Under the pieces are notes generated by a model. That model saw only the letters and a program-made list of their open reading frames with translations, was not told the DNA's origin and made no database searches. The position numbers and the translations under genes are program-made. A stretch of 64,000 nt of DNA from Bdellovibrionales bacterium (GTDB taxonomy: Bacteria > Bdellovibrionota > Bdellovibrionia > Bdellovibrionales > UBA1609): positions 148,207 to 212,206 of the forward strand of contig DAHVQG010000003.1 of assembly GCA_027317865.1 (NCBI GenBank), in the 5' to 3' direction. Shown here one piece after another: positions 1 through 64,000 of this stretch. Numbering within the stretch: position 1 is the stretch's first letter; each line of letters opens with the position of its first letter.

Positions 1-360
1 GTCAGGGTCGGTGAAGTAGACAGCGTAGTACTTGTCATAATATTCACCGGCTGGGTCGACGATTTTGGCTCCCACTTTTTTGAGATAAATTTGCAGTTCG
101 TCGACTTCTTTTTTTGAACCTAAGCGGTAGGCATAGTGATGAAATCCGACATCGCCAAAATGGTGTTTGCTTTTTAGGTGTCGTTTTTCGGCCTGCGTGA
201 TCCAAAGCCGTGTTTGACCGTTGGTCCATCCCATAGAATCTTCGTACTCGTCGAGTACTTTGAATCCTAAAAATTTCATGAGACCGTCGTAGAACTGGCG
301 CGACTTTTTAAAGTTACTCACTGTTATAGAAAGATGATCAACCGCTGTTACTTTTGGCAT
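1..360 (-). CDS. VOC (glyoxalase/bleomycin-resistance/dioxygenase) family protein; 3' end runs off the window
   Basis: Hand translation of the minus strand from ATG at 360 gives MPKVTAVDHLSITVSNFKKSRQFYDGLMKFLGF...GFHHYAYRL...YYAVYFTDPD, open to position 1. A GGAGG Shine-Dalgarno lies at 367-371. It is absent from the ORF track because there is no in-window stop. Confidence 0.7.
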   Translation of the reverse strand, partial: MPKVTAVDHLSITVSNFKKSRQFYDGLMKFLGFKVLDEYEDSMGWTNGQTRLWITQAEKRHLKSKHHFGDVGFHHYAYRLGSKKEVDELQIYLKKVGAKIVDPAGEYYDKYYAVYFTDPD

Positions 361-504
361 TGGCTACCTCCGTTGCTACTCTTTAATACAAATCTTCGAA
401 CATGCGTCTTGGATAATGAAAATTTATAATGAAAGAGTAGGAAGTTGCGGACTGGCGTCACGGTTATTGAGAATTCAACCGTGTGGTAGGGTGTAAGCGA
501 TTTT

Positions 505-540
505 AATTCAAAATAGCGCGCTCTTTGCGGAGCGCGCTAT
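505..540 (-). terminator. Rho-independent terminator candidate downstream of the proline-rich protein gene
   Basis: A perfect 10-bp inverted repeat (ATAGCGCGCT at 513-522, AGCGCGCTAT at 531-540) has an 8-nt loop. On the minus strand it is followed by TTTGAATTAAAA, 27 nt after the stop at 567. Confidence 0.5.
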
Positions 541-566
541 CGTAAATAACTGTTGTTTCGATTTGA

Positions 567-1520
567 TTATCGGTGGCCGAATGGTCGGCCCGGTCGTCTA
601 AATACCGGTGGCCGAAAAACGGGTCGCGGTGGTGGACGAAATACCGGTGGTCTATAAACCGGACGCGGTGGTGGACGAAATACCGGTGGACGGCGAACTG
701 GCGGCCGATAAACCGGCGGCCTGTAAACGGGCGGGTGAAATGGGCGATGCGGACGGTGCCAGCGATGATCCGGAGGTCGCACAATAAATATTGGTGGGGG
801 TTCAGGTGGCTGAACATAAATCGGAGGCTGTGGTTCATATATAGGCGGAGGTTGCGGTCCATAATATACCGGAGGTGGGGGTGGTGGTTCGACAACAACG
901 GGTGGTTGCGCCGGTGGCATAATTACCGGCGGCGGTTGAACAACCGGCGGTGGTTGCAATCCAAAAGTGGGAGGAACCGGTACTGGGTTGTCGTTGAGGT
1001 TTTCTAACATCAGAGTGTCGACACTCGGGGCGCCGACCGCATTTACCGCCGCGGGATTATGACTGTAAACGGAAACGACGATTGTCGCTCCCATATTAAA
1101 TGGGACATTGTAAACTACACCGGACTGAGTCACTCTGAAAAGCGTCGTTTTCGCGCAAATCACCGGTTGAGCGGCGTCGCAAACTCCCTGAGTACCGTCA
1201 CTTGCCTGCCAAACAAAATCAGTTGTCAAGTCATGAGCGAGTTGACCGTTGGCGGTATTCACTAGATCGGCTCTTAGATTTAAAATTTCACCTGGCCGTA
1301 CGCCTATTGCGGCGGGGTGGTTGACGGCGTTTATACCGTTAATCAATACAACGCGGACAATTGTCCCTTGTACACCGGTTACAACTTGCTGATTACCAAT
1401 TGCGCTTACGGGGCCAGAGCCGGCTCCCGATTCCGCGGCCCAAGCGCTTGGAATTCGCGCAAGGCCGCCGAGTTGCAAACCTCCGAAGGCCAACGCTACG
1501 GTGAGAAATCGCTTTATCAT
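567..1520 (-). CDS. Exported protein with an N-terminal globular domain and a 140-residue proline-rich C-terminal tail (acidic/neutral half, then Arg-rich RPPxxRPP half)
   Basis: The 317-aa ORF has the signal peptide MIKRFLTVALAFGGLQLGGLARIPSAWAAE and a GGAGGGGG SD upstream of ATG 1520. The tail reads ...RPPVYRPPVYRPPVRRPPVFRPPPRPVYRPPVFRPPPRPVFRPPVFRRPGRPFGHR. Confidence 0.75.
   Translation of the reverse strand: MIKRFLTVALAFGGLQLGGLARIPSAWAAESGAGSGPVSAIGNQQVVTGVQGTIVRVVLINGINAVNHPAAIGVRPGEILNLRADLVNTANGQLAHDLTTDFVWQASDGTQGVCDAAQPVICAKTTLFRVTQSGVVYNVPFNMGATIVVSVYSHNPAAVNAVGAPSVDTLMLENLNDNPVPVPPTFGLQPPPVVQPPPVIMPPAQPPVVVEPPPPPPVYYGPQPPPIYEPQPPIYVQPPEPPPIFIVRPPDHRWHRPHRPFHPPVYRPPVYRPPVRRPPVFRPPPRPVYRPPVFRPPPRPVFRPPVFRRPGRPFGHR
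626..690. repeat. 39-nt-period tandem duplication inside the Pro/Arg-rich coding region
   Basis: The 26-nt string CGCGGTGGTGGACGAAATACCGGTGG occurs perfectly at 626-651 and 665-690. It encodes the repeated RPPPRPV(Y/F)RPPVF unit on the minus strand. Confidence 0.8.
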
Positions 1521-1659
1521 GAGTCCCCCTCCTATTATTCATGAAGTTTCGTATTCATGATGTTTGAGCTCAGAAACGCTCAGACAAAAGGAACGGTGCC
1601 AAATATCGTGGAGCGACGGCAATCAGAATTTACGGGATGTATACGAGCTGCTGCAAACG

Positions 1660-3942
1660 TCACATTTCTGTGTACGCTTGCGCTTCAAGCGACGTCATTA
1701 CGATCGTGTTAAAGACGTCGTTCTCGGTGCATGTCCGTTGTAATACGTTAGCCGGTTTGCGAATGCCGAGTAAAAACGGACCTAGTAATTCGCCGCCGCC
1801 CAGCTGCTGAACAAGCTTATAACCGATGTTGCTGGCATCGAGATTTGGAAACACCAGAATGTTCGCGCCGTTTTTGATTTCGCAAAACGGAAAAATTCGC
1901 TCCACAAGGGCGGGGTTAACGGCGGCATCGGCCTGCATCTCGCCATCGACAATGAGGTCGGGGTGGCGTTCTTTTACAATTCGCGCGGCTTCGCGCATTT
2001 TTTTAGGCGATGCGAATTCGGCCGCGAAATTCGTAAAGCTGAGCATGGCAATTCGCGGTTCGATTTTAAAGTACTGCGCGATTCGCGACACATAAATTGC
2101 TATCGTTGCCAGTTGTTCAGCCGTTGGGTCGATATTAACGGTGGTATCGGTAAAAAATAGAATTCGATCTTTGATAAGTAAAATATTGACGCCGGCCGCG
2201 ACTTGTCCGCGACCTGTGCCGATCACCTGCAATATGGGGCGCACGCAATTTGAATAATTGTTGGTTGCGCCGCTCACAAGCCCGTGCGCGTCGCCGAGTT
2301 TTACGGCCATAGCCGAAAAATAATAGGGATCAGCCATCAATCGCTCAGCTTCAACGAGCAAAACTCCGCGGCGTTTGCGTTGATCATAAAGCGCTTGCAC
2401 ATAACGTGGATAATCTTTGTGTAACGACGGTTGCACAATGGGAACGTCCATTAAATCGTCAAGCTCAAGCTCTTTAATTTTCTCGCGGATGATATCGGGA
2501 TAACCCAAAAGTACCGGTCGGATGATGCGTTCTTTTTGTACCGAGCTAATTGCCTTTAGAACCTTAGGCGAAAAGCCTTCAGGGAACATGATGATCGGCA
2601 CATCGGAATTTGTCGACTGCGCCTTGGTGCGAATGCGATTAATTGCGGAACGAACGAATCCGCGCGAGGCACTGCCTAGCGCTTCGAGAGAATCGCGATA
2701 GGCTTCGAAATCTTCTATGGGTTTTTGCGCGACCCCTGAATCCATAGCCGCTTTTGCTACGGCAGGCGCAACGTTTACCAGCACTCGCGAATCAAATGGT
2801 TTCGGAATAATGTACTCAGGGCCGAAATGAAAATGTTTGTTTGCATACGCCGACGCCACACTGTCCGGAACATCTTGGCGCGCGAGTGCCGCGAGCGCAT
2901 GAACGGCCGCCAATTTCATTTCTTCATTGATGGTTGTCGCTTGTGTGTCAAGGGCGCCGCGAAAAATCGACGGAAATCCCAATACGTTATTTACCTGATT
3001 TGGAAAATCGGACCGGCCGGTAGCCATGATCACGTCAGGGCGCGCTTTTTTGGCGTCGTCAGGCAAAATTTCGGGATCGGGGTTCGCCATTGCAAATACA
3101 ATTGGCTTATTAGTCATGCCTTTGAGCATTTCGGGAGTTACGGCATTGGCAACACTGAGGCCTACGAAAACGTCCGCGTCTTCTAGCGCGTCTTTAAGTG
3201 TCCGCTTTTTGGTGTCGATCGCAAAGGGCTCCTTGAATTTGTTCATGCCCTGTGCGCGGCCTTGGTAAATCACGCCGTGAGAATCGCACATGAGGATATT
3301 TTTTTGCTGTACACCGAGGCGCATGAATATTTTTGCACATGATATCGCGGCAGCACCGGCGCCGTTAAAAACGACTTTAACTTTACTCAATTTACGTTTG
3401 GTGAGTTCGCAAGCGTTGAGCAGTGCCGCTCCTGAAATAATCGCCGTCCCGTGTTGGTCGTCATGAAAAACGGGAATGTTCATCGATTTTTTTAATTCTT
3501 CTTCAATATAAAAACAGTCGGGTGACGCAAGATCTTCGAGATTGATGCCGCCAAATGTTGGTTCGAGCGCGCGCACCGCCGCAATGAATTCATCGGGGGT
3601 TTTGGTTTTCACTTCTATGTCAAAAACGTCGATGCCGGCGAATTGTTTGAACAGGACGCCTTTGCCCTCCATGACTGGTTTGGCAGCAAGTGGGCCAATG
3701 TTGCCCAGTCCGAGCACCGCTGTCCCGTTGGACACAACGGCAACTAAGTTACCTTTTGTCGTGTATTTGTAAACATCAGCAGGATTGCGGGCAATTTCGA
3801 TGCACGGAGCCGCGACGCCGGGCGTGTACGCGAGTGACAGTGTGTATTCTGTGTCACACTTTTTGCTGGAGTGAACGTCGACTTTACCGGGTTTGCCTTG
3901 CGCGTGATAATCGAGCGCCGCTTTGGCGATATTTTTATTCAT
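1660..3942 (-). CDS. maeB: NADP-dependent malic enzyme (malic enzyme domain fused to a phosphotransacetylase-like domain)
   Basis: The 760-aa ORF has an N-terminus (LDYHAQGKPGKV...LSLAYTPGVAAPC...VVSNGTAVLGLGNIGPLAAKPVMEGKGVLFK) typical of MaeB. A PTA-like C-terminal half follows. Confidence 0.95.
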   Translation of the reverse strand: MNKNIAKAALDYHAQGKPGKVDVHSSKKCDTEYTLSLAYTPGVAAPCIEIARNPADVYKYTTKGNLVAVVSNGTAVLGLGNIGPLAAKPVMEGKGVLFKQFAGIDVFDIEVKTKTPDEFIAAVRALEPTFGGINLEDLASPDCFYIEEELKKSMNIPVFHDDQHGTAIISGAALLNACELTKRKLSKVKVVFNGAGAAAISCAKIFMRLGVQQKNILMCDSHGVIYQGRAQGMNKFKEPFAIDTKKRTLKDALEDADVFVGLSVANAVTPEMLKGMTNKPIVFAMANPDPEILPDDAKKARPDVIMATGRSDFPNQVNNVLGFPSIFRGALDTQATTINEEMKLAAVHALAALARQDVPDSVASAYANKHFHFGPEYIIPKPFDSRVLVNVAPAVAKAAMDSGVAQKPIEDFEAYRDSLEALGSASRGFVRSAINRIRTKAQSTNSDVPIIMFPEGFSPKVLKAISSVQKERIIRPVLLGYPDIIREKIKELELDDLMDVPIVQPSLHKDYPRYVQALYDQRKRRGVLLVEAERLMADPYYFSAMAVKLGDAHGLVSGATNNYSNCVRPILQVIGTGRGQVAAGVNILLIKDRILFFTDTTVNIDPTAEQLATIAIYVSRIAQYFKIEPRIAMLSFTNFAAEFASPKKMREAARIVKERHPDLIVDGEMQADAAVNPALVERIFPFCEIKNGANILVFPNLDASNIGYKLVQQLGGGELLGPFLLGIRKPANVLQRTCTENDVFNTIVMTSLEAQAYTEM

Positions 3943-4008
3943 AGGTGATGAAACTCCTTTAGGCTCGAAAGGCTCTATGATACGGTTGAGTTCTTAGAGG
4001 GGTCAACA

Positions 4009-5367
4009 ATGAGTAGCGCAACCGTGAGTCACGACAGAGACGTGGTCATTATAGATGGCGTTCGCACGCCGTTTGCAAAAGCAGGTTCGGATTTAAAAGA
4101 CGTTCACGCAGCCGATTTAGGTACGCGGGCACTGAGCGAACTTCTTGCCCGCACCAATGTCGATGTTAAGCAAATTGACGAAGTCATAATCGGGAATACC
4201 GGAAGTCCCGCTGACGCGGTGAATATTTCGCGGGTGATCGCCTTACGTTCAGGTGTTCCGCTTAAAACGTCCGCGTACACTGTGCACCGAAACTGTGCGT
4301 CGGCGCTCGAATCAATTGCGAGCGGGTATGACAAAATTCGCAGTGGCACGCTCGACATGGTGGTATCGGGCGGGGCCGAAAGTATGTCGAAAATGCCGAT
4401 TTTTGTTCCGCAAAAGATCCAGATTATTTTGAATAAATTATTTATGGCGCGAAAACCCTCGCAAGCCTTGCCGTTAATTGGTCGGCTATTTCAAGCCGAT
4501 CTCAAACAAATTCGCGCGTTGTTAACGGCCAATCAGAAGGATCCCTATTTTCCTGAAATAGCGGTGGTACAAGGGCTCACCGATCCTTTTGTGGGAATCA
4601 ACATGGGGCAAACCGCCGAAATTCTAGCTAAAGAATTCGGTCTATCGCGCGAAATCCAAGATCAGTTTGCTTTACGTTCGCATCAGCGCGCGGTGGCCGC
4701 GACTAAAGAGGGACGGTTGAGAAACGAAATTACCCCGGTTTTTCTGCCGCCTGATTTTAAAAAAATAGTGTCAAACGATGTGGGGCCACGCGAGAATCAA
4801 ACGCTTGAACAGTTGGCGAAGCTCAAGCCGTTTTTTGACCGTAAATACGGTTCGATTACGGTTGGCAATGCATGCCCCATCACCGACGGTGCGGCCATGA
4901 TGCTCATTATGAGTCGTGAAAAAGCGCGTGCACTCGGCTTTAAGCCACGAGCGAAAATTCGCTCCTATGCGTTTGCTGGCCTTGAACCCGAACGGATGGG
5001 GCTTGGCCCGGCCTATGCGACACCAATCGCCTTGAAGCGTGCCGGTGTAACTTTAAAAGATATCGATCTCATTGAACTCAATGAAGCGTTTGCCGCTCAA
5101 GTGCTCGCATGCGAAAAAGCGATGGCAAGCAAACAATTTGCGCAAGAAAAATTGGGTTTAAGCGAGCCGGTTGGCGAAATTGATCCTGAAAGGCTCAATG
5201 TCAACGGCGGTGCCATCGCGATCGGGCACCCTGTCGGGGCAACGGGTACGCGGCTTGTTCTCACGCTTTTGAACGAAATGGAACGTCAGCACAAAAATTT
5301 GGGACTCGCCACTTTGTGCATCGGCGGCGGTCAAGGCGGGGCAATGGTGATTGAACGAGAGTCATAA
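4009..5367 (+). CDS. fadA: Acetyl-CoA C-acyltransferase (3-ketoacyl-CoA thiolase), long FadA/FadI-type
   Basis: The 452-aa ORF has the nucleophile region VHRNCASALESI and the C-terminal motifs NVNGGAIAIGHPVGATGTR and LCIGGGQGGAMVIE. It sits directly upstream of the multifunctional FadB/J-type gene. Confidence 0.9.
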   Translation: MSSATVSHDRDVVIIDGVRTPFAKAGSDLKDVHAADLGTRALSELLARTNVDVKQIDEVIIGNTGSPADAVNISRVIALRSGVPLKTSAYTVHRNCASALESIASGYDKIRSGTLDMVVSGGAESMSKMPIFVPQKIQIILNKLFMARKPSQALPLIGRLFQADLKQIRALLTANQKDPYFPEIAVVQGLTDPFVGINMGQTAEILAKEFGLSREIQDQFALRSHQRAVAATKEGRLRNEITPVFLPPDFKKIVSNDVGPRENQTLEQLAKLKPFFDRKYGSITVGNACPITDGAAMMLIMSREKARALGFKPRAKIRSYAFAGLEPERMGLGPAYATPIALKRAGVTLKDIDLIELNEAFAAQVLACEKAMASKQFAQEKLGLSEPVGEIDPERLNVNGGAIAIGHPVGATGTRLVLTLLNEMERQHKNLGLATLCIGGGQGGAMVIERES

Positions 5368-5384
5368 GGGCAGAGGGAACAAGC

Positions 5385-7556
5385 ATGAGCATCCAAGAAA
5401 GCATTCGATTTTCGAAAAAAGATGATATTGGTTTGATTGAGCTCGATCTCATCGGCGAAAAGGTCAACAAACTTTCGTCAGCGGTCATGTTTCGCTTTCG
5501 CGAAGTCCTCGAAGAAGTGAAAAGCTCGGGAGTAAAAGTTTGCGTGATCATTTCACGCAAGCCAAAGATTTTTATCGCCGGAGCCGACATTGAAGAAATA
5601 AAAAATCTCACCAATAAAGAAGATTTTCGCGGGGCCATCAGCCAAGCACATACAATTTTTAATTTCCTTGAAGATATGCCGGTCGTTACGATTGCGGCGA
5701 TCAACGGCGCCTGTCTCGGCGGCGGATGCGAAATGGCTCTCGCGTGCGATTACCGAATTGCTTCCGACGATAAAAGCACGCGTATTGGCTTGCCTGAAAT
5801 TCAACTTGGGATCATTCCGGGTTTTGGCGGATGCGTGCGTTTACCCCGTGTCGTGGGCCTGCAAGCGGCGCTCGATATAGTTTTGGCGGGCAAGTCTGTT
5901 GATTCGCGCAAAGCGCTGAAGATCGGTCTTATCGATGAATCGGTTCCAACTGCGATTCTTGAAGCGCGGGCAATGGCATTCGCACGTGATCTGATAAAAG
6001 GCGGCGGCAAAAGCGGGGGTAAGGGGTTGCGCAAGCGCGCCAAAAGATTTTCTCCCAAAGGTGCCGTGGCCAAATTTTTAGAATCTCCAGTCGGACGAAT
6101 CGTCGTCTTTTCACAAGCCAAAAAAATGGTGCTTAAACAAACCAAAGGTTTTTACCCCGCTCCGCTTAAAGCGCTTGAAGTCATTCGACGCACTTACGGC
6201 TCGTCAAACCGCGAACGTGCGCTCGAGATCGAGATGCAAGGTTTTCTCGAAGTCGGCGTAACAGATGTCAGTAAAAATTTGATTAATCTCTTTTTCATGA
6301 CCGAAATGGTTAAAAAGCAAACCGGCGTCAATGATCCTAATATCAAAGGGCATGAAGTTGAGCATTTGGCAGTTCTTGGCGCGGGAGTTATGGGCGGCGG
6401 GATTGGTTTTGTCGCGGCCGACAAAGGCATTATTGTGCGAATGCGCGACATTTCAAATGACGGTATTGCGCTGGGTTTAAGATCGGCGGATGCATTATGG
6501 CAAAAGGCACTTAAGAAAAGGAAGATCGACAATTATGAGTATAAGCGTCGATCATCGCATCTAACTGGGGGCACGGACTACGCCGGTTTTCATCTTGCTG
6601 ACGTGGTCGTCGAAGCTATTGTTGAAGACATGAATATCAAAAAGAAAGCCATTGCCGAAGTTGCGGCAATTTGCCGGCCAGATTGCATCATCGCCACAAA
6701 CACCTCGTCGCTCAGCGTGACGGAAATGGCGAAAGCTCACCCGAATCCAAAAAACTTCTTGGGTATGCACTTTTTCAACCCCGTAAATATGATGCCGCTT
6801 GTAGAAGTGATTCGCGGGCCTGAAACAAGTGATAATGCTGTTGCCACCATTTTCGGTTTAGCGAAAAAAATGGGTAAAACGCCGGTCGTGGTTAAAGACG
6901 GCCCGGGATTTCTGGTCAATCGACTTCTACTGCCCTATATGGGCGAAGCCCTGTTTTTACTTGAAAACGGAATGTCCGTCGAAACGCTCGATCGCTATTA
7001 CACGCACACCTTCGGGATGCCTATGGGCCCGTGCCGTTTAATGGATGAAGTCGGACTTGACGTTGGCATGAAAGTTCTCAAAATTTTTCGCGAGTCGCTC
7101 GGTGAGCGCATCGAAGTATCCGAGATATCTAAAAAACTTACCGCTACAGGCAGGCTTGGAAAGAAAAACGGTCGCGGCTTTTATTTGTACGACGACAAAG
7201 GTAAACAGTTGGCCGCCGATCAAACAATCTACAAAGAATTGGGGTTGTCGTCTCCGACGGATTCGCTCGACGAAAAGGAATGTATAGAACGTCCCATGTT
7301 TGCGATGGTCAACGAAGCCGCGCAGGCGCTTCTCGGCGATCATATTGTGAACACTCCAGCCGAAGTGGATTTGGCCATGATCATGGGCACGGGTTTTCCG
7401 CCTTTTCGCGGTGGGCTTTTGAGATGGGCGGATACTCTTGGCACTGAGAAAATTGTGTCGGAACTTGAAATATATGCGGCGAAATACGGCCGCCGATTCA
7501 AGCCATTGCAACCGCTCGTGAACCTAGCGAATTCAAAACGCGGGTTTTATCAGTAA
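5385..7556 (+). CDS. fadB: Fatty-acid oxidation complex alpha subunit (enoyl-CoA hydratase / 3-hydroxyacyl-CoA dehydrogenase)
   Basis: The 723-aa ORF has a crotonase region (FIAGADIEE...GGGCEMALACD) and a Rossmann motif (VLGAGVMGGGIG) in the 3-hydroxyacyl-CoA dehydrogenase half. It lies 17 nt after the thiolase gene. Confidence 0.92.
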   Translation: MSIQESIRFSKKDDIGLIELDLIGEKVNKLSSAVMFRFREVLEEVKSSGVKVCVIISRKPKIFIAGADIEEIKNLTNKEDFRGAISQAHTIFNFLEDMPVVTIAAINGACLGGGCEMALACDYRIASDDKSTRIGLPEIQLGIIPGFGGCVRLPRVVGLQAALDIVLAGKSVDSRKALKIGLIDESVPTAILEARAMAFARDLIKGGGKSGGKGLRKRAKRFSPKGAVAKFLESPVGRIVVFSQAKKMVLKQTKGFYPAPLKALEVIRRTYGSSNRERALEIEMQGFLEVGVTDVSKNLINLFFMTEMVKKQTGVNDPNIKGHEVEHLAVLGAGVMGGGIGFVAADKGIIVRMRDISNDGIALGLRSADALWQKALKKRKIDNYEYKRRSSHLTGGTDYAGFHLADVVVEAIVEDMNIKKKAIAEVAAICRPDCIIATNTSSLSVTEMAKAHPNPKNFLGMHFFNPVNMMPLVEVIRGPETSDNAVATIFGLAKKMGKTPVVVKDGPGFLVNRLLLPYMGEALFLLENGMSVETLDRYYTHTFGMPMGPCRLMDEVGLDVGMKVLKIFRESLGERIEVSEISKKLTATGRLGKKNGRGFYLYDDKGKQLAADQTIYKELGLSSPTDSLDEKECIERPMFAMVNEAAQALLGDHIVNTPAEVDLAMIMGTGFPPFRGGLLRWADTLGTEKIVSELEIYAAKYGRRFKPLQPLVNLANSKRGFYQ

Positions 7557-7616
7557 CCTGGCACGGTTTGCATATTGAAGTTCCTAGCGAAGATCTATTT
7601 CGATAGGAGCCCGTTT

Positions 7617-8366
7617 ATGACCAGCCAACTGAATCGTCTGGTGACATTTTCTGCATTTATGGCCATTTGTTTTACGGTATCAATCGTGAACGCGGAACCG
7701 GCATGTAATCCATCGACTAATGTAGTGACGAACGCCGTCGATTCACAAATGCAAGTGCCGTCCGAAGATACCACTGTTGAAGAGCCGGGTAATTTTCATG
7801 TGATTGTTCCGGGGCGGGTGTATCGTGGAGCACGACCGACGTCAAAAGCTCAAGTGGAGTGGTTGCACAAAATCGGCGTGAAAACCATTATCGATTTGCA
7901 AGGTCATGACCCGAAGGCATTTTGGGTTTCGGAACACGGTGAACTTCCGTTTGCGCGGCTTCGCGAGGCGAAATGGGCGCTTTTAAATCATATTCTGTGG
8001 TTCAACGAGCCAATGGATTCGGTCGCGCCGGTTTTGTGTCACGAGGCACGCGAGATCAAACAGATCCTCAATATCATACGTGACCCCAAATACCAGCCGG
8101 TCTATTTTCACTGTGAACATGGCAAGGATCGCACCGGTTTAATTGCCGCGCTATACGAAGTGTTTTATGAAAGACCAGCTTTGTCACCGCACGCAGCTTT
8201 TCAACAAATGCTAAAAGATGGACACTTTGATCACGGACCGTGGCGCAACATGGATCGCTATTTTCGACTTGCGACCACCCCGCCAATGAGCTTAGACAAG
8301 CGTGACAATTATATGTGTGGAAGTTCCGGCGACTTTATTCCATTACAATTACGACTAACTCGATAA
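7617..8366 (+). CDS. Exported Cys-based phosphatase of the tyrosine/dual-specificity (PFA-DSP / Y_phosphatase2-like) family, paralog 1
   Basis: The P-loop is HCEHGKDRTG (CX5R). ATG 7617 is preferred over TTG 7575 because AGGAG at 7605-7609 precedes it. The N-terminus has a hydrophobic signal (LVTFSAFMAICFTVSIVNA). Confidence 0.7.
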   Translation: MTSQLNRLVTFSAFMAICFTVSIVNAEPACNPSTNVVTNAVDSQMQVPSEDTTVEEPGNFHVIVPGRVYRGARPTSKAQVEWLHKIGVKTIIDLQGHDPKAFWVSEHGELPFARLREAKWALLNHILWFNEPMDSVAPVLCHEAREIKQILNIIRDPKYQPVYFHCEHGKDRTGLIAALYEVFYERPALSPHAAFQQMLKDGHFDHGPWRNMDRYFRLATTPPMSLDKRDNYMCGSSGDFIPLQLRLTR

Positions 8367-8469
8367 TTTTTTCGCTAGACTCGTCGCAATTCGCATTTGG
8401 CCAAATTCAACTTGGCTTACTTAAAGTGTTTGAGTAACTCTTGTTCAACATTGGGGCCGGGGGGCAACC

Positions 8470-9207
8470 ATGAAAAACAAGATGAAGTATAGGATGTTAT
8501 TGGCGCTAAAATTCTGCGCTTTTGCGGCAATTAGTTTGTGTTTCAATTTAGCAGTTCAGGCGCAGCCATCTGCCGTTGTGGCGCCAGGTAACTTTCACGT
8601 TGTTGTATCACACAGAATCTATCGTGGTGCGCGCCCAATGACTGAAGGTGAAGTGAAGTGGTTAAGCAATTTAGGAGTGAAAACGATCATCGATTTGCAG
8701 GGCGGTGATCCAAAAGCATTTTGGGTTTTTGAAGACGGCGAATGGCCGGCACAACGAAATTTGGAACATTTATGGGCGCACGAAAACCACGTTCACTGGC
8801 TTAATTATCCGCTCGATTCCGCACCAGCTCTCGGCGTGCAAAGCAAAGAAGCCGAAGAAATCAATAAGGTGCTCGATGTTATGCGAAATCCCGCGTACCA
8901 ACCGGTTTTCGTTCACTGCGAACATGGTAAAGACCGCACCGGTTTAGTCGTGGCGCTCTATCAAGTTTTTTACGAAAAGCCACCAATGACTCCAACCGCA
9001 GCATATCGGGAAATGTACGCCGATGGCCATAGCCCGCTATTGCGAGCGATGGATGGATATTTTAACCTCGCGACGACGCCGCCAATGAGCTTACATAAGT
9101 GTGATCATTCGTGGTGTTGGGATCAGCTTGATCTGTATCTGCAAGATGTAAACGTACAAGACATAAACGTTCAAGAAATTGACCTGCAAAGTCTGTCTAA
9201 ACATTAG
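8470..9207 (+). CDS. Exported Cys-based phosphatase, paralog 2 (tandem duplicate of 7617..8366)
   Basis: It has the same architecture and near-identical core as paralog 1 (PGNFHVV...YRGARP...GVKTIIDLQG.DPKAFWV...YQPV..HCEHGKDRTGL..ALY.VFYE). The signal peptide ends in AVQA. The C-terminus has three imperfect 15-nt repeats (VNVQD/INVQE/IDLQS) at 9148-9192. Confidence 0.7.
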   Translation: MKNKMKYRMLLALKFCAFAAISLCFNLAVQAQPSAVVAPGNFHVVVSHRIYRGARPMTEGEVKWLSNLGVKTIIDLQGGDPKAFWVFEDGEWPAQRNLEHLWAHENHVHWLNYPLDSAPALGVQSKEAEEINKVLDVMRNPAYQPVFVHCEHGKDRTGLVVALYQVFYEKPPMTPTAAYREMYADGHSPLLRAMDGYFNLATTPPMSLHKCDHSWCWDQLDLYLQDVNVQDINVQEIDLQSLSKH

Positions 9208-9423
9208 ACACCTGCAAACGGGCTCGACGAATGCGAAAATGACTGACGGGCGTAAAACGAAATTCGGCACTTAAACCTCAAATGGTGCCAACGACACCTT
9301 CAACTAAAATATATTCGATTTAGCCGTATCAAAGCGAGATGCGAGTTGGTCCGAAGTTTGCGTATTAGCTAGGTAAGGGCGCGTGTTGAAGTCAGAGCTT
9401 CTACATGTGCGAGGAGAAAATTT

Positions 9424-10113
9424 ATGAAAACAATCAATCGGTTCCATATAAACAGCCAATACGCAAAAAAGGCTTTAGGGCTTCTCGTTGCCGTGATGGC
9501 GATCATGGCTCTTGGCGCTTGTTCGAAAACAACGAGCCCTTCACTTAACAGTCGATTTGGTTACCGAACTCCTTACAATCCGAATAATTTTAACGGTGGC
9601 AACTACATGAACCAATCTTCCGGGTTAGGTTGTATTTCTGCTCCAAGCGGTCAGTCGCTCTATAACATTTTGGCTCAAGAATTTATGCCCGGCCAAAACA
9701 GTCTTGGCAATGTGAACGACAGTTGCGGAATTTGGCTTGCTGGCTCAATCGCTTCGAGCAGCGCGAGCGGTGAAATTGAAATGGTTGTACAAGATCAGGA
9801 ATGCGTCAGCTCCGGCGAAAATAGCTGTTACGTTCTGCCGTTTAACGTTGTTCAAAGTGGTACGGTTGAGAATCAATCGGTGACGACCCAAATCGGCAAT
9901 CCGCAACAACAAGGCAGCGGCGCAAATGTCGTGGTTCAAGACGGCGACGGCGTGGTGTATTTTCAGGGAACTTATCAATATGGGCAATTAAACAACGGTC
10001 AACAAGCTCCGTTCTGGGAAGGCCAAGTTTACTTTCAAAATAATCAAAGTGTAGGCGGAGCTGCAGGCAATCTTGGGACCTTTCAAATTCCGATTGAATA
10101 TATTCTTCATTGA
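9424..10113 (+). CDS. Putative lipoprotein, Gln/Asn/Gly-rich, no recognisable domain
   Basis: The 229-aa ORF has a GAGGAG SD 6-8 nt upstream and a lipobox-like signal, LLVAVMAIMALGAC. Confidence 0.6.
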   Translation: MKTINRFHINSQYAKKALGLLVAVMAIMALGACSKTTSPSLNSRFGYRTPYNPNNFNGGNYMNQSSGLGCISAPSGQSLYNILAQEFMPGQNSLGNVNDSCGIWLAGSIASSSASGEIEMVVQDQECVSSGENSCYVLPFNVVQSGTVENQSVTTQIGNPQQQGSGANVVVQDGDGVVYFQGTYQYGQLNNGQQAPFWEGQVYFQNNQSVGGAAGNLGTFQIPIEYILH

Positions 10114-10163
10114 GGACGCGAAATCCGCGTGGCGGAGTTTCACTCGACGACAAAAGGTGAGTT

Positions 10164-10610
10164 ATGAAAGCAAGTGGAATTAAAGAAAAGACAAGAATAA
10201 CGACAATAGCAATTGCACTTGTGCTCGGGTTATCAATTCAGGTTTCGCAAAAAGCATGGGCAATGGGCGATATGAGTGAGCTTGATCGCGTTGAAAGTTG
10301 CGCACAATTGCGAGATGTCGCAAATCAACTCGTCGCCGTCGTGCCGAAAAATTTGGCCAGTTATCACCGGCTCGAAAGATTGAACCCGCGTCAGTACCCT
10401 CCCGGAGTGATTCGTATGGCAAAACTTCAGGCGCTTGAGTGGATACGCAATCATCGAAATTTGGCGCAGAACCAAGAAGAAGATCTCATTCACAATTGCG
10501 ATATCGAAACAAGTGCGCGCGCAATTCGCGGGCTTGAACGAACATTTGACGAACTCAATGTACAGTTAGCGATGGCCCAAATTCATAGCGCTCCGGCTTT
10601 TTGGCATTGA
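10164..10610 (+). CDS. Small exported helical protein, unknown function
   Basis: The 148-aa ORF has an AAAGGTGAG SD and a signal-like N-terminus (ITTIAIALVLGLSIQVSQKAWA). Confidence 0.5.
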   Translation: MKASGIKEKTRITTIAIALVLGLSIQVSQKAWAMGDMSELDRVESCAQLRDVANQLVAVVPKNLASYHRLERLNPRQYPPGVIRMAKLQALEWIRNHRNLAQNQEEDLIHNCDIETSARAIRGLERTFDELNVQLAMAQIHSAPAFWH

Positions 10611-10714
10611 TAAAATAAAGGTCGTAAAATGAAATGCGCTATTTTTGTCACTTAAATGGTAGCGATTTCACTGTTCTTGCCGAGCCGTATACATCGATTT
10701 TTATAGCTGCTATA

Positions 10715-11446
10715 ATGCCCTTCACCATGTACAAATTGATGGCGCTTGCCTTTGCACTCTTTTTGTCTTCCGTGTCGTTTTCGGTTTCGCATGCCGATTC
10801 TTGGGGATGGTCGCGCAAAGAAACACAAATCAAAGATGCACTTCATTTCATAGCGCCAAAACAAGATCCCGCAATCGATTTGTTGGCCAAGAAATGGACA
10901 GAATTTAGAAAGCAACGTCTCGAAGGCCGGGAATCGAGGGCGCTACCGAAAAATCTCGATATTTACTACATTGAGGGGCCGGACTCGTCGCCAAAAGCGG
11001 AACTTGCCGAAAAATTCGCCTCGGAACTTGCTCCCGATCAAATGCCTTTTTCAATTAACGGCGCAAATTTTACTTCGGCGTGGGGTTTTTCAAACCTCCG
11101 ATCCGCACTTCAGCGGTGGGCCAATCGGGGAGTTCGCGACTCGATCAATTCCAGTCAAATCACTTCAAACTCGGGCGTTGTCATCATTTTGTCACCTGGC
11201 AAAATTAATTCGGCGGTCTATCCGCTCTTAATGGCCGCTATTCGCCGAATTCGAGACGTTGCCGTTGTCATGGTCAGTTCACAACTCCCGCCAGAAAACA
11301 TCGCATTTGACGCTCACGCTGCCAATCGCAAAGGCATAGCCGATAATTTTGCGATTGTTCAGTTGAAGCCCGAAGTCGAATGGATGTTAAAGAGGCGCAC
11401 GTCGACAGAAATCAAATTGCCAACGTGTGAGGGCACTCTCGAGTGA
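10715..11446 (+). CDS. Exported protein of unknown function, translationally coupled to the next gene
   Basis: The track frame is 10634..11446. ATG 10715 (or 10727) gives the signal peptide MPFTMYKLMALAFALFLSSVSFSVSHA. Its stop TGA (11444-11446) overlaps the GTG start (11443) of the downstream gene. A segment IEGPDSSPKAELAEKFASEL loosely resembles a decayed P-loop, which is weak evidence. Confidence 0.5.
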   Translation: MPFTMYKLMALAFALFLSSVSFSVSHADSWGWSRKETQIKDALHFIAPKQDPAIDLLAKKWTEFRKQRLEGRESRALPKNLDIYYIEGPDSSPKAELAEKFASELAPDQMPFSINGANFTSAWGFSNLRSALQRWANRGVRDSINSSQITSNSGVVIILSPGKINSAVYPLLMAAIRRIRDVAVVMVSSQLPPENIAFDAHAANRKGIADNFAIVQLKPEVEWMLKRRTSTEIKLPTCEGTLE

Positions 11447-13170
11447 AAGAATTGTCGGGTGTCGCGAAGATTTCGTGTGCCGTTTCGCGTGTGAGTTCGT
11501 GGGCCATGATTTTAGTCGCGGTCGCCATTTCGATGACGGCATCGGGCTTTTTAATGGCGCAACCTCGAATACAGCGATCACGCCGGTTGCGCCAAGTGGG
11601 TCAACAATTAAACCGCCAATTCATCCCCGGCATCGATCTCGATTCATGGACAAACGTTCTTGTTCATCCGTCAGGAACAGAATCGCCGACGAGCTTTTCG
11701 TTGCCAACCGAAGGTCAAATTTTGCTCGACAAGCGTGAACCACGGGCGATTTTTGCCGACTTGCTGGCGCGGCTTAAGAAAATCAAATTAATCGGCGCAA
11801 ATGACGAGGAATCGGCCCAAAACTATGCAAACCTTGCGCGACGTTTTGAAGAAATGCGCCAATGGTATCGTTACGATTTAAAAATCCCCATATTGCAAAA
11901 GCGACGCGTCCTTTACCTCATGCAGATTCTTGCCGAAGAAATTATGTATGTTGGTTCGAAAAAATATCCGACGCAATTTCCGCCTGTTATTCGTGTTTCG
12001 CAACTTGATCCGCAAGCGGCTGAATTAGCCGAGAAAAACCCGCGCGCGGCAACGTTTGTCGGGTATCGGGTTTTAACTGGAGACGTGATTTTGTCAAAGG
12101 CGGTTGGCGACGGTTCAAGCGAATTGATCGCTTTTTTGATGCGAAGCCGGCACATTTTTTCGCATGTAACTGTTGCCGATGTTGATCCGCAGACGCACTC
12201 CCTTATGTCGCCTGAAGCATTGATACAAGATGGGTTGAAGTTACGGTGGATTGATTCGGAATACGATCCAAAACCGCCAAAAGAACCGACAAAGTCGCGG
12301 ATATTTATTTACCGCCTGGTCGCTTCGCCACAAACTGAGAATCAAGTTTCGAATGCGGTAGCGGAGGGTGTCGATCGGTTTGTCTCATGGATGTACTCGC
12401 GCGTAAAAGATCCGTTTCAAGAAGCAGCCGCGCCGTATGATCATTCAATGAATCCGTTCAAACAAAATCAATTTATTTGCACCACCACTGTTTGGAACAT
12501 ATACAATCGGGTCAAAGCGATTCTGCAAAGCCAGGCCGGAGCCAGAAATATAAAATACGACGTGGATTTTTTCAGAGATGATATTAATGGCTACGCCGAG
12601 CCGTACTGGAGTGACGTAAACCCTCGAAACGCCTTGTTGGTAAAAGCACTGGGTGTAAAACGTATTTCGATTCCCGCGCCGGGCGATTTGGAGGTTGATC
12701 CGAATTTCGAACTCGTCGGTTCGGTTGTAAATGTAAGCACATTGCCTCAAGAGCGTATTGAGGCAGCCATTGTGGATTACATTTTGAATTTTTTCGGCAG
12801 CCGCCGTGTGCAGGAAGTTCTTGGTTTTCTCGCAAAATTGCGGCAGGTCAATTGGACGCCGCAAGAAATGGCGGCTCTTGAAAAAGCTGATGTTTTGCCC
12901 GCGGCGGCCTTAAAAAAAATGCAAGCGATTTCGCGGCAAATTCCACCGGGGATGTCGGTTAATCAAGTTACCTTTTTCTATTTTTTAGATAATGTCTTCA
13001 CGCCAAAAATTCGCGCGATGGTTACCGCTCAGGTCGGTTCGAAGATCATCGGGTTTGATTCGCTTTATTCGTTAGTAGCAGGCGATGTGAATGCGGTCTG
13101 GAAAAACACAGTGCGCAAATTTGCGGGTATTCATCAGTTGAACGATTGCGCTGCCGTTTTACAGCAATAG
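11443..13170 (+). CDS. Membrane-anchored/exported protein with a central permuted papain-like (YiiX / Peptidase_C92-type, NlpC/P60 superfamily) domain and a long C-terminal extension
   Basis: The 575-aa ORF has an N-terminal hydrophobic anchor (WAMILVAVAISMTASGFLMA). Residues ~208-356 read GDVILSK...IFSHVTVADV...PEALIQDG...RIFIYRL...APYDHSMNP...QFICTTTVWNIY. This matches the His-before-Cys order of the YiiX-like permuted papain fold as I recall it. Confidence 0.55.
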   Translation: MKELSGVAKISCAVSRVSSWAMILVAVAISMTASGFLMAQPRIQRSRRLRQVGQQLNRQFIPGIDLDSWTNVLVHPSGTESPTSFSLPTEGQILLDKREPRAIFADLLARLKKIKLIGANDEESAQNYANLARRFEEMRQWYRYDLKIPILQKRRVLYLMQILAEEIMYVGSKKYPTQFPPVIRVSQLDPQAAELAEKNPRAATFVGYRVLTGDVILSKAVGDGSSELIAFLMRSRHIFSHVTVADVDPQTHSLMSPEALIQDGLKLRWIDSEYDPKPPKEPTKSRIFIYRLVASPQTENQVSNAVAEGVDRFVSWMYSRVKDPFQEAAAPYDHSMNPFKQNQFICTTTVWNIYNRVKAILQSQAGARNIKYDVDFFRDDINGYAEPYWSDVNPRNALLVKALGVKRISIPAPGDLEVDPNFELVGSVVNVSTLPQERIEAAIVDYILNFFGSRRVQEVLGFLAKLRQVNWTPQEMAALEKADVLPAAALKKMQAISRQIPPGMSVNQVTFFYFLDNVFTPKIRAMVTAQVGSKIIGFDSLYSLVAGDVNAVWKNTVRKFAGIHQLNDCAAVLQQ

Positions 13171-13212
13171 CATTTAGCTGCAATTGCGTGTCGCGACCCC
13201 CGTCGTTGCCTC

Positions 13213-14697
13213 CTAAATAACCAATTTTAATACCGGAGCTTTTCGCAGTAGATATTCGCACGGGGACTGATAGGGTTTCTCGCGCAAGCGGTTTAGGTCG
13301 ACCCCCAGTTTTTGTAAGAACGGTACAATTTCGGAGCGTGGTTTTACGACGACCGGGAGTAAATAGGTTTTAGTACCTGCGGAGTCTTCCCAATAAGGGC
13401 GCGACTGGTGGCCGTAATTTGCTGGTGCGTGCAAGGTACCTGCTGGCGTGTAAATAATCGCCCCACCGGTTGCAGATTCAATTTGATGAACTTGCATAAT
13501 TTCGATCGGTTTTAGTTTGCCGGGTTCGCCCATAAACATTTGATAGCTTTCTGGGAAGTGCGACCGGGCGAGCGCATCAACGTAAAAATAAATATTTTCC
13601 GAACCTTCCATTTTATAAATTGAAATTATCTCGCGAGTTTCGGGCATGTTTTGTATAACCGCTTGCCCGGTTTTGAGCCGTTCAGAAAGTAGATTGCGTT
13701 GAGTCGGAGTGGCCTCATTCAAGCAGGTTGAATCGTTCGGTGCGCTAATTCGGAGCATTCCATCTGGCTCCAGCTGAACTGTTATGATTCGGCCCGGTTC
13801 GGTTGCTGTCGAGGCAAAAACTTCGAGTTTGAGAACGTTATATTGGCACTTCGAAAAAATGCTATGCTCGCTTTTCGAATAAAATTGATACATTTCGGGT
13901 TTGTCGAGATTGCCGAAATAAAATGGGTGGCGTCCGGTATAGTGGGCAGTGGTAGCTGTATCTTTTGCCGATAAAATGGCAACGTAATTACCGCGGCGAT
14001 CGATCCACATTTGATTAACATTCAGGTCGCGAATCGAGCCTTTTGTAATCGGCATTAGTTTATCAAAGTGTGAAGTAGCTGAAATCAAGGGTTCATCATT
14101 GAGGTCGTCGTGAAGCCCGCCATAAACTGGGCCCGCGGGATTGAGCGTACCCTTTTCAATGGAATTTTTAGCAATGGAGCGCAATCGGGCAAGGCCTTGC
14201 GAACTAGGGTCAATTGCAAGTGACTCGATTTGAAAATTGAAATGGTCGGTCTCGAGCTGGCGCAGTGTAAAATCAGTTGCGGCCGACTCCTTTGTCCGCT
14301 CTTGATAACTTTGCCGAACTTCAGTGCGCAGCTGTTGAACTAAATCGGGGGGTGCCGTTTGGGAGTCAAAGTTTACCCACCACTGTAGATCGTGCTTTAA
14401 CTTATTCGGTATCGCAATAAACAAACTCTGATAGGGTAGCGTCACTTTAACGCGAACGCGAACGATTTCAGTAGTTGCGGCCAATCGAATGGGACGGTCT
14501 TGAATTTCGTAGTCTTTTTGCAGCCAACGAAGGTAAACATGAGCTCGATAGCCGCCTTTGTCGAAACTTGATACCGGGCTGCGCACGATAAACTCAGGGG
14601 CGCTTTCGCTCGCGACGCTGCTGCCAAGGTCCGTAACTGTTGTGGCCCGCAGTGGAGAAATTGCGAACATGATCGTTGTGAGAATTATCCACTTCAT
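13213..14697 (-). CDS. Large exported orphan protein
   Basis: The 494-aa ORF has the signal peptide MKWIILTTIMFAISPLRATT. I recognise no motif in it. It is convergent with the 575-aa gene. Confidence 0.6.
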   Translation of the reverse strand: MKWIILTTIMFAISPLRATTVTDLGSSVASESAPEFIVRSPVSSFDKGGYRAHVYLRWLQKDYEIQDRPIRLAATTEIVRVRVKVTLPYQSLFIAIPNKLKHDLQWWVNFDSQTAPPDLVQQLRTEVRQSYQERTKESAATDFTLRQLETDHFNFQIESLAIDPSSQGLARLRSIAKNSIEKGTLNPAGPVYGGLHDDLNDEPLISATSHFDKLMPITKGSIRDLNVNQMWIDRRGNYVAILSAKDTATTAHYTGRHPFYFGNLDKPEMYQFYSKSEHSIFSKCQYNVLKLEVFASTATEPGRIITVQLEPDGMLRISAPNDSTCLNEATPTQRNLLSERLKTGQAVIQNMPETREIISIYKMEGSENIYFYVDALARSHFPESYQMFMGEPGKLKPIEIMQVHQIESATGGAIIYTPAGTLHAPANYGHQSRPYWEDSAGTKTYLLPVVVKPRSEIVPFLQKLGVDLNRLREKPYQSPCEYLLRKAPVLKLVI

Positions 14698-14821
14698 AAC
14701 TTTCGAAACTTATTAGCACTCCCGTTTAACAGCGGACAGTGTTTGCGTGTAAAAGAACCTTGATGCGAAGGTCGCTTCATCGAAGCGCCGTGACGGCATC
14801 ATATTTGCAAATAAAATACAC

Positions 14822-15313
14822 ATGACAATTTATGACGAACTTCACTCCGACCATCTTAAGTTGATCGGTTTGATCGATGAGCTATTGGACATGCCCGACA
14901 GAGGCGATGAAGATTACCGCACCAACTTGATTCGCGACATTGAAGTTGAAGTTGTCCTTCATGTACGCGCCGAAGAAAAACTTCTGTTCGATTCGATGCG
15001 ATCGCAAAAGAATCCGGCCTACATGAATCTGCTGCAGCGAGCGCTTAAACAACATCGCGAAGTGGAGCAAATGCTTTATGCGCTTCGGGAGAAGAACAAA
15101 CAGGACGAAGAAAATTCGAGTGCGGTCTGGCGGAGCGCAGCCGAAGACTTTCGAGACGCACTGGTTCACCATATTAGTCATGAGGAATTGAAATTGATAC
15201 CTGTTGCACGCAAAGCGTTTACCGCCAGAGAAAATATTCAAATGGGTACGGACTTTCTTGAGCTTAAAAATGAAATGCGCGTGCAGGGGATACCAATGCT
15301 TCGTTACGCTTGA
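14822..15313 (+). CDS. Hemerythrin-like (HHE cation-binding) domain protein
   Basis: The 163-aa ORF shows the H..HxxxE...H..HxxxE pattern (LHSDHLKL, HVRAEEKL, KQHREVEQ, VHHISHEEL). Confidence 0.7.
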   Translation: MTIYDELHSDHLKLIGLIDELLDMPDRGDEDYRTNLIRDIEVEVVLHVRAEEKLLFDSMRSQKNPAYMNLLQRALKQHREVEQMLYALREKNKQDEENSSAVWRSAAEDFRDALVHHISHEELKLIPVARKAFTARENIQMGTDFLELKNEMRVQGIPMLRYA

Positions 15314-15345
15314 CTCAAATTCGTGACGCAGCGACGATGTTGTAA

Positions 15346-16521
15346 ATGGAACTCCCACAATGGCGTCGGGTCGTTGTCAAACTCGGTACACAAGTCGTCG
15401 TCGATGATTCCGGTCGGTTTGCCGCCGATCGAATCGCGAACATTCTCGCTGATTTGCTTGAAGGGGCAAAAGAGCGAATTCTTGTGACAAGTGGTGCTGT
15501 TGGCCTCGGGCGTGCTCGGCTATTGAAAAATCGCACCCAATCGCTTGTGCAAAAACAGGCGTGCGCGGCCGTGGGGCAATCCCTTCTCATGAACGAATAC
15601 CACCGGTTATTGCAGCGTCACGAAGTTTGTGCCGCACAAATGTTGGTGACCTCCGACGATTTAACCGATCGGCAAAAGTATTTAAATTTTTCTGAGACGC
15701 TAAACGAACTTTTACGAATGAAGGCGCTACCGATTCTTAACGAAAACGATTCAATCTCAACGGCCGAACTGCAAGTTGGCAAAAGTTTTGGCGATAACGA
15801 CAAGCTTTCGGCAATCGTGGCGGCCAAAATGGGAGCCGACCTTCTCGTGATTCTTTCGAATGTGAGCGGATTTTACAAAACCAATCCTCGCACCGATCAA
15901 CGCGCTGAGCGGCTGGGTATTGTCGACGACTGGTCCATTTTGAACGAGATTGAAATTGGCGAAGTGTCGCGCGGTGGGCGCGGTGGCATTGACACGAAAA
16001 TTCAAGCGGCGAAGATTGCGGCGATGAACGGTGTTTACACGGTTGTGGCCGACGGCTTTCAAGCCGGGATATTAAAACAAATTTTATCTATGAGGGAGTG
16101 GCGAAGCGACGCGCCCTTTAGCCTCGTTTTGCCAAGATTCAAATTACCGGCTCGCAAGGCATGGATAGGATTTTCTGCTAATACGGCGGGCTCAATTGTA
16201 ATTAACGACGGAGCAGTCGCGGCGATTTTAAACAGAGGCGCAAGTCTCTTGCCTGTTGGTATAATCAGGTTGGATGGACGATTCACGGCAAACTCGATTG
16301 TAAGTGTGACAACCGAAAACGGTGAAGAGATGGGCCGTGGACTTGTCGCGGTATCAAGCGACGAGCTTGGGCGGATGATCAAATCCGCACAGGCGAAAAC
16401 TGGCGATCCTGTTTCACACAAAGTGAACTCGAAACTAGTGGCCATACACAAAGATAACCTCGTGATCTATCGTGAAATTCGTCGCCAAAATAGTGAAAAC
16501 GAAAAGAACAAACATGAATAA
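15346..16521 (+). CDS. proB: Glutamate 5-kinase with C-terminal PUA domain
   Basis: The 391-aa ORF has an amino-acid-kinase N-terminus (RVVVKLGTQVV...ILVTSGAVGLG...FGDNDKLSA) and a PUA-like C-terminus. It is followed by proA with an 8-nt overlap. Confidence 0.93.
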   Translation: MELPQWRRVVVKLGTQVVVDDSGRFAADRIANILADLLEGAKERILVTSGAVGLGRARLLKNRTQSLVQKQACAAVGQSLLMNEYHRLLQRHEVCAAQMLVTSDDLTDRQKYLNFSETLNELLRMKALPILNENDSISTAELQVGKSFGDNDKLSAIVAAKMGADLLVILSNVSGFYKTNPRTDQRAERLGIVDDWSILNEIEIGEVSRGGRGGIDTKIQAAKIAAMNGVYTVVADGFQAGILKQILSMREWRSDAPFSLVLPRFKLPARKAWIGFSANTAGSIVINDGAVAAILNRGASLLPVGIIRLDGRFTANSIVSVTTENGEEMGRGLVAVSSDELGRMIKSAQAKTGDPVSHKVNSKLVAIHKDNLVIYREIRRQNSENEKNKHE

Positions 16522-17842
16522 AGACTCACGGGTGAGAAAAATTGAAAAAGCGGCGGCGGCGGCCTTAGTTATGCCGGCACTTTCTGCGGATCAAAAAGCG
16601 ACGGCGCTCAGTAGTTTTGCTGATCGAATTTGGCGCAAAAAAGATAATTTGCTCCAAGCAAATGCGCGGGATCTCAACCGCGAAAAGAAGTCGTTGCCTG
16701 CGGCGCTTTTGGCGCGCTTGAAACTTGACGAAGGTAAAATTGCCACGTTATGCGAGGGGATTCGTGCTCTTGCCAATGCGGAAGACCCCGTCCATCGCGT
16801 GATTGATCGCATTGAACTTGACCAGGGTTTGGTTCTTGAGAAAAGGACCGTTCCGATTGGGGTGATCGCAGTTATTTTTGAATCGCGTCCCGATGTCATC
16901 CCCCAAATATTGTCGTTGATTCTGAAAAGCGGAAACGTGGCTCTGTTAAAGGGCGGGCGTGAAGCCCGATTGACCAATTTGGCGTTTATGAAAATCGTCT
17001 CTGAGCTGAATCGTGAATTGCGTTTTTTACCCGGCGCTTGGGCACAATTGTTTATTGAACGAAGTGATGTGGACCTAATATTGAAACAAAATAAGTTGGT
17101 AAATTTAGTCATACCACGCGGTTCAAATGCGTTGGTACAAGCGATCATGAATAAGACAAAAATTCCAGTTCTCGGACACGCCGACGGAGTTTGCCATTTG
17201 TATTGGGATGAATCCGCCGATTTTGCGACGGTTCGTCGCGTAGTAATCGACGCAAAGACACAGTATCCGGCGGTGTGTAATGCCGTCGAAACGCTTCTCG
17301 TACATCGGTCGCGTGTCGCCGAGCTGGGCGAATTGCTTCACGAATTGGACAATCGTGGAGTTAAAATTTTTGGAGATTCTTCAGTTCAGCGTTTATATCA
17401 CGCGACTTTAAAAAAGAAAGCGGGCCGAGCCGGCAATTGGCACACCGAATACGGCGATCTTGCGCTATCGGTGCGTATTGTCGCCTCGGTAAGCGAAGCG
17501 ATCGCCCACATCAATCGATTTGGCTCACATCATACCGACGGAATTTTAACTCGCGATTTGAAATCGAAGCAGTCATTTTTGGCGGGTGTTGATTCTGCAA
17601 CGATAACCGTAAACGCTTCGACTCGATTTGCTGACGGGTATCGGTTCGGAATGGGTGCAGAAGTCGGTATTTCAACGAGTAAAATTCACGCTCGCGGCCC
17701 CGTTGGCGTGGAGGGCCTCATGACAAATCAGTTTGTGTTGGTAGGGGATGGGCATATTGTAGGCGACTATGTTGCGACAAACGACGGGGAGATGCCCGCG
17801 CGTAAACCGGTTCGAAAGTTCACCCACCGGCGGCTTATTTAA
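16514..17842 (+). CDS. proA: Glutamate-5-semialdehyde dehydrogenase (gamma-glutamyl phosphate reductase)
   Basis: The start is taken at ATG 16514 (MNKDSRVRKIEKAA...), overlapping the proB stop. The catalytic Cys context is YPAVCNAVETLLVH, and the segment IAVIFESRPDV is also present. Confidence 0.92.
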   Translation: MNKDSRVRKIEKAAAAALVMPALSADQKATALSSFADRIWRKKDNLLQANARDLNREKKSLPAALLARLKLDEGKIATLCEGIRALANAEDPVHRVIDRIELDQGLVLEKRTVPIGVIAVIFESRPDVIPQILSLILKSGNVALLKGGREARLTNLAFMKIVSELNRELRFLPGAWAQLFIERSDVDLILKQNKLVNLVIPRGSNALVQAIMNKTKIPVLGHADGVCHLYWDESADFATVRRVVIDAKTQYPAVCNAVETLLVHRSRVAELGELLHELDNRGVKIFGDSSVQRLYHATLKKKAGRAGNWHTEYGDLALSVRIVASVSEAIAHINRFGSHHTDGILTRDLKSKQSFLAGVDSATITVNASTRFADGYRFGMGAEVGISTSKIHARGPVGVEGLMTNQFVLVGDGHIVGDYVATNDGEMPARKPVRKFTHRRLI

Positions 17843-20237
17843 GCTCGATCCAGGTTACGCCATCGCCACCTGTTTCTTTAGTTCCGGCTTGCCATTTTTT
17901 TACATACACGCTTCGCGATAGATAAGTGCGCACGCCACGTTTCAACATATCGGCTGCGCCATGACCGTGAATGATCTTGACTCGATCGACATTGCCAAGA
18001 GCCGCGGCATCCAATTGTATTTCAAGTGTTGAAATTGCTTCTTCTACCGTGAGGCCGCGCAAGTCGACTACTCGATCAGTCTCAGCTGATTTTGATACAA
18101 ATCCCGATGTTTTACCCAACCATTTCGAAATGGTACCGCTATCCGCAGAAGGGTTAAGGTCTCGCCATGAAATCATCAAACGCATTGAACTCGATAAAAC
18201 CGGGACATCGCCCTTTGAATTCGGACGCCCTTGCACAATTCCGTTGCGGTCTAGGCTTTTGATATAGACCCCGGTGCCAGGCGGGCATTGCCGCGAAAAA
18301 TCATCGGCAGAAGCAAAAGCACCGCTGGCCGTTTTTTTAATCCGATTACCAGAGGGCGCTGTTTCGCCGGCTTTGATGATTGTCGGGAGTTCTTGTTTGA
18401 TTTGCGACAAGCGTTCGTGGCGGCTAAAGATCTCCTGAGCCTTAGTTTCTTGAATAAGACTCTCGATTCGAGCCTCGGCTTTCTTGAGCTCTTTTTGAAG
18501 CATTTCGTCTTTCTCTTTTTCAAATTTTTCACGTGCCAGTTCGAGCTCGGAGCGCGATTTTTCAGCCTCCATTTGTCGCGCGCGAACGTCATCGTTCAGG
18601 TTAAGCAAATCTTTTTTCATTTGTTCGATTTCGCTCAGCGCGTTTTGGTATTGCCTGGCTTCAGGGCTCAAATAATGTTTCGCTCGATCGACAATAGTTC
18701 GGTCAACGCCAATCCGTTCAGCGGTTTGCAGCGCAAGCGATGGTCCGGGAACGCCCATAATAAAGCGATACGTCGGTCCACGTTTTTGGTTAAATTCGAG
18801 ACTGCCATTGATAACACCATCCGGCCAACCGTGCTTGAGCGCGCCAAGGTGAGATGTGATGACTCCAAAAGAAGCGTTGTCTTTATACCGATCGATAAAA
18901 CTTCGCGCTAGAGCGGCGCCCTCTTCAGGGTCGGTTGAACCGCAAATTTCGTCAATCAGAACGAGCGTATCTTCGCCTTGCACGTTGGCTGCGCGTTCGA
19001 GCGCGCGCAAATGCGCGGCAAAAGTACTCAGATTGGCGTCGACGCTTTGCGAGTCACCGAGGGCGACGACCATCGTGCTAAAAAACGGCAGCCGTGAACC
19101 ATCGGATGCGCAAATGAAAAGCCCGGCGCGTGCCATTTGAGCGGCTAAACCAACGGCCTTCAGTAGAACTGTTTTGCCTCCGGCATTAGGCCCGGATAGT
19201 AATAAAATTCGTCTCTCGGGCGCGAGTTCGACCGTATTAGCAACGACTGGTACCCCGTTTATAACTAAAAGAGGATGGCGCAAATCACGCAGATATAAAC
19301 CAGCTATTGAAGCGTTACTGTCTGATAATTCTTCCGGATTCGCATTTGTAAATTCGCACGTGGTCGCTTGCATGAGTTCCGCGATTTTGGCCTGAGCGAG
19401 CCGTGCGTCCGCATTCAGCATAATTTGCTTTGAATCTTCAAACTGAAACCGCAATGTGGCTAAATATTTCGATAGCTCCGTGAGCAAGCGCTCGATCTCT
19501 TCTTCGATGGCGATCTCAATTTCGCGCAACCGGTTATTGATCGGGATGGTCTCTTGCGGCTCCATAAATACTGTTTGTTTGGTTTGGCTCGAGTCATGAA
19601 TGATCCCTTCAAAACCGTGCTGCATTCCACTTTTGATCGGTAAAACCCAGCGGCCTTCGCGCGTCGTCACGTAACGGTCTTGTACCAGGTGTTCAATTTG
19701 AAAACTCTTAACCAGCCGATCGAGAATCAGTTGTACTTGTCGGGCGAGTTGCGTCTTCTCGGCGTTGAGTTGATAAAGGCGTTCACTCGCGTCGGTTCGA
19801 ATGTCGCCGGCTGGTGTTAAAATTTGATCAATTGCCGCAAGCGGTTCATCGGCCCGCATCAGTTTTTCGTGGACGTCGCGCAGCGAGGAGATCGCCATTT
19901 CTTCAATAACTTCACGAAGAGTGACGACTTCTTGGCAAAAATGACGAACGTCTTTAAGTTCAATTGTGCGCAATACCGCGTTTCGGGCAAGGCGTTGATG
20001 CCATTGCGTAAACAAATCGAGGCTGGTCATTTGTGGGCGCATACCCGCGGCCAAAAGCCGTGACCACGATTCAATTTCACGCATGGATTGACGGGCCTCT
20101 TGCGGCGACGAAAGAGCCCGAAGTCCGCGAATTTTTTCGCGAGTCAGGTCGGCCGTCGCAAAAGTGGCCAGCCGAGCGAGGAGCTCTTGCCAGTCCAAGC
20201 TGATCGATTCATCGACTGAAAGCGGCGTAACCGTCAT
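17835..20237 (-). CDS. mutS2: Endonuclease MutS2 (MutS-family ATPase with C-terminal Smr domain)
   Basis: The 800-aa ORF has Walker A LLSGPNAGGKTVLLK and the segment LVLIDEICGSTDPEEG. The C-terminal Smr region is LRGLTVEEA...VKIIHGHG. Confidence 0.93.
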   Translation of the reverse strand: MTVTPLSVDESISLDWQELLARLATFATADLTREKIRGLRALSSPQEARQSMREIESWSRLLAAGMRPQMTSLDLFTQWHQRLARNAVLRTIELKDVRHFCQEVVTLREVIEEMAISSLRDVHEKLMRADEPLAAIDQILTPAGDIRTDASERLYQLNAEKTQLARQVQLILDRLVKSFQIEHLVQDRYVTTREGRWVLPIKSGMQHGFEGIIHDSSQTKQTVFMEPQETIPINNRLREIEIAIEEEIERLLTELSKYLATLRFQFEDSKQIMLNADARLAQAKIAELMQATTCEFTNANPEELSDSNASIAGLYLRDLRHPLLVINGVPVVANTVELAPERRILLLSGPNAGGKTVLLKAVGLAAQMARAGLFICASDGSRLPFFSTMVVALGDSQSVDANLSTFAAHLRALERAANVQGEDTLVLIDEICGSTDPEEGAALARSFIDRYKDNASFGVITSHLGALKHGWPDGVINGSLEFNQKRGPTYRFIMGVPGPSLALQTAERIGVDRTIVDRAKHYLSPEARQYQNALSEIEQMKKDLLNLNDDVRARQMEAEKSRSELELAREKFEKEKDEMLQKELKKAEARIESLIQETKAQEIFSRHERLSQIKQELPTIIKAGETAPSGNRIKKTASGAFASADDFSRQCPPGTGVYIKSLDRNGIVQGRPNSKGDVPVLSSSMRLMISWRDLNPSADSGTISKWLGKTSGFVSKSAETDRVVDLRGLTVEEAISTLEIQLDAAALGNVDRVKIIHGHGAADMLKRGVRTYLSRSVYVKKWQAGTKETGGDGVTWIELK

Positions 20238-21943
20238 GCCTTGTTACCCAGATCGGATGTATCAGCGCCGTTTTTATAACCGCGCGTAAAGATCACAATG
20301 CCAAATAAAAGTACGAAGAGCGCGTGAAGCAGCCACGGAAACTTTTGATAGCCCGTCGCCGAAGGGTGTTTTAGATACGGAATTCGATAAACTCCATACC
20401 ATTCTTTGTAAATCGGCGATGCCTTTTGTGTTCCGGTTGCCGTACCTAAAACTTTGCCGTTCGGGAGCATGACTCCCGAAATGCCGGTGTTGGTTGAGCG
20501 AACCATCGGGCGTCCGTATTCAACGGCCCGAGCTAGTGTCATATAGAAATTTTGATACGGTTCTTGCCAGTCGCCGTACCACGAGTCGTTATTAATATTG
20601 ACGAAAATTTGCGCTCCTTTATTCGCAATACCTCGAGCAAAACTTGAAAATATTCCTTCGTAGCAGATTTCCGGGCCCACTTTCAAGACCGTAAATGGAG
20701 GAATATGATCATTTTGCGGAAGTGGCAATTTTTTAACAACCGGACCCGGTCCACGCGCGAAATCGGCGGCGGGTATCCACTGGTACAATTTAGGGAACCA
20801 ATTGCCGAACGGGATGTACTCGCCAAACGCCAGTAAATCAGTTTTGTAATACGGATCTGGTTGAATCGTGTTGTTGCTCTGCACGATATAGAACGTGTTG
20901 GTCGGTTTGTTGTCTTTGGGGGAATATCCAAAACCGCCCACTAAAAACTGCGCATTACTTGCGTGGGCTAAATTGAGAAGGGGCTGAGCGGTTTGAGGAT
21001 AATTCGGTTGAATCTGCCACATCCGTTGATCGAGTGGATAGGGATAGGCCGTTTCGGGCCAAACAACAAAATCGACTGTGACGTGATTTTTTGCGGCGTC
21101 AGCCAAGCCGGCTTTGGTTTCACTTTCAAATTTATTTAAAATGTAATTGCGAAACCCCCAACCGTATTCGGCGTAAATCTTATCGAGGTTGCCGATATTC
21201 GCTTGAACAATGAGCGCATTCACTTTGGCATCGGGTTTCGGCAGCGACTTCAAAAGCGCATATCCAGCCAAATTAAATAAAACCACCACAGTCACAAGCG
21301 CCATTGCGGCTCGACGCCCCACTTTTTCGCGCCAATGAAAAATCACAAGAAAACTTAAAGCGTTGAGCAAAATCACAATGTCACTAAGGCCCTTAAAGCC
21401 GATCAGCTCGGCGACTTGAGCCACAGGCCAATGCATCCAAAGAAACGGATAGCCGTAATTCCATTCAAAAATCGTGGGGTACCAATCTTTGGCAAATAGA
21501 GTGCATATCGCAATTAGAATGAGATGGCGTCCTAAATTACGTTTGTTGATCTCAAAGTGTAGAATTTTTTGGGTAATCAACCACCACGCTAATCCGGCGA
21601 TTGCAACGTCGAGATTGGCAAATGAACAAAATCCGATAAACCCCAGTGTTGAAATCCACCAAGGCATCATTCCAAAAACATGAATGGTGTGAAGGACCCA
21701 ATCGAATCCGATTACGGTAAGAACAAACTGCGCAACCCAGCCGGCGATAAAGACCTGGCGCCAATTTTTGGCACGAAGCCAGAGCCACCACAGGGGAACG
21801 AATGCAAACAAACTCGCCCATGGCGGGAATGGAATGTAACTAAATCCGATAAAAATACCGGTGAGCACTGCCGGTTGGTAAAACCAGCAAGTTTGCCCAA
21901 CTTTCTTTAATAGCGATCGAATTGACCATTTTGTGGTTGCCAT
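20234..21943 (-). CDS. lnt: Apolipoprotein N-acyltransferase
   Basis: It has a multi-TM N-terminal half and a CN-hydrolase C-terminal half (VVWPETA, LLAFGEYIPFG, PEICYE). ATG 21943 (MATTKW...) is preferred over the 22042 start, which would overlap the divergent gene. Its stop TGA overlaps the mutS2 ATG (ATGA at 20234-20237). Confidence 0.85.
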   Translation of the reverse strand: MATTKWSIRSLLKKVGQTCWFYQPAVLTGIFIGFSYIPFPPWASLFAFVPLWWLWLRAKNWRQVFIAGWVAQFVLTVIGFDWVLHTIHVFGMMPWWISTLGFIGFCSFANLDVAIAGLAWWLITQKILHFEINKRNLGRHLILIAICTLFAKDWYPTIFEWNYGYPFLWMHWPVAQVAELIGFKGLSDIVILLNALSFLVIFHWREKVGRRAAMALVTVVVLFNLAGYALLKSLPKPDAKVNALIVQANIGNLDKIYAEYGWGFRNYILNKFESETKAGLADAAKNHVTVDFVVWPETAYPYPLDQRMWQIQPNYPQTAQPLLNLAHASNAQFLVGGFGYSPKDNKPTNTFYIVQSNNTIQPDPYYKTDLLAFGEYIPFGNWFPKLYQWIPAADFARGPGPVVKKLPLPQNDHIPPFTVLKVGPEICYEGIFSSFARGIANKGAQIFVNINNDSWYGDWQEPYQNFYMTLARAVEYGRPMVRSTNTGISGVMLPNGKVLGTATGTQKASPIYKEWYGVYRIPYLKHPSATGYQKFPWLLHALFVLLFGIVIFTRGYKNGADTSDLGNKA

Positions 21944-22008
21944 CGGCTTTAAGATTAAAGCAAAATAAAACAAAATGGAAATCCAACCGTAATGGACACC
22001 CAACTGTA

Positions 22009-22818
22009 ATGGACACTGAACCCCAAATTTTATCGACGTCACTACTTAAAATCCGCTGTCCGAAGTGTCTGAAATTGTATGCCGTTAATCGGGCTGAAAT
22101 GCATGAAACCCGCCCTAAGTTTCAGTGCCGTGCGTGTCATGAGAAATTTTGGGTGACGGCGGTTGATGTTGCAAAAAATGACGAAGAGGTCATGGGCTTT
22201 CCGATGGATTGGCTTGCGACAACAGTTGACGCGCCAGCCGTACTCGATGATCGGGCGTATTCGTGCCCAAAGTGCGGCGAGCCTTATTCAGCCGGGCAGC
22301 ACGAGTGTACGAAGTGCGGGCTCGTATTTATTAAATTTGTTGAACGGAATTTAGTTGAGCAAAAAACTATTCCAGATGAAGGGATTAGCGCTCCTAGTGA
22401 AGTTAAGCAGGCGTGGGATGAGGTCGTGGCTCGGTACGACGAATCTTCGGTGCATAATAAATTTATAGAACTTGCGAATCGGTACGACTGTTTGGACTAC
22501 GCGGCCAAGCGGTATGCGACGATTCTCGAAACATGCCCAGGTGATGATCGGGCGGCAAAAGCCCAACAAGAGATCATTGCTCTTACTACAACGCGATTTG
22601 AGAGCCGTACATTACCGGAGAAAGACGCCTCTTCAAATTGGTTCGAGCGTATTGACCTTTTTATGCGCGGCATGCGGTTTACATCACTCGTTCTTATTTT
22701 ATGCGGAATTGTGATTACCATGGGTGTGTTGTTACCAAGCGAACGTAATTTAGTTGGTATTGGTTCTTCGGTTTTATTTTTTATTTTAACGTTGCGGTAT
22801 TATTTTCGGGTTATATAG
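22009..22818 (+). CDS. Double zinc-ribbon (MJ0042-type) protein with C-terminal transmembrane segments
   Basis: The start is taken at ATG 22009 (MDTEPQ...). There are two CxxC...CxxC ribbons (CPKCLKLY...CRACHEKF and CPKCGEPY...CTKCGLVF). The C-terminal hydrophobic helices are FTSLVLILCGIVITMGVLL and VGIGSSVLFFILTL. Confidence 0.6.
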   Translation: MDTEPQILSTSLLKIRCPKCLKLYAVNRAEMHETRPKFQCRACHEKFWVTAVDVAKNDEEVMGFPMDWLATTVDAPAVLDDRAYSCPKCGEPYSAGQHECTKCGLVFIKFVERNLVEQKTIPDEGISAPSEVKQAWDEVVARYDESSVHNKFIELANRYDCLDYAAKRYATILETCPGDDRAAKAQQEIIALTTTRFESRTLPEKDASSNWFERIDLFMRGMRFTSLVLILCGIVITMGVLLPSERNLVGIGSSVLFFILTLRYYFRVI

Positions 22819-22845
22819 ACTTTTCAAAGACCTGTGCCGTAAGAG

Positions 22846-23787
22846 GTGGCAGTGGCCTCGACCGGAATAACTTCCATTAAAAAACACGAAAAACGTATTC
22901 TCGTTGTCGAAGACGATCCGTCTGTTTTATTGGTGATCAAAGAGGCGCTGGCTCAAGAGCGGTATGTGACTGAGCAAGCGACAACGGCTTCGGGCGCGTT
23001 CGAAAAAATAGCGTCGTTTCAACCTCATTTGGTTTTAACGGATCATGAAATGCCCGGTAAAACCGGGCTTGAGATGCTTCACGAATTGCGTAAGCAACAG
23101 AACTATGTGACCGTGCTTTTTATTTCGGGCAAGACCGATCCTAAACTTATCGCCGATGTTTTGCGCGCCGGAGCGGATGATTTCATTAAAAAGCCTTTTC
23201 GCATGGATGAACTGTTAGCGCGTGTCGAAGTCGCGATGCGAGTCAATGAAGTTCATCAGCACTTGCTTGCGGCTAATCAGCGGCTTCTCGAACTGGTGGA
23301 ACTTGATGATTTGACAGGGCTCTACAATATGCGCTCGATGTACGACAAGATCGACGTGGAAATTAAACGTGCGCGACGGTTCGGTCGTTACGTCGGTTGC
23401 GTCATGGTTGATTTGGATCATTTTAAACTAATTAATGATAAACACGATCATTTATTCGGCAGCCAGGTAATAAAATTGGTCGGGCACTTGGTTAAAAGAT
23501 CGATTCGCGATATTGATTTTGCCGCTCGTTACGGCGGCGACGAGTTTCTGGTGATATTGACCGAGACCACACCTGAAGGAGTGCATACGTTCACCGAACG
23601 AATGCGCGCCAAAATCGAATCCGAGAAATTTGAATTCGACGGGCAGTTCGCCACTCTAACCGCTAGCCTTGGCTATTCAGTTGGCGGGACAAGCGACCCC
23701 CGAGAAGCCCGCGATCTAGTACGATCCGCCGATCGCGCGCTCTATAAAGCGAAAGAGGCGGGACGCAATCGCATCGAAGGCGAGTGA
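22846..23787 (+). CDS. Response-regulator receiver fused to a GGDEF diguanylate cyclase, with an RxxD I-site
   Basis: It starts at GTG. The REC domain reads ILVVEDDP...LVLTDHEMPGKTG...KKPF. The GGDEF domain has RYGGDEF, and RDID lies five residues upstream as the I-site. Confidence 0.9.
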   Translation: MAVASTGITSIKKHEKRILVVEDDPSVLLVIKEALAQERYVTEQATTASGAFEKIASFQPHLVLTDHEMPGKTGLEMLHELRKQQNYVTVLFISGKTDPKLIADVLRAGADDFIKKPFRMDELLARVEVAMRVNEVHQHLLAANQRLLELVELDDLTGLYNMRSMYDKIDVEIKRARRFGRYVGCVMVDLDHFKLINDKHDHLFGSQVIKLVGHLVKRSIRDIDFAARYGGDEFLVILTETTPEGVHTFTERMRAKIESEKFEFDGQFATLTASLGYSVGGTSDPREARDLVRSADRALYKAKEAGRNRIEGE

Positions 23788-23802
23788 GAGACGCGCAACG
23801 TT

Positions 23803-25011
23803 TTAACTTTGGTTTGCGCGCTTAAAGATTGCTCTAACGCTCGCGCCGATGACTTCTCCGTTTTTACCTAAACGATTCGAAGGGATCACTTTGCCATCGT
23901 GAAGCTGCGCAATTGTTTTTACGACAACCGACCCAAGCCCTACTGAAATTCGACCGCCCGCTTTCGCATCAATAAATCGAGTTGTGCGTCGTTCGCCGTA
24001 GTCTTTAAGTGCTTGTGCGGAAAACCCTGGCCCGTCATCGTTCACAAATACTTCGACGTGATCGCCGAGTTTGTAGTCGATTGTGATTTCGTTCCGGGCA
24101 AAACTGAATGCATTTTGAAGCAGGTTTCGAAAAACCCGCTTCAACAATAGTGCGTTACCATTGACGATTGCCGGCGTGGCCGGAGCGTTATTGCGAACTT
24201 GAAGCATTGTCTTCGTTTTTAACTGTTGTGTATCGAAAACTTCGAGTTCGTCTTCTATAATTTCCGTTACGTCGACGGACGTTTTGCTGATATCGGTATC
24301 CGCCCCCGCGAGTTGACTCATCAACAATAAGTCATTGACCAAAGTTTCAATATAATTCGCTTCTTTTTGCGACGTCACAACAAGCTCGCGTTTTGAGTCT
24401 TCGGCAAGACGGCCCTGCTCATCGGACAATAAAGATAAATTGTTCTGCATTGAGGCGATCGGCGTTCGTAAATCGTGCGCAAGTTCTTGTAATAAGCGAG
24501 TGCGCGATTTTTCTTTCGATTTCAATTCGTCGAAAAGCTTTTTAAGTAAAACAATTGCCGACAATGCCGACCCCAACAAAAATGCCGAAACAATAGCGAA
24601 TGCAAAAAGTAATATGGGACGATGATATGGCGGATGTGAGCGCTTTTCTAACGATCGGGAATGTTTTGATAAAACATGCGGCCAGCGAGGTGAGAGCGCT
24701 ATATACATCGTGTTTTTGTCGGTCAGTTTTTCAATAATAATGGGCGGCTTGTGGCGCCAAAAGGCGGTGGATTCAGTCCCATTTGGGAGAGTGACCTTAC
24801 TGAGCTTGAAGGGGAGAGGACGATTTGTTGAGCTGCCGGATACCCGTCCGTTTGCATCAAAAACCCAGGCATTAAATTGCGGTGGGTGATGAACAAAATT
24901 CCTTCGGTGCAGTTGAAAAAAAAGTTGAATAATAAAAAAGCTTAAAACCAAAAATAGAGCGGTAAACCCGAGACTGATAATCAAATATTTTCTCAGAAGC
25001 GGCAGCTTCAT
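23803..25011 (-). CDS. Sensor histidine kinase (two N-terminal TM segments, HisKA + HATPase_c)
   Basis: The 402-aa ORF has the H-box LAHDLRTPIASM, N-box LLQNAFSFA and G-box DDGPGF...GLGSVVVK. It overlaps the upstream RR gene by 4 nt. Confidence 0.88.
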   Translation of the reverse strand: MKLPLLRKYLIISLGFTALFLVLSFFIIQLFFQLHRRNFVHHPPQFNAWVFDANGRVSGSSTNRPLPFKLSKVTLPNGTESTAFWRHKPPIIIEKLTDKNTMYIALSPRWPHVLSKHSRSLEKRSHPPYHRPILLFAFAIVSAFLLGSALSAIVLLKKLFDELKSKEKSRTRLLQELAHDLRTPIASMQNNLSLLSDEQGRLAEDSKRELVVTSQKEANYIETLVNDLLLMSQLAGADTDISKTSVDVTEIIEDELEVFDTQQLKTKTMLQVRNNAPATPAIVNGNALLLKRVFRNLLQNAFSFARNEITIDYKLGDHVEVFVNDDGPGFSAQALKDYGERRTTRFIDAKAGGRISVGLGSVVVKTIAQLHDGKVIPSNRLGKNGEVIGASVRAIFKRANQS

Positions 25012-25679
25012 TTTTTATCCAAACGATAACCGATACCGTATATCGAACGAATGACAATTTCTTTGAGACCGGCTGCTTTTAGTCGCGTGCGCAGACGGCT
25101 TACGTGAGAATCGATAGTGCGATCGAAAATTTCGCCATCGCGATGAAGTGCCGTGATCAGCGCATCGCGAGTTACGACTGATCCTGAGTGTTCCATTAGG
25201 TATTGTAGTGTATCGAATTCGCGGCGATTGAGGTCCACTTCAACCTTGCCGCAAAACACGCGACGCTGATTGATAACCAAAGTAACGTCGCCAAAGCATA
25301 ATTGCTCGTCGCGCTGGATGGGCTCTTTTAGCGCGTTTTTAATTCTCGCAATTAATATTTTCGGTTTAAACGGCTTTTCGACGTAATCGTTGGCTCCGGC
25401 GCTGAAGCCGGCGAGCACCGCTTCTTCGTGGGTTTGCGCAGTTAAAATTACGACGGGTACGCGCGACTCGGATTTTCGCAGGTGTTTGCAAAATTCGAGT
25501 CCGTTGCCGTCGGGTAAACCGAGATCAAGTAGTACTAAATCGGCCGTCGAATTTTCGTTCGCTTTAAAAGCTGAGGTCAAATCGCGCACCCAAATAACGG
25601 TATGCTTTTCGCTTTCGAGCGTGAGTTGCAAGCTTCGGCCTAGAACAGGGTCATCTTCGACTAAAAGAATTTTGCTCAT
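25008..25679 (-). CDS. OmpR-family response regulator
   Basis: The 223-aa ORF has a REC domain (ILLVEDDP...LVLLDLGLPDGNG...KPF) and a winged-helix C-terminus (YGIGYRL). Confidence 0.92.
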   Translation of the reverse strand: MSKILLVEDDPVLGRSLQLTLESEKHTVIWVRDLTSAFKANENSTADLVLLDLGLPDGNGLEFCKHLRKSESRVPVVILTAQTHEEAVLAGFSAGANDYVEKPFKPKILIARIKNALKEPIQRDEQLCFGDVTLVINQRRVFCGKVEVDLNRREFDTLQYLMEHSGSVVTRDALITALHRDGEIFDRTIDSHVSRLRTRLKAAGLKEIVIRSIYGIGYRLDKK

Positions 25680-25907
25680 TGTTCTGATATATTACTCACA
25701 AATGATTGCAGAAGTGTGGATTTTTTAATCGCGTCTACGTTCAAGTTCATCCATTCAACTGTATCAAAATGAGACGTATTTTTATAATTCCGGCTGAGCC
25801 ATAAAGTCTCAACAGTTTGATGGTAATTTGAACCTAACGCTCCACGAGGAGCCAAACATTCGGCCTAATAAATGCGCGCTAAAAAGCCGAAATAGAAGGA
25901 GTCATAT

Positions 25908-26246
25908 ATGAGTAAAAATAAAATTGTAGTAAGCCTGATGGTCGTATTGTTCGCATTCGGTTCGGCCGTAGCTTTGGGGCAACCGAACCGTCGGCACCAT
26001 CCGCCGTTCGGCTTTTTAATGGGTGCCTGTGTCGCGACAACGATGGCGCAAAACGGTTCGGCGTTTCCGCTGCAGCAAATGATCCAGCATATTCAGCAAA
26101 ACATTCAAAATAAACAAAATGGTAAGCCATTTGTGAAACCAAATTTAGATGCCGCAACTCGTGCGGCCATGAAGGCGGCATTTCAAACATGCCGGGGCGA
26201 ACTGCCCTTTCCGCATTGGCAACATCCAGGAGCAAATAAATCATGA
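25908..26246 (+). CDS. Small exported Gln/His-rich protein, first gene of a three-gene operon
   Basis: The 112-aa ORF has a GAAGGAG SD and the signal MSKNKIVVSLMVVLFAFGSAVALG. Its stop overlaps the next start (ATGA at 26243-26246). Confidence 0.5.
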   Translation: MSKNKIVVSLMVVLFAFGSAVALGQPNRRHHPPFGFLMGACVATTMAQNGSAFPLQQMIQHIQQNIQNKQNGKPFVKPNLDAATRAAMKAAFQTCRGELPFPHWQHPGANKS

Positions 26247-26731
26247 ACGGAAATTTGGCGCGGCTCAAATCATGTATCAGCAAAATCGGTTTTATGATCG
26301 CGGGCGTGGTGGTTTTTGCTGCCGCTCCCGCATACGCTACGCTTGGTGGTTCGGTTGATACCATTCAAACAGATGTTCACGCGCTACACGCACGAGTCAT
26401 CGCCACGCAGCCGCACGCTCTTTACTCGGTTCACGAAATCACCTATGGCGCGACCAAGGTCCGGGAATACGCAAATACAAACGGAATCGTTTTTGCGATC
26501 GCGTGGAACGGGCTTACCCATCCCGATCTGTCGAAACTATTGGGAACATATTATGCCGGCTATAAGGCAAAAATTCAGTCGAGACCGCCGCAGATTAAAG
26601 GTGAACTGCTGCGCACATTGCGCGTCGGCACGTTAGTTGTTCAGATGGGCGGCCACATGCGCGACGTCGTTGGGCGTGCATATGATTCGTCTTTGATACC
26701 ATCTGGGGTTTCGTTAAGCGACATTAAATAA
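26243..26731 (+). CDS. DUF2844-like exported protein
   Basis: The 162-aa ORF has a signal/anchor IGFMIAGVVVFAAAPAYA. The pattern TLGGS...Y.VHE......VREY....G.VFAI.W.G...PDLS.LLG.Y...Y matches my recollection of the DUF2844 family, which is typically adjacent to DUF3443 genes. Confidence 0.55.
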   Translation: MNGNLARLKSCISKIGFMIAGVVVFAAAPAYATLGGSVDTIQTDVHALHARVIATQPHALYSVHEITYGATKVREYANTNGIVFAIAWNGLTHPDLSKLLGTYYAGYKAKIQSRPPQIKGELLRTLRVGTLVVQMGGHMRDVVGRAYDSSLIPSGVSLSDIK

Positions 26732-26755
26732 ATGTGATTTATATGAGGTAAATGC

Positions 26756-28042
26756 ATGAAGGAGCAATGGAGCGGCAAAACAATTGCAATAATTGTCGTC
26801 GGTACGTTTCTTCTTCTAATAGGTTTTAACAATTGCGGCAAAAGTTTTGAAGCGGTTGGCGCCGGTGGCAATGGTGCGGCCGGATATTATTCGCCAACGG
26901 GCCAGGTGCTTGCCGAATGCGCGCAATTCGGAACGGGTTCGGACTGGGGGCCTGTCGAAATGGCAAATGTCGTTTTAGGCGGTGAGCCGGCCGTGACCAT
27001 TCCGGTTCAAGTGATCGACTCGTCTTATGCAACCGTGCCGTCCAGTTGCCCTTCGCCCGATACGGATCCGAAAACCGCGGGGTTTAACGGCATTTTAGGC
27101 GTCGGTTTATTTAAACAAGATTGCGGGTCTCAGTGTACAACTGATTCAACCACGCAAATGTATTATGTTTGCAACAACAGCTCTTGTACCGCAACAACCG
27201 CAACACTCGCCGAACAAGTGACAAATCCCGTCGCGGAACTGCCGCAAGATAATAACGGTGTCGCCTTGGTTTTGCCGACCGTCGCATACAGCGGCGGATA
27301 CTTTGCGAACGGTTACATGCTTTTGGGGATCGGAACCGAAAGTAATAACTCCCCTGCGGCAGTGACCGAGTTAACTGCGGACGATACGTATGGCGAATTT
27401 ACGGATGAATTTAACGGCACGCAAATGTCTGGGTTCATCGATAGCGGGTCAAACGGATATTTTATACCGGCGTCTTCGAAGTATTATCCGGATTGCACGA
27501 ACTCCCAATACAATCAGTGGTTCTGCCCTTCTGCAAATTACAGTTCGACTGCCACTGCCATCGGGGTGAATAACAAGCAAGAGTCGTTTCCGTTTCAAAT
27601 TGGCAATGCCGAAAATTTGTTTAATTCAGGTAATTTCGCGTTTATGAATTTGGGCGGCGACAGCAGCGGCTCGCTCGGCAGTTTCGGCGATATGGGATTG
27701 CCATTTTTCTTTGGCCGAACTGTATATGTCGGCCTCGAACATACCAAATCACCGATCGGCACTGGCCCCTATTGGGCGTTTTCTGGCGGTCAAAATCTGG
27801 TTGATGTGAACGGTTCGGTCGCTATCCCGCCGGGCCCGAATGTGATGACCGTTTCGATCGGCAACACGGGTCAGTGCGACGGTGACAGTTACGACAATGA
27901 ACCGTGTACGTCAGTTACGATTTGCTCACCTGGTTCGACAAATTGCCAAACTATAAACAACATTTTGGTCGATACGGGCAGTTACGGTCTGCGGGTTTTT
28001 TCGTCGGTACTTCAGGTCAATCTCAAACCTGAAAATCCGTGA
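26756..28042 (+). CDS. DUF3443-type pepsin-fold (aspartic-protease-like) exported protein, apparently circularly permuted
   Basis: The 428-aa ORF has an N-terminal anchor TIAIIVVGTFLLLIGFNNC. The motif order is GILGVG (112-116), FIDSGSNGYF (D229), LPFFFGRTVYVG (317-), then CSPGSTNCQTINNILVDTGSYGLRVF (D406) at the extreme C-terminus. Confidence 0.7.
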   Translation: MKEQWSGKTIAIIVVGTFLLLIGFNNCGKSFEAVGAGGNGAAGYYSPTGQVLAECAQFGTGSDWGPVEMANVVLGGEPAVTIPVQVIDSSYATVPSSCPSPDTDPKTAGFNGILGVGLFKQDCGSQCTTDSTTQMYYVCNNSSCTATTATLAEQVTNPVAELPQDNNGVALVLPTVAYSGGYFANGYMLLGIGTESNNSPAAVTELTADDTYGEFTDEFNGTQMSGFIDSGSNGYFIPASSKYYPDCTNSQYNQWFCPSANYSSTATAIGVNNKQESFPFQIGNAENLFNSGNFAFMNLGGDSSGSLGSFGDMGLPFFFGRTVYVGLEHTKSPIGTGPYWAFSGGQNLVDVNGSVAIPPGPNVMTVSIGNTGQCDGDSYDNEPCTSVTICSPGSTNCQTINNILVDTGSYGLRVFSSVLQVNLKPENP

Positions 28043-28661
28043 TGATCGTCATCTGTGGATGATCGAGTAGCCAACTTGCCGGGAGCTTTTGGCGCTCCGA
28101 CTCGACTTTTTTTGCGCCGGCATCAAGAACCCTTTTGAGGATTTCTTTTTTTTGCAAACCGCGAACGAGTAGAGCAATGGCTTTCGTTTTTAAAAAAGCG
28201 TTTGCTCCATAAGAAACCGCGCGTGTGTTCGGCGGCAAATGAAGACGGGCACAGGTGTCGTCGGTGAGTGTCAGACATCCCGAATAAAATTTTTGCGGCA
28301 GGCTCGGTTCATGAAATGCGATGTGGCCGTTCATACCGAGCCCTAAAAATGCGAAATCCGCGCCTCGTTCAGCCGTATCAATAAATTCGAATCGCGGCTT
28401 GAACATCGGCAATTCATCTAAAAAAAATTTTTGAAACGGGCGCTCGGTATTATGCAATATTTCATCAACTTGCACTAAGCGTATCGATTCATCGACGAGC
28501 TGCGGATTTTCGCGCCATGACCTGTAAAGAGGTCGAGGGGTCTCGCCTGCGGGCACAAAAAGTCGAAACGGGCGTGGAGTTATATTACGGCTTTGTTGAT
28601 GGAGCCAATCGTTGGCACAATCAATCCACTCGCGTTCATTTTTACAAACTTCGAAGTTCAT
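28023..28661 (-). CDS. Short NagB/Pgl-family protein (glucosamine-6-phosphate deaminase / 6-phosphogluconolactonase fold)
   Basis: In the 212-aa ORF, LFVPAGETPRPLY, VQVDEI and LGLGMNGHIAFHEP align with NagB motifs (GLPTGGTP, FNMDEY, GVGNDGHIAFNEP). Confidence 0.65.
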   Translation of the reverse strand: MNFEVCKNEREWIDCANDWLHQQSRNITPRPFRLFVPAGETPRPLYRSWRENPQLVDESIRLVQVDEILHNTERPFQKFFLDELPMFKPRFEFIDTAERGADFAFLGLGMNGHIAFHEPSLPQKFYSGCLTLTDDTCARLHLPPNTRAVSYGANAFLKTKAIALLVRGLQKKEILKRVLDAGAKKVESERQKLPASWLLDHPQMTIITDFQV

Positions 28662-28726
28662 ACCTGCGCGTCAGCTCTAGTCCCGCTTTCGCCTCCTCGC
28701 TAAAATTGTAACTGAGGTCTACTGTT

Positions 28727-29431
28727 TTGAAAAAGTGTAATTTAGTAATTGTCGCGCACCCCGATGACGAGACGTTGTTTTTCGGAGGACTTATACTCGC
28801 CGATCGTCGCTTCGAATGGCGCGTTGTGTGCGTGACGGATGGCAACGCCGATGGGTTGGGGTCAGAGCGGCACAATCAGTTCGCGCGCGCCTGCCGGGCG
28901 CTCGGCGTTCGACACCATGAATTCTTTGATCTGCCTGATCGATATGACTCGCGGTTATCGCAAAATGAGTTACAAACACGTCTTAGAGGACTTTATGATC
29001 GTCTAAGACGGGAGGGCCAGTCGCTCCACGATGTTTATACACACGGCCCGCTCGGCGAGTATGGGCACCCCCACCATCAGGATGTTTCTCTTGCCGTCCA
29101 TGAAACCCTTGCGCTGCAGACGCGAAAATCATCAAAGGTTTGGGGGGTGGCTTACAATTGTGCAGCTGACCGCGTTCTCGAATTGTCTCACGCGCATTTC
29201 AAGAAAAAGTCCGATATTTTGGCGAAAATTTATTTAGGCGAGACAACCCGGTTTATTCAATTTTTACCGGCAACAAGTGCCGAAGCATTTGCACGTTTTA
29301 AATTGTCAGAAGTTCGAGCATTGCATGCTTATATATCCGCTAAAACCGCACCGACCGCGCTTTACAAATATAATTGGTTCCGGCCTTATTTGGCGGCTTT
29401 TCGCGAAGCTGTGGTCAAACGTCCGTTTTAG
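28727..29431 (+). CDS. PIG-L/LmbE-family N-acetylglucosaminyl deacetylase
   Basis: It starts at TTG. The N-terminal motif is VIVAHPDDETLFFGG, with later His-rich metal ligands (GHPHHQD). Confidence 0.8.
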   Translation: MKKCNLVIVAHPDDETLFFGGLILADRRFEWRVVCVTDGNADGLGSERHNQFARACRALGVRHHEFFDLPDRYDSRLSQNELQTRLRGLYDRLRREGQSLHDVYTHGPLGEYGHPHHQDVSLAVHETLALQTRKSSKVWGVAYNCAADRVLELSHAHFKKKSDILAKIYLGETTRFIQFLPATSAEAFARFKLSEVRALHAYISAKTAPTALYKYNWFRPYLAAFREAVVKRPF

Positions 29432-29450
29432 CCCGGCTCTTCGCGTTGGT

Positions 29451-30113
29451 TTAGGCTGCCGATTGACGGCGTAATTTTTCACGCAATTCTTGCACTTCGG
29501 CTCTCAGACGTTCGTTTTCTTGCACCAAATCTCGGATCTTTTTTTGAAGTAATTCGGCTGAGTTAATCGCTTTAGCTGCCGGTTGCGCGGTAGGTATTGA
29601 GCGCTCGCTTGTAACAGCGGGGGTGAGGGGAACTGCGGCTTGCGCCAGAAGTTCTTCGATATTTTCAGAAATGATTAATTCAGGAGCGAACTTTTCGGCT
29701 CGCAAGCGGCCGTCGAGCATCATCGCCCGCGCCTCTTCGATAATTTTCAAAAATGCGGCCGAGATTTCGGCTGGCGACGGGGAATTTGTTTTAAAAAGAT
29801 CGTCAATTGTCCGTTTTTGGGCGTGGGTGTGAGTTTGTAATAGGCGGCTGCTCTGCTCACTGCTTAAGCCGTGCATGGCCGTCGCAAGAGTTAATACGGC
29901 TAGGCCCTTAGAAACTTCGGCGATTGTGTTGTCGTTCCAGTTCAACATTTTTTCGATTGTAAGCATTTTTTCGCGCACGGCGCGCGCCCACCGAGGATCT
30001 TCGCCTTCTATGATGTTTAAAAAATTATCCTGCTTTTGTTTACCGCAGGTTTCGATTAGCTGAATAAGTTGTATAAAGCCGCCTGGCCTTTGGTAGCGCG
30101 ATAACATACCCAT
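29451..30113 (-). CDS. FliG-C-like domain protein with C-terminal coiled coil (not in a flagellar context)
   Basis: In the 220-aa ORF, the segment EGEDPRWARAVREKMLTIEKMLNWNDNTIAEVSKGL...LATAMHGLSSEQSSRLL...KRTIDDL...ISAAFLKIIEEARAMMLDG follows the FliG middle/C-terminal pattern (EDPE.A..I...MF.FEDI..LDD..IQ..L...). The tail LLQKKIRDLVQENERLRAEVQELREKL is coiled-coil-like. Confidence 0.45.
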   Translation of the reverse strand: MGMLSRYQRPGGFIQLIQLIETCGKQKQDNFLNIIEGEDPRWARAVREKMLTIEKMLNWNDNTIAEVSKGLAVLTLATAMHGLSSEQSSRLLQTHTHAQKRTIDDLFKTNSPSPAEISAAFLKIIEEARAMMLDGRLRAEKFAPELIISENIEELLAQAAVPLTPAVTSERSIPTAQPAAKAINSAELLQKKIRDLVQENERLRAEVQELREKLRRQSAA

Positions 30114-30220
30114 CGATTTGCTCCCGAATCCCGTCTAAAATACATCGGCACATTGGCGCCTAAACTCAAGGCCGGTTGAATTAAATGTTGCCGGCTGAGC
30201 TAAATCATTCAAAGTTTCAA

Positions 30221-31258
30221 CTAGCGATGGTGGCGCGGCACAAAATGATGATGTAAATGCGGATGTGGTCGGTAATATTTGCGATAGACGTGGCGTCCGC
30301 TACCCTCTAGAGCTTTGGCGGTCGGTTTGTGCATGCGCATGGTTGGTGCGTTTCGCCATAAATTCGCGACTACAAATGTATCGATTTGATCGATGTTTTT
30401 GACTTTGCGTTGTCTTAAATTTTGGTACAGTGCTGGGTTATGCGCGCGAATATCCGCCATAACCGACTTAAACGCTCGCCTTTGCAATTTGTGTAGTTCT
30501 TGTTGTTGCGCTTTCGGCAATTTCGCTATGGCCCGCTTGCTGATTTTGACTTCAGATTGTCGATGAATTTTAGCTAACTCGCTTCGTGTCGTCTGAATGA
30601 CACGCGGAGCTGAATGAGATTTTGTGCTCGAATCGGCAGAAAAACCGGTTTTCACAGTTACGATCTGCGACGGATCTTTGGCGTTACGAAAAGCCACTGC
30701 TCCCCGCAAGACCGTCAGTTCTGTGCCGATATTGGCGTTCGACCGGGTGAAAAAGTCAGTTCCGCGTACGCCGGCGATCGCGTCGGGTGTCACAATGCGA
30801 AGGTGGTTGCGCGGCCCCACTTTTGAAATAAGCGCGCGGAACCTACCGTAAAACATTTTGAGCATGGAATTGGCGTGGACATTCTGATGCGGATTGTTTT
30901 GAGTTGCGGCATTTTTCAAATCAACCGGCAAAACAAACGAGCTGGCTTTGCCGATAAAAAAAGTGTCGCCATTCGGATAAACGATTCTGATTTTTCCGTT
31001 TGTGCCACTGAGTACGATTTCACCTGGGCTTAGCTTTTGGCCGATTTTTGCAAGATGATAGACGTATTTCTTTCCGTGCAATTTCGCAAATGGACCGTGG
31101 GCACCCGCTTGCGGTAGATGCAGAATTTTAACGTCACCTTGAACGGCGAGTATAGTCCCGACAAAAGTCTGCGCAAGGGCCGCCGACCCGGCACACAAAA
31201 ATCCGGCACAAAGAAGTTCGACAATAATCACGTTGATGCGGTTAAGATGTAATTTCAT
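30221..31258 (-). CDS. FecR-domain exported protein with a His-rich C-terminus
   Basis: The 345-aa ORF has a signal VELLCAGFLCAGSAALA. The FecR-like beta region is ILAVQGDVKILH...GQKLSPGEIVLSGTNGKIRIVYPNGDTFFIGKASSF. The C-terminus is YYRPHPHLHHHFVPRHHR. Confidence 0.6.
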   Translation of the reverse strand: MKLHLNRINVIIVELLCAGFLCAGSAALAQTFVGTILAVQGDVKILHLPQAGAHGPFAKLHGKKYVYHLAKIGQKLSPGEIVLSGTNGKIRIVYPNGDTFFIGKASSFVLPVDLKNAATQNNPHQNVHANSMLKMFYGRFRALISKVGPRNHLRIVTPDAIAGVRGTDFFTRSNANIGTELTVLRGAVAFRNAKDPSQIVTVKTGFSADSSTKSHSAPRVIQTTRSELAKIHRQSEVKISKRAIAKLPKAQQQELHKLQRRAFKSVMADIRAHNPALYQNLRQRKVKNIDQIDTFVVANLWRNAPTMRMHKPTAKALEGSGRHVYRKYYRPHPHLHHHFVPRHHR

Positions 31259-31313
31259 AATAAAAAAGCGTCACTGAAAGTCAGCACACAGTCAAGCGGT
31301 TAGGAGCGATGTT

Positions 31314-32099
31314 ATGGTTGCGAAGCGAATGGTAAAGCAATTGCTAGTAATGGGTACGGTGGTTGTGTTCGCTGCCGCGCCGGCTCTCGCCGACAATATC
31401 AATGACGTTTTAAACGATGCAAAACTGAGTTACCCCGAACTTGAAGTTACTCCGCGAGCTTCGGCTCGGCTTAAAATGGAGGCGCGCGCCGAAATCTATA
31501 ATCACTGGGAGCTTCACATACCCGTTCAAAGTTCGGCGCTTTTGACTCTTGCGGCGGCAATAAGTGCTCAACCAAGAGCTAATCTTTCATCATCCCAACA
31601 GTCAGCATTTGATTCCTCAAAGCAAATCGCCATAGGCGTCGGCGTGGGGTGGCTCGCTATAACCCTGGGGCTATCAGCCTGGTATCGCCCGTATCTTTCC
31701 GGTTATCGTGAAATCGCCAGAATGCCGAACAAAACGGAGCGGCAACAATTGACGCGCGAGCGCCTGGCTGAAGAAGCTTTGTATGCCCCCGAAGACCTTG
31801 CGATTAAAATTAAATGGTTTTCATTTGTGTCGAATCTCGCCGCGAACGTTGCGGTCATGACGAATGCCGACAAATCGTCACAGGGTTTTTTGGCCGTTGC
31901 GGCTTTTGCCTCACTCGCACCGATTTTGTTCCCCTATCGATGGGAGACGGTTGCGGAGTTGCAGCGCAAGTATTTAAAACGAATTTATGGACCGGTGACA
32001 AGCGCGGTCTTGATGCCGGTGGAGGTTGCTAATTCTTCGCGGGCGCCAGATTCAGCTGTACGATACTCGCCGGGAGTCGAGATGCAATGGACTTTCTAA
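31314..32099 (+). CDS. Exported/membrane protein of unknown function ending in an OMP-like beta-signal
   Basis: The 261-aa ORF has a signal LLVMGTVVVFAAAPALA. Its C-terminus VEMQWTF has alternating hydrophobics and a terminal Phe. Confidence 0.5.
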   Translation: MVAKRMVKQLLVMGTVVVFAAAPALADNINDVLNDAKLSYPELEVTPRASARLKMEARAEIYNHWELHIPVQSSALLTLAAAISAQPRANLSSSQQSAFDSSKQIAIGVGVGWLAITLGLSAWYRPYLSGYREIARMPNKTERQQLTRERLAEEALYAPEDLAIKIKWFSFVSNLAANVAVMTNADKSSQGFLAVAAFASLAPILFPYRWETVAELQRKYLKRIYGPVTSAVLMPVEVANSSRAPDSAVRYSPGVEMQWTF

Positions 32100-32976
32100 A
32101 TATGCCCGGTTTCAAATTATAAAACGTATCTTTTGAGATATTTTCGGCAAATGCGACGGATTGTACAGCGGGTAGACCAAGTCCGCCGTTTGTGATCGCA
32201 TAGTTATATGCCGTGATAAAATTGTCGGCAGCTTCCGGCCCTTGTGCAACCACATTGTCTGCAATTTTGAGCGCCGTTGCAATGGGGGCAGCCGGGCCCT
32301 TACTTGAAGTTAGAAAGCGATATAGTTTTATAAACTGGCCGGCAATTAGTGCATCAAAGTTTTCGGCCCGTTTTACTACGCGTGCGGCAATAATACCGCA
32401 AAGCGGTTTGGAGTAATTCATGCCTTTGCTGCTGTCACAAAATTTTACGAGTTTAACAAAATCTTTAGCAGCTATACGAGGGTCGCCGGTGTAATTTGTT
32501 GCGAGCGCATTAGCGAGAATCAATGACGTGCGATAATCGAGATTCAGATATTTAGTTAAATAACTTCGGGTGAAAACCAAAACGAAGGTATCGCTGTAAG
32601 CTTGGGGGCGGTTTGCGAGTTCAACGGCAATCTTTATAGCGTCGTGCGTGCCCGAACCGGATTTCGATAAAACTTCGAACACTTTCACAAAACGTCCCGC
32701 TGCGCCTGAGCAGCCTTTTGCCACCTGACTTGCGACGTCGAACATTTGCTCCCGAGTGAGTGCTAAATCCGGGTGCTTTTGTAAATATTCAAATGTTGTT
32801 ATGAACTCTCGCGCTGAAGAGCAACGTTCAGGCACTTGGCTTGCTTTTAGCAGTTTAGTATCGAGATGTGCTGTCGTGAGGTCCTTCAAAGATGCCGCTT
32901 GGGCGACACGTGTAGGCGCAAGCGAAAAGATACTAAAAGCGAAAACGCAACAAAGCGTGCGAAGTATAAATTTCAC
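32029..32976 (-). CDS. Exported alpha-helical orphan protein
   Basis: The 315-aa ORF has a signal LRTLCCVFAFSIFSLAPTRVAQA. Its 3' end overlaps the convergent gene by 71 nt. Confidence 0.55.
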   Translation of the reverse strand: MKFILRTLCCVFAFSIFSLAPTRVAQAASLKDLTTAHLDTKLLKASQVPERCSSAREFITTFEYLQKHPDLALTREQMFDVASQVAKGCSGAAGRFVKVFEVLSKSGSGTHDAIKIAVELANRPQAYSDTFVLVFTRSYLTKYLNLDYRTSLILANALATNYTGDPRIAAKDFVKLVKFCDSSKGMNYSKPLCGIIAARVVKRAENFDALIAGQFIKLYRFLTSSKGPAAPIATALKIADNVVAQGPEAADNFITAYNYAITNGGLGLPAVQSVAFAENISKDTFYNLKPGIFRKSIASRLPASIVQLNLAPAKN

Positions 32977-33120
32977 TCTTTTGATATCGGTTTAACTGCG
33001 CAATCGCCCGATGGCCTATCGTCGAGCTGTAGTGCGTTATTTGTCGCGGCGCTAATGTAAAACAAATAATCGCAGCATAGTCTTGTGCCGTGAACTCTAG
33101 TTGCGCGAGGATGCGAGATT

Positions 33121-33861
33121 ATGATTGAACTACCAATTGTAGAATACTTGCGGGGGCAGCCGGTGACCGGGCGAAAGATTTATATAATTGAAGACGAACA
33201 AGATATTTCGGAGTTGATGCGGTTTAATTTGTCGCTTGAAGGTTTTGCAGTCGAAACTTTTTCTACGGGCGAAGCCGGGCTAAAAGCGATCGAAGAAAAC
33301 GCTCCGGATCTGCTGATTCTCGATATCATGCTCCCCGGTATGAGCGGGCTCGAAATTTGCCGGCAATTAAAAGAAGGGCAAAACACAAAAAAAATTCCAA
33401 CTATTATTGTCTCTGCGCGTGGCGAAGAGGCCGATGTCGTGCGCGGTCTTGAAATAGGCGCGGACGACTACGTAACAAAACCGTTTAGCCCCAAAGTGTT
33501 GCACGCGCGGGTTGAAGCGGTTTTACGGCGCGGGCAAGAGGCGCGAAAAGCGGCTGAAGTGGTTCAAATCGGCGGACTTACGATCAATGCCGGTCGTGTC
33601 GAGGTGCTTGTTGACGGTGAAAAAGTCAGTCTCACCCAATCCGAATTTCGGATTCTACATTTTTTAGCGCAACGACCCGGCTGGGTCTATACGCGCTCAC
33701 AAATCGTTGAAGCCATTCGCGGCGAAAACTATTCAGTCACCGACCGTACGATCGATTTTCAAATGGTGGGCTTACGAAAAAAACTGGGCTCAGTGGGGCA
33801 TCTGATTGAAACGGTTCGGGGAGTAGGGTATCGGTTCAGAGATTCGGAACCTAATTTGTGA
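33121..33861 (+). CDS. phoB: Phosphate-regulon-type OmpR-family response regulator
   Basis: In the 246-aa ORF, SARGEEADVVRGLEIGADDYVTKPFSPKVLHARVEAVLRR is nearly collinear with E. coli PhoB [39 protein letters not shown]. The C-terminus is TVRGVGYRF. Confidence 0.85.
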   Translation: MIELPIVEYLRGQPVTGRKIYIIEDEQDISELMRFNLSLEGFAVETFSTGEAGLKAIEENAPDLLILDIMLPGMSGLEICRQLKEGQNTKKIPTIIVSARGEEADVVRGLEIGADDYVTKPFSPKVLHARVEAVLRRGQEARKAAEVVQIGGLTINAGRVEVLVDGEKVSLTQSEFRILHFLAQRPGWVYTRSQIVEAIRGENYSVTDRTIDFQMVGLRKKLGSVGHLIETVRGVGYRFRDSEPNL

Positions 33862-35162
33862 ACGACCGACGGCAACCCGCGAAATCACGACAATTTTTTT
33901 GGCAAATTTTTGCCGCACTCAGCGGCCTGAGCGTCTGTTCGCTTTTAGCGGCTTATTTCATTGCGCCGTCTGATCCGAAACTTTTGCGAGCTTTAATGAT
34001 TTTGCTCCCTGTGCAATTCGTTGTCTCTGTGATACTGGCCCTGCGATTGCGGCGACCCGTAGATGTCTTGCGTTTGGCTTTGCAGCGTATTCGCTTGCAA
34101 CTTCGACACCGAATTCAAATGTTGTCGGCGCAAAAAAATGAACAAGACGCTTTGTTATCGTCAATGGCCGAGGGTGTGGTCGCCATCGATGCAGAAATGC
34201 GGATTATACAGGTTAATCGTGCGGCAGCCCGAATCTTGCAACTTGATCCGAAAGCCGCAGTGGGCTGTTTGTTGCACGATTTAATTCAAGAGCCATCGGT
34301 TATCGAACTCATTGAAACGGTCCGGCGCGATAATCAATCAGCAGAGCGCGACATCGAGCTCAAGGGCGATCGTTCGCGCCATTTGCAGGTGCAAGCCGGT
34401 CCCATGAATTTTGACGCCAAAGCGGCCGGGGTGGTGGTCGTGTTTTCAGATGTAACTCGTATGCGAGAACTTGAGGGTATGCGCCGCAATTTTGTTTCTA
34501 ACGTTTCGCACGAACTGCGCACGCCGCTGACGTCGATACAGGGTTTCGCCGAGACTTTGCTCAATCCGGCGGTAAAAGACCCCGAAGAAGTTCGCAAATT
34601 CTTGCAGATTATTCAACGTCATGCCACCCGTCTCGGCCGCATCATCGACGACATACTGACACTTTCGAGTCTCGAGCGTGATGCTGAAAATAATCAAATT
34701 GAACTTAAAATTGATTTGATTCGGCCCGTCCTGCAGGCGGCTGTCGAACTATGCGGCAAAAAGGCCGAGGTTAAAAAAATCAAAATCGAATTGACGTGTG
34801 CCGAAGAGATTTCAGCTCCAATTGATACGCATCTACTTGAACAAGCCGTGATCAACCTAGTTGACAATGCCGTCCGCTATAGCGATGAAGGCCAGCCGAT
34901 TCGTGTTGAAGCTGAGCAAGTTGGGTCTGAAATTTTCATTCGTGTGATCGACCATGGAATTGGCATTCCTGAAAAACAATTGCCGCGGATTTTTGAACGT
35001 TTTTACCGTGTCGACAAAGCCCGCAGCCGCGAACTCGGTGGCACAGGCTTAGGGCTATCAATTGTTAAACATATTGCGCTCGCACACAAAGGGAGCGTTG
35101 AGGTACAGAGCCAGGTCGGTGAGGGGAGCCAATTTACAATTCGGCTACCCTCATCTCAGTAG
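33858..35162 (+). CDS. phoR: PhoR-like sensor histidine kinase (TM, PAS, HisKA, HATPase_c)
   Basis: The 434-aa ORF overlaps phoB by 4 nt. The H-box context is RRNFVSNVSHELRTPLTSIQGFAETL (E. coli PhoR: RNFFANVSHELRTPLT). The G-box is GGTGLGLSIVKHI. Confidence 0.8.
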   Translation: MNDRRQPAKSRQFFWQIFAALSGLSVCSLLAAYFIAPSDPKLLRALMILLPVQFVVSVILALRLRRPVDVLRLALQRIRLQLRHRIQMLSAQKNEQDALLSSMAEGVVAIDAEMRIIQVNRAAARILQLDPKAAVGCLLHDLIQEPSVIELIETVRRDNQSAERDIELKGDRSRHLQVQAGPMNFDAKAAGVVVVFSDVTRMRELEGMRRNFVSNVSHELRTPLTSIQGFAETLLNPAVKDPEEVRKFLQIIQRHATRLGRIIDDILTLSSLERDAENNQIELKIDLIRPVLQAAVELCGKKAEVKKIKIELTCAEEISAPIDTHLLEQAVINLVDNAVRYSDEGQPIRVEAEQVGSEIFIRVIDHGIGIPEKQLPRIFERFYRVDKARSRELGGTGLGLSIVKHIALAHKGSVEVQSQVGEGSQFTIRLPSSQ

Positions 35163-35172
35163 AAATTTGGTA

Positions 35173-35523
35173 TTATTCGCACTTAAATCCGGCTTTAGTC
35201 AAATTCTTGCGGATTTCGTTTTGAACATCGGCGCAATGGTGGGATTTCGGTCCGCCACTGGCGATTTCTTTTGTTTTGCCCCATTTGGTATATTCGACAA
35301 TGCAACGGTCTTTGCTTAGCGCGACCGTGGCCACGCGTTTGTCTTTACCTTTTGAACAAGTGAGAGTCATGGTCGAAGTTCCGCTTTTGGTCATTGAGTG
35401 TTTAGCTGTTTTAGCAGCTTTCATTGTCGCGACCGGCTTCGCGCCCATCGTTTTTTTTGTTTTCATCGAAGAACAACCAGCTAACAGCGCAGCGGCTGCA
35501 AGCGATGCCAAGATGATTTTCAT
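35173..35523 (-). CDS. Small Lys-rich lipoprotein, unknown function
   Basis: The 116-aa ORF has the lipobox LLAGCSS and an AAGGAG SD. It is located 27 nt downstream of rpmG on the same strand. Confidence 0.6.
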   Translation of the reverse strand: MKIILASLAAAALLAGCSSMKTKKTMGAKPVATMKAAKTAKHSMTKSGTSTMTLTCSKGKDKRVATVALSKDRCIVEYTKWGKTKEIASGGPKSHHCADVQNEIRKNLTKAGFKCE

Positions 35524-35550
35524 GTTGAATATCTCCTTGCTAAATTTGTT

Positions 35551-35730
35551 TTATTTGATTTCGCGATGAAGAGTGTGTTTGCGCATATGCGGATTGTATT
35601 TCTTTTTCTCTAAGCGCTCAGGATGATTTTGAAAGTTTTTACGAGTTGTGTAACGAGACGGCGGTACACCCGCGGCGCGAGCCTCAGTACATTCAAGCGT
35701 AATAATTCGCACTTTACCTTTTTTAGCCAT
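35551..35730 (-). CDS. rpmG: 50S ribosomal protein L33 (Cys-poor, zinc-independent form)
   Basis: Hand translation gives [59 protein letters not shown], 59 aa, from ATG 35730 to the TAA stop at 35551-35553. At 59 aa it is below the ORF-track cutoff. Confidence 0.85.
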
Positions 35731-35768
35731 AAATTCACCTGCTGATGGGGCATAACGTACCCGAACGG

Positions 35769-36560
35769 TTATTCAACGACAAGAGAAATTTCGCGCTTGT
35801 ATTTCTGAATAGTGCTTCGAAACCCATAGTATAGGGATTCGGCAATGAACGCGTGACCGATCGAAACTTCGATTATCTGCGGGACTGAATCCAGGAGTGC
35901 CCCAAGATTTATCGAGTTGAGGTCATGACCGGCGTTTACGGTGACCCCAATGGTCTCCGCCTTTACCGCTGCTTGTTGGTACACCCGAATAGTTGAACTA
36001 TGGGAGCGGCTTTTAAAATCATGCGCATAGCGCTCGGTATAAAGCTCGATGCGATCCGGTTTTAACCGCGCCAAGGCGGACATTTCACGCTGAGAAAACG
36101 TAAACGGGTCGACAAAAAGTGAAGAGCGAACATGAAACTTGCGTAATGTTTCTAGTATCTTATGTAAAAATCGCTCGTTTTGGTTTAGTCGCCAACCGGC
36201 ATTCGACGTAAGCGCTTGTGGCGGGTCGGGCACCAAAGTTGCCTGGTCGGGCTTCACGCGTTTGATAAGATCCAAGTAGTGTGAGCTGGGGTAGCCCTCA
36301 ATATTGAACTCAATTTTCTTTTTAGACGAACGCCGCAGATTGATTTTTTTTAACAGTGCCGCCAAGGCGTAAACATCGCTTATACGGATATGGCGCTCAT
36401 CCGGTCGCGGATGAACCGTAATACCTTCGGCGCCGAATTTGATGAGGTCTTTGGCACACGCAACCACATCGGGGACGTTACCGCCGCGTGAATTGCGAAG
36501 GGTCGCAATTTTATTGACGTTAATGCTTAATTTGCAGTTCGGTCGCTGGTCGGGCTTCAT
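35769..36560 (-). CDS. pdxJ: Pyridoxine 5'-phosphate synthase
   Basis: The 263-aa ORF has the PdxJ signatures [34 protein letters not shown] and NAGHDLN. Confidence 0.93.
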
Positions 36561-36661
36561 AAGACGGTGCAGGTTTACCTAACATCTCACACAACAGCAA
36601 GTTCTCACGACAAAAGGCGGTGGGGAATGCCCATGAAAAGGGTTCATGATAGTATTTTTAA

Positions 36662-37108
36662 ATGGCCAATAAATTACTTCGATCCAGCGTGGGTTGGGCC
36701 GGCCGCGAAGAAGCGACCCTTACAGTTGAACTAACTGTCGATGAAAACATCGTGAAAGCTCAACTTCACGGAATCGGTGGCCCCGAATTTTTACAGGCCC
36801 TTTGTGCGTTGCGCTCCCAACTCGTCGGTGACTGGAACAAAGTGAAACTGCCATTAGGGGCGACGTTTAGTGCAATCCTTTTGCGCGAACTTTTATTGAA
36901 AGCGCGTGGCGAATGGAACTTTCCGTACACGGAAGATGAAACGTGCCACTGCCGGGTTGTTCCCACTGAAATTGTCGATCAGGCGATATGCCTTGGGGCC
37001 CATACGCCAGCGAAAGTGAGCGCAATGACATCGGCGAGCACGGCCTGCGGCAGTTGCCGTCCCGATGTTGAAGCGATGATTCGCTACCGTCTGGGGCGCG
37101 CGGGTTGA
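36662..37108 (+). CDS. BFD-like [2Fe-2S]-binding domain protein with a Cys-less IscU/NifU-N-like N-terminal part
   Basis: The C-terminal half of the 148-aa ORF is ETCHCRVVPTEIVDQAI...ASTACGSCRPDVEAMI, a CxC...CxxC BFD pattern. The N-terminal half resembles the scaffold fold but lacks its Cys ligands. Confidence 0.6.
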   Translation: MANKLLRSSVGWAGREEATLTVELTVDENIVKAQLHGIGGPEFLQALCALRSQLVGDWNKVKLPLGATFSAILLRELLLKARGEWNFPYTEDETCHCRVVPTEIVDQAICLGAHTPAKVSAMTSASTACGSCRPDVEAMIRYRLGRAG

Positions 37109-37130
37109 AATGTTCGCACAGTTAACTTAT

Positions 37131-38159
37131 TTACCCGAATCGTCTTTGAGGTGAATCGAGACGCGAAAGTATTTGCGCCACGACGCGGTCACGAATTTCG
37201 CGGTAAGAACCGCGAATTTCAGCTCCTGCGGCGTACATGTGGCCTCCGCCACCGAAATTTTCGGCTATCCCGAGAACCTCGACGGGGCCTTTAGAGCGCA
37301 AACTCATTTTATATAGGTTGGGGCCATCTTCGCGAAAAATCGCCGCTGCGAGTACGCTTTTAATGCTCATAACCATATCGATGACGTCGCGGGAGTCGTC
37401 CATATCAAGATCGTGATCGGCCAGGTCTTTAAGAGATAAGTTTAATATGGCGATGCGGTCATCCGCCAGGTATTCCACTTCGCTTAAAACTTTACCTAGA
37501 TAGGTCACTTTCTTTTTTGTGTAATTGGCAAAGAGCGCGCGATGAATTTTTTCCGCTTGTCGTTCGAACTCCAATAGTTCGGCGCAGATCAGATGGGTGT
37601 TCCCCGAGTTTTTCACAAATTTGAAAATCTGGGTGTCAAATGCGAGTGACGTATAGAGGGCGCGCGCAATTTTTTCGTCCAAACGGATGCCCAGTTGTTT
37701 GATTAAAAAGAACGCAATTTCACCCGTGCTGGCTGCTGAAGTATCAATGAATGATCCCGGTGTGGGTTCTGGCCCTTGGTTTAAAATGGGATGGTGATCA
37801 ATAAAAATAATTTCATGACATTTCTTTTCAAGTTCTGAATATAACGGTTCAACTAGTCTTCGGTCGTTGGTGTCGAAGATCATAGCTAGGTCCGTCTGTG
37901 CGATCGTATTTTTGAGTTGATCGTAGCGTTCGAGGTGAACTTCGGGCTCTAAAAACGAATATTTTCTAGGAATTTCGTCGACGGCGACAACCCGCACGAT
38001 CTTATTGTACTTCTTTAAAGCGTGAAAAAGACCCAACATTGCGCCAAGACCGTCCCCGTCGCACTGTTTGTGAGTCGTTAAAACGATAGTTTTCGCCTGT
38101 TGGATTTTTTTCGAAATGCTTGTGACGTTAAGATTATTGAATCGCGCCAGTGAGTCCAT
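37131..38159 (-). CDS. DHH/DHHA1 phosphoesterase (NrnA-like oligoribonuclease/pAp phosphatase)
   Basis: The 342-aa ORF has the motifs HKQCDGDGLGA, FDTND, FIDHHP and GGGGHMYAAGA. Confidence 0.85.
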   Translation of the reverse strand: MDSLARFNNLNVTSISKKIQQAKTIVLTTHKQCDGDGLGAMLGLFHALKKYNKIVRVVAVDEIPRKYSFLEPEVHLERYDQLKNTIAQTDLAMIFDTNDRRLVEPLYSELEKKCHEIIFIDHHPILNQGPEPTPGSFIDTSAASTGEIAFFLIKQLGIRLDEKIARALYTSLAFDTQIFKFVKNSGNTHLICAELLEFERQAEKIHRALFANYTKKKVTYLGKVLSEVEYLADDRIAILNLSLKDLADHDLDMDDSRDVIDMVMSIKSVLAAAIFREDGPNLYKMSLRSKGPVEVLGIAENFGGGGHMYAAGAEIRGSYREIRDRVVAQILSRLDSPQRRFG

Positions 38160-38255
38160 TTTCCTGCTTATCGGTAAAATCGAGCGTTTAATTTAAAATG
38201 GCCGATACTTGCGCCACGGGCAAGTTACAATGTGTGACGGTCTTTTACTTTGGCC

Positions 38256-38283
38256 TTGTCACGGTTGAACTTTTCACTATAAT
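38256..38283 (+). promoter_or_regulatory. Sigma-70-type promoter candidate for greA
   Basis: TTGTCA (38256-38261) and TATAAT (38278-38283) are separated by a 16-nt spacer. The element lies about 58 nt upstream of the greA ATG. Confidence 0.35.
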
Positions 38284-38340
38284 ACTCGCTTCATATTTCG
38301 TATCTTGACGCTATACAATATACAAGGAGACATCCAAATA

Positions 38341-38820
38341 ATGAGCGCTGAACGTCAACCAATGACCCAAGAAGGAAAAACGAAGCTTGAAAAAGAGCTT
38401 TATCAATTAATTCACGTCGAACGTCCAAGCATAATCAAGGCTATTGAAGAGGCACGGTCAAACGGCGACCTATCTGAAAATGCGGATTATGATGCAGCCA
38501 AAGAGCGGCAAGCCTTTTGTGAAGCACGGATCAGCGATTTACAGTCGAAAATCGCCAACGCTGAAGTCGTTGACACGGCTCGCCTTCGGTCTGACAAAAT
38601 CATTTTCGGAGCTCATGTGAAACTCCTAGATGTCGAAGCCGACGACGAAAAAACATTTCAAATCGTTGGTGAAGAAGAATCAGACGTGAATCTCGGCCGG
38701 ATTTCGGTTTTTTCGCCGCTCGCAAGGGCCATCATCGGCAAGAAAAAAGGCGATGTTATTGAATTTAAAAGTCCAAAGGGCGAAAAAGAATATGAGGTCC
38801 TGGATTTTTTCTTTAAATAA
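38341..38820 (+). CDS. greA: Transcription elongation factor GreA
   Basis: ATG 38341 is preceded by AAGGAG. The sequence MSAERQPMTQEGKTKLEKEL...ARSNGDLSENADYDAAKERQAF is canonical GreA. Confidence 0.93.
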   Translation: MSAERQPMTQEGKTKLEKELYQLIHVERPSIIKAIEEARSNGDLSENADYDAAKERQAFCEARISDLQSKIANAEVVDTARLRSDKIIFGAHVKLLDVEADDEKTFQIVGEEESDVNLGRISVFSPLARAIIGKKKGDVIEFKSPKGEKEYEVLDFFFK

Positions 38821-38860
38821 TAGGGGCAAGGGCTTTTTGGGTGAGCTCTAAGGAGCGTGC

Positions 38861-40735
38861 GTGTCGCCGAATCGCGGCTGGGTATTGATACTAATTGGAT
38901 TACTCATCAGTTCGTTTATCGGCGGTGCGATCCACGTCCTATTGTCGCCTGAACGAATCACCGAATTTGTCCACGATCTTGTCGATCAATACGAACCTAA
39001 ATTTACGATTCAATTTCAAAATGCCCGTTTGCGGTTGGCGGAGGGGTGGGAGCCTATCGTTGCCATTGAACTCGATAACGTCGACTTTAAAGCCAAAGAT
39101 CCGTGTATTACGGGGTCAGAAATTTACGCCGATCACGTGATCGTACCTCTCCAAGTTATTCCGCTCATCGATAAGAAAGTTCGATTTGGCGATATTTACG
39201 CCCACAATCTTAAGTTTCAGTGGCGGCCGCCGGAGTGCCGCAAACAAACCTTATCACAAAGCGTATCTGGACCGCATTCCGCGGATAAAAATGAGGATAA
39301 AATAGGTTTACTCGAGCGCTTCTTTCACGATCGTTGGAATTATGAAGTCGCCAATACCGAAGAATTACTTCACGGGTTTGACGTGGCCAAGTTTGAATTT
39401 TTGGTGGGCGGCAAAATTTCATATTTTAGCGCGAACGATTTCCGAGCCCATTTCGACACAGGTCGGCGTCAGGCAATCGTCCATGCAAACATTCGTCTCG
39501 GCCAACCGTGGGTGGGGGATGCTGGTTTCGGTGAATTTCGCATGACAGCTAAAATCAACGCGTCGAAAATTCGAGTCAGCGGAAATGGCAATCTTAAAGA
39601 AGGCCAAATCGCGGTAGATTCACAGTGGAATATCAGCACGGGCAATTTGAAACTACGAGGGAATTTTACCGATCTGCCGATTCAGCGGGTTCTCGTATTG
39701 GCGAATCACTGGGGAGTGTTGTCGGCGTTTCATCCCGAATTACACGATGAATGGCTGTCTTGCGATTTGTCGTATGACGGTGACATTCGTGCCTTGCCGA
39801 AGGGTAAATTACAAGATTCTCAATGCCGAATGTATGGTGATTTGGGCGATTGGTTTTTAAAAACTCCTACGGTACAAATACAAAAACCTTTTCCGGTGAA
39901 GTGGCATCTTGTCCATGTCGATGTGAAAAAATGGCTAGATGGGTTCGGTGTCGGTTCGACGTGGGGAGTTGTTGGGCGCTTCGGCGATTTCACCGGAAAT
40001 TTGGGTTTAGCTGGGGCTGAAAAACTGCAAATTGACGGAAGTCTTACCGGCTTCTCGGCCTATGTCGTAAGTAAACGGAACCGTGCTAAATTGAAGGTCA
40101 AAAATGTAAATTTGAATACGAGGATTCAGCCAAATCAAATTTCAGGCGAGCTCGCCCACATGCAAATCGAAAACGGCGTAATAGGCGGTTTGTTGAATTT
40201 TACCTTTAATAGGGCCGGAACGGGGCAGATCAATTTTAACTTGAAGAATGTCCGTTTGCCGTTGACGGTTCAACAAGTACTTTGGAGCGGGCACGCGGGT
40301 GCCACAGCTTTGGCGGGTACTTTGAAATTCAAAGGATTTCAAATGAATCAATTTGACGGCAACCTTGCCATTCAACAACTGTCGTTAAATCCAGCCGGAA
40401 AATGGGCGGCGCTTGCAACAAAACTTATTTCATTTGTTTCGCCGCTGAATAGTTTAACTAAAAATCTACCAGCCGGAATTGAGTGGAAGCACTTGCGGGC
40501 CCACATTTTATATCGTAACTCAATTGGCCACTGGCAACGATTTGAAGCCCACGCGGCGATACCAAACCGCTTTAATATTTTCACCGATTCAACGGGGGGC
40601 TGGTCAAATGCGGGCCAATTGACGGGCCGGATATTCATCAAGAGTTTCAATGACCGTTTTCGCGCAATAAGGTCGCGTGTTGTTTTGCTTAGCGGGAGTT
40701 GGCAAAATCCGCAGTTAATATTGCCGGCTCGGTAA
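38861..40735 (+). CDS. Large envelope protein with an N-terminal TM anchor, possibly AsmA-like
   Basis: The 624-aa ORF starts at GTG and has the anchor WVLILIGLLISSFIGGAIHVLL. A long beta-rich region follows (FQNARLRLAEGWEPIVAIELDNVDFKA...), similar in style to AsmA-family N-termini. The family assignment is tentative. Confidence 0.5.
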   Translation: MSPNRGWVLILIGLLISSFIGGAIHVLLSPERITEFVHDLVDQYEPKFTIQFQNARLRLAEGWEPIVAIELDNVDFKAKDPCITGSEIYADHVIVPLQVIPLIDKKVRFGDIYAHNLKFQWRPPECRKQTLSQSVSGPHSADKNEDKIGLLERFFHDRWNYEVANTEELLHGFDVAKFEFLVGGKISYFSANDFRAHFDTGRRQAIVHANIRLGQPWVGDAGFGEFRMTAKINASKIRVSGNGNLKEGQIAVDSQWNISTGNLKLRGNFTDLPIQRVLVLANHWGVLSAFHPELHDEWLSCDLSYDGDIRALPKGKLQDSQCRMYGDLGDWFLKTPTVQIQKPFPVKWHLVHVDVKKWLDGFGVGSTWGVVGRFGDFTGNLGLAGAEKLQIDGSLTGFSAYVVSKRNRAKLKVKNVNLNTRIQPNQISGELAHMQIENGVIGGLLNFTFNRAGTGQINFNLKNVRLPLTVQQVLWSGHAGATALAGTLKFKGFQMNQFDGNLAIQQLSLNPAGKWAALATKLISFVSPLNSLTKNLPAGIEWKHLRAHILYRNSIGHWQRFEAHAAIPNRFNIFTDSTGGWSNAGQLTGRIFIKSFNDRFRAIRSRVVLLSGSWQNPQLILPAR

Positions 40736-41713
40736 TATTCGGTCGAGCGCTTGGGTGGTCACTTTACCCAAAATATCTTGCAGCTTTTCGCCCAATTTTT
40801 TCTTGGGCAGAATTTTGATCCCAAATATGCGGGCATTGTGACGCTGCTCAAAGAGATATTCATCGCTAGTTGCAATTTGATCAACCAGTTTCAATTCGAG
40901 GGCTCGAATTCCAGGCCAAAATTCTCCGGTTGCGACTTTAGCTATGTCGACCTGCGGCCGGTGAGAAGTAACAAAATTTTTGAACAGGGTATGGGCGTCT
41001 TCAATTTGCTCGCGAAATTTTGCCCGGCCCTTGTCGGTAATTTCACCTAGCATGCTGACAGTGCGTTTGTATTCCCCTGAGGTGATTTCTTCATAGTCGA
41101 CGTCGTATTTTTTCAACAATCGGTGAACGTTTGGAACGGGCGCGACCACGCCGATTGAACCCATAATCGCGAAAGGTGCGGCCACAATTTTATCCGCCGT
41201 ACACGCCATCATGTAGCCGCCGCTGGCCGCGATTTTATCAACGCAAACGGTGACCTTTAAGCCGGCATTTTTCAAACGCAAAATTTCAGCGGCGCCAAGT
41301 CCATATCCGTGAACGGTCCCGCCGGGACTTTCAACGCGTACAACAGCTTCATCGCCGGGTTTGGCGACAGTCAAAACAGCCGTGATTTCATCCCGAAGCT
41401 CTTTAACTTGAGACGCTTCCATATCCCCTTCGAAATCCAATACATAAATCTTTCGAAGTGGTTCATCGGCAGTTGCTTTTTTGCGTTCTTTTGCCGCTTT
41501 AACAAGTTTCTTAAGATCTTTTTTGTTCAGAACGACCGAACCCAGGTTCTGTTCGTAATCGTTGAGCTTTTCATTTACGTCTTCGATTTGAAAATCAGGT
41601 TTCATTTTGGACCGCAATGCGAGTCCAAAGATGAGCATGATCAGACCCGCAATCGCGAGAAAAATAATGACGACTTTGCCAAAAAATAGTCCGAACTCGA
41701 TTAGATGGGCCAT
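40715..41713 (-). CDS. sohB: S49-family serine peptidase SohB (SppA-like)
   Basis: The start is taken at ATG 41713 (MAHLIEFGLFFGKVVIIFLAIAGLIMLIFGL). The S49 core is AASGGYMMACTADKIVAAPFAIMGSIGVV. Confidence 0.85.
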   Translation of the reverse strand: MAHLIEFGLFFGKVVIIFLAIAGLIMLIFGLALRSKMKPDFQIEDVNEKLNDYEQNLGSVVLNKKDLKKLVKAAKERKKATADEPLRKIYVLDFEGDMEASQVKELRDEITAVLTVAKPGDEAVVRVESPGGTVHGYGLGAAEILRLKNAGLKVTVCVDKIAASGGYMMACTADKIVAAPFAIMGSIGVVAPVPNVHRLLKKYDVDYEEITSGEYKRTVSMLGEITDKGRAKFREQIEDAHTLFKNFVTSHRPQVDIAKVATGEFWPGIRALELKLVDQIATSDEYLFEQRHNARIFGIKILPKKKLGEKLQDILGKVTTQALDRILPSRQY

Positions 41714-41860
41714 GTGAGGTTTACGCTCCTTAAAAACGTGAGCCTTTAAAACTAGACTTTGCCGGCCCAATTGTAAAGGGCTCGCCTTTGATAGAGTATG
41801 AGCGGCATGGAATTGTCGGAGGGGCCTAATTTCAGCGATAATAAGTCGAGGCGTTTGAAG

Positions 41861-42364
41861 ATGCGTATTACGCTCAACTTAATTAATCGACGGTTTGCTG
41901 TTCGGGCGATGCTTTTGTCATGGGTTGTCGTGTTGATCGCGACCGGTGGCCTTTCGCGTGCGGCGGTTCTCCACCCAACCGAATTGCCGGGCCCGATACA
42001 AGAACAATTGCACGTGCGGCTGAAGAGGTTAAAAGCGCGCATTCGTGATTTTTATCACCGTATGGCGCAAGAAAAGATCGCAAGGCGGCAGGAAGAAAAA
42101 GCCGCGCAACAAATGCGAATCGAGCGTAAGAAGATGCGGGTGCAATTTGTAAAAGCCCGCGAAGAATTCGTTGCTCAGCGAAAGCCCGAAATTAATATTG
42201 GCCACGCCCAATGGTTAAGGATGCAAAAAAAGCAAAAATTGATTTACGACGAGCAACGCGAACAATATGTCGAAAGCCGCGAATTGTATCGCCGGTACGG
42301 CCGGCGAATGGGTCACATACCCGCCGACATCGAGTACGGAATTAATCCGAACGCCGAAAACTGA
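41861..42364 (+). CDS. Exported/anchored highly charged coiled-coil protein, unknown function
   Basis: ATG 41861 (MRITLNLINRRFAVRAMLLSWVVVLIATGG) is preferred over 41798. The rest of the protein is Arg/Lys/Glu/Gln-rich. Confidence 0.45.
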   Translation: MRITLNLINRRFAVRAMLLSWVVVLIATGGLSRAAVLHPTELPGPIQEQLHVRLKRLKARIRDFYHRMAQEKIARRQEEKAAQQMRIERKKMRVQFVKAREEFVAQRKPEINIGHAQWLRMQKKQKLIYDEQREQYVESRELYRRYGRRMGHIPADIEYGINPNAEN

Positions 42365-42370
42365 TTTCAG

Positions 42371-43144
42371 CTACCGAACTTCGGCACGAAGAATTTCGTG
42401 CAGTTCAAGCCCGGTAATTCGGCGAAGGCTTCGAATCAAGTACCAAAGAACGCCGCCTGTGAAAAACATCATGGGGAATGCAATGATCAAATATCCCTCC
42501 CACGTCATGCGCGCAATCTGAGCGTTGAGGATTGCATCTTGTTGCGACGTTGAAAGCAAAGGATTAATCGGCAGAAATACGTGCATTGCCAGAAAAAAAT
42601 TGGCGGTGGCGCTGATAAAAAACGACAATGAAAAAAGATCGGTGGCGCGGATAAACAGCTTTTTTAATTCTAAATTGCCGGGTTGATTTGGCGAGGTTTG
42701 CCCGGCAATTGCCGCTTCAATTTTGCCTGTTTGAAAAACCTGGGCGTTCCAAAAGAGGCTGTAAAGAAAGGGCCGGCCGAGTCGATTGCCGAAAAAAATA
42801 GCAACCCCAATAATAGTCGGGAAAAAGGCTTCTTTAATCCAGAACCAGTGGCCGTGAAGTTTTAATAGCGCAAAACTGCCGGTGACCGAGATATTTAAAA
42901 GTCCAATCAGCGAGATCCAATTCACTTTCTTTTGTTTGATAAAATCAAACAAACCGTAAAAAAACGGCAGCGAAATGGCGACTAAAAGAGCCAGCGTGGG
43001 GCCCCATTCGCCAAGGCGGGAGGGGACAATTTTGCGTCCCTGATTGAGGATGATAACCGGCAGTACGATGTTGAACAAAAGCATCCAAATCGGATTTTGT
43101 GGTTTGCTCGCTGGGCTCGATTTATGTTGGATTTCGTCTGTCAA
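42371..43144 (-). CDS. Multi-pass inner-membrane protein (VC0807-like / septation-protein-A-like); function unknown
   Basis: The 257-aa ORF has about 6 hydrophobic helices. The N-terminal pattern NIVLPVIILNQG...ALLVAISLPFFYGLFDFIKQKKVNWISLIGLLNI resembles the VC0807-type family as I recall it. Confidence 0.6.
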   Translation of the reverse strand: MTDEIQHKSSPASKPQNPIWMLLFNIVLPVIILNQGRKIVPSRLGEWGPTLALLVAISLPFFYGLFDFIKQKKVNWISLIGLLNISVTGSFALLKLHGHWFWIKEAFFPTIIGVAIFFGNRLGRPFLYSLFWNAQVFQTGKIEAAIAGQTSPNQPGNLELKKLFIRATDLFSLSFFISATANFFLAMHVFLPINPLLSTSQQDAILNAQIARMTWEGYLIIAFPMMFFTGGVLWYLIRSLRRITGLELHEILRAEVR

Positions 43145-43246
43145 AGTCTTCTCCGTGACCTACTTTTTCATTGTTTAGCTGTAGATTCAACATTCGTCTT
43201 GATAAACTCTGCGGCATCGGGCAGTTTCACGCCGAAGGGGCCTTAA

Positions 43247-44092
43247 ATGCCTGAACTTCCAGAAGTTGAAACCATTCGAACCGGACTCGCCGCAAGTTTA
43301 TCGCGCGAATCACGGATTTGCTCGGTTCAAATACGCCGATCGAGTTTGCGTGTGCCGATTCCGCGTGAATTGGGCAGGTTGATTACGGGTAGCGAAGTGT
43401 ACGCGGTTCGACGCCGGGCGAAGTTCTTACTTTTTGACATCGGTGATTACACGCTCATTTCACATCTCGGTATGAGCGGCTCGTGGCGGTTTATTCAGGC
43501 CTCTAAAAATTCAGGTGACGAAAATCACGGTCGTTATTTGAAACATGATCATTTCAGTCTGCATTTTGCTGATGGGCGCGAGTTGGTATTGAACGATCCG
43601 CGACGTTTCGGATTGCTTGATGTTGCCCCTCGAGGTCTAGAAACCCAAAACCGCTGGTTGAAAAATCTTGGACTGGAGCCTTTAGGCCGCGATTTCACCG
43701 CTCAACAATTACGATCTCGCGCCAGTCACCGCCAGGTCATGGTAAAAAATTTTTTAATGGATCAAAAAGTTGTTGTTGGAATCGGCAATATTTACGCTTC
43801 TGAGATCTTGCATCGCGCGGGGATACGGCCGAGCCGACGAGTGGACCGTTTGTCGATTCGCCAGTGCAATGACGTCGTCGTGGCCACGCGTGAAGTTTTA
43901 GAGTCGGCCATTCGCGAAGGGGGCACGACGTTGCGAGATTATCGCGCACCGGATGGATCGAACGGGAGATTCAAACGTGCTTTGCGTGTGTATGATCGCG
44001 CGGGGTTACCGTGTTTCAATTGTTCGGCGCCGATACAGTCGCGGGTAATGGCGGGGCGAGCGACGTATTGGTGTAGGGTTTGCCAAAAATGA
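43247..44092 (+). CDS. mutM: Formamidopyrimidine-DNA glycosylase
   Basis: It starts MPELPEVE and has the H2TH region. The C-terminal zinc finger is CFNCSAPI...YWCRVCQ. Confidence 0.93.
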   Translation: MPELPEVETIRTGLAASLSRESRICSVQIRRSSLRVPIPRELGRLITGSEVYAVRRRAKFLLFDIGDYTLISHLGMSGSWRFIQASKNSGDENHGRYLKHDHFSLHFADGRELVLNDPRRFGLLDVAPRGLETQNRWLKNLGLEPLGRDFTAQQLRSRASHRQVMVKNFLMDQKVVVGIGNIYASEILHRAGIRPSRRVDRLSIRQCNDVVVATREVLESAIREGGTTLRDYRAPDGSNGRFKRALRVYDRAGLPCFNCSAPIQSRVMAGRATYWCRVCQK

Positions 44093-45363
44093 CAACAGTC
44101 AGCGACTCGCGTTCTAAAGAAACTATTTATAGCGCAATCAATTGGCCACTTGTTGTCACCGCCTACGCCACCATGTTTTGCTTAGGTACGCTTGATAATA
44201 TTCGCGGGCCGTTTTTTCCGGATGTAACGCGGGACCTTCATCTCACAAATTTCCAAGCGGCGTTTTTTTACGCCGTCGTTAGCGGGATGGCCTTCGTTTC
44301 AGGCGCGGTGGTCGCGAAATCGGTTCAACGGTTCGGGCAACTCCCGGTTTTAAGAATTGGGCAAATCACAATGGCCGTCGGGTTTGCTATTTTGTCGCGG
44401 GTTGAAACCTTTTGGCAAATGATTGGCGCTTGTATCGTATTTGGTTTGGGTTTTGGAGTTCTAAATGTCGCGCAAAACTTATTAATTCTAAATGCGACGT
44501 CGACAATTGGCCCTGACAACGGTGTCTATGGGCCGCGTCGGCGTCTCTTGTCCGGACTCCATTCGATGTATGCATTTGCCTCAATTGTTGCCCCGTTGGT
44601 GGCGGCGTACTTTTTTCGCATTGGCGGGAACTGGCGCGAAGTCTTTTTGATTGCGGCAGTATTTGTATTGTCATCCTTTTTTATCAGCTTCTGGCCATCG
44701 AATACGCGAACAACGGCATCAGAGGCCGCGGGCTGCGCGTCGACGTCAGAGCCGGCAAAGTCGGCTAAATTACCGGTTGGCCGATTGTGGTTAGTGGCTT
44801 GCATGTTGTCGTTTTACTCACTCGCCGAGCTAACAGTTTCATCGCGTCTGGCGCTTTATTTACGTCATGGCTTTGGCTACAAACCCGCCGTAGCCGCAGA
44901 GGATGTCGCGCTTTTTTATTCATTCTTGCTCATCGGCCGCCTGATTTTTTTCTTTTTTCACTTTCGCTGGAGCACGCGTTCAATCATCGGGTGGGCACTC
45001 GTAGGTACGATTGCTTTTTTTCTAATTGGGTTGTCTTGGCGGCCCGACATTTTGGTTTTGTGCGGGTTATTTATGGCTCCCGTGTTCTGCTTGGGGATTG
45101 ATTATATCGCCGAATTGTTCCCCGAAAACCCGAGCGTTGCGGTGAACAATTGCATTGCAATAAGCTGTCTGTTCATCGTGTTGATGCATATTTTACTTGG
45201 GATTTTAACCGATCAATATGGAATCGCACGCGCGTTTACAGTCGCACCGGTTTTTGCGGGGTTGTCACTTTTGTTCTTGTGGTTGAGCGCGGTAGAGACT
45301 GACAAGTCTTGGAAATTAGGCCGCCCGTGGCAACGGACCGACGCCTCAGTGACAAAGATTTGA
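44089..45363 (+). CDS. MFS transporter
   Basis: ATG 44089 overlaps the mutM stop (ATGA). The protein has about 12 hydrophobic helices. Confidence 0.8.
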   Translation: MTTVSDSRSKETIYSAINWPLVVTAYATMFCLGTLDNIRGPFFPDVTRDLHLTNFQAAFFYAVVSGMAFVSGAVVAKSVQRFGQLPVLRIGQITMAVGFAILSRVETFWQMIGACIVFGLGFGVLNVAQNLLILNATSTIGPDNGVYGPRRRLLSGLHSMYAFASIVAPLVAAYFFRIGGNWREVFLIAAVFVLSSFFISFWPSNTRTTASEAAGCASTSEPAKSAKLPVGRLWLVACMLSFYSLAELTVSSRLALYLRHGFGYKPAVAAEDVALFYSFLLIGRLIFFFFHFRWSTRSIIGWALVGTIAFFLIGLSWRPDILVLCGLFMAPVFCLGIDYIAELFPENPSVAVNNCIAISCLFIVLMHILLGILTDQYGIARAFTVAPVFAGLSLLFLWLSAVETDKSWKLGRPWQRTDASVTKI

Positions 45364-45585
45364 CTAATGCATTTTATGGTTTTTAACCCGAGTTTTGATT
45401 TGGCAAACCGGGCACGCAGCTTCTTCGCGAAGATAGTAGTCATCGAGATATGTTTCGACCCGGATTTGCAAAGCTGAACCGCAGAGTGCGCACTGGTTTT
45501 GCGTCTCAACGAATAGTCGTTCCTGTGCCGTTAACGGTTTCATGACTCCGTCGCGCTTCGCGTTTGGTCGTTGGTGTTGATCCAT
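45364..45585 (-). CDS. Small zinc-ribbon protein, unknown function
   Basis: ATG 45585 is preceded by GGAGGG. It has two CxxC pairs (CALCGSAL ... CPVCQIK). Its stop abuts the MFS gene stop. Confidence 0.45.
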   Translation of the reverse strand: MDQHQRPNAKRDGVMKPLTAQERLFVETQNQCALCGSALQIRVETYLDDYYLREEAACPVCQIKTRVKNHKMH

Positions 45586-45683
45586 CGTGTGTCCCTCCAA
45601 GTTGCGGCGAAATGTGACCTCAATTCACATGTGCATGCAAAATTGGTACTCGGGACAATAGGCCGGATTCTGTCGAATGCGGC

Positions 45684-46313
45684 CTAGACGTTGCGGGCGG
45701 CGTAGTATTCTGTGAACAAACCAGCATCGAAGTTAAATGGCACGTGTTCTGTACTCGGCACATTTTGCACAATTCCAACTTCTTTGCCGTTTTGTTCTTC
45801 TTTGCGCAAGAAATCAGCCACTTCAAGACGCGGTGACTGTTTGGCGCGTAAATAAATTTGATTTTGAAAACCTTTGTCTGAGAGTGTGACTTGGTCTCCG
45901 ACTTCTAAAACGTAAGAGCCGATATCGACTTTTTTGCCGTTCACTCGTACGTGGCCGTGCGAAGCAAGTTGTCGTGCCGCGCGGATACTCGGAGCAAAAC
46001 CTAAGCGGAATACGACGTTGTCGAGACGGCGCTCTAACAGACCCATGAGTTTTGCTGTCCAGTTTGTGCCTTTGCCTGTTTTTGCATGACGAATAAATCG
46101 GCGCAACTGTTCTTCGCGCAGTTCATAATGTTGGCGAATTTTTTGTTTTTCTTCTAAGCGCAAAGCATAATCAGAAAACTTGCGGCGTTTGTTGCCGTTC
46201 TGACCGGGTGGATAGGGGCGCCGTTCAAGCGCGCCAGCTTTACCAAGTCCGGGGAGTTCGACTCCTAATCGACGTTGAATCCGAAATCGTGCCACTTTGC
46301 CCGTTTTGCTCAT
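45684..46313 (-). CDS. rpsD: 30S ribosomal protein S4
   Basis: In the 209-aa ORF, RLDNVVFRLGFAPSIRAARQLASHGHVRVNGKKVDIGSYVL is the canonical S4 domain. Confidence 0.95.
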   Translation of the reverse strand: MSKTGKVARFRIQRRLGVELPGLGKAGALERRPYPPGQNGNKRRKFSDYALRLEEKQKIRQHYELREEQLRRFIRHAKTGKGTNWTAKLMGLLERRLDNVVFRLGFAPSIRAARQLASHGHVRVNGKKVDIGSYVLEVGDQVTLSDKGFQNQIYLRAKQSPRLEVADFLRKEEQNGKEVGIVQNVPSTEHVPFNFDAGLFTEYYAARNV

Positions 46314-46385
46314 CCGTAGTTACCTCATATTGAACAGTAGAATAAGACGGCAGATATACCGGGCTTTGGGGGCCTACGCAAGCGT

Positions 46386-47864
46386 TTAATGCAATTGCTG
46401 TTGGAGGATTGGCGCTGAGGTCGGCTTAGGGATCGTAATGGTTTGGGTGTGCAGATAATTTTGGAGGTCATCGCTGAACGACGTGAGGTTGAAACCGGCC
46501 GCCATATTATCGCTAGCAGTTTCTCTCATGCCGGCGTTTTGGGCATGGCGACCGAGCGCAAACTGGCCGGGCCGTAAATTTGCGGTATTTTGCGCAATTG
46601 TGCCAGTAACCGAGACGCCAAACCCTAAAATCGAAAGAGCCCGGTAAGCGTTGAGACGTTTTTCGTAGCGGGTTTTACCTGCGAGACGAATCGGATCGAG
46701 GTCCCCAGTCTGCGTTATCTGTGCGATTAGTCGAGCGGCATCGAAATCCGGATATTCAGCTTTAAGTAGGGCGGCAACCCCGCTGACGACGGCAGTAGCT
46801 TGCGATGTTCCTGTCAGATAGCCATAAAGGCCGCCGGGCAATGTCGAATAAACATTTTTACCGGGAGCTGCAATATCGACGGTGCGTGTCCCGTAATTGC
46901 TTGACTGTAAAACTTTGTCCCGACGGTTGTATGCCGTCACCGAGATAATGTTATCTAAACTGTAGTCGGCGGGGTAATAATGGTGAGTATCCGAATCGGA
47001 GTATTCGTTGCCGGCAGCGGCGACAAAGAGAATGCCTTTTTTGCGAGCTTCGGCGATGGCCGCGCGTTCAGGGGCACTGGGTTCGAGTCCGCCTCCCGAG
47101 AAATTGATGATGTCAGCGTCATGATCGATGCAATAATGGATGGATTTGATTTCGTTGAGTAAGTTATTGTCCATCGGGTAACGAGGATCGTAATATTTAG
47201 CAATGATGAGAGTGACGCGCGGTGAAACGCCGATGACTCCGCCAGCCGCACCAGTTGCTCCGATAATGCCGGCCACGTGGGTGCCGTGACCTTCGTGATC
47301 GCTAATGTCGCCGTTACCCGTGATAAGGTTACATCCGTGAACGTCGTCGACGCAGCCGTCTTTGTCGTCGTCGATTTGATTGGTGGCTTTGTTTTGGCCC
47401 GCAGAATCGAGACCGGTTTCGCCGGGGTTGGTCCAGAGGTTGGCTTTTAAATCGGGGTGGTTGACGTCAATGCCGGTATCGATCACGCACACTTTAACTT
47501 TGCGGCTCCCTAAAATGTGATGTTTTCGCCAAGCTTCGAAAGCATTTATACTTTTAAGGTCCCATTTTTTTTGCGCAAATTGTTTATCAAAGCTCCTGTC
47601 ATACAAAAGGGCGTCGAGTTGGCTCTTTTTCTCGGGCTTTTTGTAAACTGCTTTACCAAGTACAATATTACGTGAGATGTGGGAGGCGCGAATACTGGCA
47701 AGATCGGTCTGGCTGAGTTCAAAATTCTGTCGGTCGGGATTCATATTATGGTCGGCTAGCATTCGAAGCGATTTTAGCCGGTAAAGATTAAAACAAAGAA
47801 CAGCGGCAAGCGCGAACACGGCGATTATGAAGAAGGCTGTTTGTTGTTTATTTTTTCTTTTCAT
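46386..47864 (-). CDS. Exported subtilisin-like S8 serine peptidase
   Basis: The start is taken at ATG 47864 (MKRKNKQQTAFFIIAVFALAAVLCF), preceded by GAGGGA. The catalytic triad contexts are VIDTGID, HGTHVAGIIG and GTSQATAVVSG. Confidence 0.9.
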   Translation of the reverse strand: MKRKNKQQTAFFIIAVFALAAVLCFNLYRLKSLRMLADHNMNPDRQNFELSQTDLASIRASHISRNIVLGKAVYKKPEKKSQLDALLYDRSFDKQFAQKKWDLKSINAFEAWRKHHILGSRKVKVCVIDTGIDVNHPDLKANLWTNPGETGLDSAGQNKATNQIDDDKDGCVDDVHGCNLITGNGDISDHEGHGTHVAGIIGATGAAGGVIGVSPRVTLIIAKYYDPRYPMDNNLLNEIKSIHYCIDHDADIINFSGGGLEPSAPERAAIAEARKKGILFVAAAGNEYSDSDTHHYYPADYSLDNIISVTAYNRRDKVLQSSNYGTRTVDIAAPGKNVYSTLPGGLYGYLTGTSQATAVVSGVAALLKAEYPDFDAARLIAQITQTGDLDPIRLAGKTRYEKRLNAYRALSILGFGVSVTGTIAQNTANLRPGQFALGRHAQNAGMRETASDNMAAGFNLTSFSDDLQNYLHTQTITIPKPTSAPILQQQLH

Positions 47865-47969
47865 ATAATCCCTCGATCTGTAGTAAAAGACATCTCGCAG
47901 TTGAACGCTCAATAGATAGTAAGAGCAATTGCGGTGCCGTCCCCGTGCGCGTACAAGTATTCGTAATCA

Positions 47970-49256
47970 TTGAATTATCGACTTGAGACGCGCGCAATTC
48001 GCGTTCATGATATAGTGAACTGTCAACTTTTTAGACAGAGGTACATCATTCGCCGCGTTCGCATTCGCATTATTGGTATTACCCTATTTTTTCTTGTGGG
48101 TTACACGGTTATAAAAGCAGTCGAAATTCTGCCGTCACAGCCGTGGCTCGCGGTGGCGCTTGCACTCGGAATCTTCGTGCTCATAATCGGTTGGCAGTGG
48201 ATCAGTCACCACCCACAATGGAACGTCAACGATAAAATTTGGTATCGAGTGCTGGCGTGGTGCGCTTCAGAGGTCATGTCGTTTTGGTCCATATTTATTC
48301 CGCTTTCGTTTGTAACAGATTTAATTTATCTTTTCGTGCGGACAGGCTTACTCGAGGCACACGCGCGACCTTTGCCATTTTCGATGCGCAGCCTCGAATT
48401 TTTTATGTTGACGGTCACTGCGGTGATGACGATTGCCGGATATATCATCGCGCTGGCCGGCCCGAAGGTGCGCGATGTGACGGTGCCGATTGAAGGGCTG
48501 CCGGCCGACCTAAATGGTTTAAAAATCGCCCAGATCAGCGATTTGCATGTCGGCTCAACGATTCGCCGCCGTTACGTTGAGCGCGTGGTCGCCAGAGCCA
48601 ACGCCGTGCAAGCCGATTTGGTGACGGTCACGGGGGACCTTCTGGACGGCTGGGCGGAGCGGTTAACAGAGCATCTTAACCCACTATCCGGATTACAATC
48701 GCGCCACGGCGTCTACTACGTTACAGGCAACCACGAATATTATTGGGACGCTCACCAAACGATCGACAAAATAAAGCAATTTGGTTTTGTCCCGCTTATA
48801 AACGAAAGCGTGCCGTTAAAAATCGGCGAGACGCACGTTTTAGTCAGCGGTATTACTGATCCGGCCGGACGAATGCTATCTGAAGATCACGTCCCGGATG
48901 TCGCGCGGGCCGCGCGCATGGTAGGGGCGGCGCAAGCAGCGCATTTGAACTCAGACTTGCATCAGGGCGCGGACGTTGTAAAACCCCTTTTGCGCGTGCT
49001 TCTGTCGCATCGACCTGACGTTTATCGCGAAGCCGAGGAGCATGGATTTCATCTGCAGTTATCAGGGCACACGCACGGCGGCCAATATTTTCCGTACAAT
49101 TTGATGATGCGATTTTTTCATAAATTTCATCGCGGACTTCATCAATACGGTCGGCTTGCCATCTACGTCAACCCGGGGAGTGGTTACTGGGCCCCGGCAA
49201 ACCGTTTAGGCGTTCCGGCAGAGATTAGCGTTCTTACGTTGGTTTCGCCCGTATAG
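47970..49256 (+). CDS. Membrane-anchored calcineurin-like metallophosphoesterase
   Basis: The N-terminus has several TM helices. The motifs are QISDLHVG, TGDLLDG, GNHEY and SGHTHGGQ. The track's TTG start is uncertain. Confidence 0.8.
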   Translation: MNYRLETRAIRVHDIVNCQLFRQRYIIRRVRIRIIGITLFFLVGYTVIKAVEILPSQPWLAVALALGIFVLIIGWQWISHHPQWNVNDKIWYRVLAWCASEVMSFWSIFIPLSFVTDLIYLFVRTGLLEAHARPLPFSMRSLEFFMLTVTAVMTIAGYIIALAGPKVRDVTVPIEGLPADLNGLKIAQISDLHVGSTIRRRYVERVVARANAVQADLVTVTGDLLDGWAERLTEHLNPLSGLQSRHGVYYVTGNHEYYWDAHQTIDKIKQFGFVPLINESVPLKIGETHVLVSGITDPAGRMLSEDHVPDVARAARMVGAAQAAHLNSDLHQGADVVKPLLRVLLSHRPDVYREAEEHGFHLQLSGHTHGGQYFPYNLMMRFFHKFHRGLHQYGRLAIYVNPGSGYWAPANRLGVPAEISVLTLVSPV

Positions 49257-49515
49257 CAAAGTGTTACTTAAAAAGTGACGGGTGGCCGTCTCAAATTGAT
49301 CGATTGCGCCGCTCCAAATTGATGCAATTTAAATTAAATTTTGTTTAGATCAAAAGTTTTTAAACGGTTATATAATTTTAAAATTGCGCTTCAAAATAAG
49401 ACGCTTCATTACGCCGGCGCGCGAATATTCGAGCTGAGCTCGATCTTTGTCTCGTATTTAAACATAAAATGTTTCAAATTAAAACACTTAAGGATTGGGC
49501 GATGTTCCGGAACTG

Positions 49516-49564
49516 GCTTATGGTCCCGTCGATTTGTGAATTGGGGGGTTGATCCGCTTATGGT
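49516..49564 (+). promoter_or_regulatory. Pair of 9-bp direct repeats (GCTTATGGT) spaced exactly 40 bp apart; possible activator sites upstream of the pilin gene
   Basis: GCTTATGGT occurs at 49516-49524 and 49556-49564. The repeats lie 60-110 bp upstream of the sigma-54-like element at 49623. Confidence 0.25.
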
Positions 49565-49622
49565 TTTTGTTAAAATTTTCTATTGAAGATGTAGGAGTTG
49601 GAACCGCAATGAAGCTATGAGA

Positions 49623-49637
49623 TGGCGCTCGCTTTGT
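49623..49637 (+). promoter_or_regulatory. Weak sigma-54-like -24/-12 element upstream of the pilin gene
   Basis: The sequence is TGGCGC-N5-TTGT, against the consensus TGGCAC-N5-TTGC. The GG to G spacing is correct, but the -12 element is GT instead of GC. It lies about 140 nt upstream of ATG 49776. Confidence 0.25.
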
Positions 49638-49775
49638 GGAGCGTTCTTGAATCGGGGCGCTGTAGTAATAGCTAAAATGTTCCGATAGTTTAAAAGAATG
49701 CAGTAAGGATAGAAACTGCGGCTTCGAGCCGCGAAACGACAAACCAAGTACACATTGTACGTTCAGGGGGAAATA

Positions 49776-50429
49776 ATGAAGAAACCAAATACCCGGACAT
49801 TAAACTCCGGTTTCTCACTTATCGAGTTGATGGTCGTCGTGGCCATCATCGGGATTCTCGCGGCTATCGCGATCCCAAACTATCAAAAATTTGAGCGTCG
49901 CGCCCGCGCCTCGGAGGGTAAAGAGCTCTTGTCTTCGCTTTACAACGATGAAAAATCAGCCTACGCCTCATATGAAGGCTACACGACAAATTTTGTTGTG
50001 ATGGGCTTTCAACCCACGGGCAACCACATTCAGACTGAGGTCGGTTTTAAAGCAGCGTGTGCTGGACCGACAGCCGCACCTGGTCCGTCGTGCGAGCCGT
50101 TTAGCATGTACACCGGGGGTATTAATGCAATGGCATATACAAATGCCACCACCTCTGGCGCTCCGACCTATGGTGTGCCCGAAGCTAACGCTTATGATTT
50201 AGCCCAATACTGCACCTCGAGCGGAAAGTGCTCCATGGACCCTGCAGCGAGCCAGGCAATTGCGTCAACCTTGGCAGATTCCGTGGATCCGGCTAACACT
50301 GATACGGCTGGCGCCGCATCGTATACGTTTACAGCAGAATCTGTTACAGATTGTGGTTCAAGTACGCCAGATAGATGGACAGTTGACCAAGACAAGACCT
50401 GGACACAGAAATCTGACTGTACGATGTAG
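49776..50429 (+). CDS. pilA: Type IV pilin (prepilin with N-terminal methylation motif)
   Basis: The N-terminus is MKKPNTRTLNSG/FSLIELMVVVAIIGILAAIAIPNYQKF, with a class III signal and Glu5. A GGGGGA SD precedes it. The protein is 217 aa with six Cys in the globular part. Confidence 0.9.
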   Translation: MKKPNTRTLNSGFSLIELMVVVAIIGILAAIAIPNYQKFERRARASEGKELLSSLYNDEKSAYASYEGYTTNFVVMGFQPTGNHIQTEVGFKAACAGPTAAPGPSCEPFSMYTGGINAMAYTNATTSGAPTYGVPEANAYDLAQYCTSSGKCSMDPAASQAIASTLADSVDPANTDTAGAASYTFTAESVTDCGSSTPDRWTVDQDKTWTQKSDCTM

Positions 50430-50460
50430 AGTGAACATGACCGAATTGTGTGAGATCATT

Positions 50461-50495
50461 GCGGAGGAGCATTTGTTCCTCCGCTTTTTTATTTT
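50461..50495 (+). terminator. Strong rho-independent terminator after the pilin gene
   Basis: GCGGAGGA (50461-50468) and TCCTCCGC (50477-50484) form an 8-bp perfect stem with an 8-nt loop. TTTTTTATTTT follows, ending immediately before the next ATG (50496). Confidence 0.8.
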
Positions 50496-51269
50496 ATGAA
50501 GTCTACTATGAAATTGGTTTTGATCTTAATTTTTGCTGTCGGGGCTATCGGCGTCTCGGCGCATAAAGTTGTTCCTGGAAGTCACCACAAAGAGATCCTA
50601 TTTGCAATGCCTGCGACAGCTAAATATTTCACATTTGGTTATAACGATGTGATTGCTGACGCGGCCTGGATTCGCGCCTTGCAGAGTATTGGTGCCTGTG
50701 GTGAGCATCGTCGCGACGTCACGAAAGGAGTTCACATTGGTCCTAACCGAGTCGCTCGGTGCCACGATGGTTGGTCCTACCGGATGTTGGATCTAGTGAT
50801 GACGCTCGCTCCACGCTGGCGCTTGCCGCAACGGGTGGGGCCGATGCTTTTGAGCATTTTCGTAGACGATCGCGACGGTGCAACGAAATTGTTTAATAAG
50901 GCGGTCAATAATTTTCCGAATGATTGGCGAATTTTGACTCGTGCGGGATATCATTATTTGTACGAAGATCACGATTACATGAAAGCGGCGATGGTCTACA
51001 ATAGAGCCGCCAAGCAACCTGGTGCGCCTCAATGGTGCCGATATCTCGCGGCTAAATTGTACCAAGAAAATGGTCGCTTGCACGTTGCCAAGCTTGTACT
51101 TGAGAATTTTTTGAAATCCCCTGGTATTAGTAAATTCGGTCTTGAGATGGCAAAAAAGCGATTAGAGGACATTAACAAACAGTTGGCTGCGCTCCAATTA
51201 AAACATGAATTCGAAGAGCCGGCCCCTAAGCATCCTGTTTTCCCTACGCACGACCGCATATTGAAGTAA
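50496..51269 (+). CDS. Exported helical-repeat (TPR-like) protein downstream of the pilin
   Basis: The 257-aa ORF has the signal MKLVLILIFAVGAIGVSA. The C-terminal half is helical and repeat-like (RILTRAGYHYLYEDHDYMKAAMVYNRAA...). No SD is visible, because the terminator occupies that position. Confidence 0.5.
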   Translation: MKSTMKLVLILIFAVGAIGVSAHKVVPGSHHKEILFAMPATAKYFTFGYNDVIADAAWIRALQSIGACGEHRRDVTKGVHIGPNRVARCHDGWSYRMLDLVMTLAPRWRLPQRVGPMLLSIFVDDRDGATKLFNKAVNNFPNDWRILTRAGYHYLYEDHDYMKAAMVYNRAAKQPGAPQWCRYLAAKLYQENGRLHVAKLVLENFLKSPGISKFGLEMAKKRLEDINKQLAALQLKHEFEEPAPKHPVFPTHDRILK

Positions 51270-51469
51270 TACTGTGATTCAGCGGGCGCTTGCCGGTTTT
51301 TAAAATATAAATTAGGTGGTGGCCGGGCGCGATTGACTGGGTTGTTACTATTACTTAAGTCTTTCAAGAAAAATTTTTGGGTGGATGAGAGATAGTCTTG
51401 CGGCGGCGATTTATTCGCGTCCAATTACGTGAGCGTCAAAGGGAACTTACGCCCAGCATTGGACATCGA

Positions 51470-51499
51470 CTTGACAGCTCCCGAACCGCCTCCACTATA
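51470..51499 (+). promoter_or_regulatory. Heat-shock (sigma-32-like) or sigma-70 promoter candidate for dnaJ
   Basis: CTTGACA (51470-51476), a 13-nt spacer and CTCCACTATA (51490-51499) compare with the sigma-32 consensus CTTGAAA-N13-14-CCCCATNT. The -10 match is partial. Confidence 0.3.
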
Positions 51500-51551
51500 A
51501 CTGTAGCTTTAAAGCCGTTCAACCAGACGATTTTTTACATCCGGGGCCTCA

Positions 51552-52670
51552 ATGCGAGATTATTACGAAGTGCTCGGTGTTTCGCGCACCGCTGACAAAG
51601 ACGCCATCAAAAAGGCCTATCGCCAATTGGCGATGAAATACCACCCCGATCGCAACCCTGGCGACAAAGCTGCCGAAGACAAATTTAAAGAAGCCGCAGA
51701 AGCTTACGACGTGCTCTCACATGATGAAAAGCGCTCTCAGTATGATCGTTTTGGCCACGCCGGCATGAATGGCTTTGGTGGGTTCGGCGGTGGCCCGCAA
51801 GGCTTTCATGACATCAATGATATTTTCAGCGCGTTTGGCGATATTTTTTCAGATTTGTTTGGTCCTGGAATGGGCGGTATGGGCCAGCGAGGTCGTAGCC
51901 GGTCACGAGCACGGCGTGGATCAGACCTCCGCTATCGGCTTGAAGTTGAATTGAAAGATGTCATTTCCGGCACTCAACGAGAAATTCAATTTGAAACAGA
52001 TGACTCGTGCAAAACTTGTTCGGGTTCGGGCGCCAAACCAGGAACTTCACCCACGACCTGTCTGACGTGTGGGGGTAGTGGTCAAGTCGTTCGTCAGCAA
52101 GGTTTTTTTGCAATGTCGACAACTTGCCCCACCTGTCGAGGCGAGGGCGTTATGATTAAAGAGATGTGCCCGGACTGCAGGGGCCGTGGCCGCAAACCGG
52201 TCCATCGAAAGCTTAGTATTCAGGTCCCCGCAGGCGTTGAAACCGGTACCCAGCTTCGGCTTTCAGGTGAAGGCGAGGCGGGTTATCAAGGTGGCCCAAG
52301 TGGTGACCTTTATGTACAACTGTTGGTCAAAGATGACCCGCGGTTTGAGCGTGACGGGCAGACGTTACACGGCGAAATACATATATCTTATTTGCAAGCG
52401 CTTCTCGGAACTGAAGTTGAAGTCGAAACGGTTACTGGCCGTACAAAACTCGAAGTGCGGCCCGGAAGTCACGATGGGAGCGAAGTGCGGCTTCATAACG
52501 AAGGTGTTCCTGCCATTCGGGGTGGCCGGCGTGGTGACCTTGTGTACCATTTAAAGGTTGAATTCCCCAAGAAATTGACCAAAAAAGAAGAGGAGCTATT
52601 GCGCGAAATTGCGAATGAGACCGGAGTTGAGGTAATGGCGCCTGCGGGTTTTTTTGGCCGGCGGAAATAA
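51552..52670 (+). CDS. dnaJ: Molecular chaperone DnaJ (type I)
   Basis: It has a J-domain (DYYEVLGV...YHPDRNPGD), a G/F region and four CxxCxGxG repeats ([32 protein letters not shown]). Confidence 0.96.
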
Positions 52671-52721
52671 AACTGAAAATGCGGCCCGTTAGTCGGCTGA
52701 AAAATGGTGGCCTTGACGATT

Positions 52722-52750
52722 TGCAAGGCGGCCCCAATGTATTATTGAGT
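52722..52750 (+). promoter_or_regulatory. Sigma-32-type heat-shock promoter candidate for dnaK
   Basis: CTTGACG (52722-52728), a 13-nt spacer and CCCCAATGT (52742-52750) compare with the consensus CTTGAAA-N13-14-CCCCATNT. The element lies about 50 nt upstream of the dnaK ATG. Confidence 0.5.
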
Positions 52751-52801
52751 AGAAAATGTTGAGAGATCTATGCGATTTAAACGAAAGAGGAGACATTTGA
52801 A

Positions 52802-54754
52802 ATGAATAAAATTATCGGAATCGACTTAGGTACGACCAACTCCGTTGTTGCGGTGATGGAAGGCGGCGAGGCCAAAGTACTTGTGAACGAAGAAGGTGGG
52901 CGAACCACTCCTTCTGTTGTGGCCTATACAAAAGACAACGAGATTCTGGTGGGTCAAATTGCAAAACGTCAGGCCGTCACTAATCCTGAAAATACTATTT
53001 ATTCGTCAAAACGCTTTATTGGCCGACGCTTTAACGAAGTTGGCGAAGAAATGAAACTAGTGCCGTACAAAGTGGTGCCGAAAGATCAAGATTGCGGATT
53101 TGAAGTGAAAGGCAAAACCGTATCGCCCGAAGAAGTAGGGGCCCAGGTTTTGCTAAAACTCAAAAAAGTAGCAGAAAATTATTTAGGTCAAGAAGTGACC
53201 GAGGCGGTGATTACTGTCCCGGCATATTTTAACGATGCGCAAAGGCAGGCGACAAAAGACGCCGGCCGAATCGCGGGTCTCAACGTTCGACGTATTATTA
53301 ATGAACCGACAGCGGCGGCATTAGCTTACGGCCTCGATAAGAAAAAAGACGAAAAGATCGCAATTTACGATTTCGGTGGTGGCACCTTCGATATCTCAAT
53401 TCTCGAAGTCGGCGATAATGTCGTTGAAGTCAAAGCGACCAACGGCGACACGCACCTAGGCGGCGATAATTTTGACCATCGTGTTCTTGAATGGATGGTC
53501 AGTGAATTCAAAAAAGAATCTGGAATTGATCTGCGCAATGACAAAATGGCGCTGCAGCGGCTGCGTGAAGCGGCAGAAAAAGCGAAAATCGAACTCAGCT
53601 CGCGTATGGAGACGGATATCAATTTGCCATTTATTACGGCCGATCAAAGCGGTCCGAAGCACCTCAATTTGCAGCTCACCCGCGCAAAATTTGAACAGAT
53701 GATCGACGATCTTGTGGAGCGTAGTCTTGAACCCTGCCGAAAATGTATGAAAGACGCCGATATTTCGGCTTCTGAAATCGATGAAGTGGTTCTTGTCGGC
53801 GGTTCAACTCGCGTGCCAAAAATTCAAGAGGCAGTCAAAAAACTTTTTGGTAAAGAACCCAACCGTTCGGTGAACCCAGATGAAGTGGTTGCGGTCGGCG
53901 CGGCTGTGCAAGGCGGCGTGCTTTCGGGTGAAGTGAAAGAAGTTTTGCTCCTCGATGTGACGCCCTTGTCGCTCGGTATTGAAACCTTGGGTGGCATAAT
54001 GACAAAGCTTATCGAGCGCAACTCGCGTATCCCGACGCGCAAGTCGCAAGTATTTTCGACCGCGGCTGATAGCCAAACGAGTGTCGATGTTCACGTGTTG
54101 CAAGGTGAGCGCGAAATGGCTCGCGATAATAAAACGTTGGGCCGGTTTGAGTTGGTTGGAATCCCGGCCGCTCCACGCGGGATGCCGCAAATTGAAGTGA
54201 CGTTCGACATTGATGCCAACAGCATTTTAAATGTTTCGGCAAAAGATTTGGGTACAGGTAAAGAACAAGCTATTAAAATTACCGCGAAGTCGGGCCTTAG
54301 CGAAGATGAAATCAACCGGATGGTCAAAGATGCCGAAGCACACGCCGAAGAAGATAAGAAGAAACGCGAAGAAGTTTCGGCCATCAATAATCTCGATAAT
54401 TTGATTTATGCGACCGAAAAACTCATTCGCGAAAAAGGCGGTGATTTGTCGCAATCAGATAAGGCAGAAGCTGAAGCGGCAATTAACGATGCCAAAGAAG
54501 TATTGAAAAATCGTCCACCGCTTGCGCAAATTCAAAGTGCCCTAGACCGATTGACACAAGCGAGCCACAAACTTTCGAGCGCTTTGTATGAGAAAACAAA
54601 AGCCACTGGCACTGGCGGAGGTGCTGCGGGTGGTGCTCCTGGCGCAGGCGGCAGTAATGAATCGGCACAAGGCAGCGGCGGTGGCGAAGCTTCGGGAGAA
54701 AATAAAAAGAATAACGGCGACGTGATTGACGCCGAATACAAAGACGTAAATTAA
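52802..54754 (+). CDS. dnaK: Molecular chaperone DnaK (Hsp70)
   Basis: The 650-aa ORF has [19 protein letters not shown] and [11 protein letters not shown]. The tail is Gly-rich and ends in DAEYKDVN. Confidence 0.98.
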
Positions 54755-55425
54755 AATGCGGGGAATTGGGCGCCGATGACGATCGAATTCGGCGCCTGAT
54801 TCACGTCAAAATCAAGTTCTGCCATAAAATCGCAAACTTTAAATTGGTCGTCATGATATTTTGCTCCAAACGCGATCTGAACGGGTACTCCCGTAGTGCT
54901 CCTGTAAGATGACAGTCCAATAGGGAGCGCAACAAACGGCGTGACAGTTCCTGAAACAGAATCGGTTGTAATCGCAAATTTTTTGCTGGCAAGCGGTACA
55001 ATTCGTGCGGCGACTTCGCTGGCACCGTGGTAGTGAGCGTATTGAGCTCCAAATATAAAACCGACCGCAGGCTGCTGTTCATAATCGGGAAAGGGTACCC
55101 ATTTATAGTACGCTCCAAGTACGGCGTCGGTTGCCCCGCCACCGGCTTCAAATCGAAAATTCGACGAATCGTTGAACCCGACGTCAAGGTGGCCCAAGAG
55201 ATTGACCCCTGGAGTTGGGCCTTGCGTGATCCATTGTAATGACGTTCCAATTGCTTCTTGATTGGGTTTAACTAAATCGCCCGTGTCTTGCACGGTGTAG
55301 TAGGCAAATGCCGGCGACGAGATAAACAGTGCCGGAATAAGTGCCAACGAAAAGCCGGTAAAAATAGCGGCAAAACCAACGGGGCTTAGACATTTTGAAA
55401 AAAACCGAGACATCAATTTGATCAT
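54751..55425 (-). CDS. Small outer-membrane beta-barrel-like protein
   Basis: The 224-aa ORF has a signal ([24 protein letters not shown]). Its composition is Gly/aromatic-rich with alternating residues, and the terminal residue is Phe (GAQFPAF). Its stop codon shares TTAA with the dnaK stop. Confidence 0.55.
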
Positions 55426-55507
55426 ACTTTTGACCTCATTCTTGCGCGTTTCTTGACAACGGACAATGCGCTCGCGATTGTAGAAGTATTAAGAGGACTC
55501 GACAAGA

Positions 55508-56275
55508 GTGAAGTTACCGTTATCCCTGATTATTATCACGTTGAATGAAGAAAAGAATATAGAGCGATGCATACGGTCTGTGCCGTTTGCCTCGGATATT
55601 CTAGTACTTGATAGTGGCAGCACGGACCGGACCGTTGACATTGCACGCAAGTTAGGGGCACGCACTTTGCAAGAGCCATGGCGCGGTTACGCACGCCAGA
55701 AAATTCGTGCAACGGCCCTGGCACGAAACGAATGGGTGCTTTCGCTCGATGCCGATGAAGCACTGAGTGAACTGGCCCAAAAGGAAATTGTCGAACTGTT
55801 TCAAACCAGTCAGCCCGCCACTGACATTGATGCCTATTCGTTTCCGCGAAAGGCCAATTATCTCGGCCGATGGATGAACCATACGGGGATGTACCCGGAC
55901 CGGCAAACCCGCCTATACCATCGCGCCCGGACGCAATGGAAGGACGCTCAGGTCCATGAAAAAATAGAGGCCAAAAATGTGAGTGAATTTTCAGGCGACA
56001 TTTTGCATTGGCCGTTCATCGATATTTCAGACCAAATTCAAACGATCAATCGCTATTCGAGCTTAAGAGCGAACGAGCTTATGGAGCGGAACCAAAAATT
56101 TTCACCGGTAAAAATGGTAACCAAAACGGTTTCTAAATTTTTTGAAACTTTTTTCCTAAAAAAGGGGTTTCTTGACGGACAAGAAGGCTTGATCGCATCG
56201 ATAGTAACGGCGTTTTCAACTTTTCTTCGGTGGTCAAAGTTGCGCGAATTGCAAAAGAGCAAGAACCAGCTTTAG
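55508..56275 (+). CDS. Family 2 glycosyltransferase (LPS-core WaaE/KdtX-like)
   Basis: It starts at GTG. LSLIIITLNEEKNIERCIRS and the DxD region SLDADE are present. Confidence 0.8.
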   Translation: MKLPLSLIIITLNEEKNIERCIRSVPFASDILVLDSGSTDRTVDIARKLGARTLQEPWRGYARQKIRATALARNEWVLSLDADEALSELAQKEIVELFQTSQPATDIDAYSFPRKANYLGRWMNHTGMYPDRQTRLYHRARTQWKDAQVHEKIEAKNVSEFSGDILHWPFIDISDQIQTINRYSSLRANELMERNQKFSPVKMVTKTVSKFFETFFLKKGFLDGQEGLIASIVTAFSTFLRWSKLRELQKSKNQL

Positions 56276-58143
56276 TTCAACAAAACATTTTGGCCCGATT
56301 TAAACGGTAACGTACACTCGTTAAAATCAAAGTCTTTTTTACATCCGATGGTCGCCCGCAGTGGAGCGGTAAACCATTCCTTCTTTCGCCGGGCGCCTTC
56401 GGTATGTGAATCGTCGAAAACATATGAATCTTGAATCGAATTTTCGTGCGGATATCGAGTTTGTAGCGACGGGGCCTCGCATTGCCAGGAACTGCTGGCT
56501 AAAAACACATTCATGCGGGCCCTCGGGCTTGAATAGGTGGTTTTGAGCAAATTAGCCATCGCGTAACTCCCCATAACGTCGGCAAAGCGTTCATAAGGAG
56601 GTGAGGAGTAACCTTCGAGCACAAGTTCTCGACGGTCAGAAAATTGCCCTTCGATGCGAAGTGTTTTCTCAAGCACTTTTTGCATCATATCTTTTGCCGT
56701 TGAAAGAGCGTCGCGCAGTCTCTCAAGACGATCGGTGTTTTGCGTGCAACGATATTCGGCGGTGAAAAACATCAGTGTGGTCACCTCATCGTCGATAGGT
56801 TCTTCGCCGTGGCTCCATAAATAATAGCTACAGGGGTTCAGATAATTAGGATTTGTTTGAAGCGTACCGTTTGGGAACGGAATTTTAGCTTTTGTTATGC
56901 GCAAAAACTCGTTATCAGAGGCAAGATCTGACATTTGATCGGCCACAATATCATGGGCAAAGCGTTTGTAATCGGCTGAGGTGAGAACGTTCGGCGTATC
57001 CTGAAGTTTGAGGCATTCTTGAAATTGCGGTAGCTCCGGCTGAAATGCGTCGAGCGATTTCAAAGACTGCGGAAATTGCTTTTTGAATTGATTCCATGCA
57101 TTGCAGCTAAATGCACGGGGTTCGCACACGTTTTGTCTTAGCGTTGCCAACCGTTGCCCCATCAATGAGTGCTTTTCAAACAAATATTGGCTTCGATTTA
57201 ATGCGAGGACGTGGCCCATTTCGTGGGCGAGCGTTTGCATTATGTCTTCGCTGTTAAAATCTCCCGCGCAAACGGTAATCAGGTTAAGGTGCGGATAATA
57301 GTAAGCGTTGTTGGTTGTCGTCGAACATTCTTGATCTGAGATTTCGGGCATTGAACCCGGCAAAACCAATTTCACTTTTCGGATACGTTCAGACCAATCT
57401 TCGCGAACCGCTTTCGGAATATCGAGATCGGCTATAACTTGCAAATAGCTTTTTTGCAGACGTTTGAACAACCGGACGACTTTTTGCCAATTGGCGTCGT
57501 CCTTCCAAATGGCGCGCGAGATTTCAGAGATAAGATCGCGCTTCACGCGTTCGCGCTCGATATCAAGTTCAATCGGTATCATCGTAGCCGGAATTTTATA
57601 ATAGCCCGGAAATTTTTTATTCATTCGATAAATAATTGTTTCGTTGATCGCAGCCGCCCAAATTTCGCCGAGTTGATAATTTAGTTGTTCATCGCTCAAG
57701 CGCTCCTGCAATGTCATTTGGCTGCGCGGTTTGCGGCTAAGAAGAGCTTCGAGTTTCTGAAAATAGTGATGGCGAACGAGAATCCAGTAAAAGTCTTTTG
57801 GAAGTTCATGGCGGTGGCGAATCTTCGCAATCGAATAACGGTAGAACACTTGCGTAAAGCCGTTTCGCGTATTGCCTTGAAGAATTTGAATGGATTGATG
57901 TTTACGTTTGATCATGAGATTGCCAAGAGCCGCTGGCGAATAGAGATAGTGGCAATACGAGTCGAGCGTGGCCATGCAATAAGGGTGTTTGCTTGGAGAA
58001 AAGTATTGATCCGAAGTAAAATCTAATAGAGGGGTGTGGGTCGGCTTCCAATTACTTACCGAGCCGCCTGAAATACAAGAAGTAAGAGTCAACGCGGTAC
58101 CCAAACAAATTAAAACGCCGCTCGCAATTCGTATTCGAATCAT
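56272..58143 (-). CDS. Lipoprotein zinc metallopeptidase with divergent M13 (neprilysin/PepO)-like motif order
   Basis: The 623-aa ORF has the lipobox LTLTSCISG. The motifs are NNAYYYPHLNLITVCAG (279-), TLAHEMGHVLA (307-311) and PYERFADVMGSYA (518-522). These correspond to the M13 elements NAYY..N.I..PAG, HExxH and ExxAD. Confidence 0.6.
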   Translation of the reverse strand: MIRIRIASGVLICLGTALTLTSCISGGSVSNWKPTHTPLLDFTSDQYFSPSKHPYCMATLDSYCHYLYSPAALGNLMIKRKHQSIQILQGNTRNGFTQVFYRYSIAKIRHRHELPKDFYWILVRHHYFQKLEALLSRKPRSQMTLQERLSDEQLNYQLGEIWAAAINETIIYRMNKKFPGYYKIPATMIPIELDIERERVKRDLISEISRAIWKDDANWQKVVRLFKRLQKSYLQVIADLDIPKAVREDWSERIRKVKLVLPGSMPEISDQECSTTTNNAYYYPHLNLITVCAGDFNSEDIMQTLAHEMGHVLALNRSQYLFEKHSLMGQRLATLRQNVCEPRAFSCNAWNQFKKQFPQSLKSLDAFQPELPQFQECLKLQDTPNVLTSADYKRFAHDIVADQMSDLASDNEFLRITKAKIPFPNGTLQTNPNYLNPCSYYLWSHGEEPIDDEVTTLMFFTAEYRCTQNTDRLERLRDALSTAKDMMQKVLEKTLRIEGQFSDRRELVLEGYSSPPYERFADVMGSYAMANLLKTTYSSPRARMNVFLASSSWQCEAPSLQTRYPHENSIQDSYVFDDSHTEGARRKKEWFTAPLRATIGCKKDFDFNECTLPFKSGQNVLLN

Positions 58144-58150
58144 AAAATAT

Positions 58151-58426
58151 TCACCGTTGTTGCCACGCCAGTACTGTTAAACCGATGCCGATACCCCACA
58201 TGGCCACAGTATTGCTGACAAAATAGGGGTACGCCATGAGGCCTATGCCGATAAAGAGATGTGAAAAATTCGTATTTCGTTTGCCTGAACGTAAGATGTA
58301 GCCGCCGATGATTCCGAACAGGATGCCGGCGACAATTTGTGAGGCGCTGAAATGAAAGAAACCCTTTCCAGCGGAAGTTAATCCTTTTGCGAGAACATTT
58401 GGGCTCAGTGCCGGCACGCCATTCAT
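58151..58426 (-). CDS. Small two-helix membrane protein
   Basis: The 91-aa ORF has an AGGAGG SD upstream. Its hydrophobic helices are IVAGILFGIIGGYIL and LMAYPYFVSNTVAMWGIGIGLTVLAW. It ends 7 nt before the peptidase gene. Confidence 0.5.
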   Translation of the reverse strand: MNGVPALSPNVLAKGLTSAGKGFFHFSASQIVAGILFGIIGGYILRSGKRNTNFSHLFIGIGLMAYPYFVSNTVAMWGIGIGLTVLAWQQR

Positions 58427-58509
58427 GTGATTTCGCTGACGCCTCCTGGTTACTAATTATAAATACGGCTCATGTTGCAAGTCTAGCGGAGCGAATAAGT
58501 GTTCTGCCG

Positions 58510-61500
58510 CTACCCGTAAAAATATTGCGTCGGATCGGCATTCTTTAGCAATGTGGCCGGTTCAGACGGTCTATCTTGAGGTTTTCCGACGAATATGGGC
58601 TCCACTTTGCTTACAATTAAACTCACCGTGGCGCCTTCGTGCTGCACTGTTGCCGTAACCGTAATAAAACAATGGTTCAAAAAAACCTCACGGTATTTTT
58701 CAAAAATATCCTTCCATAAGACGAGATCCATGAATCCGTGTTCATCTTCGATGGTGGCAAAGCAGACGCCATTGGCCGTTGGCGGCCGCTGGCGGACAAG
58801 CGTCATCCCTGAAACTTTCACGCGGGTGCCTGTTGCGAGGGTTCGCACGGTTTGCGATGTGACTTTCGGTACATTCTTAACCCGTCGACGAAGCTCACTC
58901 ATTGGGTGACCATGTAGAGACATCGCAAAAGCTGAATACTCATTCTGGATATGTTCAAGCGGGCTTAATGGAGAAAATTGATCTGGTTTAATATCGGTCT
59001 GTTTAATTTCCGTCAATGGCAGATTCGCAGGCAGGTTCGCCGCTGACTCGGCAAAAAGGTTGAGTTGTTGCCATTCGGTGCCTTTACGGCGCTCGCGAAA
59101 AAGATTTTGGTATTCAAGCAGGGCCCAAAGGGCTTCTCGTGGGTTATAGCGAGCCTCTTCAGAAAAATTATTGTCAGTCGTCGGGTGCGAAAGTTCGGCA
59201 AAACGCCCGGCAAGAGCGAGACGTTCGAGAATGTCTCGCTTGATATTGGAGCGATGAACAAAGTCAGCCAAATTTTGAAATTGCAGATTTTCTCGTTCGG
59301 CGATGAGGGCTTCGACATCCGAGCGCGAAATTCCATGAACAAGGCGAAATCCGAGCCGTATCGCGGCAGGCGGGTCTTTATAATTGCGTGCATTTTCAGA
59401 TTTATTTTCAACGGTGCAGTCCCACTGTGAGTGGAGAATAGAGACCGGCAAAACTCGCACGCCGTGGCGAATGGCATCGTATAAAATGGTGTCGGGACGA
59501 TAAAAACCCATGGGCTGACTATTGACGGCCGAACACGCAAACTCCGCCGGGAAGTGGCATTTCAAATAGCAAGACGCATAGGCAAGAAGCGCAAACGAGG
59601 CGGCATGACTTTCGGGGAAGCCGTAATGGCTAAAACCCTTGATGTGTTCAAAAATCTGTTCGGCAAATTCGCGCGAGAGCCCGGCGTTGCGAAGTCCATC
59701 CATGAGCCGCCCGGCAAGTTGACCAATCGAAGCGCTGGTTCTCCATGCGTTGATGCATTTGCGCAGTTGATCGGATTCTCCGGGCGTAAAACCGGCGAGT
59801 TCAATGGCCAGCTTCATGATTTGCTCCTGAAAAAGGGGAATGCCGAGAGTGCGTCCCAAAATACGTTCGACGATGGCATTGGGGTAGGTGATTGATTCGA
59901 GCCCTTGCCTTCGCCGTAAATACGGATGAACCATTTTGCCAACAATGGGACCGGGCCGCACAATGGCCACTTCAATGACTAAATCATAAAAGTTTTTTGG
60001 TTGCAGGCGGCCCAGCATAGACATCTGCGCGCGCGATTCAATTTGAAAGACGCCAACCGTGTCGCAATTACCGATCATCTCAAAAGTGGCGTTATCGTCC
60101 CGCGGGATTTCATACAATTTCAAGTTCACAAGTTGGAGTGTCTTGCGTAAGCAACTGAGCATCCCGAGTGACAGAATGTCGACCTTGATGAGGCCCAAAG
60201 TGTCGAGGTCGTATTTATCCCACTGGATGATCGTGCGTCCCTCCATACGAGCGGGTTCAACCGGAACAATTTCTGTGATCGGGTCAGCACTCAAAGTAAA
60301 ACCGCCGCTATGAATCGAAAGGTGGCGTGGAAAACCATGCAGTTCGCGTGCGATGGCCTCGATTTGCGCACGTGGATGAGTGCACGCGCGTAGTTCAACC
60401 GGACGCGTTTTTATAAGAGTTTCAAAATTGCGTTCAACTTTTTTTGCAGAAAGCGTGCCGACAGGTAATCCGAAAGCTTTGCACACCTCGCGCAGAGCAT
60501 TTCTATATTGATATGTGATGACGGCGCTGACCATGGCCGCGCGATGGCGGCCATATTTTTCGTAAATATATTGGATCACTTCTTCGCGACGTTCGTGTTC
60601 AAAATCGATATCGATGTCAGGTGGTTCACCGCGCTCGGCTGAAATGAAACGTTCAAATAGGAGATCCATTTGCACAGGATCAATCGCGGTGATGCCGAGC
60701 ACATAACAAACGGCGGAGTTTGCCGCCGAACCGCGACCTTGGCATAAAATTTCGCGGCGTTTGGCAAATTCGACAATGTCGTAAATAGTAAGAAAGTAAT
60801 CGGCATAGCGAAGTTCACCGATAAGTTTCAATTCATGTTCGAGTTGCTTTTTCACTTTGTCACTCATGCCGGAGGGGTAACGGTCCGTAACGTGAGTCCA
60901 AACTAAATGTTCAAGATAGGTTTGCGCCGAAAAACCGCTCGGAATCCATTCGGACGGATAGCGATAGCGCAGTTCGCTGGGGCTAAACGTGCAGCTTTCG
61001 GCAAGTTCCAAGGTTTTGGTTAAAGCCGGTTGAAAGTCGCGATATCTTCGCGCCATTTCGTGGGGAGTAAGAATGTAGCGCTCGGCGTTTGCGCGCAGAG
61101 CAAACCCCGCTTGCGAAAGAGGTTTACCTTCGCGAATTGAAATGAGCACGTCTTGCAAAATTTTTCTCGATTTGACGTGATATTCGACGTCGTTCGATGC
61201 GACAAGTGGCAATTCAAAACGGCGGCTCAAATCTCGAATCGTGCGTACGCGATTTGCATCATGGCCATCGAGATAAAAAGTCAAAGGGAGCGCCATATTT
61301 GCCGCGAATACATCCTTGAGAAGACCGAGCTGAAGGGATGTCAATTCGATACGTGGTAAGCAAATAAATTCTGACGATGGGTTTGCTGGTGAAGACATAA
61401 AGTTTAAAAAATCGGCAAAAGCTATGCGCCCCAACTCTTTTTGTTTATCACTTTTGAGTTGTGTGAGAAGTCGGCACAAAACGCCATAGGATTCTCGAGT

Positions 61501-61806
61501 TTGGCAAAGCAAATGAACAGGGGCATGATCGGCAAATAAAATTTCGGCGCCCACGATGTAATGAAACTCGGGCCGTTCGCGGGTCGCCGCCGCCAGTTGT
61601 GAGATGGCGGTATGATATCCGCGTGGCATGCCATAAACGCCGTTTTGATCGGTTAGTGCAAGGCCCGAAAGACCGTGGGCGATTGCGGTTTTAACGAGTT
61701 CTTCGGGATGTGAGGCGCCGAGCAAAAAGCTAAAGTTCGATTTGCAGCGAAGTTCGGCATACGCAGGTAAGGGTTGCGTTTTCAGGCGCCCCGTTCGGTG
61801 GCTCAT
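58510..61806 (-). CDS. dnaE2: Error-prone DNA polymerase III alpha-like subunit DnaE2 (ImuC)
   Basis: The 1098-aa ORF has a PHP N-terminus (YAELRCKSNFSFLLGASHPEELV) and a Pol IIIalpha core. It has no tau/beta-binding tail and lies directly after imuA-imuB. Confidence 0.95.
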   Translation of the reverse strand: MSHRTGRLKTQPLPAYAELRCKSNFSFLLGASHPEELVKTAIAHGLSGLALTDQNGVYGMPRGYHTAISQLAAATRERPEFHYIVGAEILFADHAPVHLLCQTRESYGVLCRLLTQLKSDKQKELGRIAFADFLNFMSSPANPSSEFICLPRIELTSLQLGLLKDVFAANMALPLTFYLDGHDANRVRTIRDLSRRFELPLVASNDVEYHVKSRKILQDVLISIREGKPLSQAGFALRANAERYILTPHEMARRYRDFQPALTKTLELAESCTFSPSELRYRYPSEWIPSGFSAQTYLEHLVWTHVTDRYPSGMSDKVKKQLEHELKLIGELRYADYFLTIYDIVEFAKRREILCQGRGSAANSAVCYVLGITAIDPVQMDLLFERFISAERGEPPDIDIDFEHERREEVIQYIYEKYGRHRAAMVSAVITYQYRNALREVCKAFGLPVGTLSAKKVERNFETLIKTRPVELRACTHPRAQIEAIARELHGFPRHLSIHSGGFTLSADPITEIVPVEPARMEGRTIIQWDKYDLDTLGLIKVDILSLGMLSCLRKTLQLVNLKLYEIPRDDNATFEMIGNCDTVGVFQIESRAQMSMLGRLQPKNFYDLVIEVAIVRPGPIVGKMVHPYLRRRQGLESITYPNAIVERILGRTLGIPLFQEQIMKLAIELAGFTPGESDQLRKCINAWRTSASIGQLAGRLMDGLRNAGLSREFAEQIFEHIKGFSHYGFPESHAASFALLAYASCYLKCHFPAEFACSAVNSQPMGFYRPDTILYDAIRHGVRVLPVSILHSQWDCTVENKSENARNYKDPPAAIRLGFRLVHGISRSDVEALIAERENLQFQNLADFVHRSNIKRDILERLALAGRFAELSHPTTDNNFSEEARYNPREALWALLEYQNLFRERRKGTEWQQLNLFAESAANLPANLPLTEIKQTDIKPDQFSPLSPLEHIQNEYSAFAMSLHGHPMSELRRRVKNVPKVTSQTVRTLATGTRVKVSGMTLVRQRPPTANGVCFATIEDEHGFMDLVLWKDIFEKYREVFLNHCFITVTATVQHEGATVSLIVSKVEPIFVGKPQDRPSEPATLLKNADPTQYFYG

Positions 61807-63308
61807 TCAAACACGCCATGTAGAAAATAGGTGGAATGGCTGCTGGAGCCGCTACTCGAGCCGTGAGTCACAGTGCGGAACACCCATAAATCAGGCATTG
61901 TGGGGTCTTTTGAGATGAGCCGAAAATAAACACGCTCCACCGATGCCGGGTACGGGGTGGTGGAGCATGCGTCACCCGAGTAAATGCGAGGCTCCCACCA
62001 ATCGGCGAGTAAGACTTCTTTATTACGAACGGTCCAGTGTTCCGCTGCCCATTGTAGGGGGATCGGCTTTGGCAGAAGGCGCAACGGCCGTTCAGGTAAT
62101 TCGTGTTGGATTTTTTTGGCGGCTTTCGGCTGAACAGTTTCGTCGTTCGTAAGCTTTAAAGAATCCGCCTCATGCACGCGCCGCCAATTTTTTTCGGGCA
62201 AATAGCTGGCGTGGGGTTCGGCAAAAAAGACCGCTGTGGGGCCAAGACGTGTAGCCAGTCGACTTATCAATTGGAAAAATGATTCTTCATTTTCTTCTTT
62301 TTTTTGATCAAAAAGATTTTTTTGTGTGAGTGAGTAGGGAGCTGTCTCGACAACCTCAAGCCGCATTTCGCTGATGGGCCGTTCAAAAAAAGACTTCGTC
62401 TGCAAACTATTTTCGAGTTTTTCGCGCAAAATTTGAAAAATCACTTTGCTGCCGACATGGGGGAGTTGAATAAAAATCGAAAACCGCTTCTCGCGCTCGC
62501 TCAGAAGCGAGGAGTCGTTGGGGCCGTGATCAGCTCCAGAAGCGCACTCGTGCTGTAGAACAATGTCGATTTGCCGGGCTCGCAGGCCCGAAGCGCCATG
62601 CGAAGACGGTGTTTGTGAGCCAGCGTGAGGGGACCTTCGAGCGCGTAATCGTAAAACCGCACGCTCAATCATTGGGCGAAGTGGGAAATAAATCATTTCT
62701 AGATTTTGCGCGGGAGCTTCTTCATCAAATACAAACCGCTCAATCACGTGCTCACGGGGGCAAAAAGGCGGCCAAACGATGTCGTTTTGCCCTTGTGCGC
62801 GCAGATAAGCTAAAAGTCCAAATCGAGAAAATCGTGAGGCGAGCTCATACTGCGGAAGTCTTAAAAAATCGCCGATGGTTTTGACCCCCATCAGGCGAAG
62901 AGTTTGCGCCATTTCAATCAGCCGCGCTTCTGTATCAAGTTGATTGCCGAGCGGGTCGACATAAAACGTTACCGCTTCAATGGGGAGTTGTGACTTGCAG
63001 TCGAGGCGAAAAAACGCCAAACCCAGTGCCGTGCCAACGTCGTCGGCTATGGCAAGATGAGCGTCGAGGGCAATCCGTCGCAATGTGGCTCGCGTACGGG
63101 CGAGAAAAGTCGGCTCCCGATAGAGCGCTTGGCATTTTGAAATTTCTAGAAATAAAGCCTCGTAGCCTAAAGGTTTATGGTTTAAAGTTTTATAGCGACG
63201 CCATGTCACATAAGGAGTTGCCCGATAAAAAATTTCGGCAATAGTTTGGATGTCAGAAACGGGATGGGCAAAGTAAATGCATATGACGCGGGCGTGAGGA
63301 TGAGCCAT
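61803..63308 (-). CDS. imuB: ImuB, catalytically inactive Y-family polymerase-like protein
   Basis: The start is taken at ATG 63308 (MAHPHARVICIYFAHPV...). It has a Y-family-like N-terminal fold and sits between imuA and dnaE2. It overlaps dnaE2 by 4 nt. Confidence 0.8.
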   Translation of the reverse strand: MAHPHARVICIYFAHPVSDIQTIAEIFYRATPYVTWRRYKTLNHKPLGYEALFLEISKCQALYREPTFLARTRATLRRIALDAHLAIADDVGTALGLAFFRLDCKSQLPIEAVTFYVDPLGNQLDTEARLIEMAQTLRLMGVKTIGDFLRLPQYELASRFSRFGLLAYLRAQGQNDIVWPPFCPREHVIERFVFDEEAPAQNLEMIYFPLRPMIERAVLRLRARRSPHAGSQTPSSHGASGLRARQIDIVLQHECASGADHGPNDSSLLSEREKRFSIFIQLPHVGSKVIFQILREKLENSLQTKSFFERPISEMRLEVVETAPYSLTQKNLFDQKKEENEESFFQLISRLATRLGPTAVFFAEPHASYLPEKNWRRVHEADSLKLTNDETVQPKAAKKIQHELPERPLRLLPKPIPLQWAAEHWTVRNKEVLLADWWEPRIYSGDACSTTPYPASVERVYFRLISKDPTMPDLWVFRTVTHGSSSGSSSHSTYFLHGVFE

Positions 63309-63900
63309 CAGATGCCTCCAACAGTGATTTTTGCGCTTCAAGCTGCAAGTGTGGAACCCAACTCTTATGAGCTTGTCGTGAAAGCAAGAAGAAATGAGTG
63401 TGGTAAGATTCAGATAGAAGCTGGTAGCGCCGCAATTCGCGCTCAGAAAAAACGCTGACATCAGCATGACCGGTTTTAAGTGAGGGGCCAGCCACGCCAA
63501 TGTCAGCGACAATAACTTGAAAGCAACCCGATTCGAGAACTTGGATCAAACACCAATTCACTTGATTGCCGGCTTCAACAAAAAGAATATTTTGTAAATT
63601 CGCGCCCTTTTGCGACAGAGCAAACGGATGGACAGTAAGCTTGCTTGTGACCCATGCGACTCGCATCTCAGGATGTTCACTTAGAAATAAAGCCAGAGCC
63701 GTTGTTTTAGTTGGGCCGACAATTTCAATCAATGAGCCGACGGCGAATCCGTCTTCATAAAATGAAAACGAAGTTCGCTCTTTTGTCTGGCCATCTGCTC
63801 CTAGTCGCTGGCGCAGTTCATCGAATTTTTTAAGCCGTGCGGTCGCGACATCGTCTTCGCGCTGGGCAGACAAATCAATTTGCGTAACGGATGAGTCCAT
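63253..63900 (-). CDS. imuA: ImuA (RecA/SulA-like) component of the mutasome cassette
   Basis: The 215-aa ORF has a degenerate RecA-like core (GSLIEIVGPTKTTALALFLSE). It is the first gene of the imuA-imuB-dnaE2 arrangement. Confidence 0.7.
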   Translation of the reverse strand: MDSSVTQIDLSAQREDDVATARLKKFDELRQRLGADGQTKERTSFSFYEDGFAVGSLIEIVGPTKTTALALFLSEHPEMRVAWVTSKLTVHPFALSQKGANLQNILFVEAGNQVNWCLIQVLESGCFQVIVADIGVAGPSLKTGHADVSVFSERELRRYQLLSESYHTHFFLLSRQAHKSWVPHLQLEAQKSLLEASDGSSSRPRHMHLLCPSRF

Positions 63901-64000
63901 GCATTACCCCTGCAATTCGAAAACTTTGGTGAGGTTCGACAATAATTGGTTTGTATTTGGGATTGGCCGCGTGCAACTCAACTCGATCAGCCCGCTTTTT

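Follow-up and report, generated by a model that had tools for sequence, protein, structure and literature searches.

The third gene of a small exported operon in the window, the whole 64-kb stretch of DNA analysed here, encodes a 428-aa protein that is an exact circular permutant relative to its closest, syntenic relatives. These relatives belong to the DUF3443 family, and we consider it very probable that the permutation is real and is maintained by selection in a DUF3443 protein with the pepsin fold. The product would most likely be a membrane-tethered pepsin-fold aspartic endopeptidase. Duplication and fusion of a gene is the textbook origin of pepsin-type proteases, and the order of their chain has been regarded as fixed. 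To our knowledge, repeated circular permutation of the pepsin fold has not previously been reported. No literature was found on either DUF3443 or the neighbouring family DUF2844, and papers mentioning both circular permutation and the pepsin fold yielded no description of a permuted one.

The operon and the rotated DUF3443 domain

The three genes are co-oriented over positions 25908-28042 and are as tightly linked as the preliminary description stated, with an ATGA overlap at 26243-26246 followed by a 24-nt gap, both of which are exact. Gene 1 (25908..26246, + strand), an open reading frame that is first in the operon, encodes a small exported protein of 112 aa with a predicted signal peptide. 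It had been called Gln/His-rich; the Gln part holds (11 Gln) and the His part does not (5 in about 88 mature residues), the protein being rich in Gln, Ala, Pro and Asn instead. Gene 1 matches no Pfam or NCBIfam family, nor does either of the other two genes match one in NCBIfam. It is identical or 99% identical in three further contigs (L001, L002, L005) that carry the same three-gene operon order. In the canonical locus L004 its only homologue is weak and uncalled (39% identity, 2.9e-9), and the canonical locus L003 has none. Gene 2 (26243..26731, +) encodes a 162-aa protein whose signal peptide ends ...APAYA/TLGG, and it is the DUF2844 protein that had been proposed (Pfam PF11005, full-length match, 3.6e-35); a search of DUF2844 against the PDB gave no match. 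Gene 3 (26756..28042, +) encodes the 428-aa permuted DUF3443 protein, a predicted pepsin-fold lipoprotein in the order N2-C1-T-A as against A-N2-C1-T. The export signals of all three proteins were judged by eye. Shine-Dalgarno-like sequences (AAGGAG, AGGAG and GAGG) are present 7-11 nt 5' of the starts of genes 1, 2 and 3, respectively, and promoter and terminator scans found nothing above chance.

Gene 3 would be co-transcribed with a conserved partner, DUF2844, and with the lineage-specific small exported protein. The two DUF genes form a pair here, in the sense of a co-oriented DUF2844 gene immediately upstream that overlaps the DUF3443 gene or is separated from it by less than about 30 nt; the gap is 24 nt. 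DUF2844 is also directly 5' of DUF3443 in L003, L004, L102, L107, L131, L144/L161, L163 and L165. It is upstream in eight of nine other independent loci for which upstream sequence is available, from several lineages including Ca. Sulfobium, and the ninth probably has a divergent DUF2844 relative in this position. Hypothetically, DUF2844 might act as a partner or inhibitor of the DUF3443 protein. By its position, a divergent two-component system identified by Pfam, with a histidine kinase (23803..25011, -) and an OmpR-type response regulator (25008..25679, -), may be a candidate regulator of the operon. This arrangement is shared with L001, L005 and the canonical locus L004 and is absent from the canonical locus L003. 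On the other side, a convergent Glucosamine_iso-like gene (28023..28661, -; Pfam) marks a conserved 3' flank, and its 3' end overlaps gene 3 by 20 nt, compared with 4 nt in L003.

The assignment of gene 3 to DUF3443 is secure (Pfam 3.6e-115, 385 bits against a gathering cut-off of 25). The Pfam match is non-collinear and comes in two stretches. Residues 48-342 correspond to profile positions 73-367 of 367 and the remaining part of the profile falls on residues 343-427; the profile as a whole is not collinear with the protein. BLASTP against the nearest relatives bears out the proposed rotation. Residues 48-342 align with residues 128-431 of P0002, which is the C-terminus of that protein, and residues 343-427 align with P0002 41-125; P0003 gives an identical picture. 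Each segment is present in a single copy, such that the whole domain is covered without duplication, and no second DUF3443 sequence is present elsewhere within the 64-kb window. The preliminary description was correct in placing DTGS near the N-terminus in canonical members; the canonical order has DTGS first and ends the domain with ...PYWA[YF]. Canonical members do not have DTGS last, and no second, upstream DTGS segment is present in the window protein. In all 106 classifiable best matches the domain ends exactly at the C-terminus, at the position of window residue 342.

The permuted chain can be divided into four parts. Residues 1-47 (26756..26896, +), as delimited by comparison of the junctions with L003 and L004, comprise the signal peptide, a cysteine at the lipobox position (Cys27, in FNNC) and a flexible linker, without the DTGS segment that canonical orthologues carry there. 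In the family alignments Cys27 falls on a lipobox Cys that hardly varies (LVAGC and LLAAC in relatives). The hydrophobic leader and Cys27 are present, and the local GFNNC is outside the usual lipobox pattern [LVI][ASTVI][GAS]C; the protein may be lipid-anchored. The main body B, residues 48-342 (26897..27781, +), contains the rest of the N-lobe, the whole C-lobe and the native C-terminal strand ...GPYWAF, and is 64% identical to P0002 128-431 by BLASTP. It is followed by a new junction linker, residues 343-361 (27782..27838, +; SGGQNLVDVNGSVAIPPGP), which bridges from the native C-terminus to what was the N-terminal strand and derives from the canonical pre-domain linker (compare canonical ...NSASQLVDSNGSVPSLSG). 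The relocated N-lobe segment A, residues 362-428 (27839..28039, +; BLASTP and tblastn), consists of the N-terminal strand, the Cys-rich hairpin CSPGSTNC and the catalytic strand ILVDTGSYGLRVF, after which comes the new C-terminus. The boundaries given earlier for the moved segment (residues 343-428, nt 27782-28039) are correct by BLASTP, and its identity is 67% to P0002 41-125 (BLASTP) and 71% to L004 (tblastn).

The four protease elements reported in the preliminary description are all present, with one motif pair per lobe: DTGS at 406-409, DSGS at 229-232, ILG at 113-115 and FFG at 318-320. Their Asp and Gly residues do not vary in the family alignments. GILGVG is at residue 112 as described, and FIDSGS starts at 227, which makes its Asp residue Asp229. 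The LPFFFG motif starts at 315 rather than at 317. The final catalytic Asp was correctly numbered as Asp406 (ILVDTGS starts at 403), and it is 22 residues before the end of the protein, not 20. Body B also has a flap-like FGTGS at 58-62. The C-lobe catalytic motif D229-S-G-S is encoded by GAT AGC GGG TCA (27440..27451, +) and the N-lobe motif D406-T-G-S, 22 residues before the C-terminus, by GAT ACG GGC AGT (27971..27982, +).

Integrity and conservation of the permuted gene

Could the rotation be an artefact of assembly or of gene calling, in which a chimeric contig or a collapsed tandem repeat mimics a permutation? All of the sequences do come from metagenome assemblies. However, the 90% cluster contains eight distinct sequences, from both NCBI and ENA assemblies, all of which are permuted with intact frames; the variants differ by 1-16 residues (no more than about 4% amino-acid divergence), so the mis-assembly that had been raised as a concern is contradicted by separate assemblies with the same order. 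L001, L002, L005 and the 223-kb source contig agree over both junctions, and the substitutions at the junction (N347S, V351S, A356N, P359S) preserve the frame. The moved segment has no flanking repeats and has the GC content of the operon, and synteny with canonical loci is seen on both sides. The permutation is not an assembly error, given eight variants with a common order, a dN/dS of 0.13 and the retention of all 32 family-invariant residues; we regard the artefact as highly improbable. A different concern is that the moved segment is a non-functional relic, in which case the protein would be inactive and decaying, or the remnant of a pseudo-enzyme, with disabling mutations still to come. 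The permuted lineage is young and narrow, being a single 90% cluster with at most about 4% divergence and a dS of 0.16 between the window and L005. For this pair dN/dS is 0.13 over the whole gene. It is 0.07 in the body and higher, 0.31, in the moved segment, where it comes from few sites and only 12 substitutions. In the AlphaFold model the segment is not docked with confidence. Yet the reading frame is intact in 8/8 variants. The family-invariant residues are kept in both parts, 25/25 in B and 7/7 in A, including both Asp, all conserved Cys and, in the segment, DTGS and both hairpin Cys. The sub-profile fit of segment A (E = 1e-30) is that of the canonical P0002 (7.6e-31), and its six non-synonymous changes are in the linker and tail, none being in the core. 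Against orthologues the moved segment is more conserved (67-71% identity) than the body (59-64%), and a body dN/dS of 0.07 is unexpected for a dead enzyme that lacks one catalytic Asp. In addition, the other permutation types of the family have lasted long enough for their members to diverge to 61-68% identity. These observations make a relic unlikely, and a maintained permutant is the reading that we prefer. The long-term viability of the window cut is less well supported than that of the other cuts described below, since it is represented by one narrow cluster.

Pepsin fold and the predicted catalytic dyad

The pepsin-type bilobal fold that had been proposed is found in the AlphaFold2 model of the canonical orthologue P0002 (pLDDT 89.5, pTM 0.86). 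Foldseek returned 488 PDB matches to this model at E <= 0.001. The best 50 of these 488 are all A1 aspartic proteases, including plasmepsin II, BACE1, penicillopepsin and endothiapepsin, with near-full-length alignments, E-values of 3e-11 to 2e-10 and target-normalised TM scores of 0.47-0.63, at least 0.50 in 43/50. The permuted chain, modelled by AlphaFold with its natural alignment, was mis-modelled. Its pLDDT is 69, with values of 23-68 in the moved segment, low values in the N-lobe elements that it would be expected to contact and less than 50 at residues 26-42; sequential Foldseek on this poor model gave a marginal aspartic-protease match (E = 0.014). The poor model is likely due to the moved segment having almost no alignment depth. 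The native N- and C-terminal strands adjoin in the pepsin fold, so the permuted chain could close to the same bilobal structure, and we infer that it folds equivalently to the canonical one. In this arrangement Asp406 (DTGS, N-lobe) would oppose Asp229 (DSGS, C-lobe), the two facing each other as a putative catalytic dyad.

Sequence methods did not connect the family to known pepsins. Pfam Asp (PF00026) has no match to the gene 3 protein at E <= 1, phmmer gave no significant link to solved pepsins and the DUF3443 family profile found no pepsin among PDB sequences. A comparison by hhalign with an approximate pepsin sequence was not significant (probability 0.5%).

Is the family then one of proteases? 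It might instead have a pepsin-like fold and act as a binding or scaffold lipoprotein with DUF2844 as its ligand, and pepsin-fold xylanase inhibitors and pregnancy-associated glycoproteins are the analogues proposed for such a role. No DUF3443 member characterised in the literature was found, there is no detectable sequence relationship to the A1 peptidases and no obvious propeptide, the flap position is variably Phe or Tyr, and the first motif is degenerate in some members, e.g. DTGD and DTAS. On the other hand, the equivalents of Asp229 and Asp406 are both invariant, that of Asp229 in 68 and in 75 aligned sequences, the T/S-G-S positions that follow are at least 90% conserved across these 68-75 diverse members, and both hydrophobic-hydrophobic-Gly motifs are conserved. 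Conservation of a dyad of this kind is typical of active enzymes, and the known non-catalytic pepsin-fold proteins (TAXI-I, PAGs) have lost these residues. A non-protease role therefore seems improbable to us, though somewhat less so than the relic considered above. That the gene 3 protein is an active peptidase we think rather more probable than the contrary.

Origin, other permutants and known systems

The neighbourhood of canonical P0002 and P0003 is that of the window protein: LNT, a GGDEF response regulator, DUF2844, DUF3443, a convergent Glucosamine_iso gene and PIG-L. The DNA past the new stop of gene 3 is homologous to the flank past the canonical stop in L004. The rearrangement thus took place at the locus itself, where a canonical orthologue was permuted within a single lineage related to Bdellovibrionales. 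The canonical chain runs from the lipoprotein signal and flexible linker through segment A, which is the N-terminal strand plus the DTGS strand with the first catalytic Asp, to the rest of the N-lobe, the C-lobe and the final strand ...GPYWA[YF]. In the window protein segment A is gone from the front and is attached behind the native C-terminus by a 19-residue linker taken from the former pre-domain linker. The chain is cut in the loop that leads from the DTGS strand to the flap-like hairpin (FGTGS). The likeliest route would be a tandem duplication in frame, giving A-B-A-B, from which the first A and the second B were then lost. No remnant of a duplication is left, and no repeats or microhomology flank the moved segment. 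A tandem-fused A-B-A-B intermediate was also not found among the long family members, in which the extra length is due to N-terminal accessory domains.

The DUF3443 family comprises about 2,200 clusters at 50% identity, and the order is canonical in 253/278 classified sequences. Three further permutation types with other cut points were identified: T2 (L102, L160), T3 (P0287, P0353) and T4 (P0319, P0360). The T2 cut is before the C-lobe hydrophobic-hydrophobic-Gly motif, the T3 cut is at the lobe boundary such that the lobes are swapped, and the T4 cut is after the C-lobe DTGS strand, which makes it the pseudo-symmetric counterpart of the window cut. Stop codons were confirmed for the T2 genes, P0353 and P0319. 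In T2-T4 the fused junction runs from ...GP[YL][WF]A[SFY] through 10-13 residues to NV..[VI]. The native termini are fused in all four types, by linkers of 10-19 residues (19 in the window protein, 10-13 in the others). The preliminary description had considered joined termini to be sterically plausible, and the direct fusion of the native C- and N-termini in T2-T4 gives that argument empirical support. T2-T4 have the same lipoprotein leader as the window protein, with DUF2844 upstream wherever upstream sequence is visible. They are found in other lineages and are older than the window type, relatives within each type being 61-68% identical. With the window type, they amount to at least four independent permutation events in the family.

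Several other candidates were rejected as permutants. P0105 is a BLAST extension artefact; the tails or interiors of P0383, P0329 and P0339 are frameshifted; the N-terminus of P0386 is chimeric; and P0381, P0345, P0356 and P0370 are fragments. DNA-pattern scans of genomes and metagenomes found 157 loci, all but six of them chance matches, and four of the six encode canonical proteins. The pattern match L107 has its W-A-F in the signal peptide and is canonical. No further permutant of the window type was found in these scans; the window's species is absent from the GTDB representatives.

The broadest reading is that DUF3443 is a large, unrecognised family of exported pepsin-fold aspartic peptidases and a hotspot for circular permutation, with at least four independent rearrangements at four cut sites yielding functional enzymes. 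We consider this about evenly balanced. If true, nature would provide here a first demonstration that lobes and psi-loop halves can be re-ordered in the pepsin fold, and the permutants would be present-day counterparts of the duplication-fusion intermediates that have been postulated for the descent of pepsins from retropepsin-like halves. Function may also be tuned by changing where the lipid tether and the free termini lie relative to the active site. The same fold in five chain orders would be a natural experiment on the wiring of the lobes and catalytic psi-loops, and would bear on how such chains fold and on how duplication and deletion lead to permutation. DUF3443 proteins, probable exported aspartic peptidases that have a conserved partner, are a target for annotation and biochemistry. 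Permutants are under-described by collinear tools; Pfam reports the window protein in two stretches and BLAST covers only 68-69% of it.

Among known systems, the closest to the window protein are the canonical DUF3443 proteins (PF11925; P0002, P0003), which are 59-71% identical to it in both segments, share all invariant residues and have the same locus, DUF2844 partner and lipoprotein-type leader. The window protein differs in that the first 85 residues of the mature domain come after its last residue and the new C-terminus adjoins the catalytic DTGS strand, and the window has a 112-aa gene before the pair. The MEROPS A1 pepsins (pepsin, endothiapepsin, plasmepsin II, BACE1) share the bilobal fold with the canonical orthologue by Foldseek. 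In common with the family, each of their lobes has a single D[TS]G[ST] motif and a single hydrophobic-hydrophobic-Gly motif, and there is a flap-like [FY]G[TD]GS hairpin. Pepsin ILGDVF...VGLA resembles the DUF3443 C-terminal motif, in an hhalign alignment that is not significant. Unlike the A1 enzymes, DUF3443 proteins are predicted exported lipoproteins that are Cys-rich, without a propeptide and without a match at the sequence level, and in the window protein the order of the chain is permuted as well. Rawlings and Bateman (2009, PMC2761423) describe bacterial A1 homologues as having no signal peptides and as predicted to be intracellular. Duplication and deletion have been put forward to account for natural circular permutants, swaposin among them (Bliven and Prlic 2012, PMC3320104). 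Known natural permutants resemble those of DUF3443 in having rotated homologous segments, termini fused by short linkers and several cut sites per family. What is permuted in swaposin is the saposin domain inserted into plant aspartic proteases and not the protease fold, whereas in DUF3443 the catalytic fold itself is permuted, and the cut in the window protein parts a catalytic Asp strand from the remainder of its own lobe.

Operon layout and the rotated DUF3443 protein

The operon comprises three plus-strand genes: a 112-aa gene (25908-26246), a 162-aa DUF2844 gene (26243-26731; Pfam 3.6e-35) and a 428-aa DUF3443 gene (26756-28042; Pfam 3.6e-115, in two stretches). ORF calls agree with the coordinates and sizes in the preliminary description, its ATGA overlap and 24-nt gap are present in the sequence, and the Pfam matches bear out both family assignments. 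A Shine-Dalgarno-like sequence can be read before every start. The 112-aa protein had been called Gln/His-rich; by composition count it is rich in Gln, but hardly in His. It matches no family in Pfam or NCBIfam, the sole hint being a non-significant one to Metal_resist (CpxP/ZraP-like, E = 0.65), and its gene is confined to the permuted lineage except for a weak, uncalled homologue in L004, a locus that carries a canonical DUF3443 orthologue. Across 23803-26246 the gene for this small, exported, Gln-rich protein is divergent from an OmpR-type response regulator/histidine kinase pair, a layout that recalls cpxP-cpxRA.

In the 428-aa protein a motif scan places GILGVG at residue 112, FIDSGS at 227 (Asp229), LPFFFG at 315 and ILVDTGS at 403 (Asp406). 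The first motif and both Asp residues are therefore where they had been described, but the third motif starts at 315 rather than 317, and Asp406 lies 22 residues before the end, not 20. The main Pfam stretch, residues 48-342 (the body), corresponds to DUF3443 profile positions 73-367 of 367. Among the roughly 5.8 billion proteins searched, 5,130 relatives were found, yet in the 120 listed the best local alignment covers only about 68-73% of the query, its own cluster excepted. The reason is that the segments stand in rotated order, as BLASTP comparison with the two nearest relatives, the canonical proteins P0002 and P0003, makes clear. Query residues 48-342 match P0002 residues 128-431, its last residue included, and query residues 343-427 match P0002 residues 41-125; P0003 gives the identical pattern. 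The proposed circular permutation is thus an exact rotation. In all 106 classifiable top matches ...PYWA[YF] forms the exact end of the domain.

Could the rotated order be a one-off misassembly? Several NCBI and ENA assemblies contribute to the window protein's 90% cluster, whose eight sequences all differ and are all rotated, and the same three-gene operon is present on contigs L001, L002 and L005; together these exclude it. Substitutions among the eight are spread over both parts of the protein, including the junction.

Origin of the permuted gene in place

The genes for P0003 (locus L003) and P0002 (locus L004) share their neighbourhood with the window gene. The common upstream order is LNT, a zinc-ribbon protein, a GGDEF response regulator, a kinase/regulator pair, DUF2844 and DUF3443, with the pair (histidine kinase and OmpR-type regulator) present in L004 and the window only; on the 3' side, DUF3443 is followed by a convergent Glucosamine_iso-like gene and then PIG-L. 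A canonical gene at this locus was rearranged to give the permuted one. The new junctions are clean: the block L-V-D...P-E-N is absent between the post-lipobox linker and AECAQ, and is found again behind P-Y-W-A-F, preceded by SGGQN (NSASQ in the canonical protein) and followed by Pro and the stop codon. The DNA that directly follows the new stop shares homology with the sequence behind the canonical one. At 28023-28042 the 3' end of the permuted gene runs 20 nt into that of the convergent Glucosamine_iso-like gene; in the canonical L003 the overlap is 4 nt, and the longer one here is apparently a by-product of the insertion where the old stop codon stood.

The locus retains no trace of a second copy, and no repeats were found flanking the moved segment. 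The permuted order may have come about by tandem duplication in frame and two subsequent deletions, a route in keeping with the junction, where the native linker from in front of the domain is used again.

The window DnaK is 73-75% identical to those of named Bdellovibrionales and Pseudobdellovibrionaceae MAGs, which makes the host an uncultured bacterial relative of these groups. Elsewhere in the window, a minus-strand gene (29451-30113) codes for a protein of 220 aa that combines a FliG C-terminal-like domain with a coiled-coil tail; its surroundings contain no further flagellar genes. Four large ORFs of 494-624 aa (11443-13170, 13213-14697, 38861-40735 and 56272-58143) match no Pfam family at E <= 1e-5.

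Fold, constraint and proposed function

Sequence searches with phmmer and a family profile detected no matching solved structure. An AlphaFold2 model of the canonical orthologue P0002, from an alignment of 68 homologues, has pLDDT 89.5 and pTM 0.86, and Foldseek matches it to 488 PDB entries at E <= 0.001. The best 50 of these 488 are all pepsin-family enzymes (E 3e-11 to 2e-10, probability 1.00), with alignments spanning nearly the whole target and target-normalised TM of 0.47-0.63, at least 0.50 in 43 of the 50. Each DUF3443 lobe has one D[TS]G[ST] and one hydrophobic-hydrophobic-Gly motif, in pepsin order. These results support the pepsin-type fold suggested earlier for the family. Membership of family A1 at the sequence level is not supported by Pfam, by the family profile against PDB sequences or by hhalign against pepsin, and we therefore call these proteins pepsin-fold rather than A1 members. 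The permuted protein's own model, from a natural alignment with almost no depth over the moved segment, has pLDDT 69.2, with a good C-lobe, scores of 23-68 in the moved segment and poor regions of contact with it. We infer that Asp229 and Asp406 form a dyad in the permuted protein.

Comparison of the window with L005 gives dS 0.16 and an overall dN/dS of 0.13, with 0.07 in the body and 0.31 in the moved segment; the last value is based on six changes of each kind, synonymous and non-synonymous. All of the moved segment's non-synonymous changes are in the linker and extreme tail. Invariant residues are kept at 25/25 positions in the body and 7/7 in the moved segment, among them both Asp and the conserved Cys. 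The moved segment fits the family sub-profile as well as the canonical one does (1e-30 versus 7.6e-31), and its identity to the orthologues is 67-71%, compared with 59-64% for the body.

DUF3443 genes are immediately preceded by DUF2844 in L003, L004, L102 (partial), L107, L131, L144/L161, L163 (Ca. Sulfobium) and L165. In L167, a 201-aa gene (3399-4004) with no Pfam match on record precedes a permuted DUF3443 gene; by eye its product has the DUF2844-like motifs FQVHEI... and ...SGHMGAVKGY, and it is probably a divergent DUF2844. A literature search found no published work on either family. The third gene may encode an aspartic endopeptidase that is exported, anchored by lipid and acts with a DUF2844 partner exported alongside it, perhaps a chaperone, inhibitor or substrate adaptor; the neighbouring two-component system may control the operon.

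Recurrent permutation and comparison with known systems

The fused junction was expressed as a DNA pattern (W-A-[FY], about 60 codons, DTGSxGxR), which was specific on known loci and was run over genome and metagenome collections. Most matches were due to chance, but L102 (Ga0193729_1038848, 3-1481, minus strand) and L160 (3-1364, plus strand) surfaced. Their proteins, 61% identical, run from the lipobox through the canonical C-terminal 37 residues (FDWG...PYWA[FY]) to segment A and the remainder, stopping just before FDWG. An exhaustive representative search put the size of the family at 2,239 clusters (50% identity) and yielded two further types.

A profile classifier with four segments (A, the N-terminal and DTGS strands; N2, the rest of the N-lobe; C1, the main part of the C-lobe; T, the C-terminal stretch) was run on 278 sequences. 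The canonical order A-N2-C1-T was found in 253, and 11 were fragments or frameshifted. The window type, T1 (N2-C1-T-A), comprises eight sequences, all in the window's cluster, and T2 (T-A-N2-C1) the two from L102 and L160. T3 (C1-T-A-N2; P0287 and P0353) is lobe-swapped: C-lobe, fused termini, then N-lobe, ending in ...YYSC(T/G)N. T4 (C1b-T-A-N2-C1a; P0319 and P0360) is cut directly after the C-lobe FIDTGSNGLFFP (DTGS) strand, the counterpart of the window cut by the pseudo-two-fold symmetry of the fold; P0360 is N-terminally truncated, and was moved on inspection from T2, where the classifier had put it. The genes for P0353 (L167, 4001-5326) and P0319 (L165/L166, 456-1817) are complete with real stops, and neither has a remnant downstream. 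Four other candidates, P0339, P0329, P0383 and P0386, were rejected because a frameshift altered their interior or tail or because the N-terminus is chimeric; such sequences could pass for domain rearrangements in automated surveys.

The closest outside relatives of T1, T2 and P0353 are in each case canonical proteins, while P0287 and the T4 proteins are mutual closest relatives (61-68%) with different termini. From these nearest-neighbour relations there are at least four independent permutation events in the family. P0353 probably arose independently of P0287, since its nearest relatives are canonical, and the closeness of P0287 to T4 despite their unlike termini may point to a common ancestor with a partial duplication that the two lines trimmed in different ways. 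Common to T1-T4 are native termini fused by a 10-19-residue linker, the strongest available argument for adjacent termini and for the viability of re-wired chains.

Circular permutation as such is a well-known phenomenon. The interest here lies in its recurrence, in cut sites inside the catalytic lobes and in the size of the uncharacterised DUF3443 family. Within the limits of the literature searched, no account of a permuted pepsin fold came to light. The bacterial pepsin homologues described to date (PMC2761423) are true A1 members without signal peptides, unlike the pepsin-fold DUF3443 proteins. The circular permutation linked to aspartic proteases in the literature is that of the swaposin insert, whereas in the DUF3443 permutants it is the catalytic fold itself that has been permuted.
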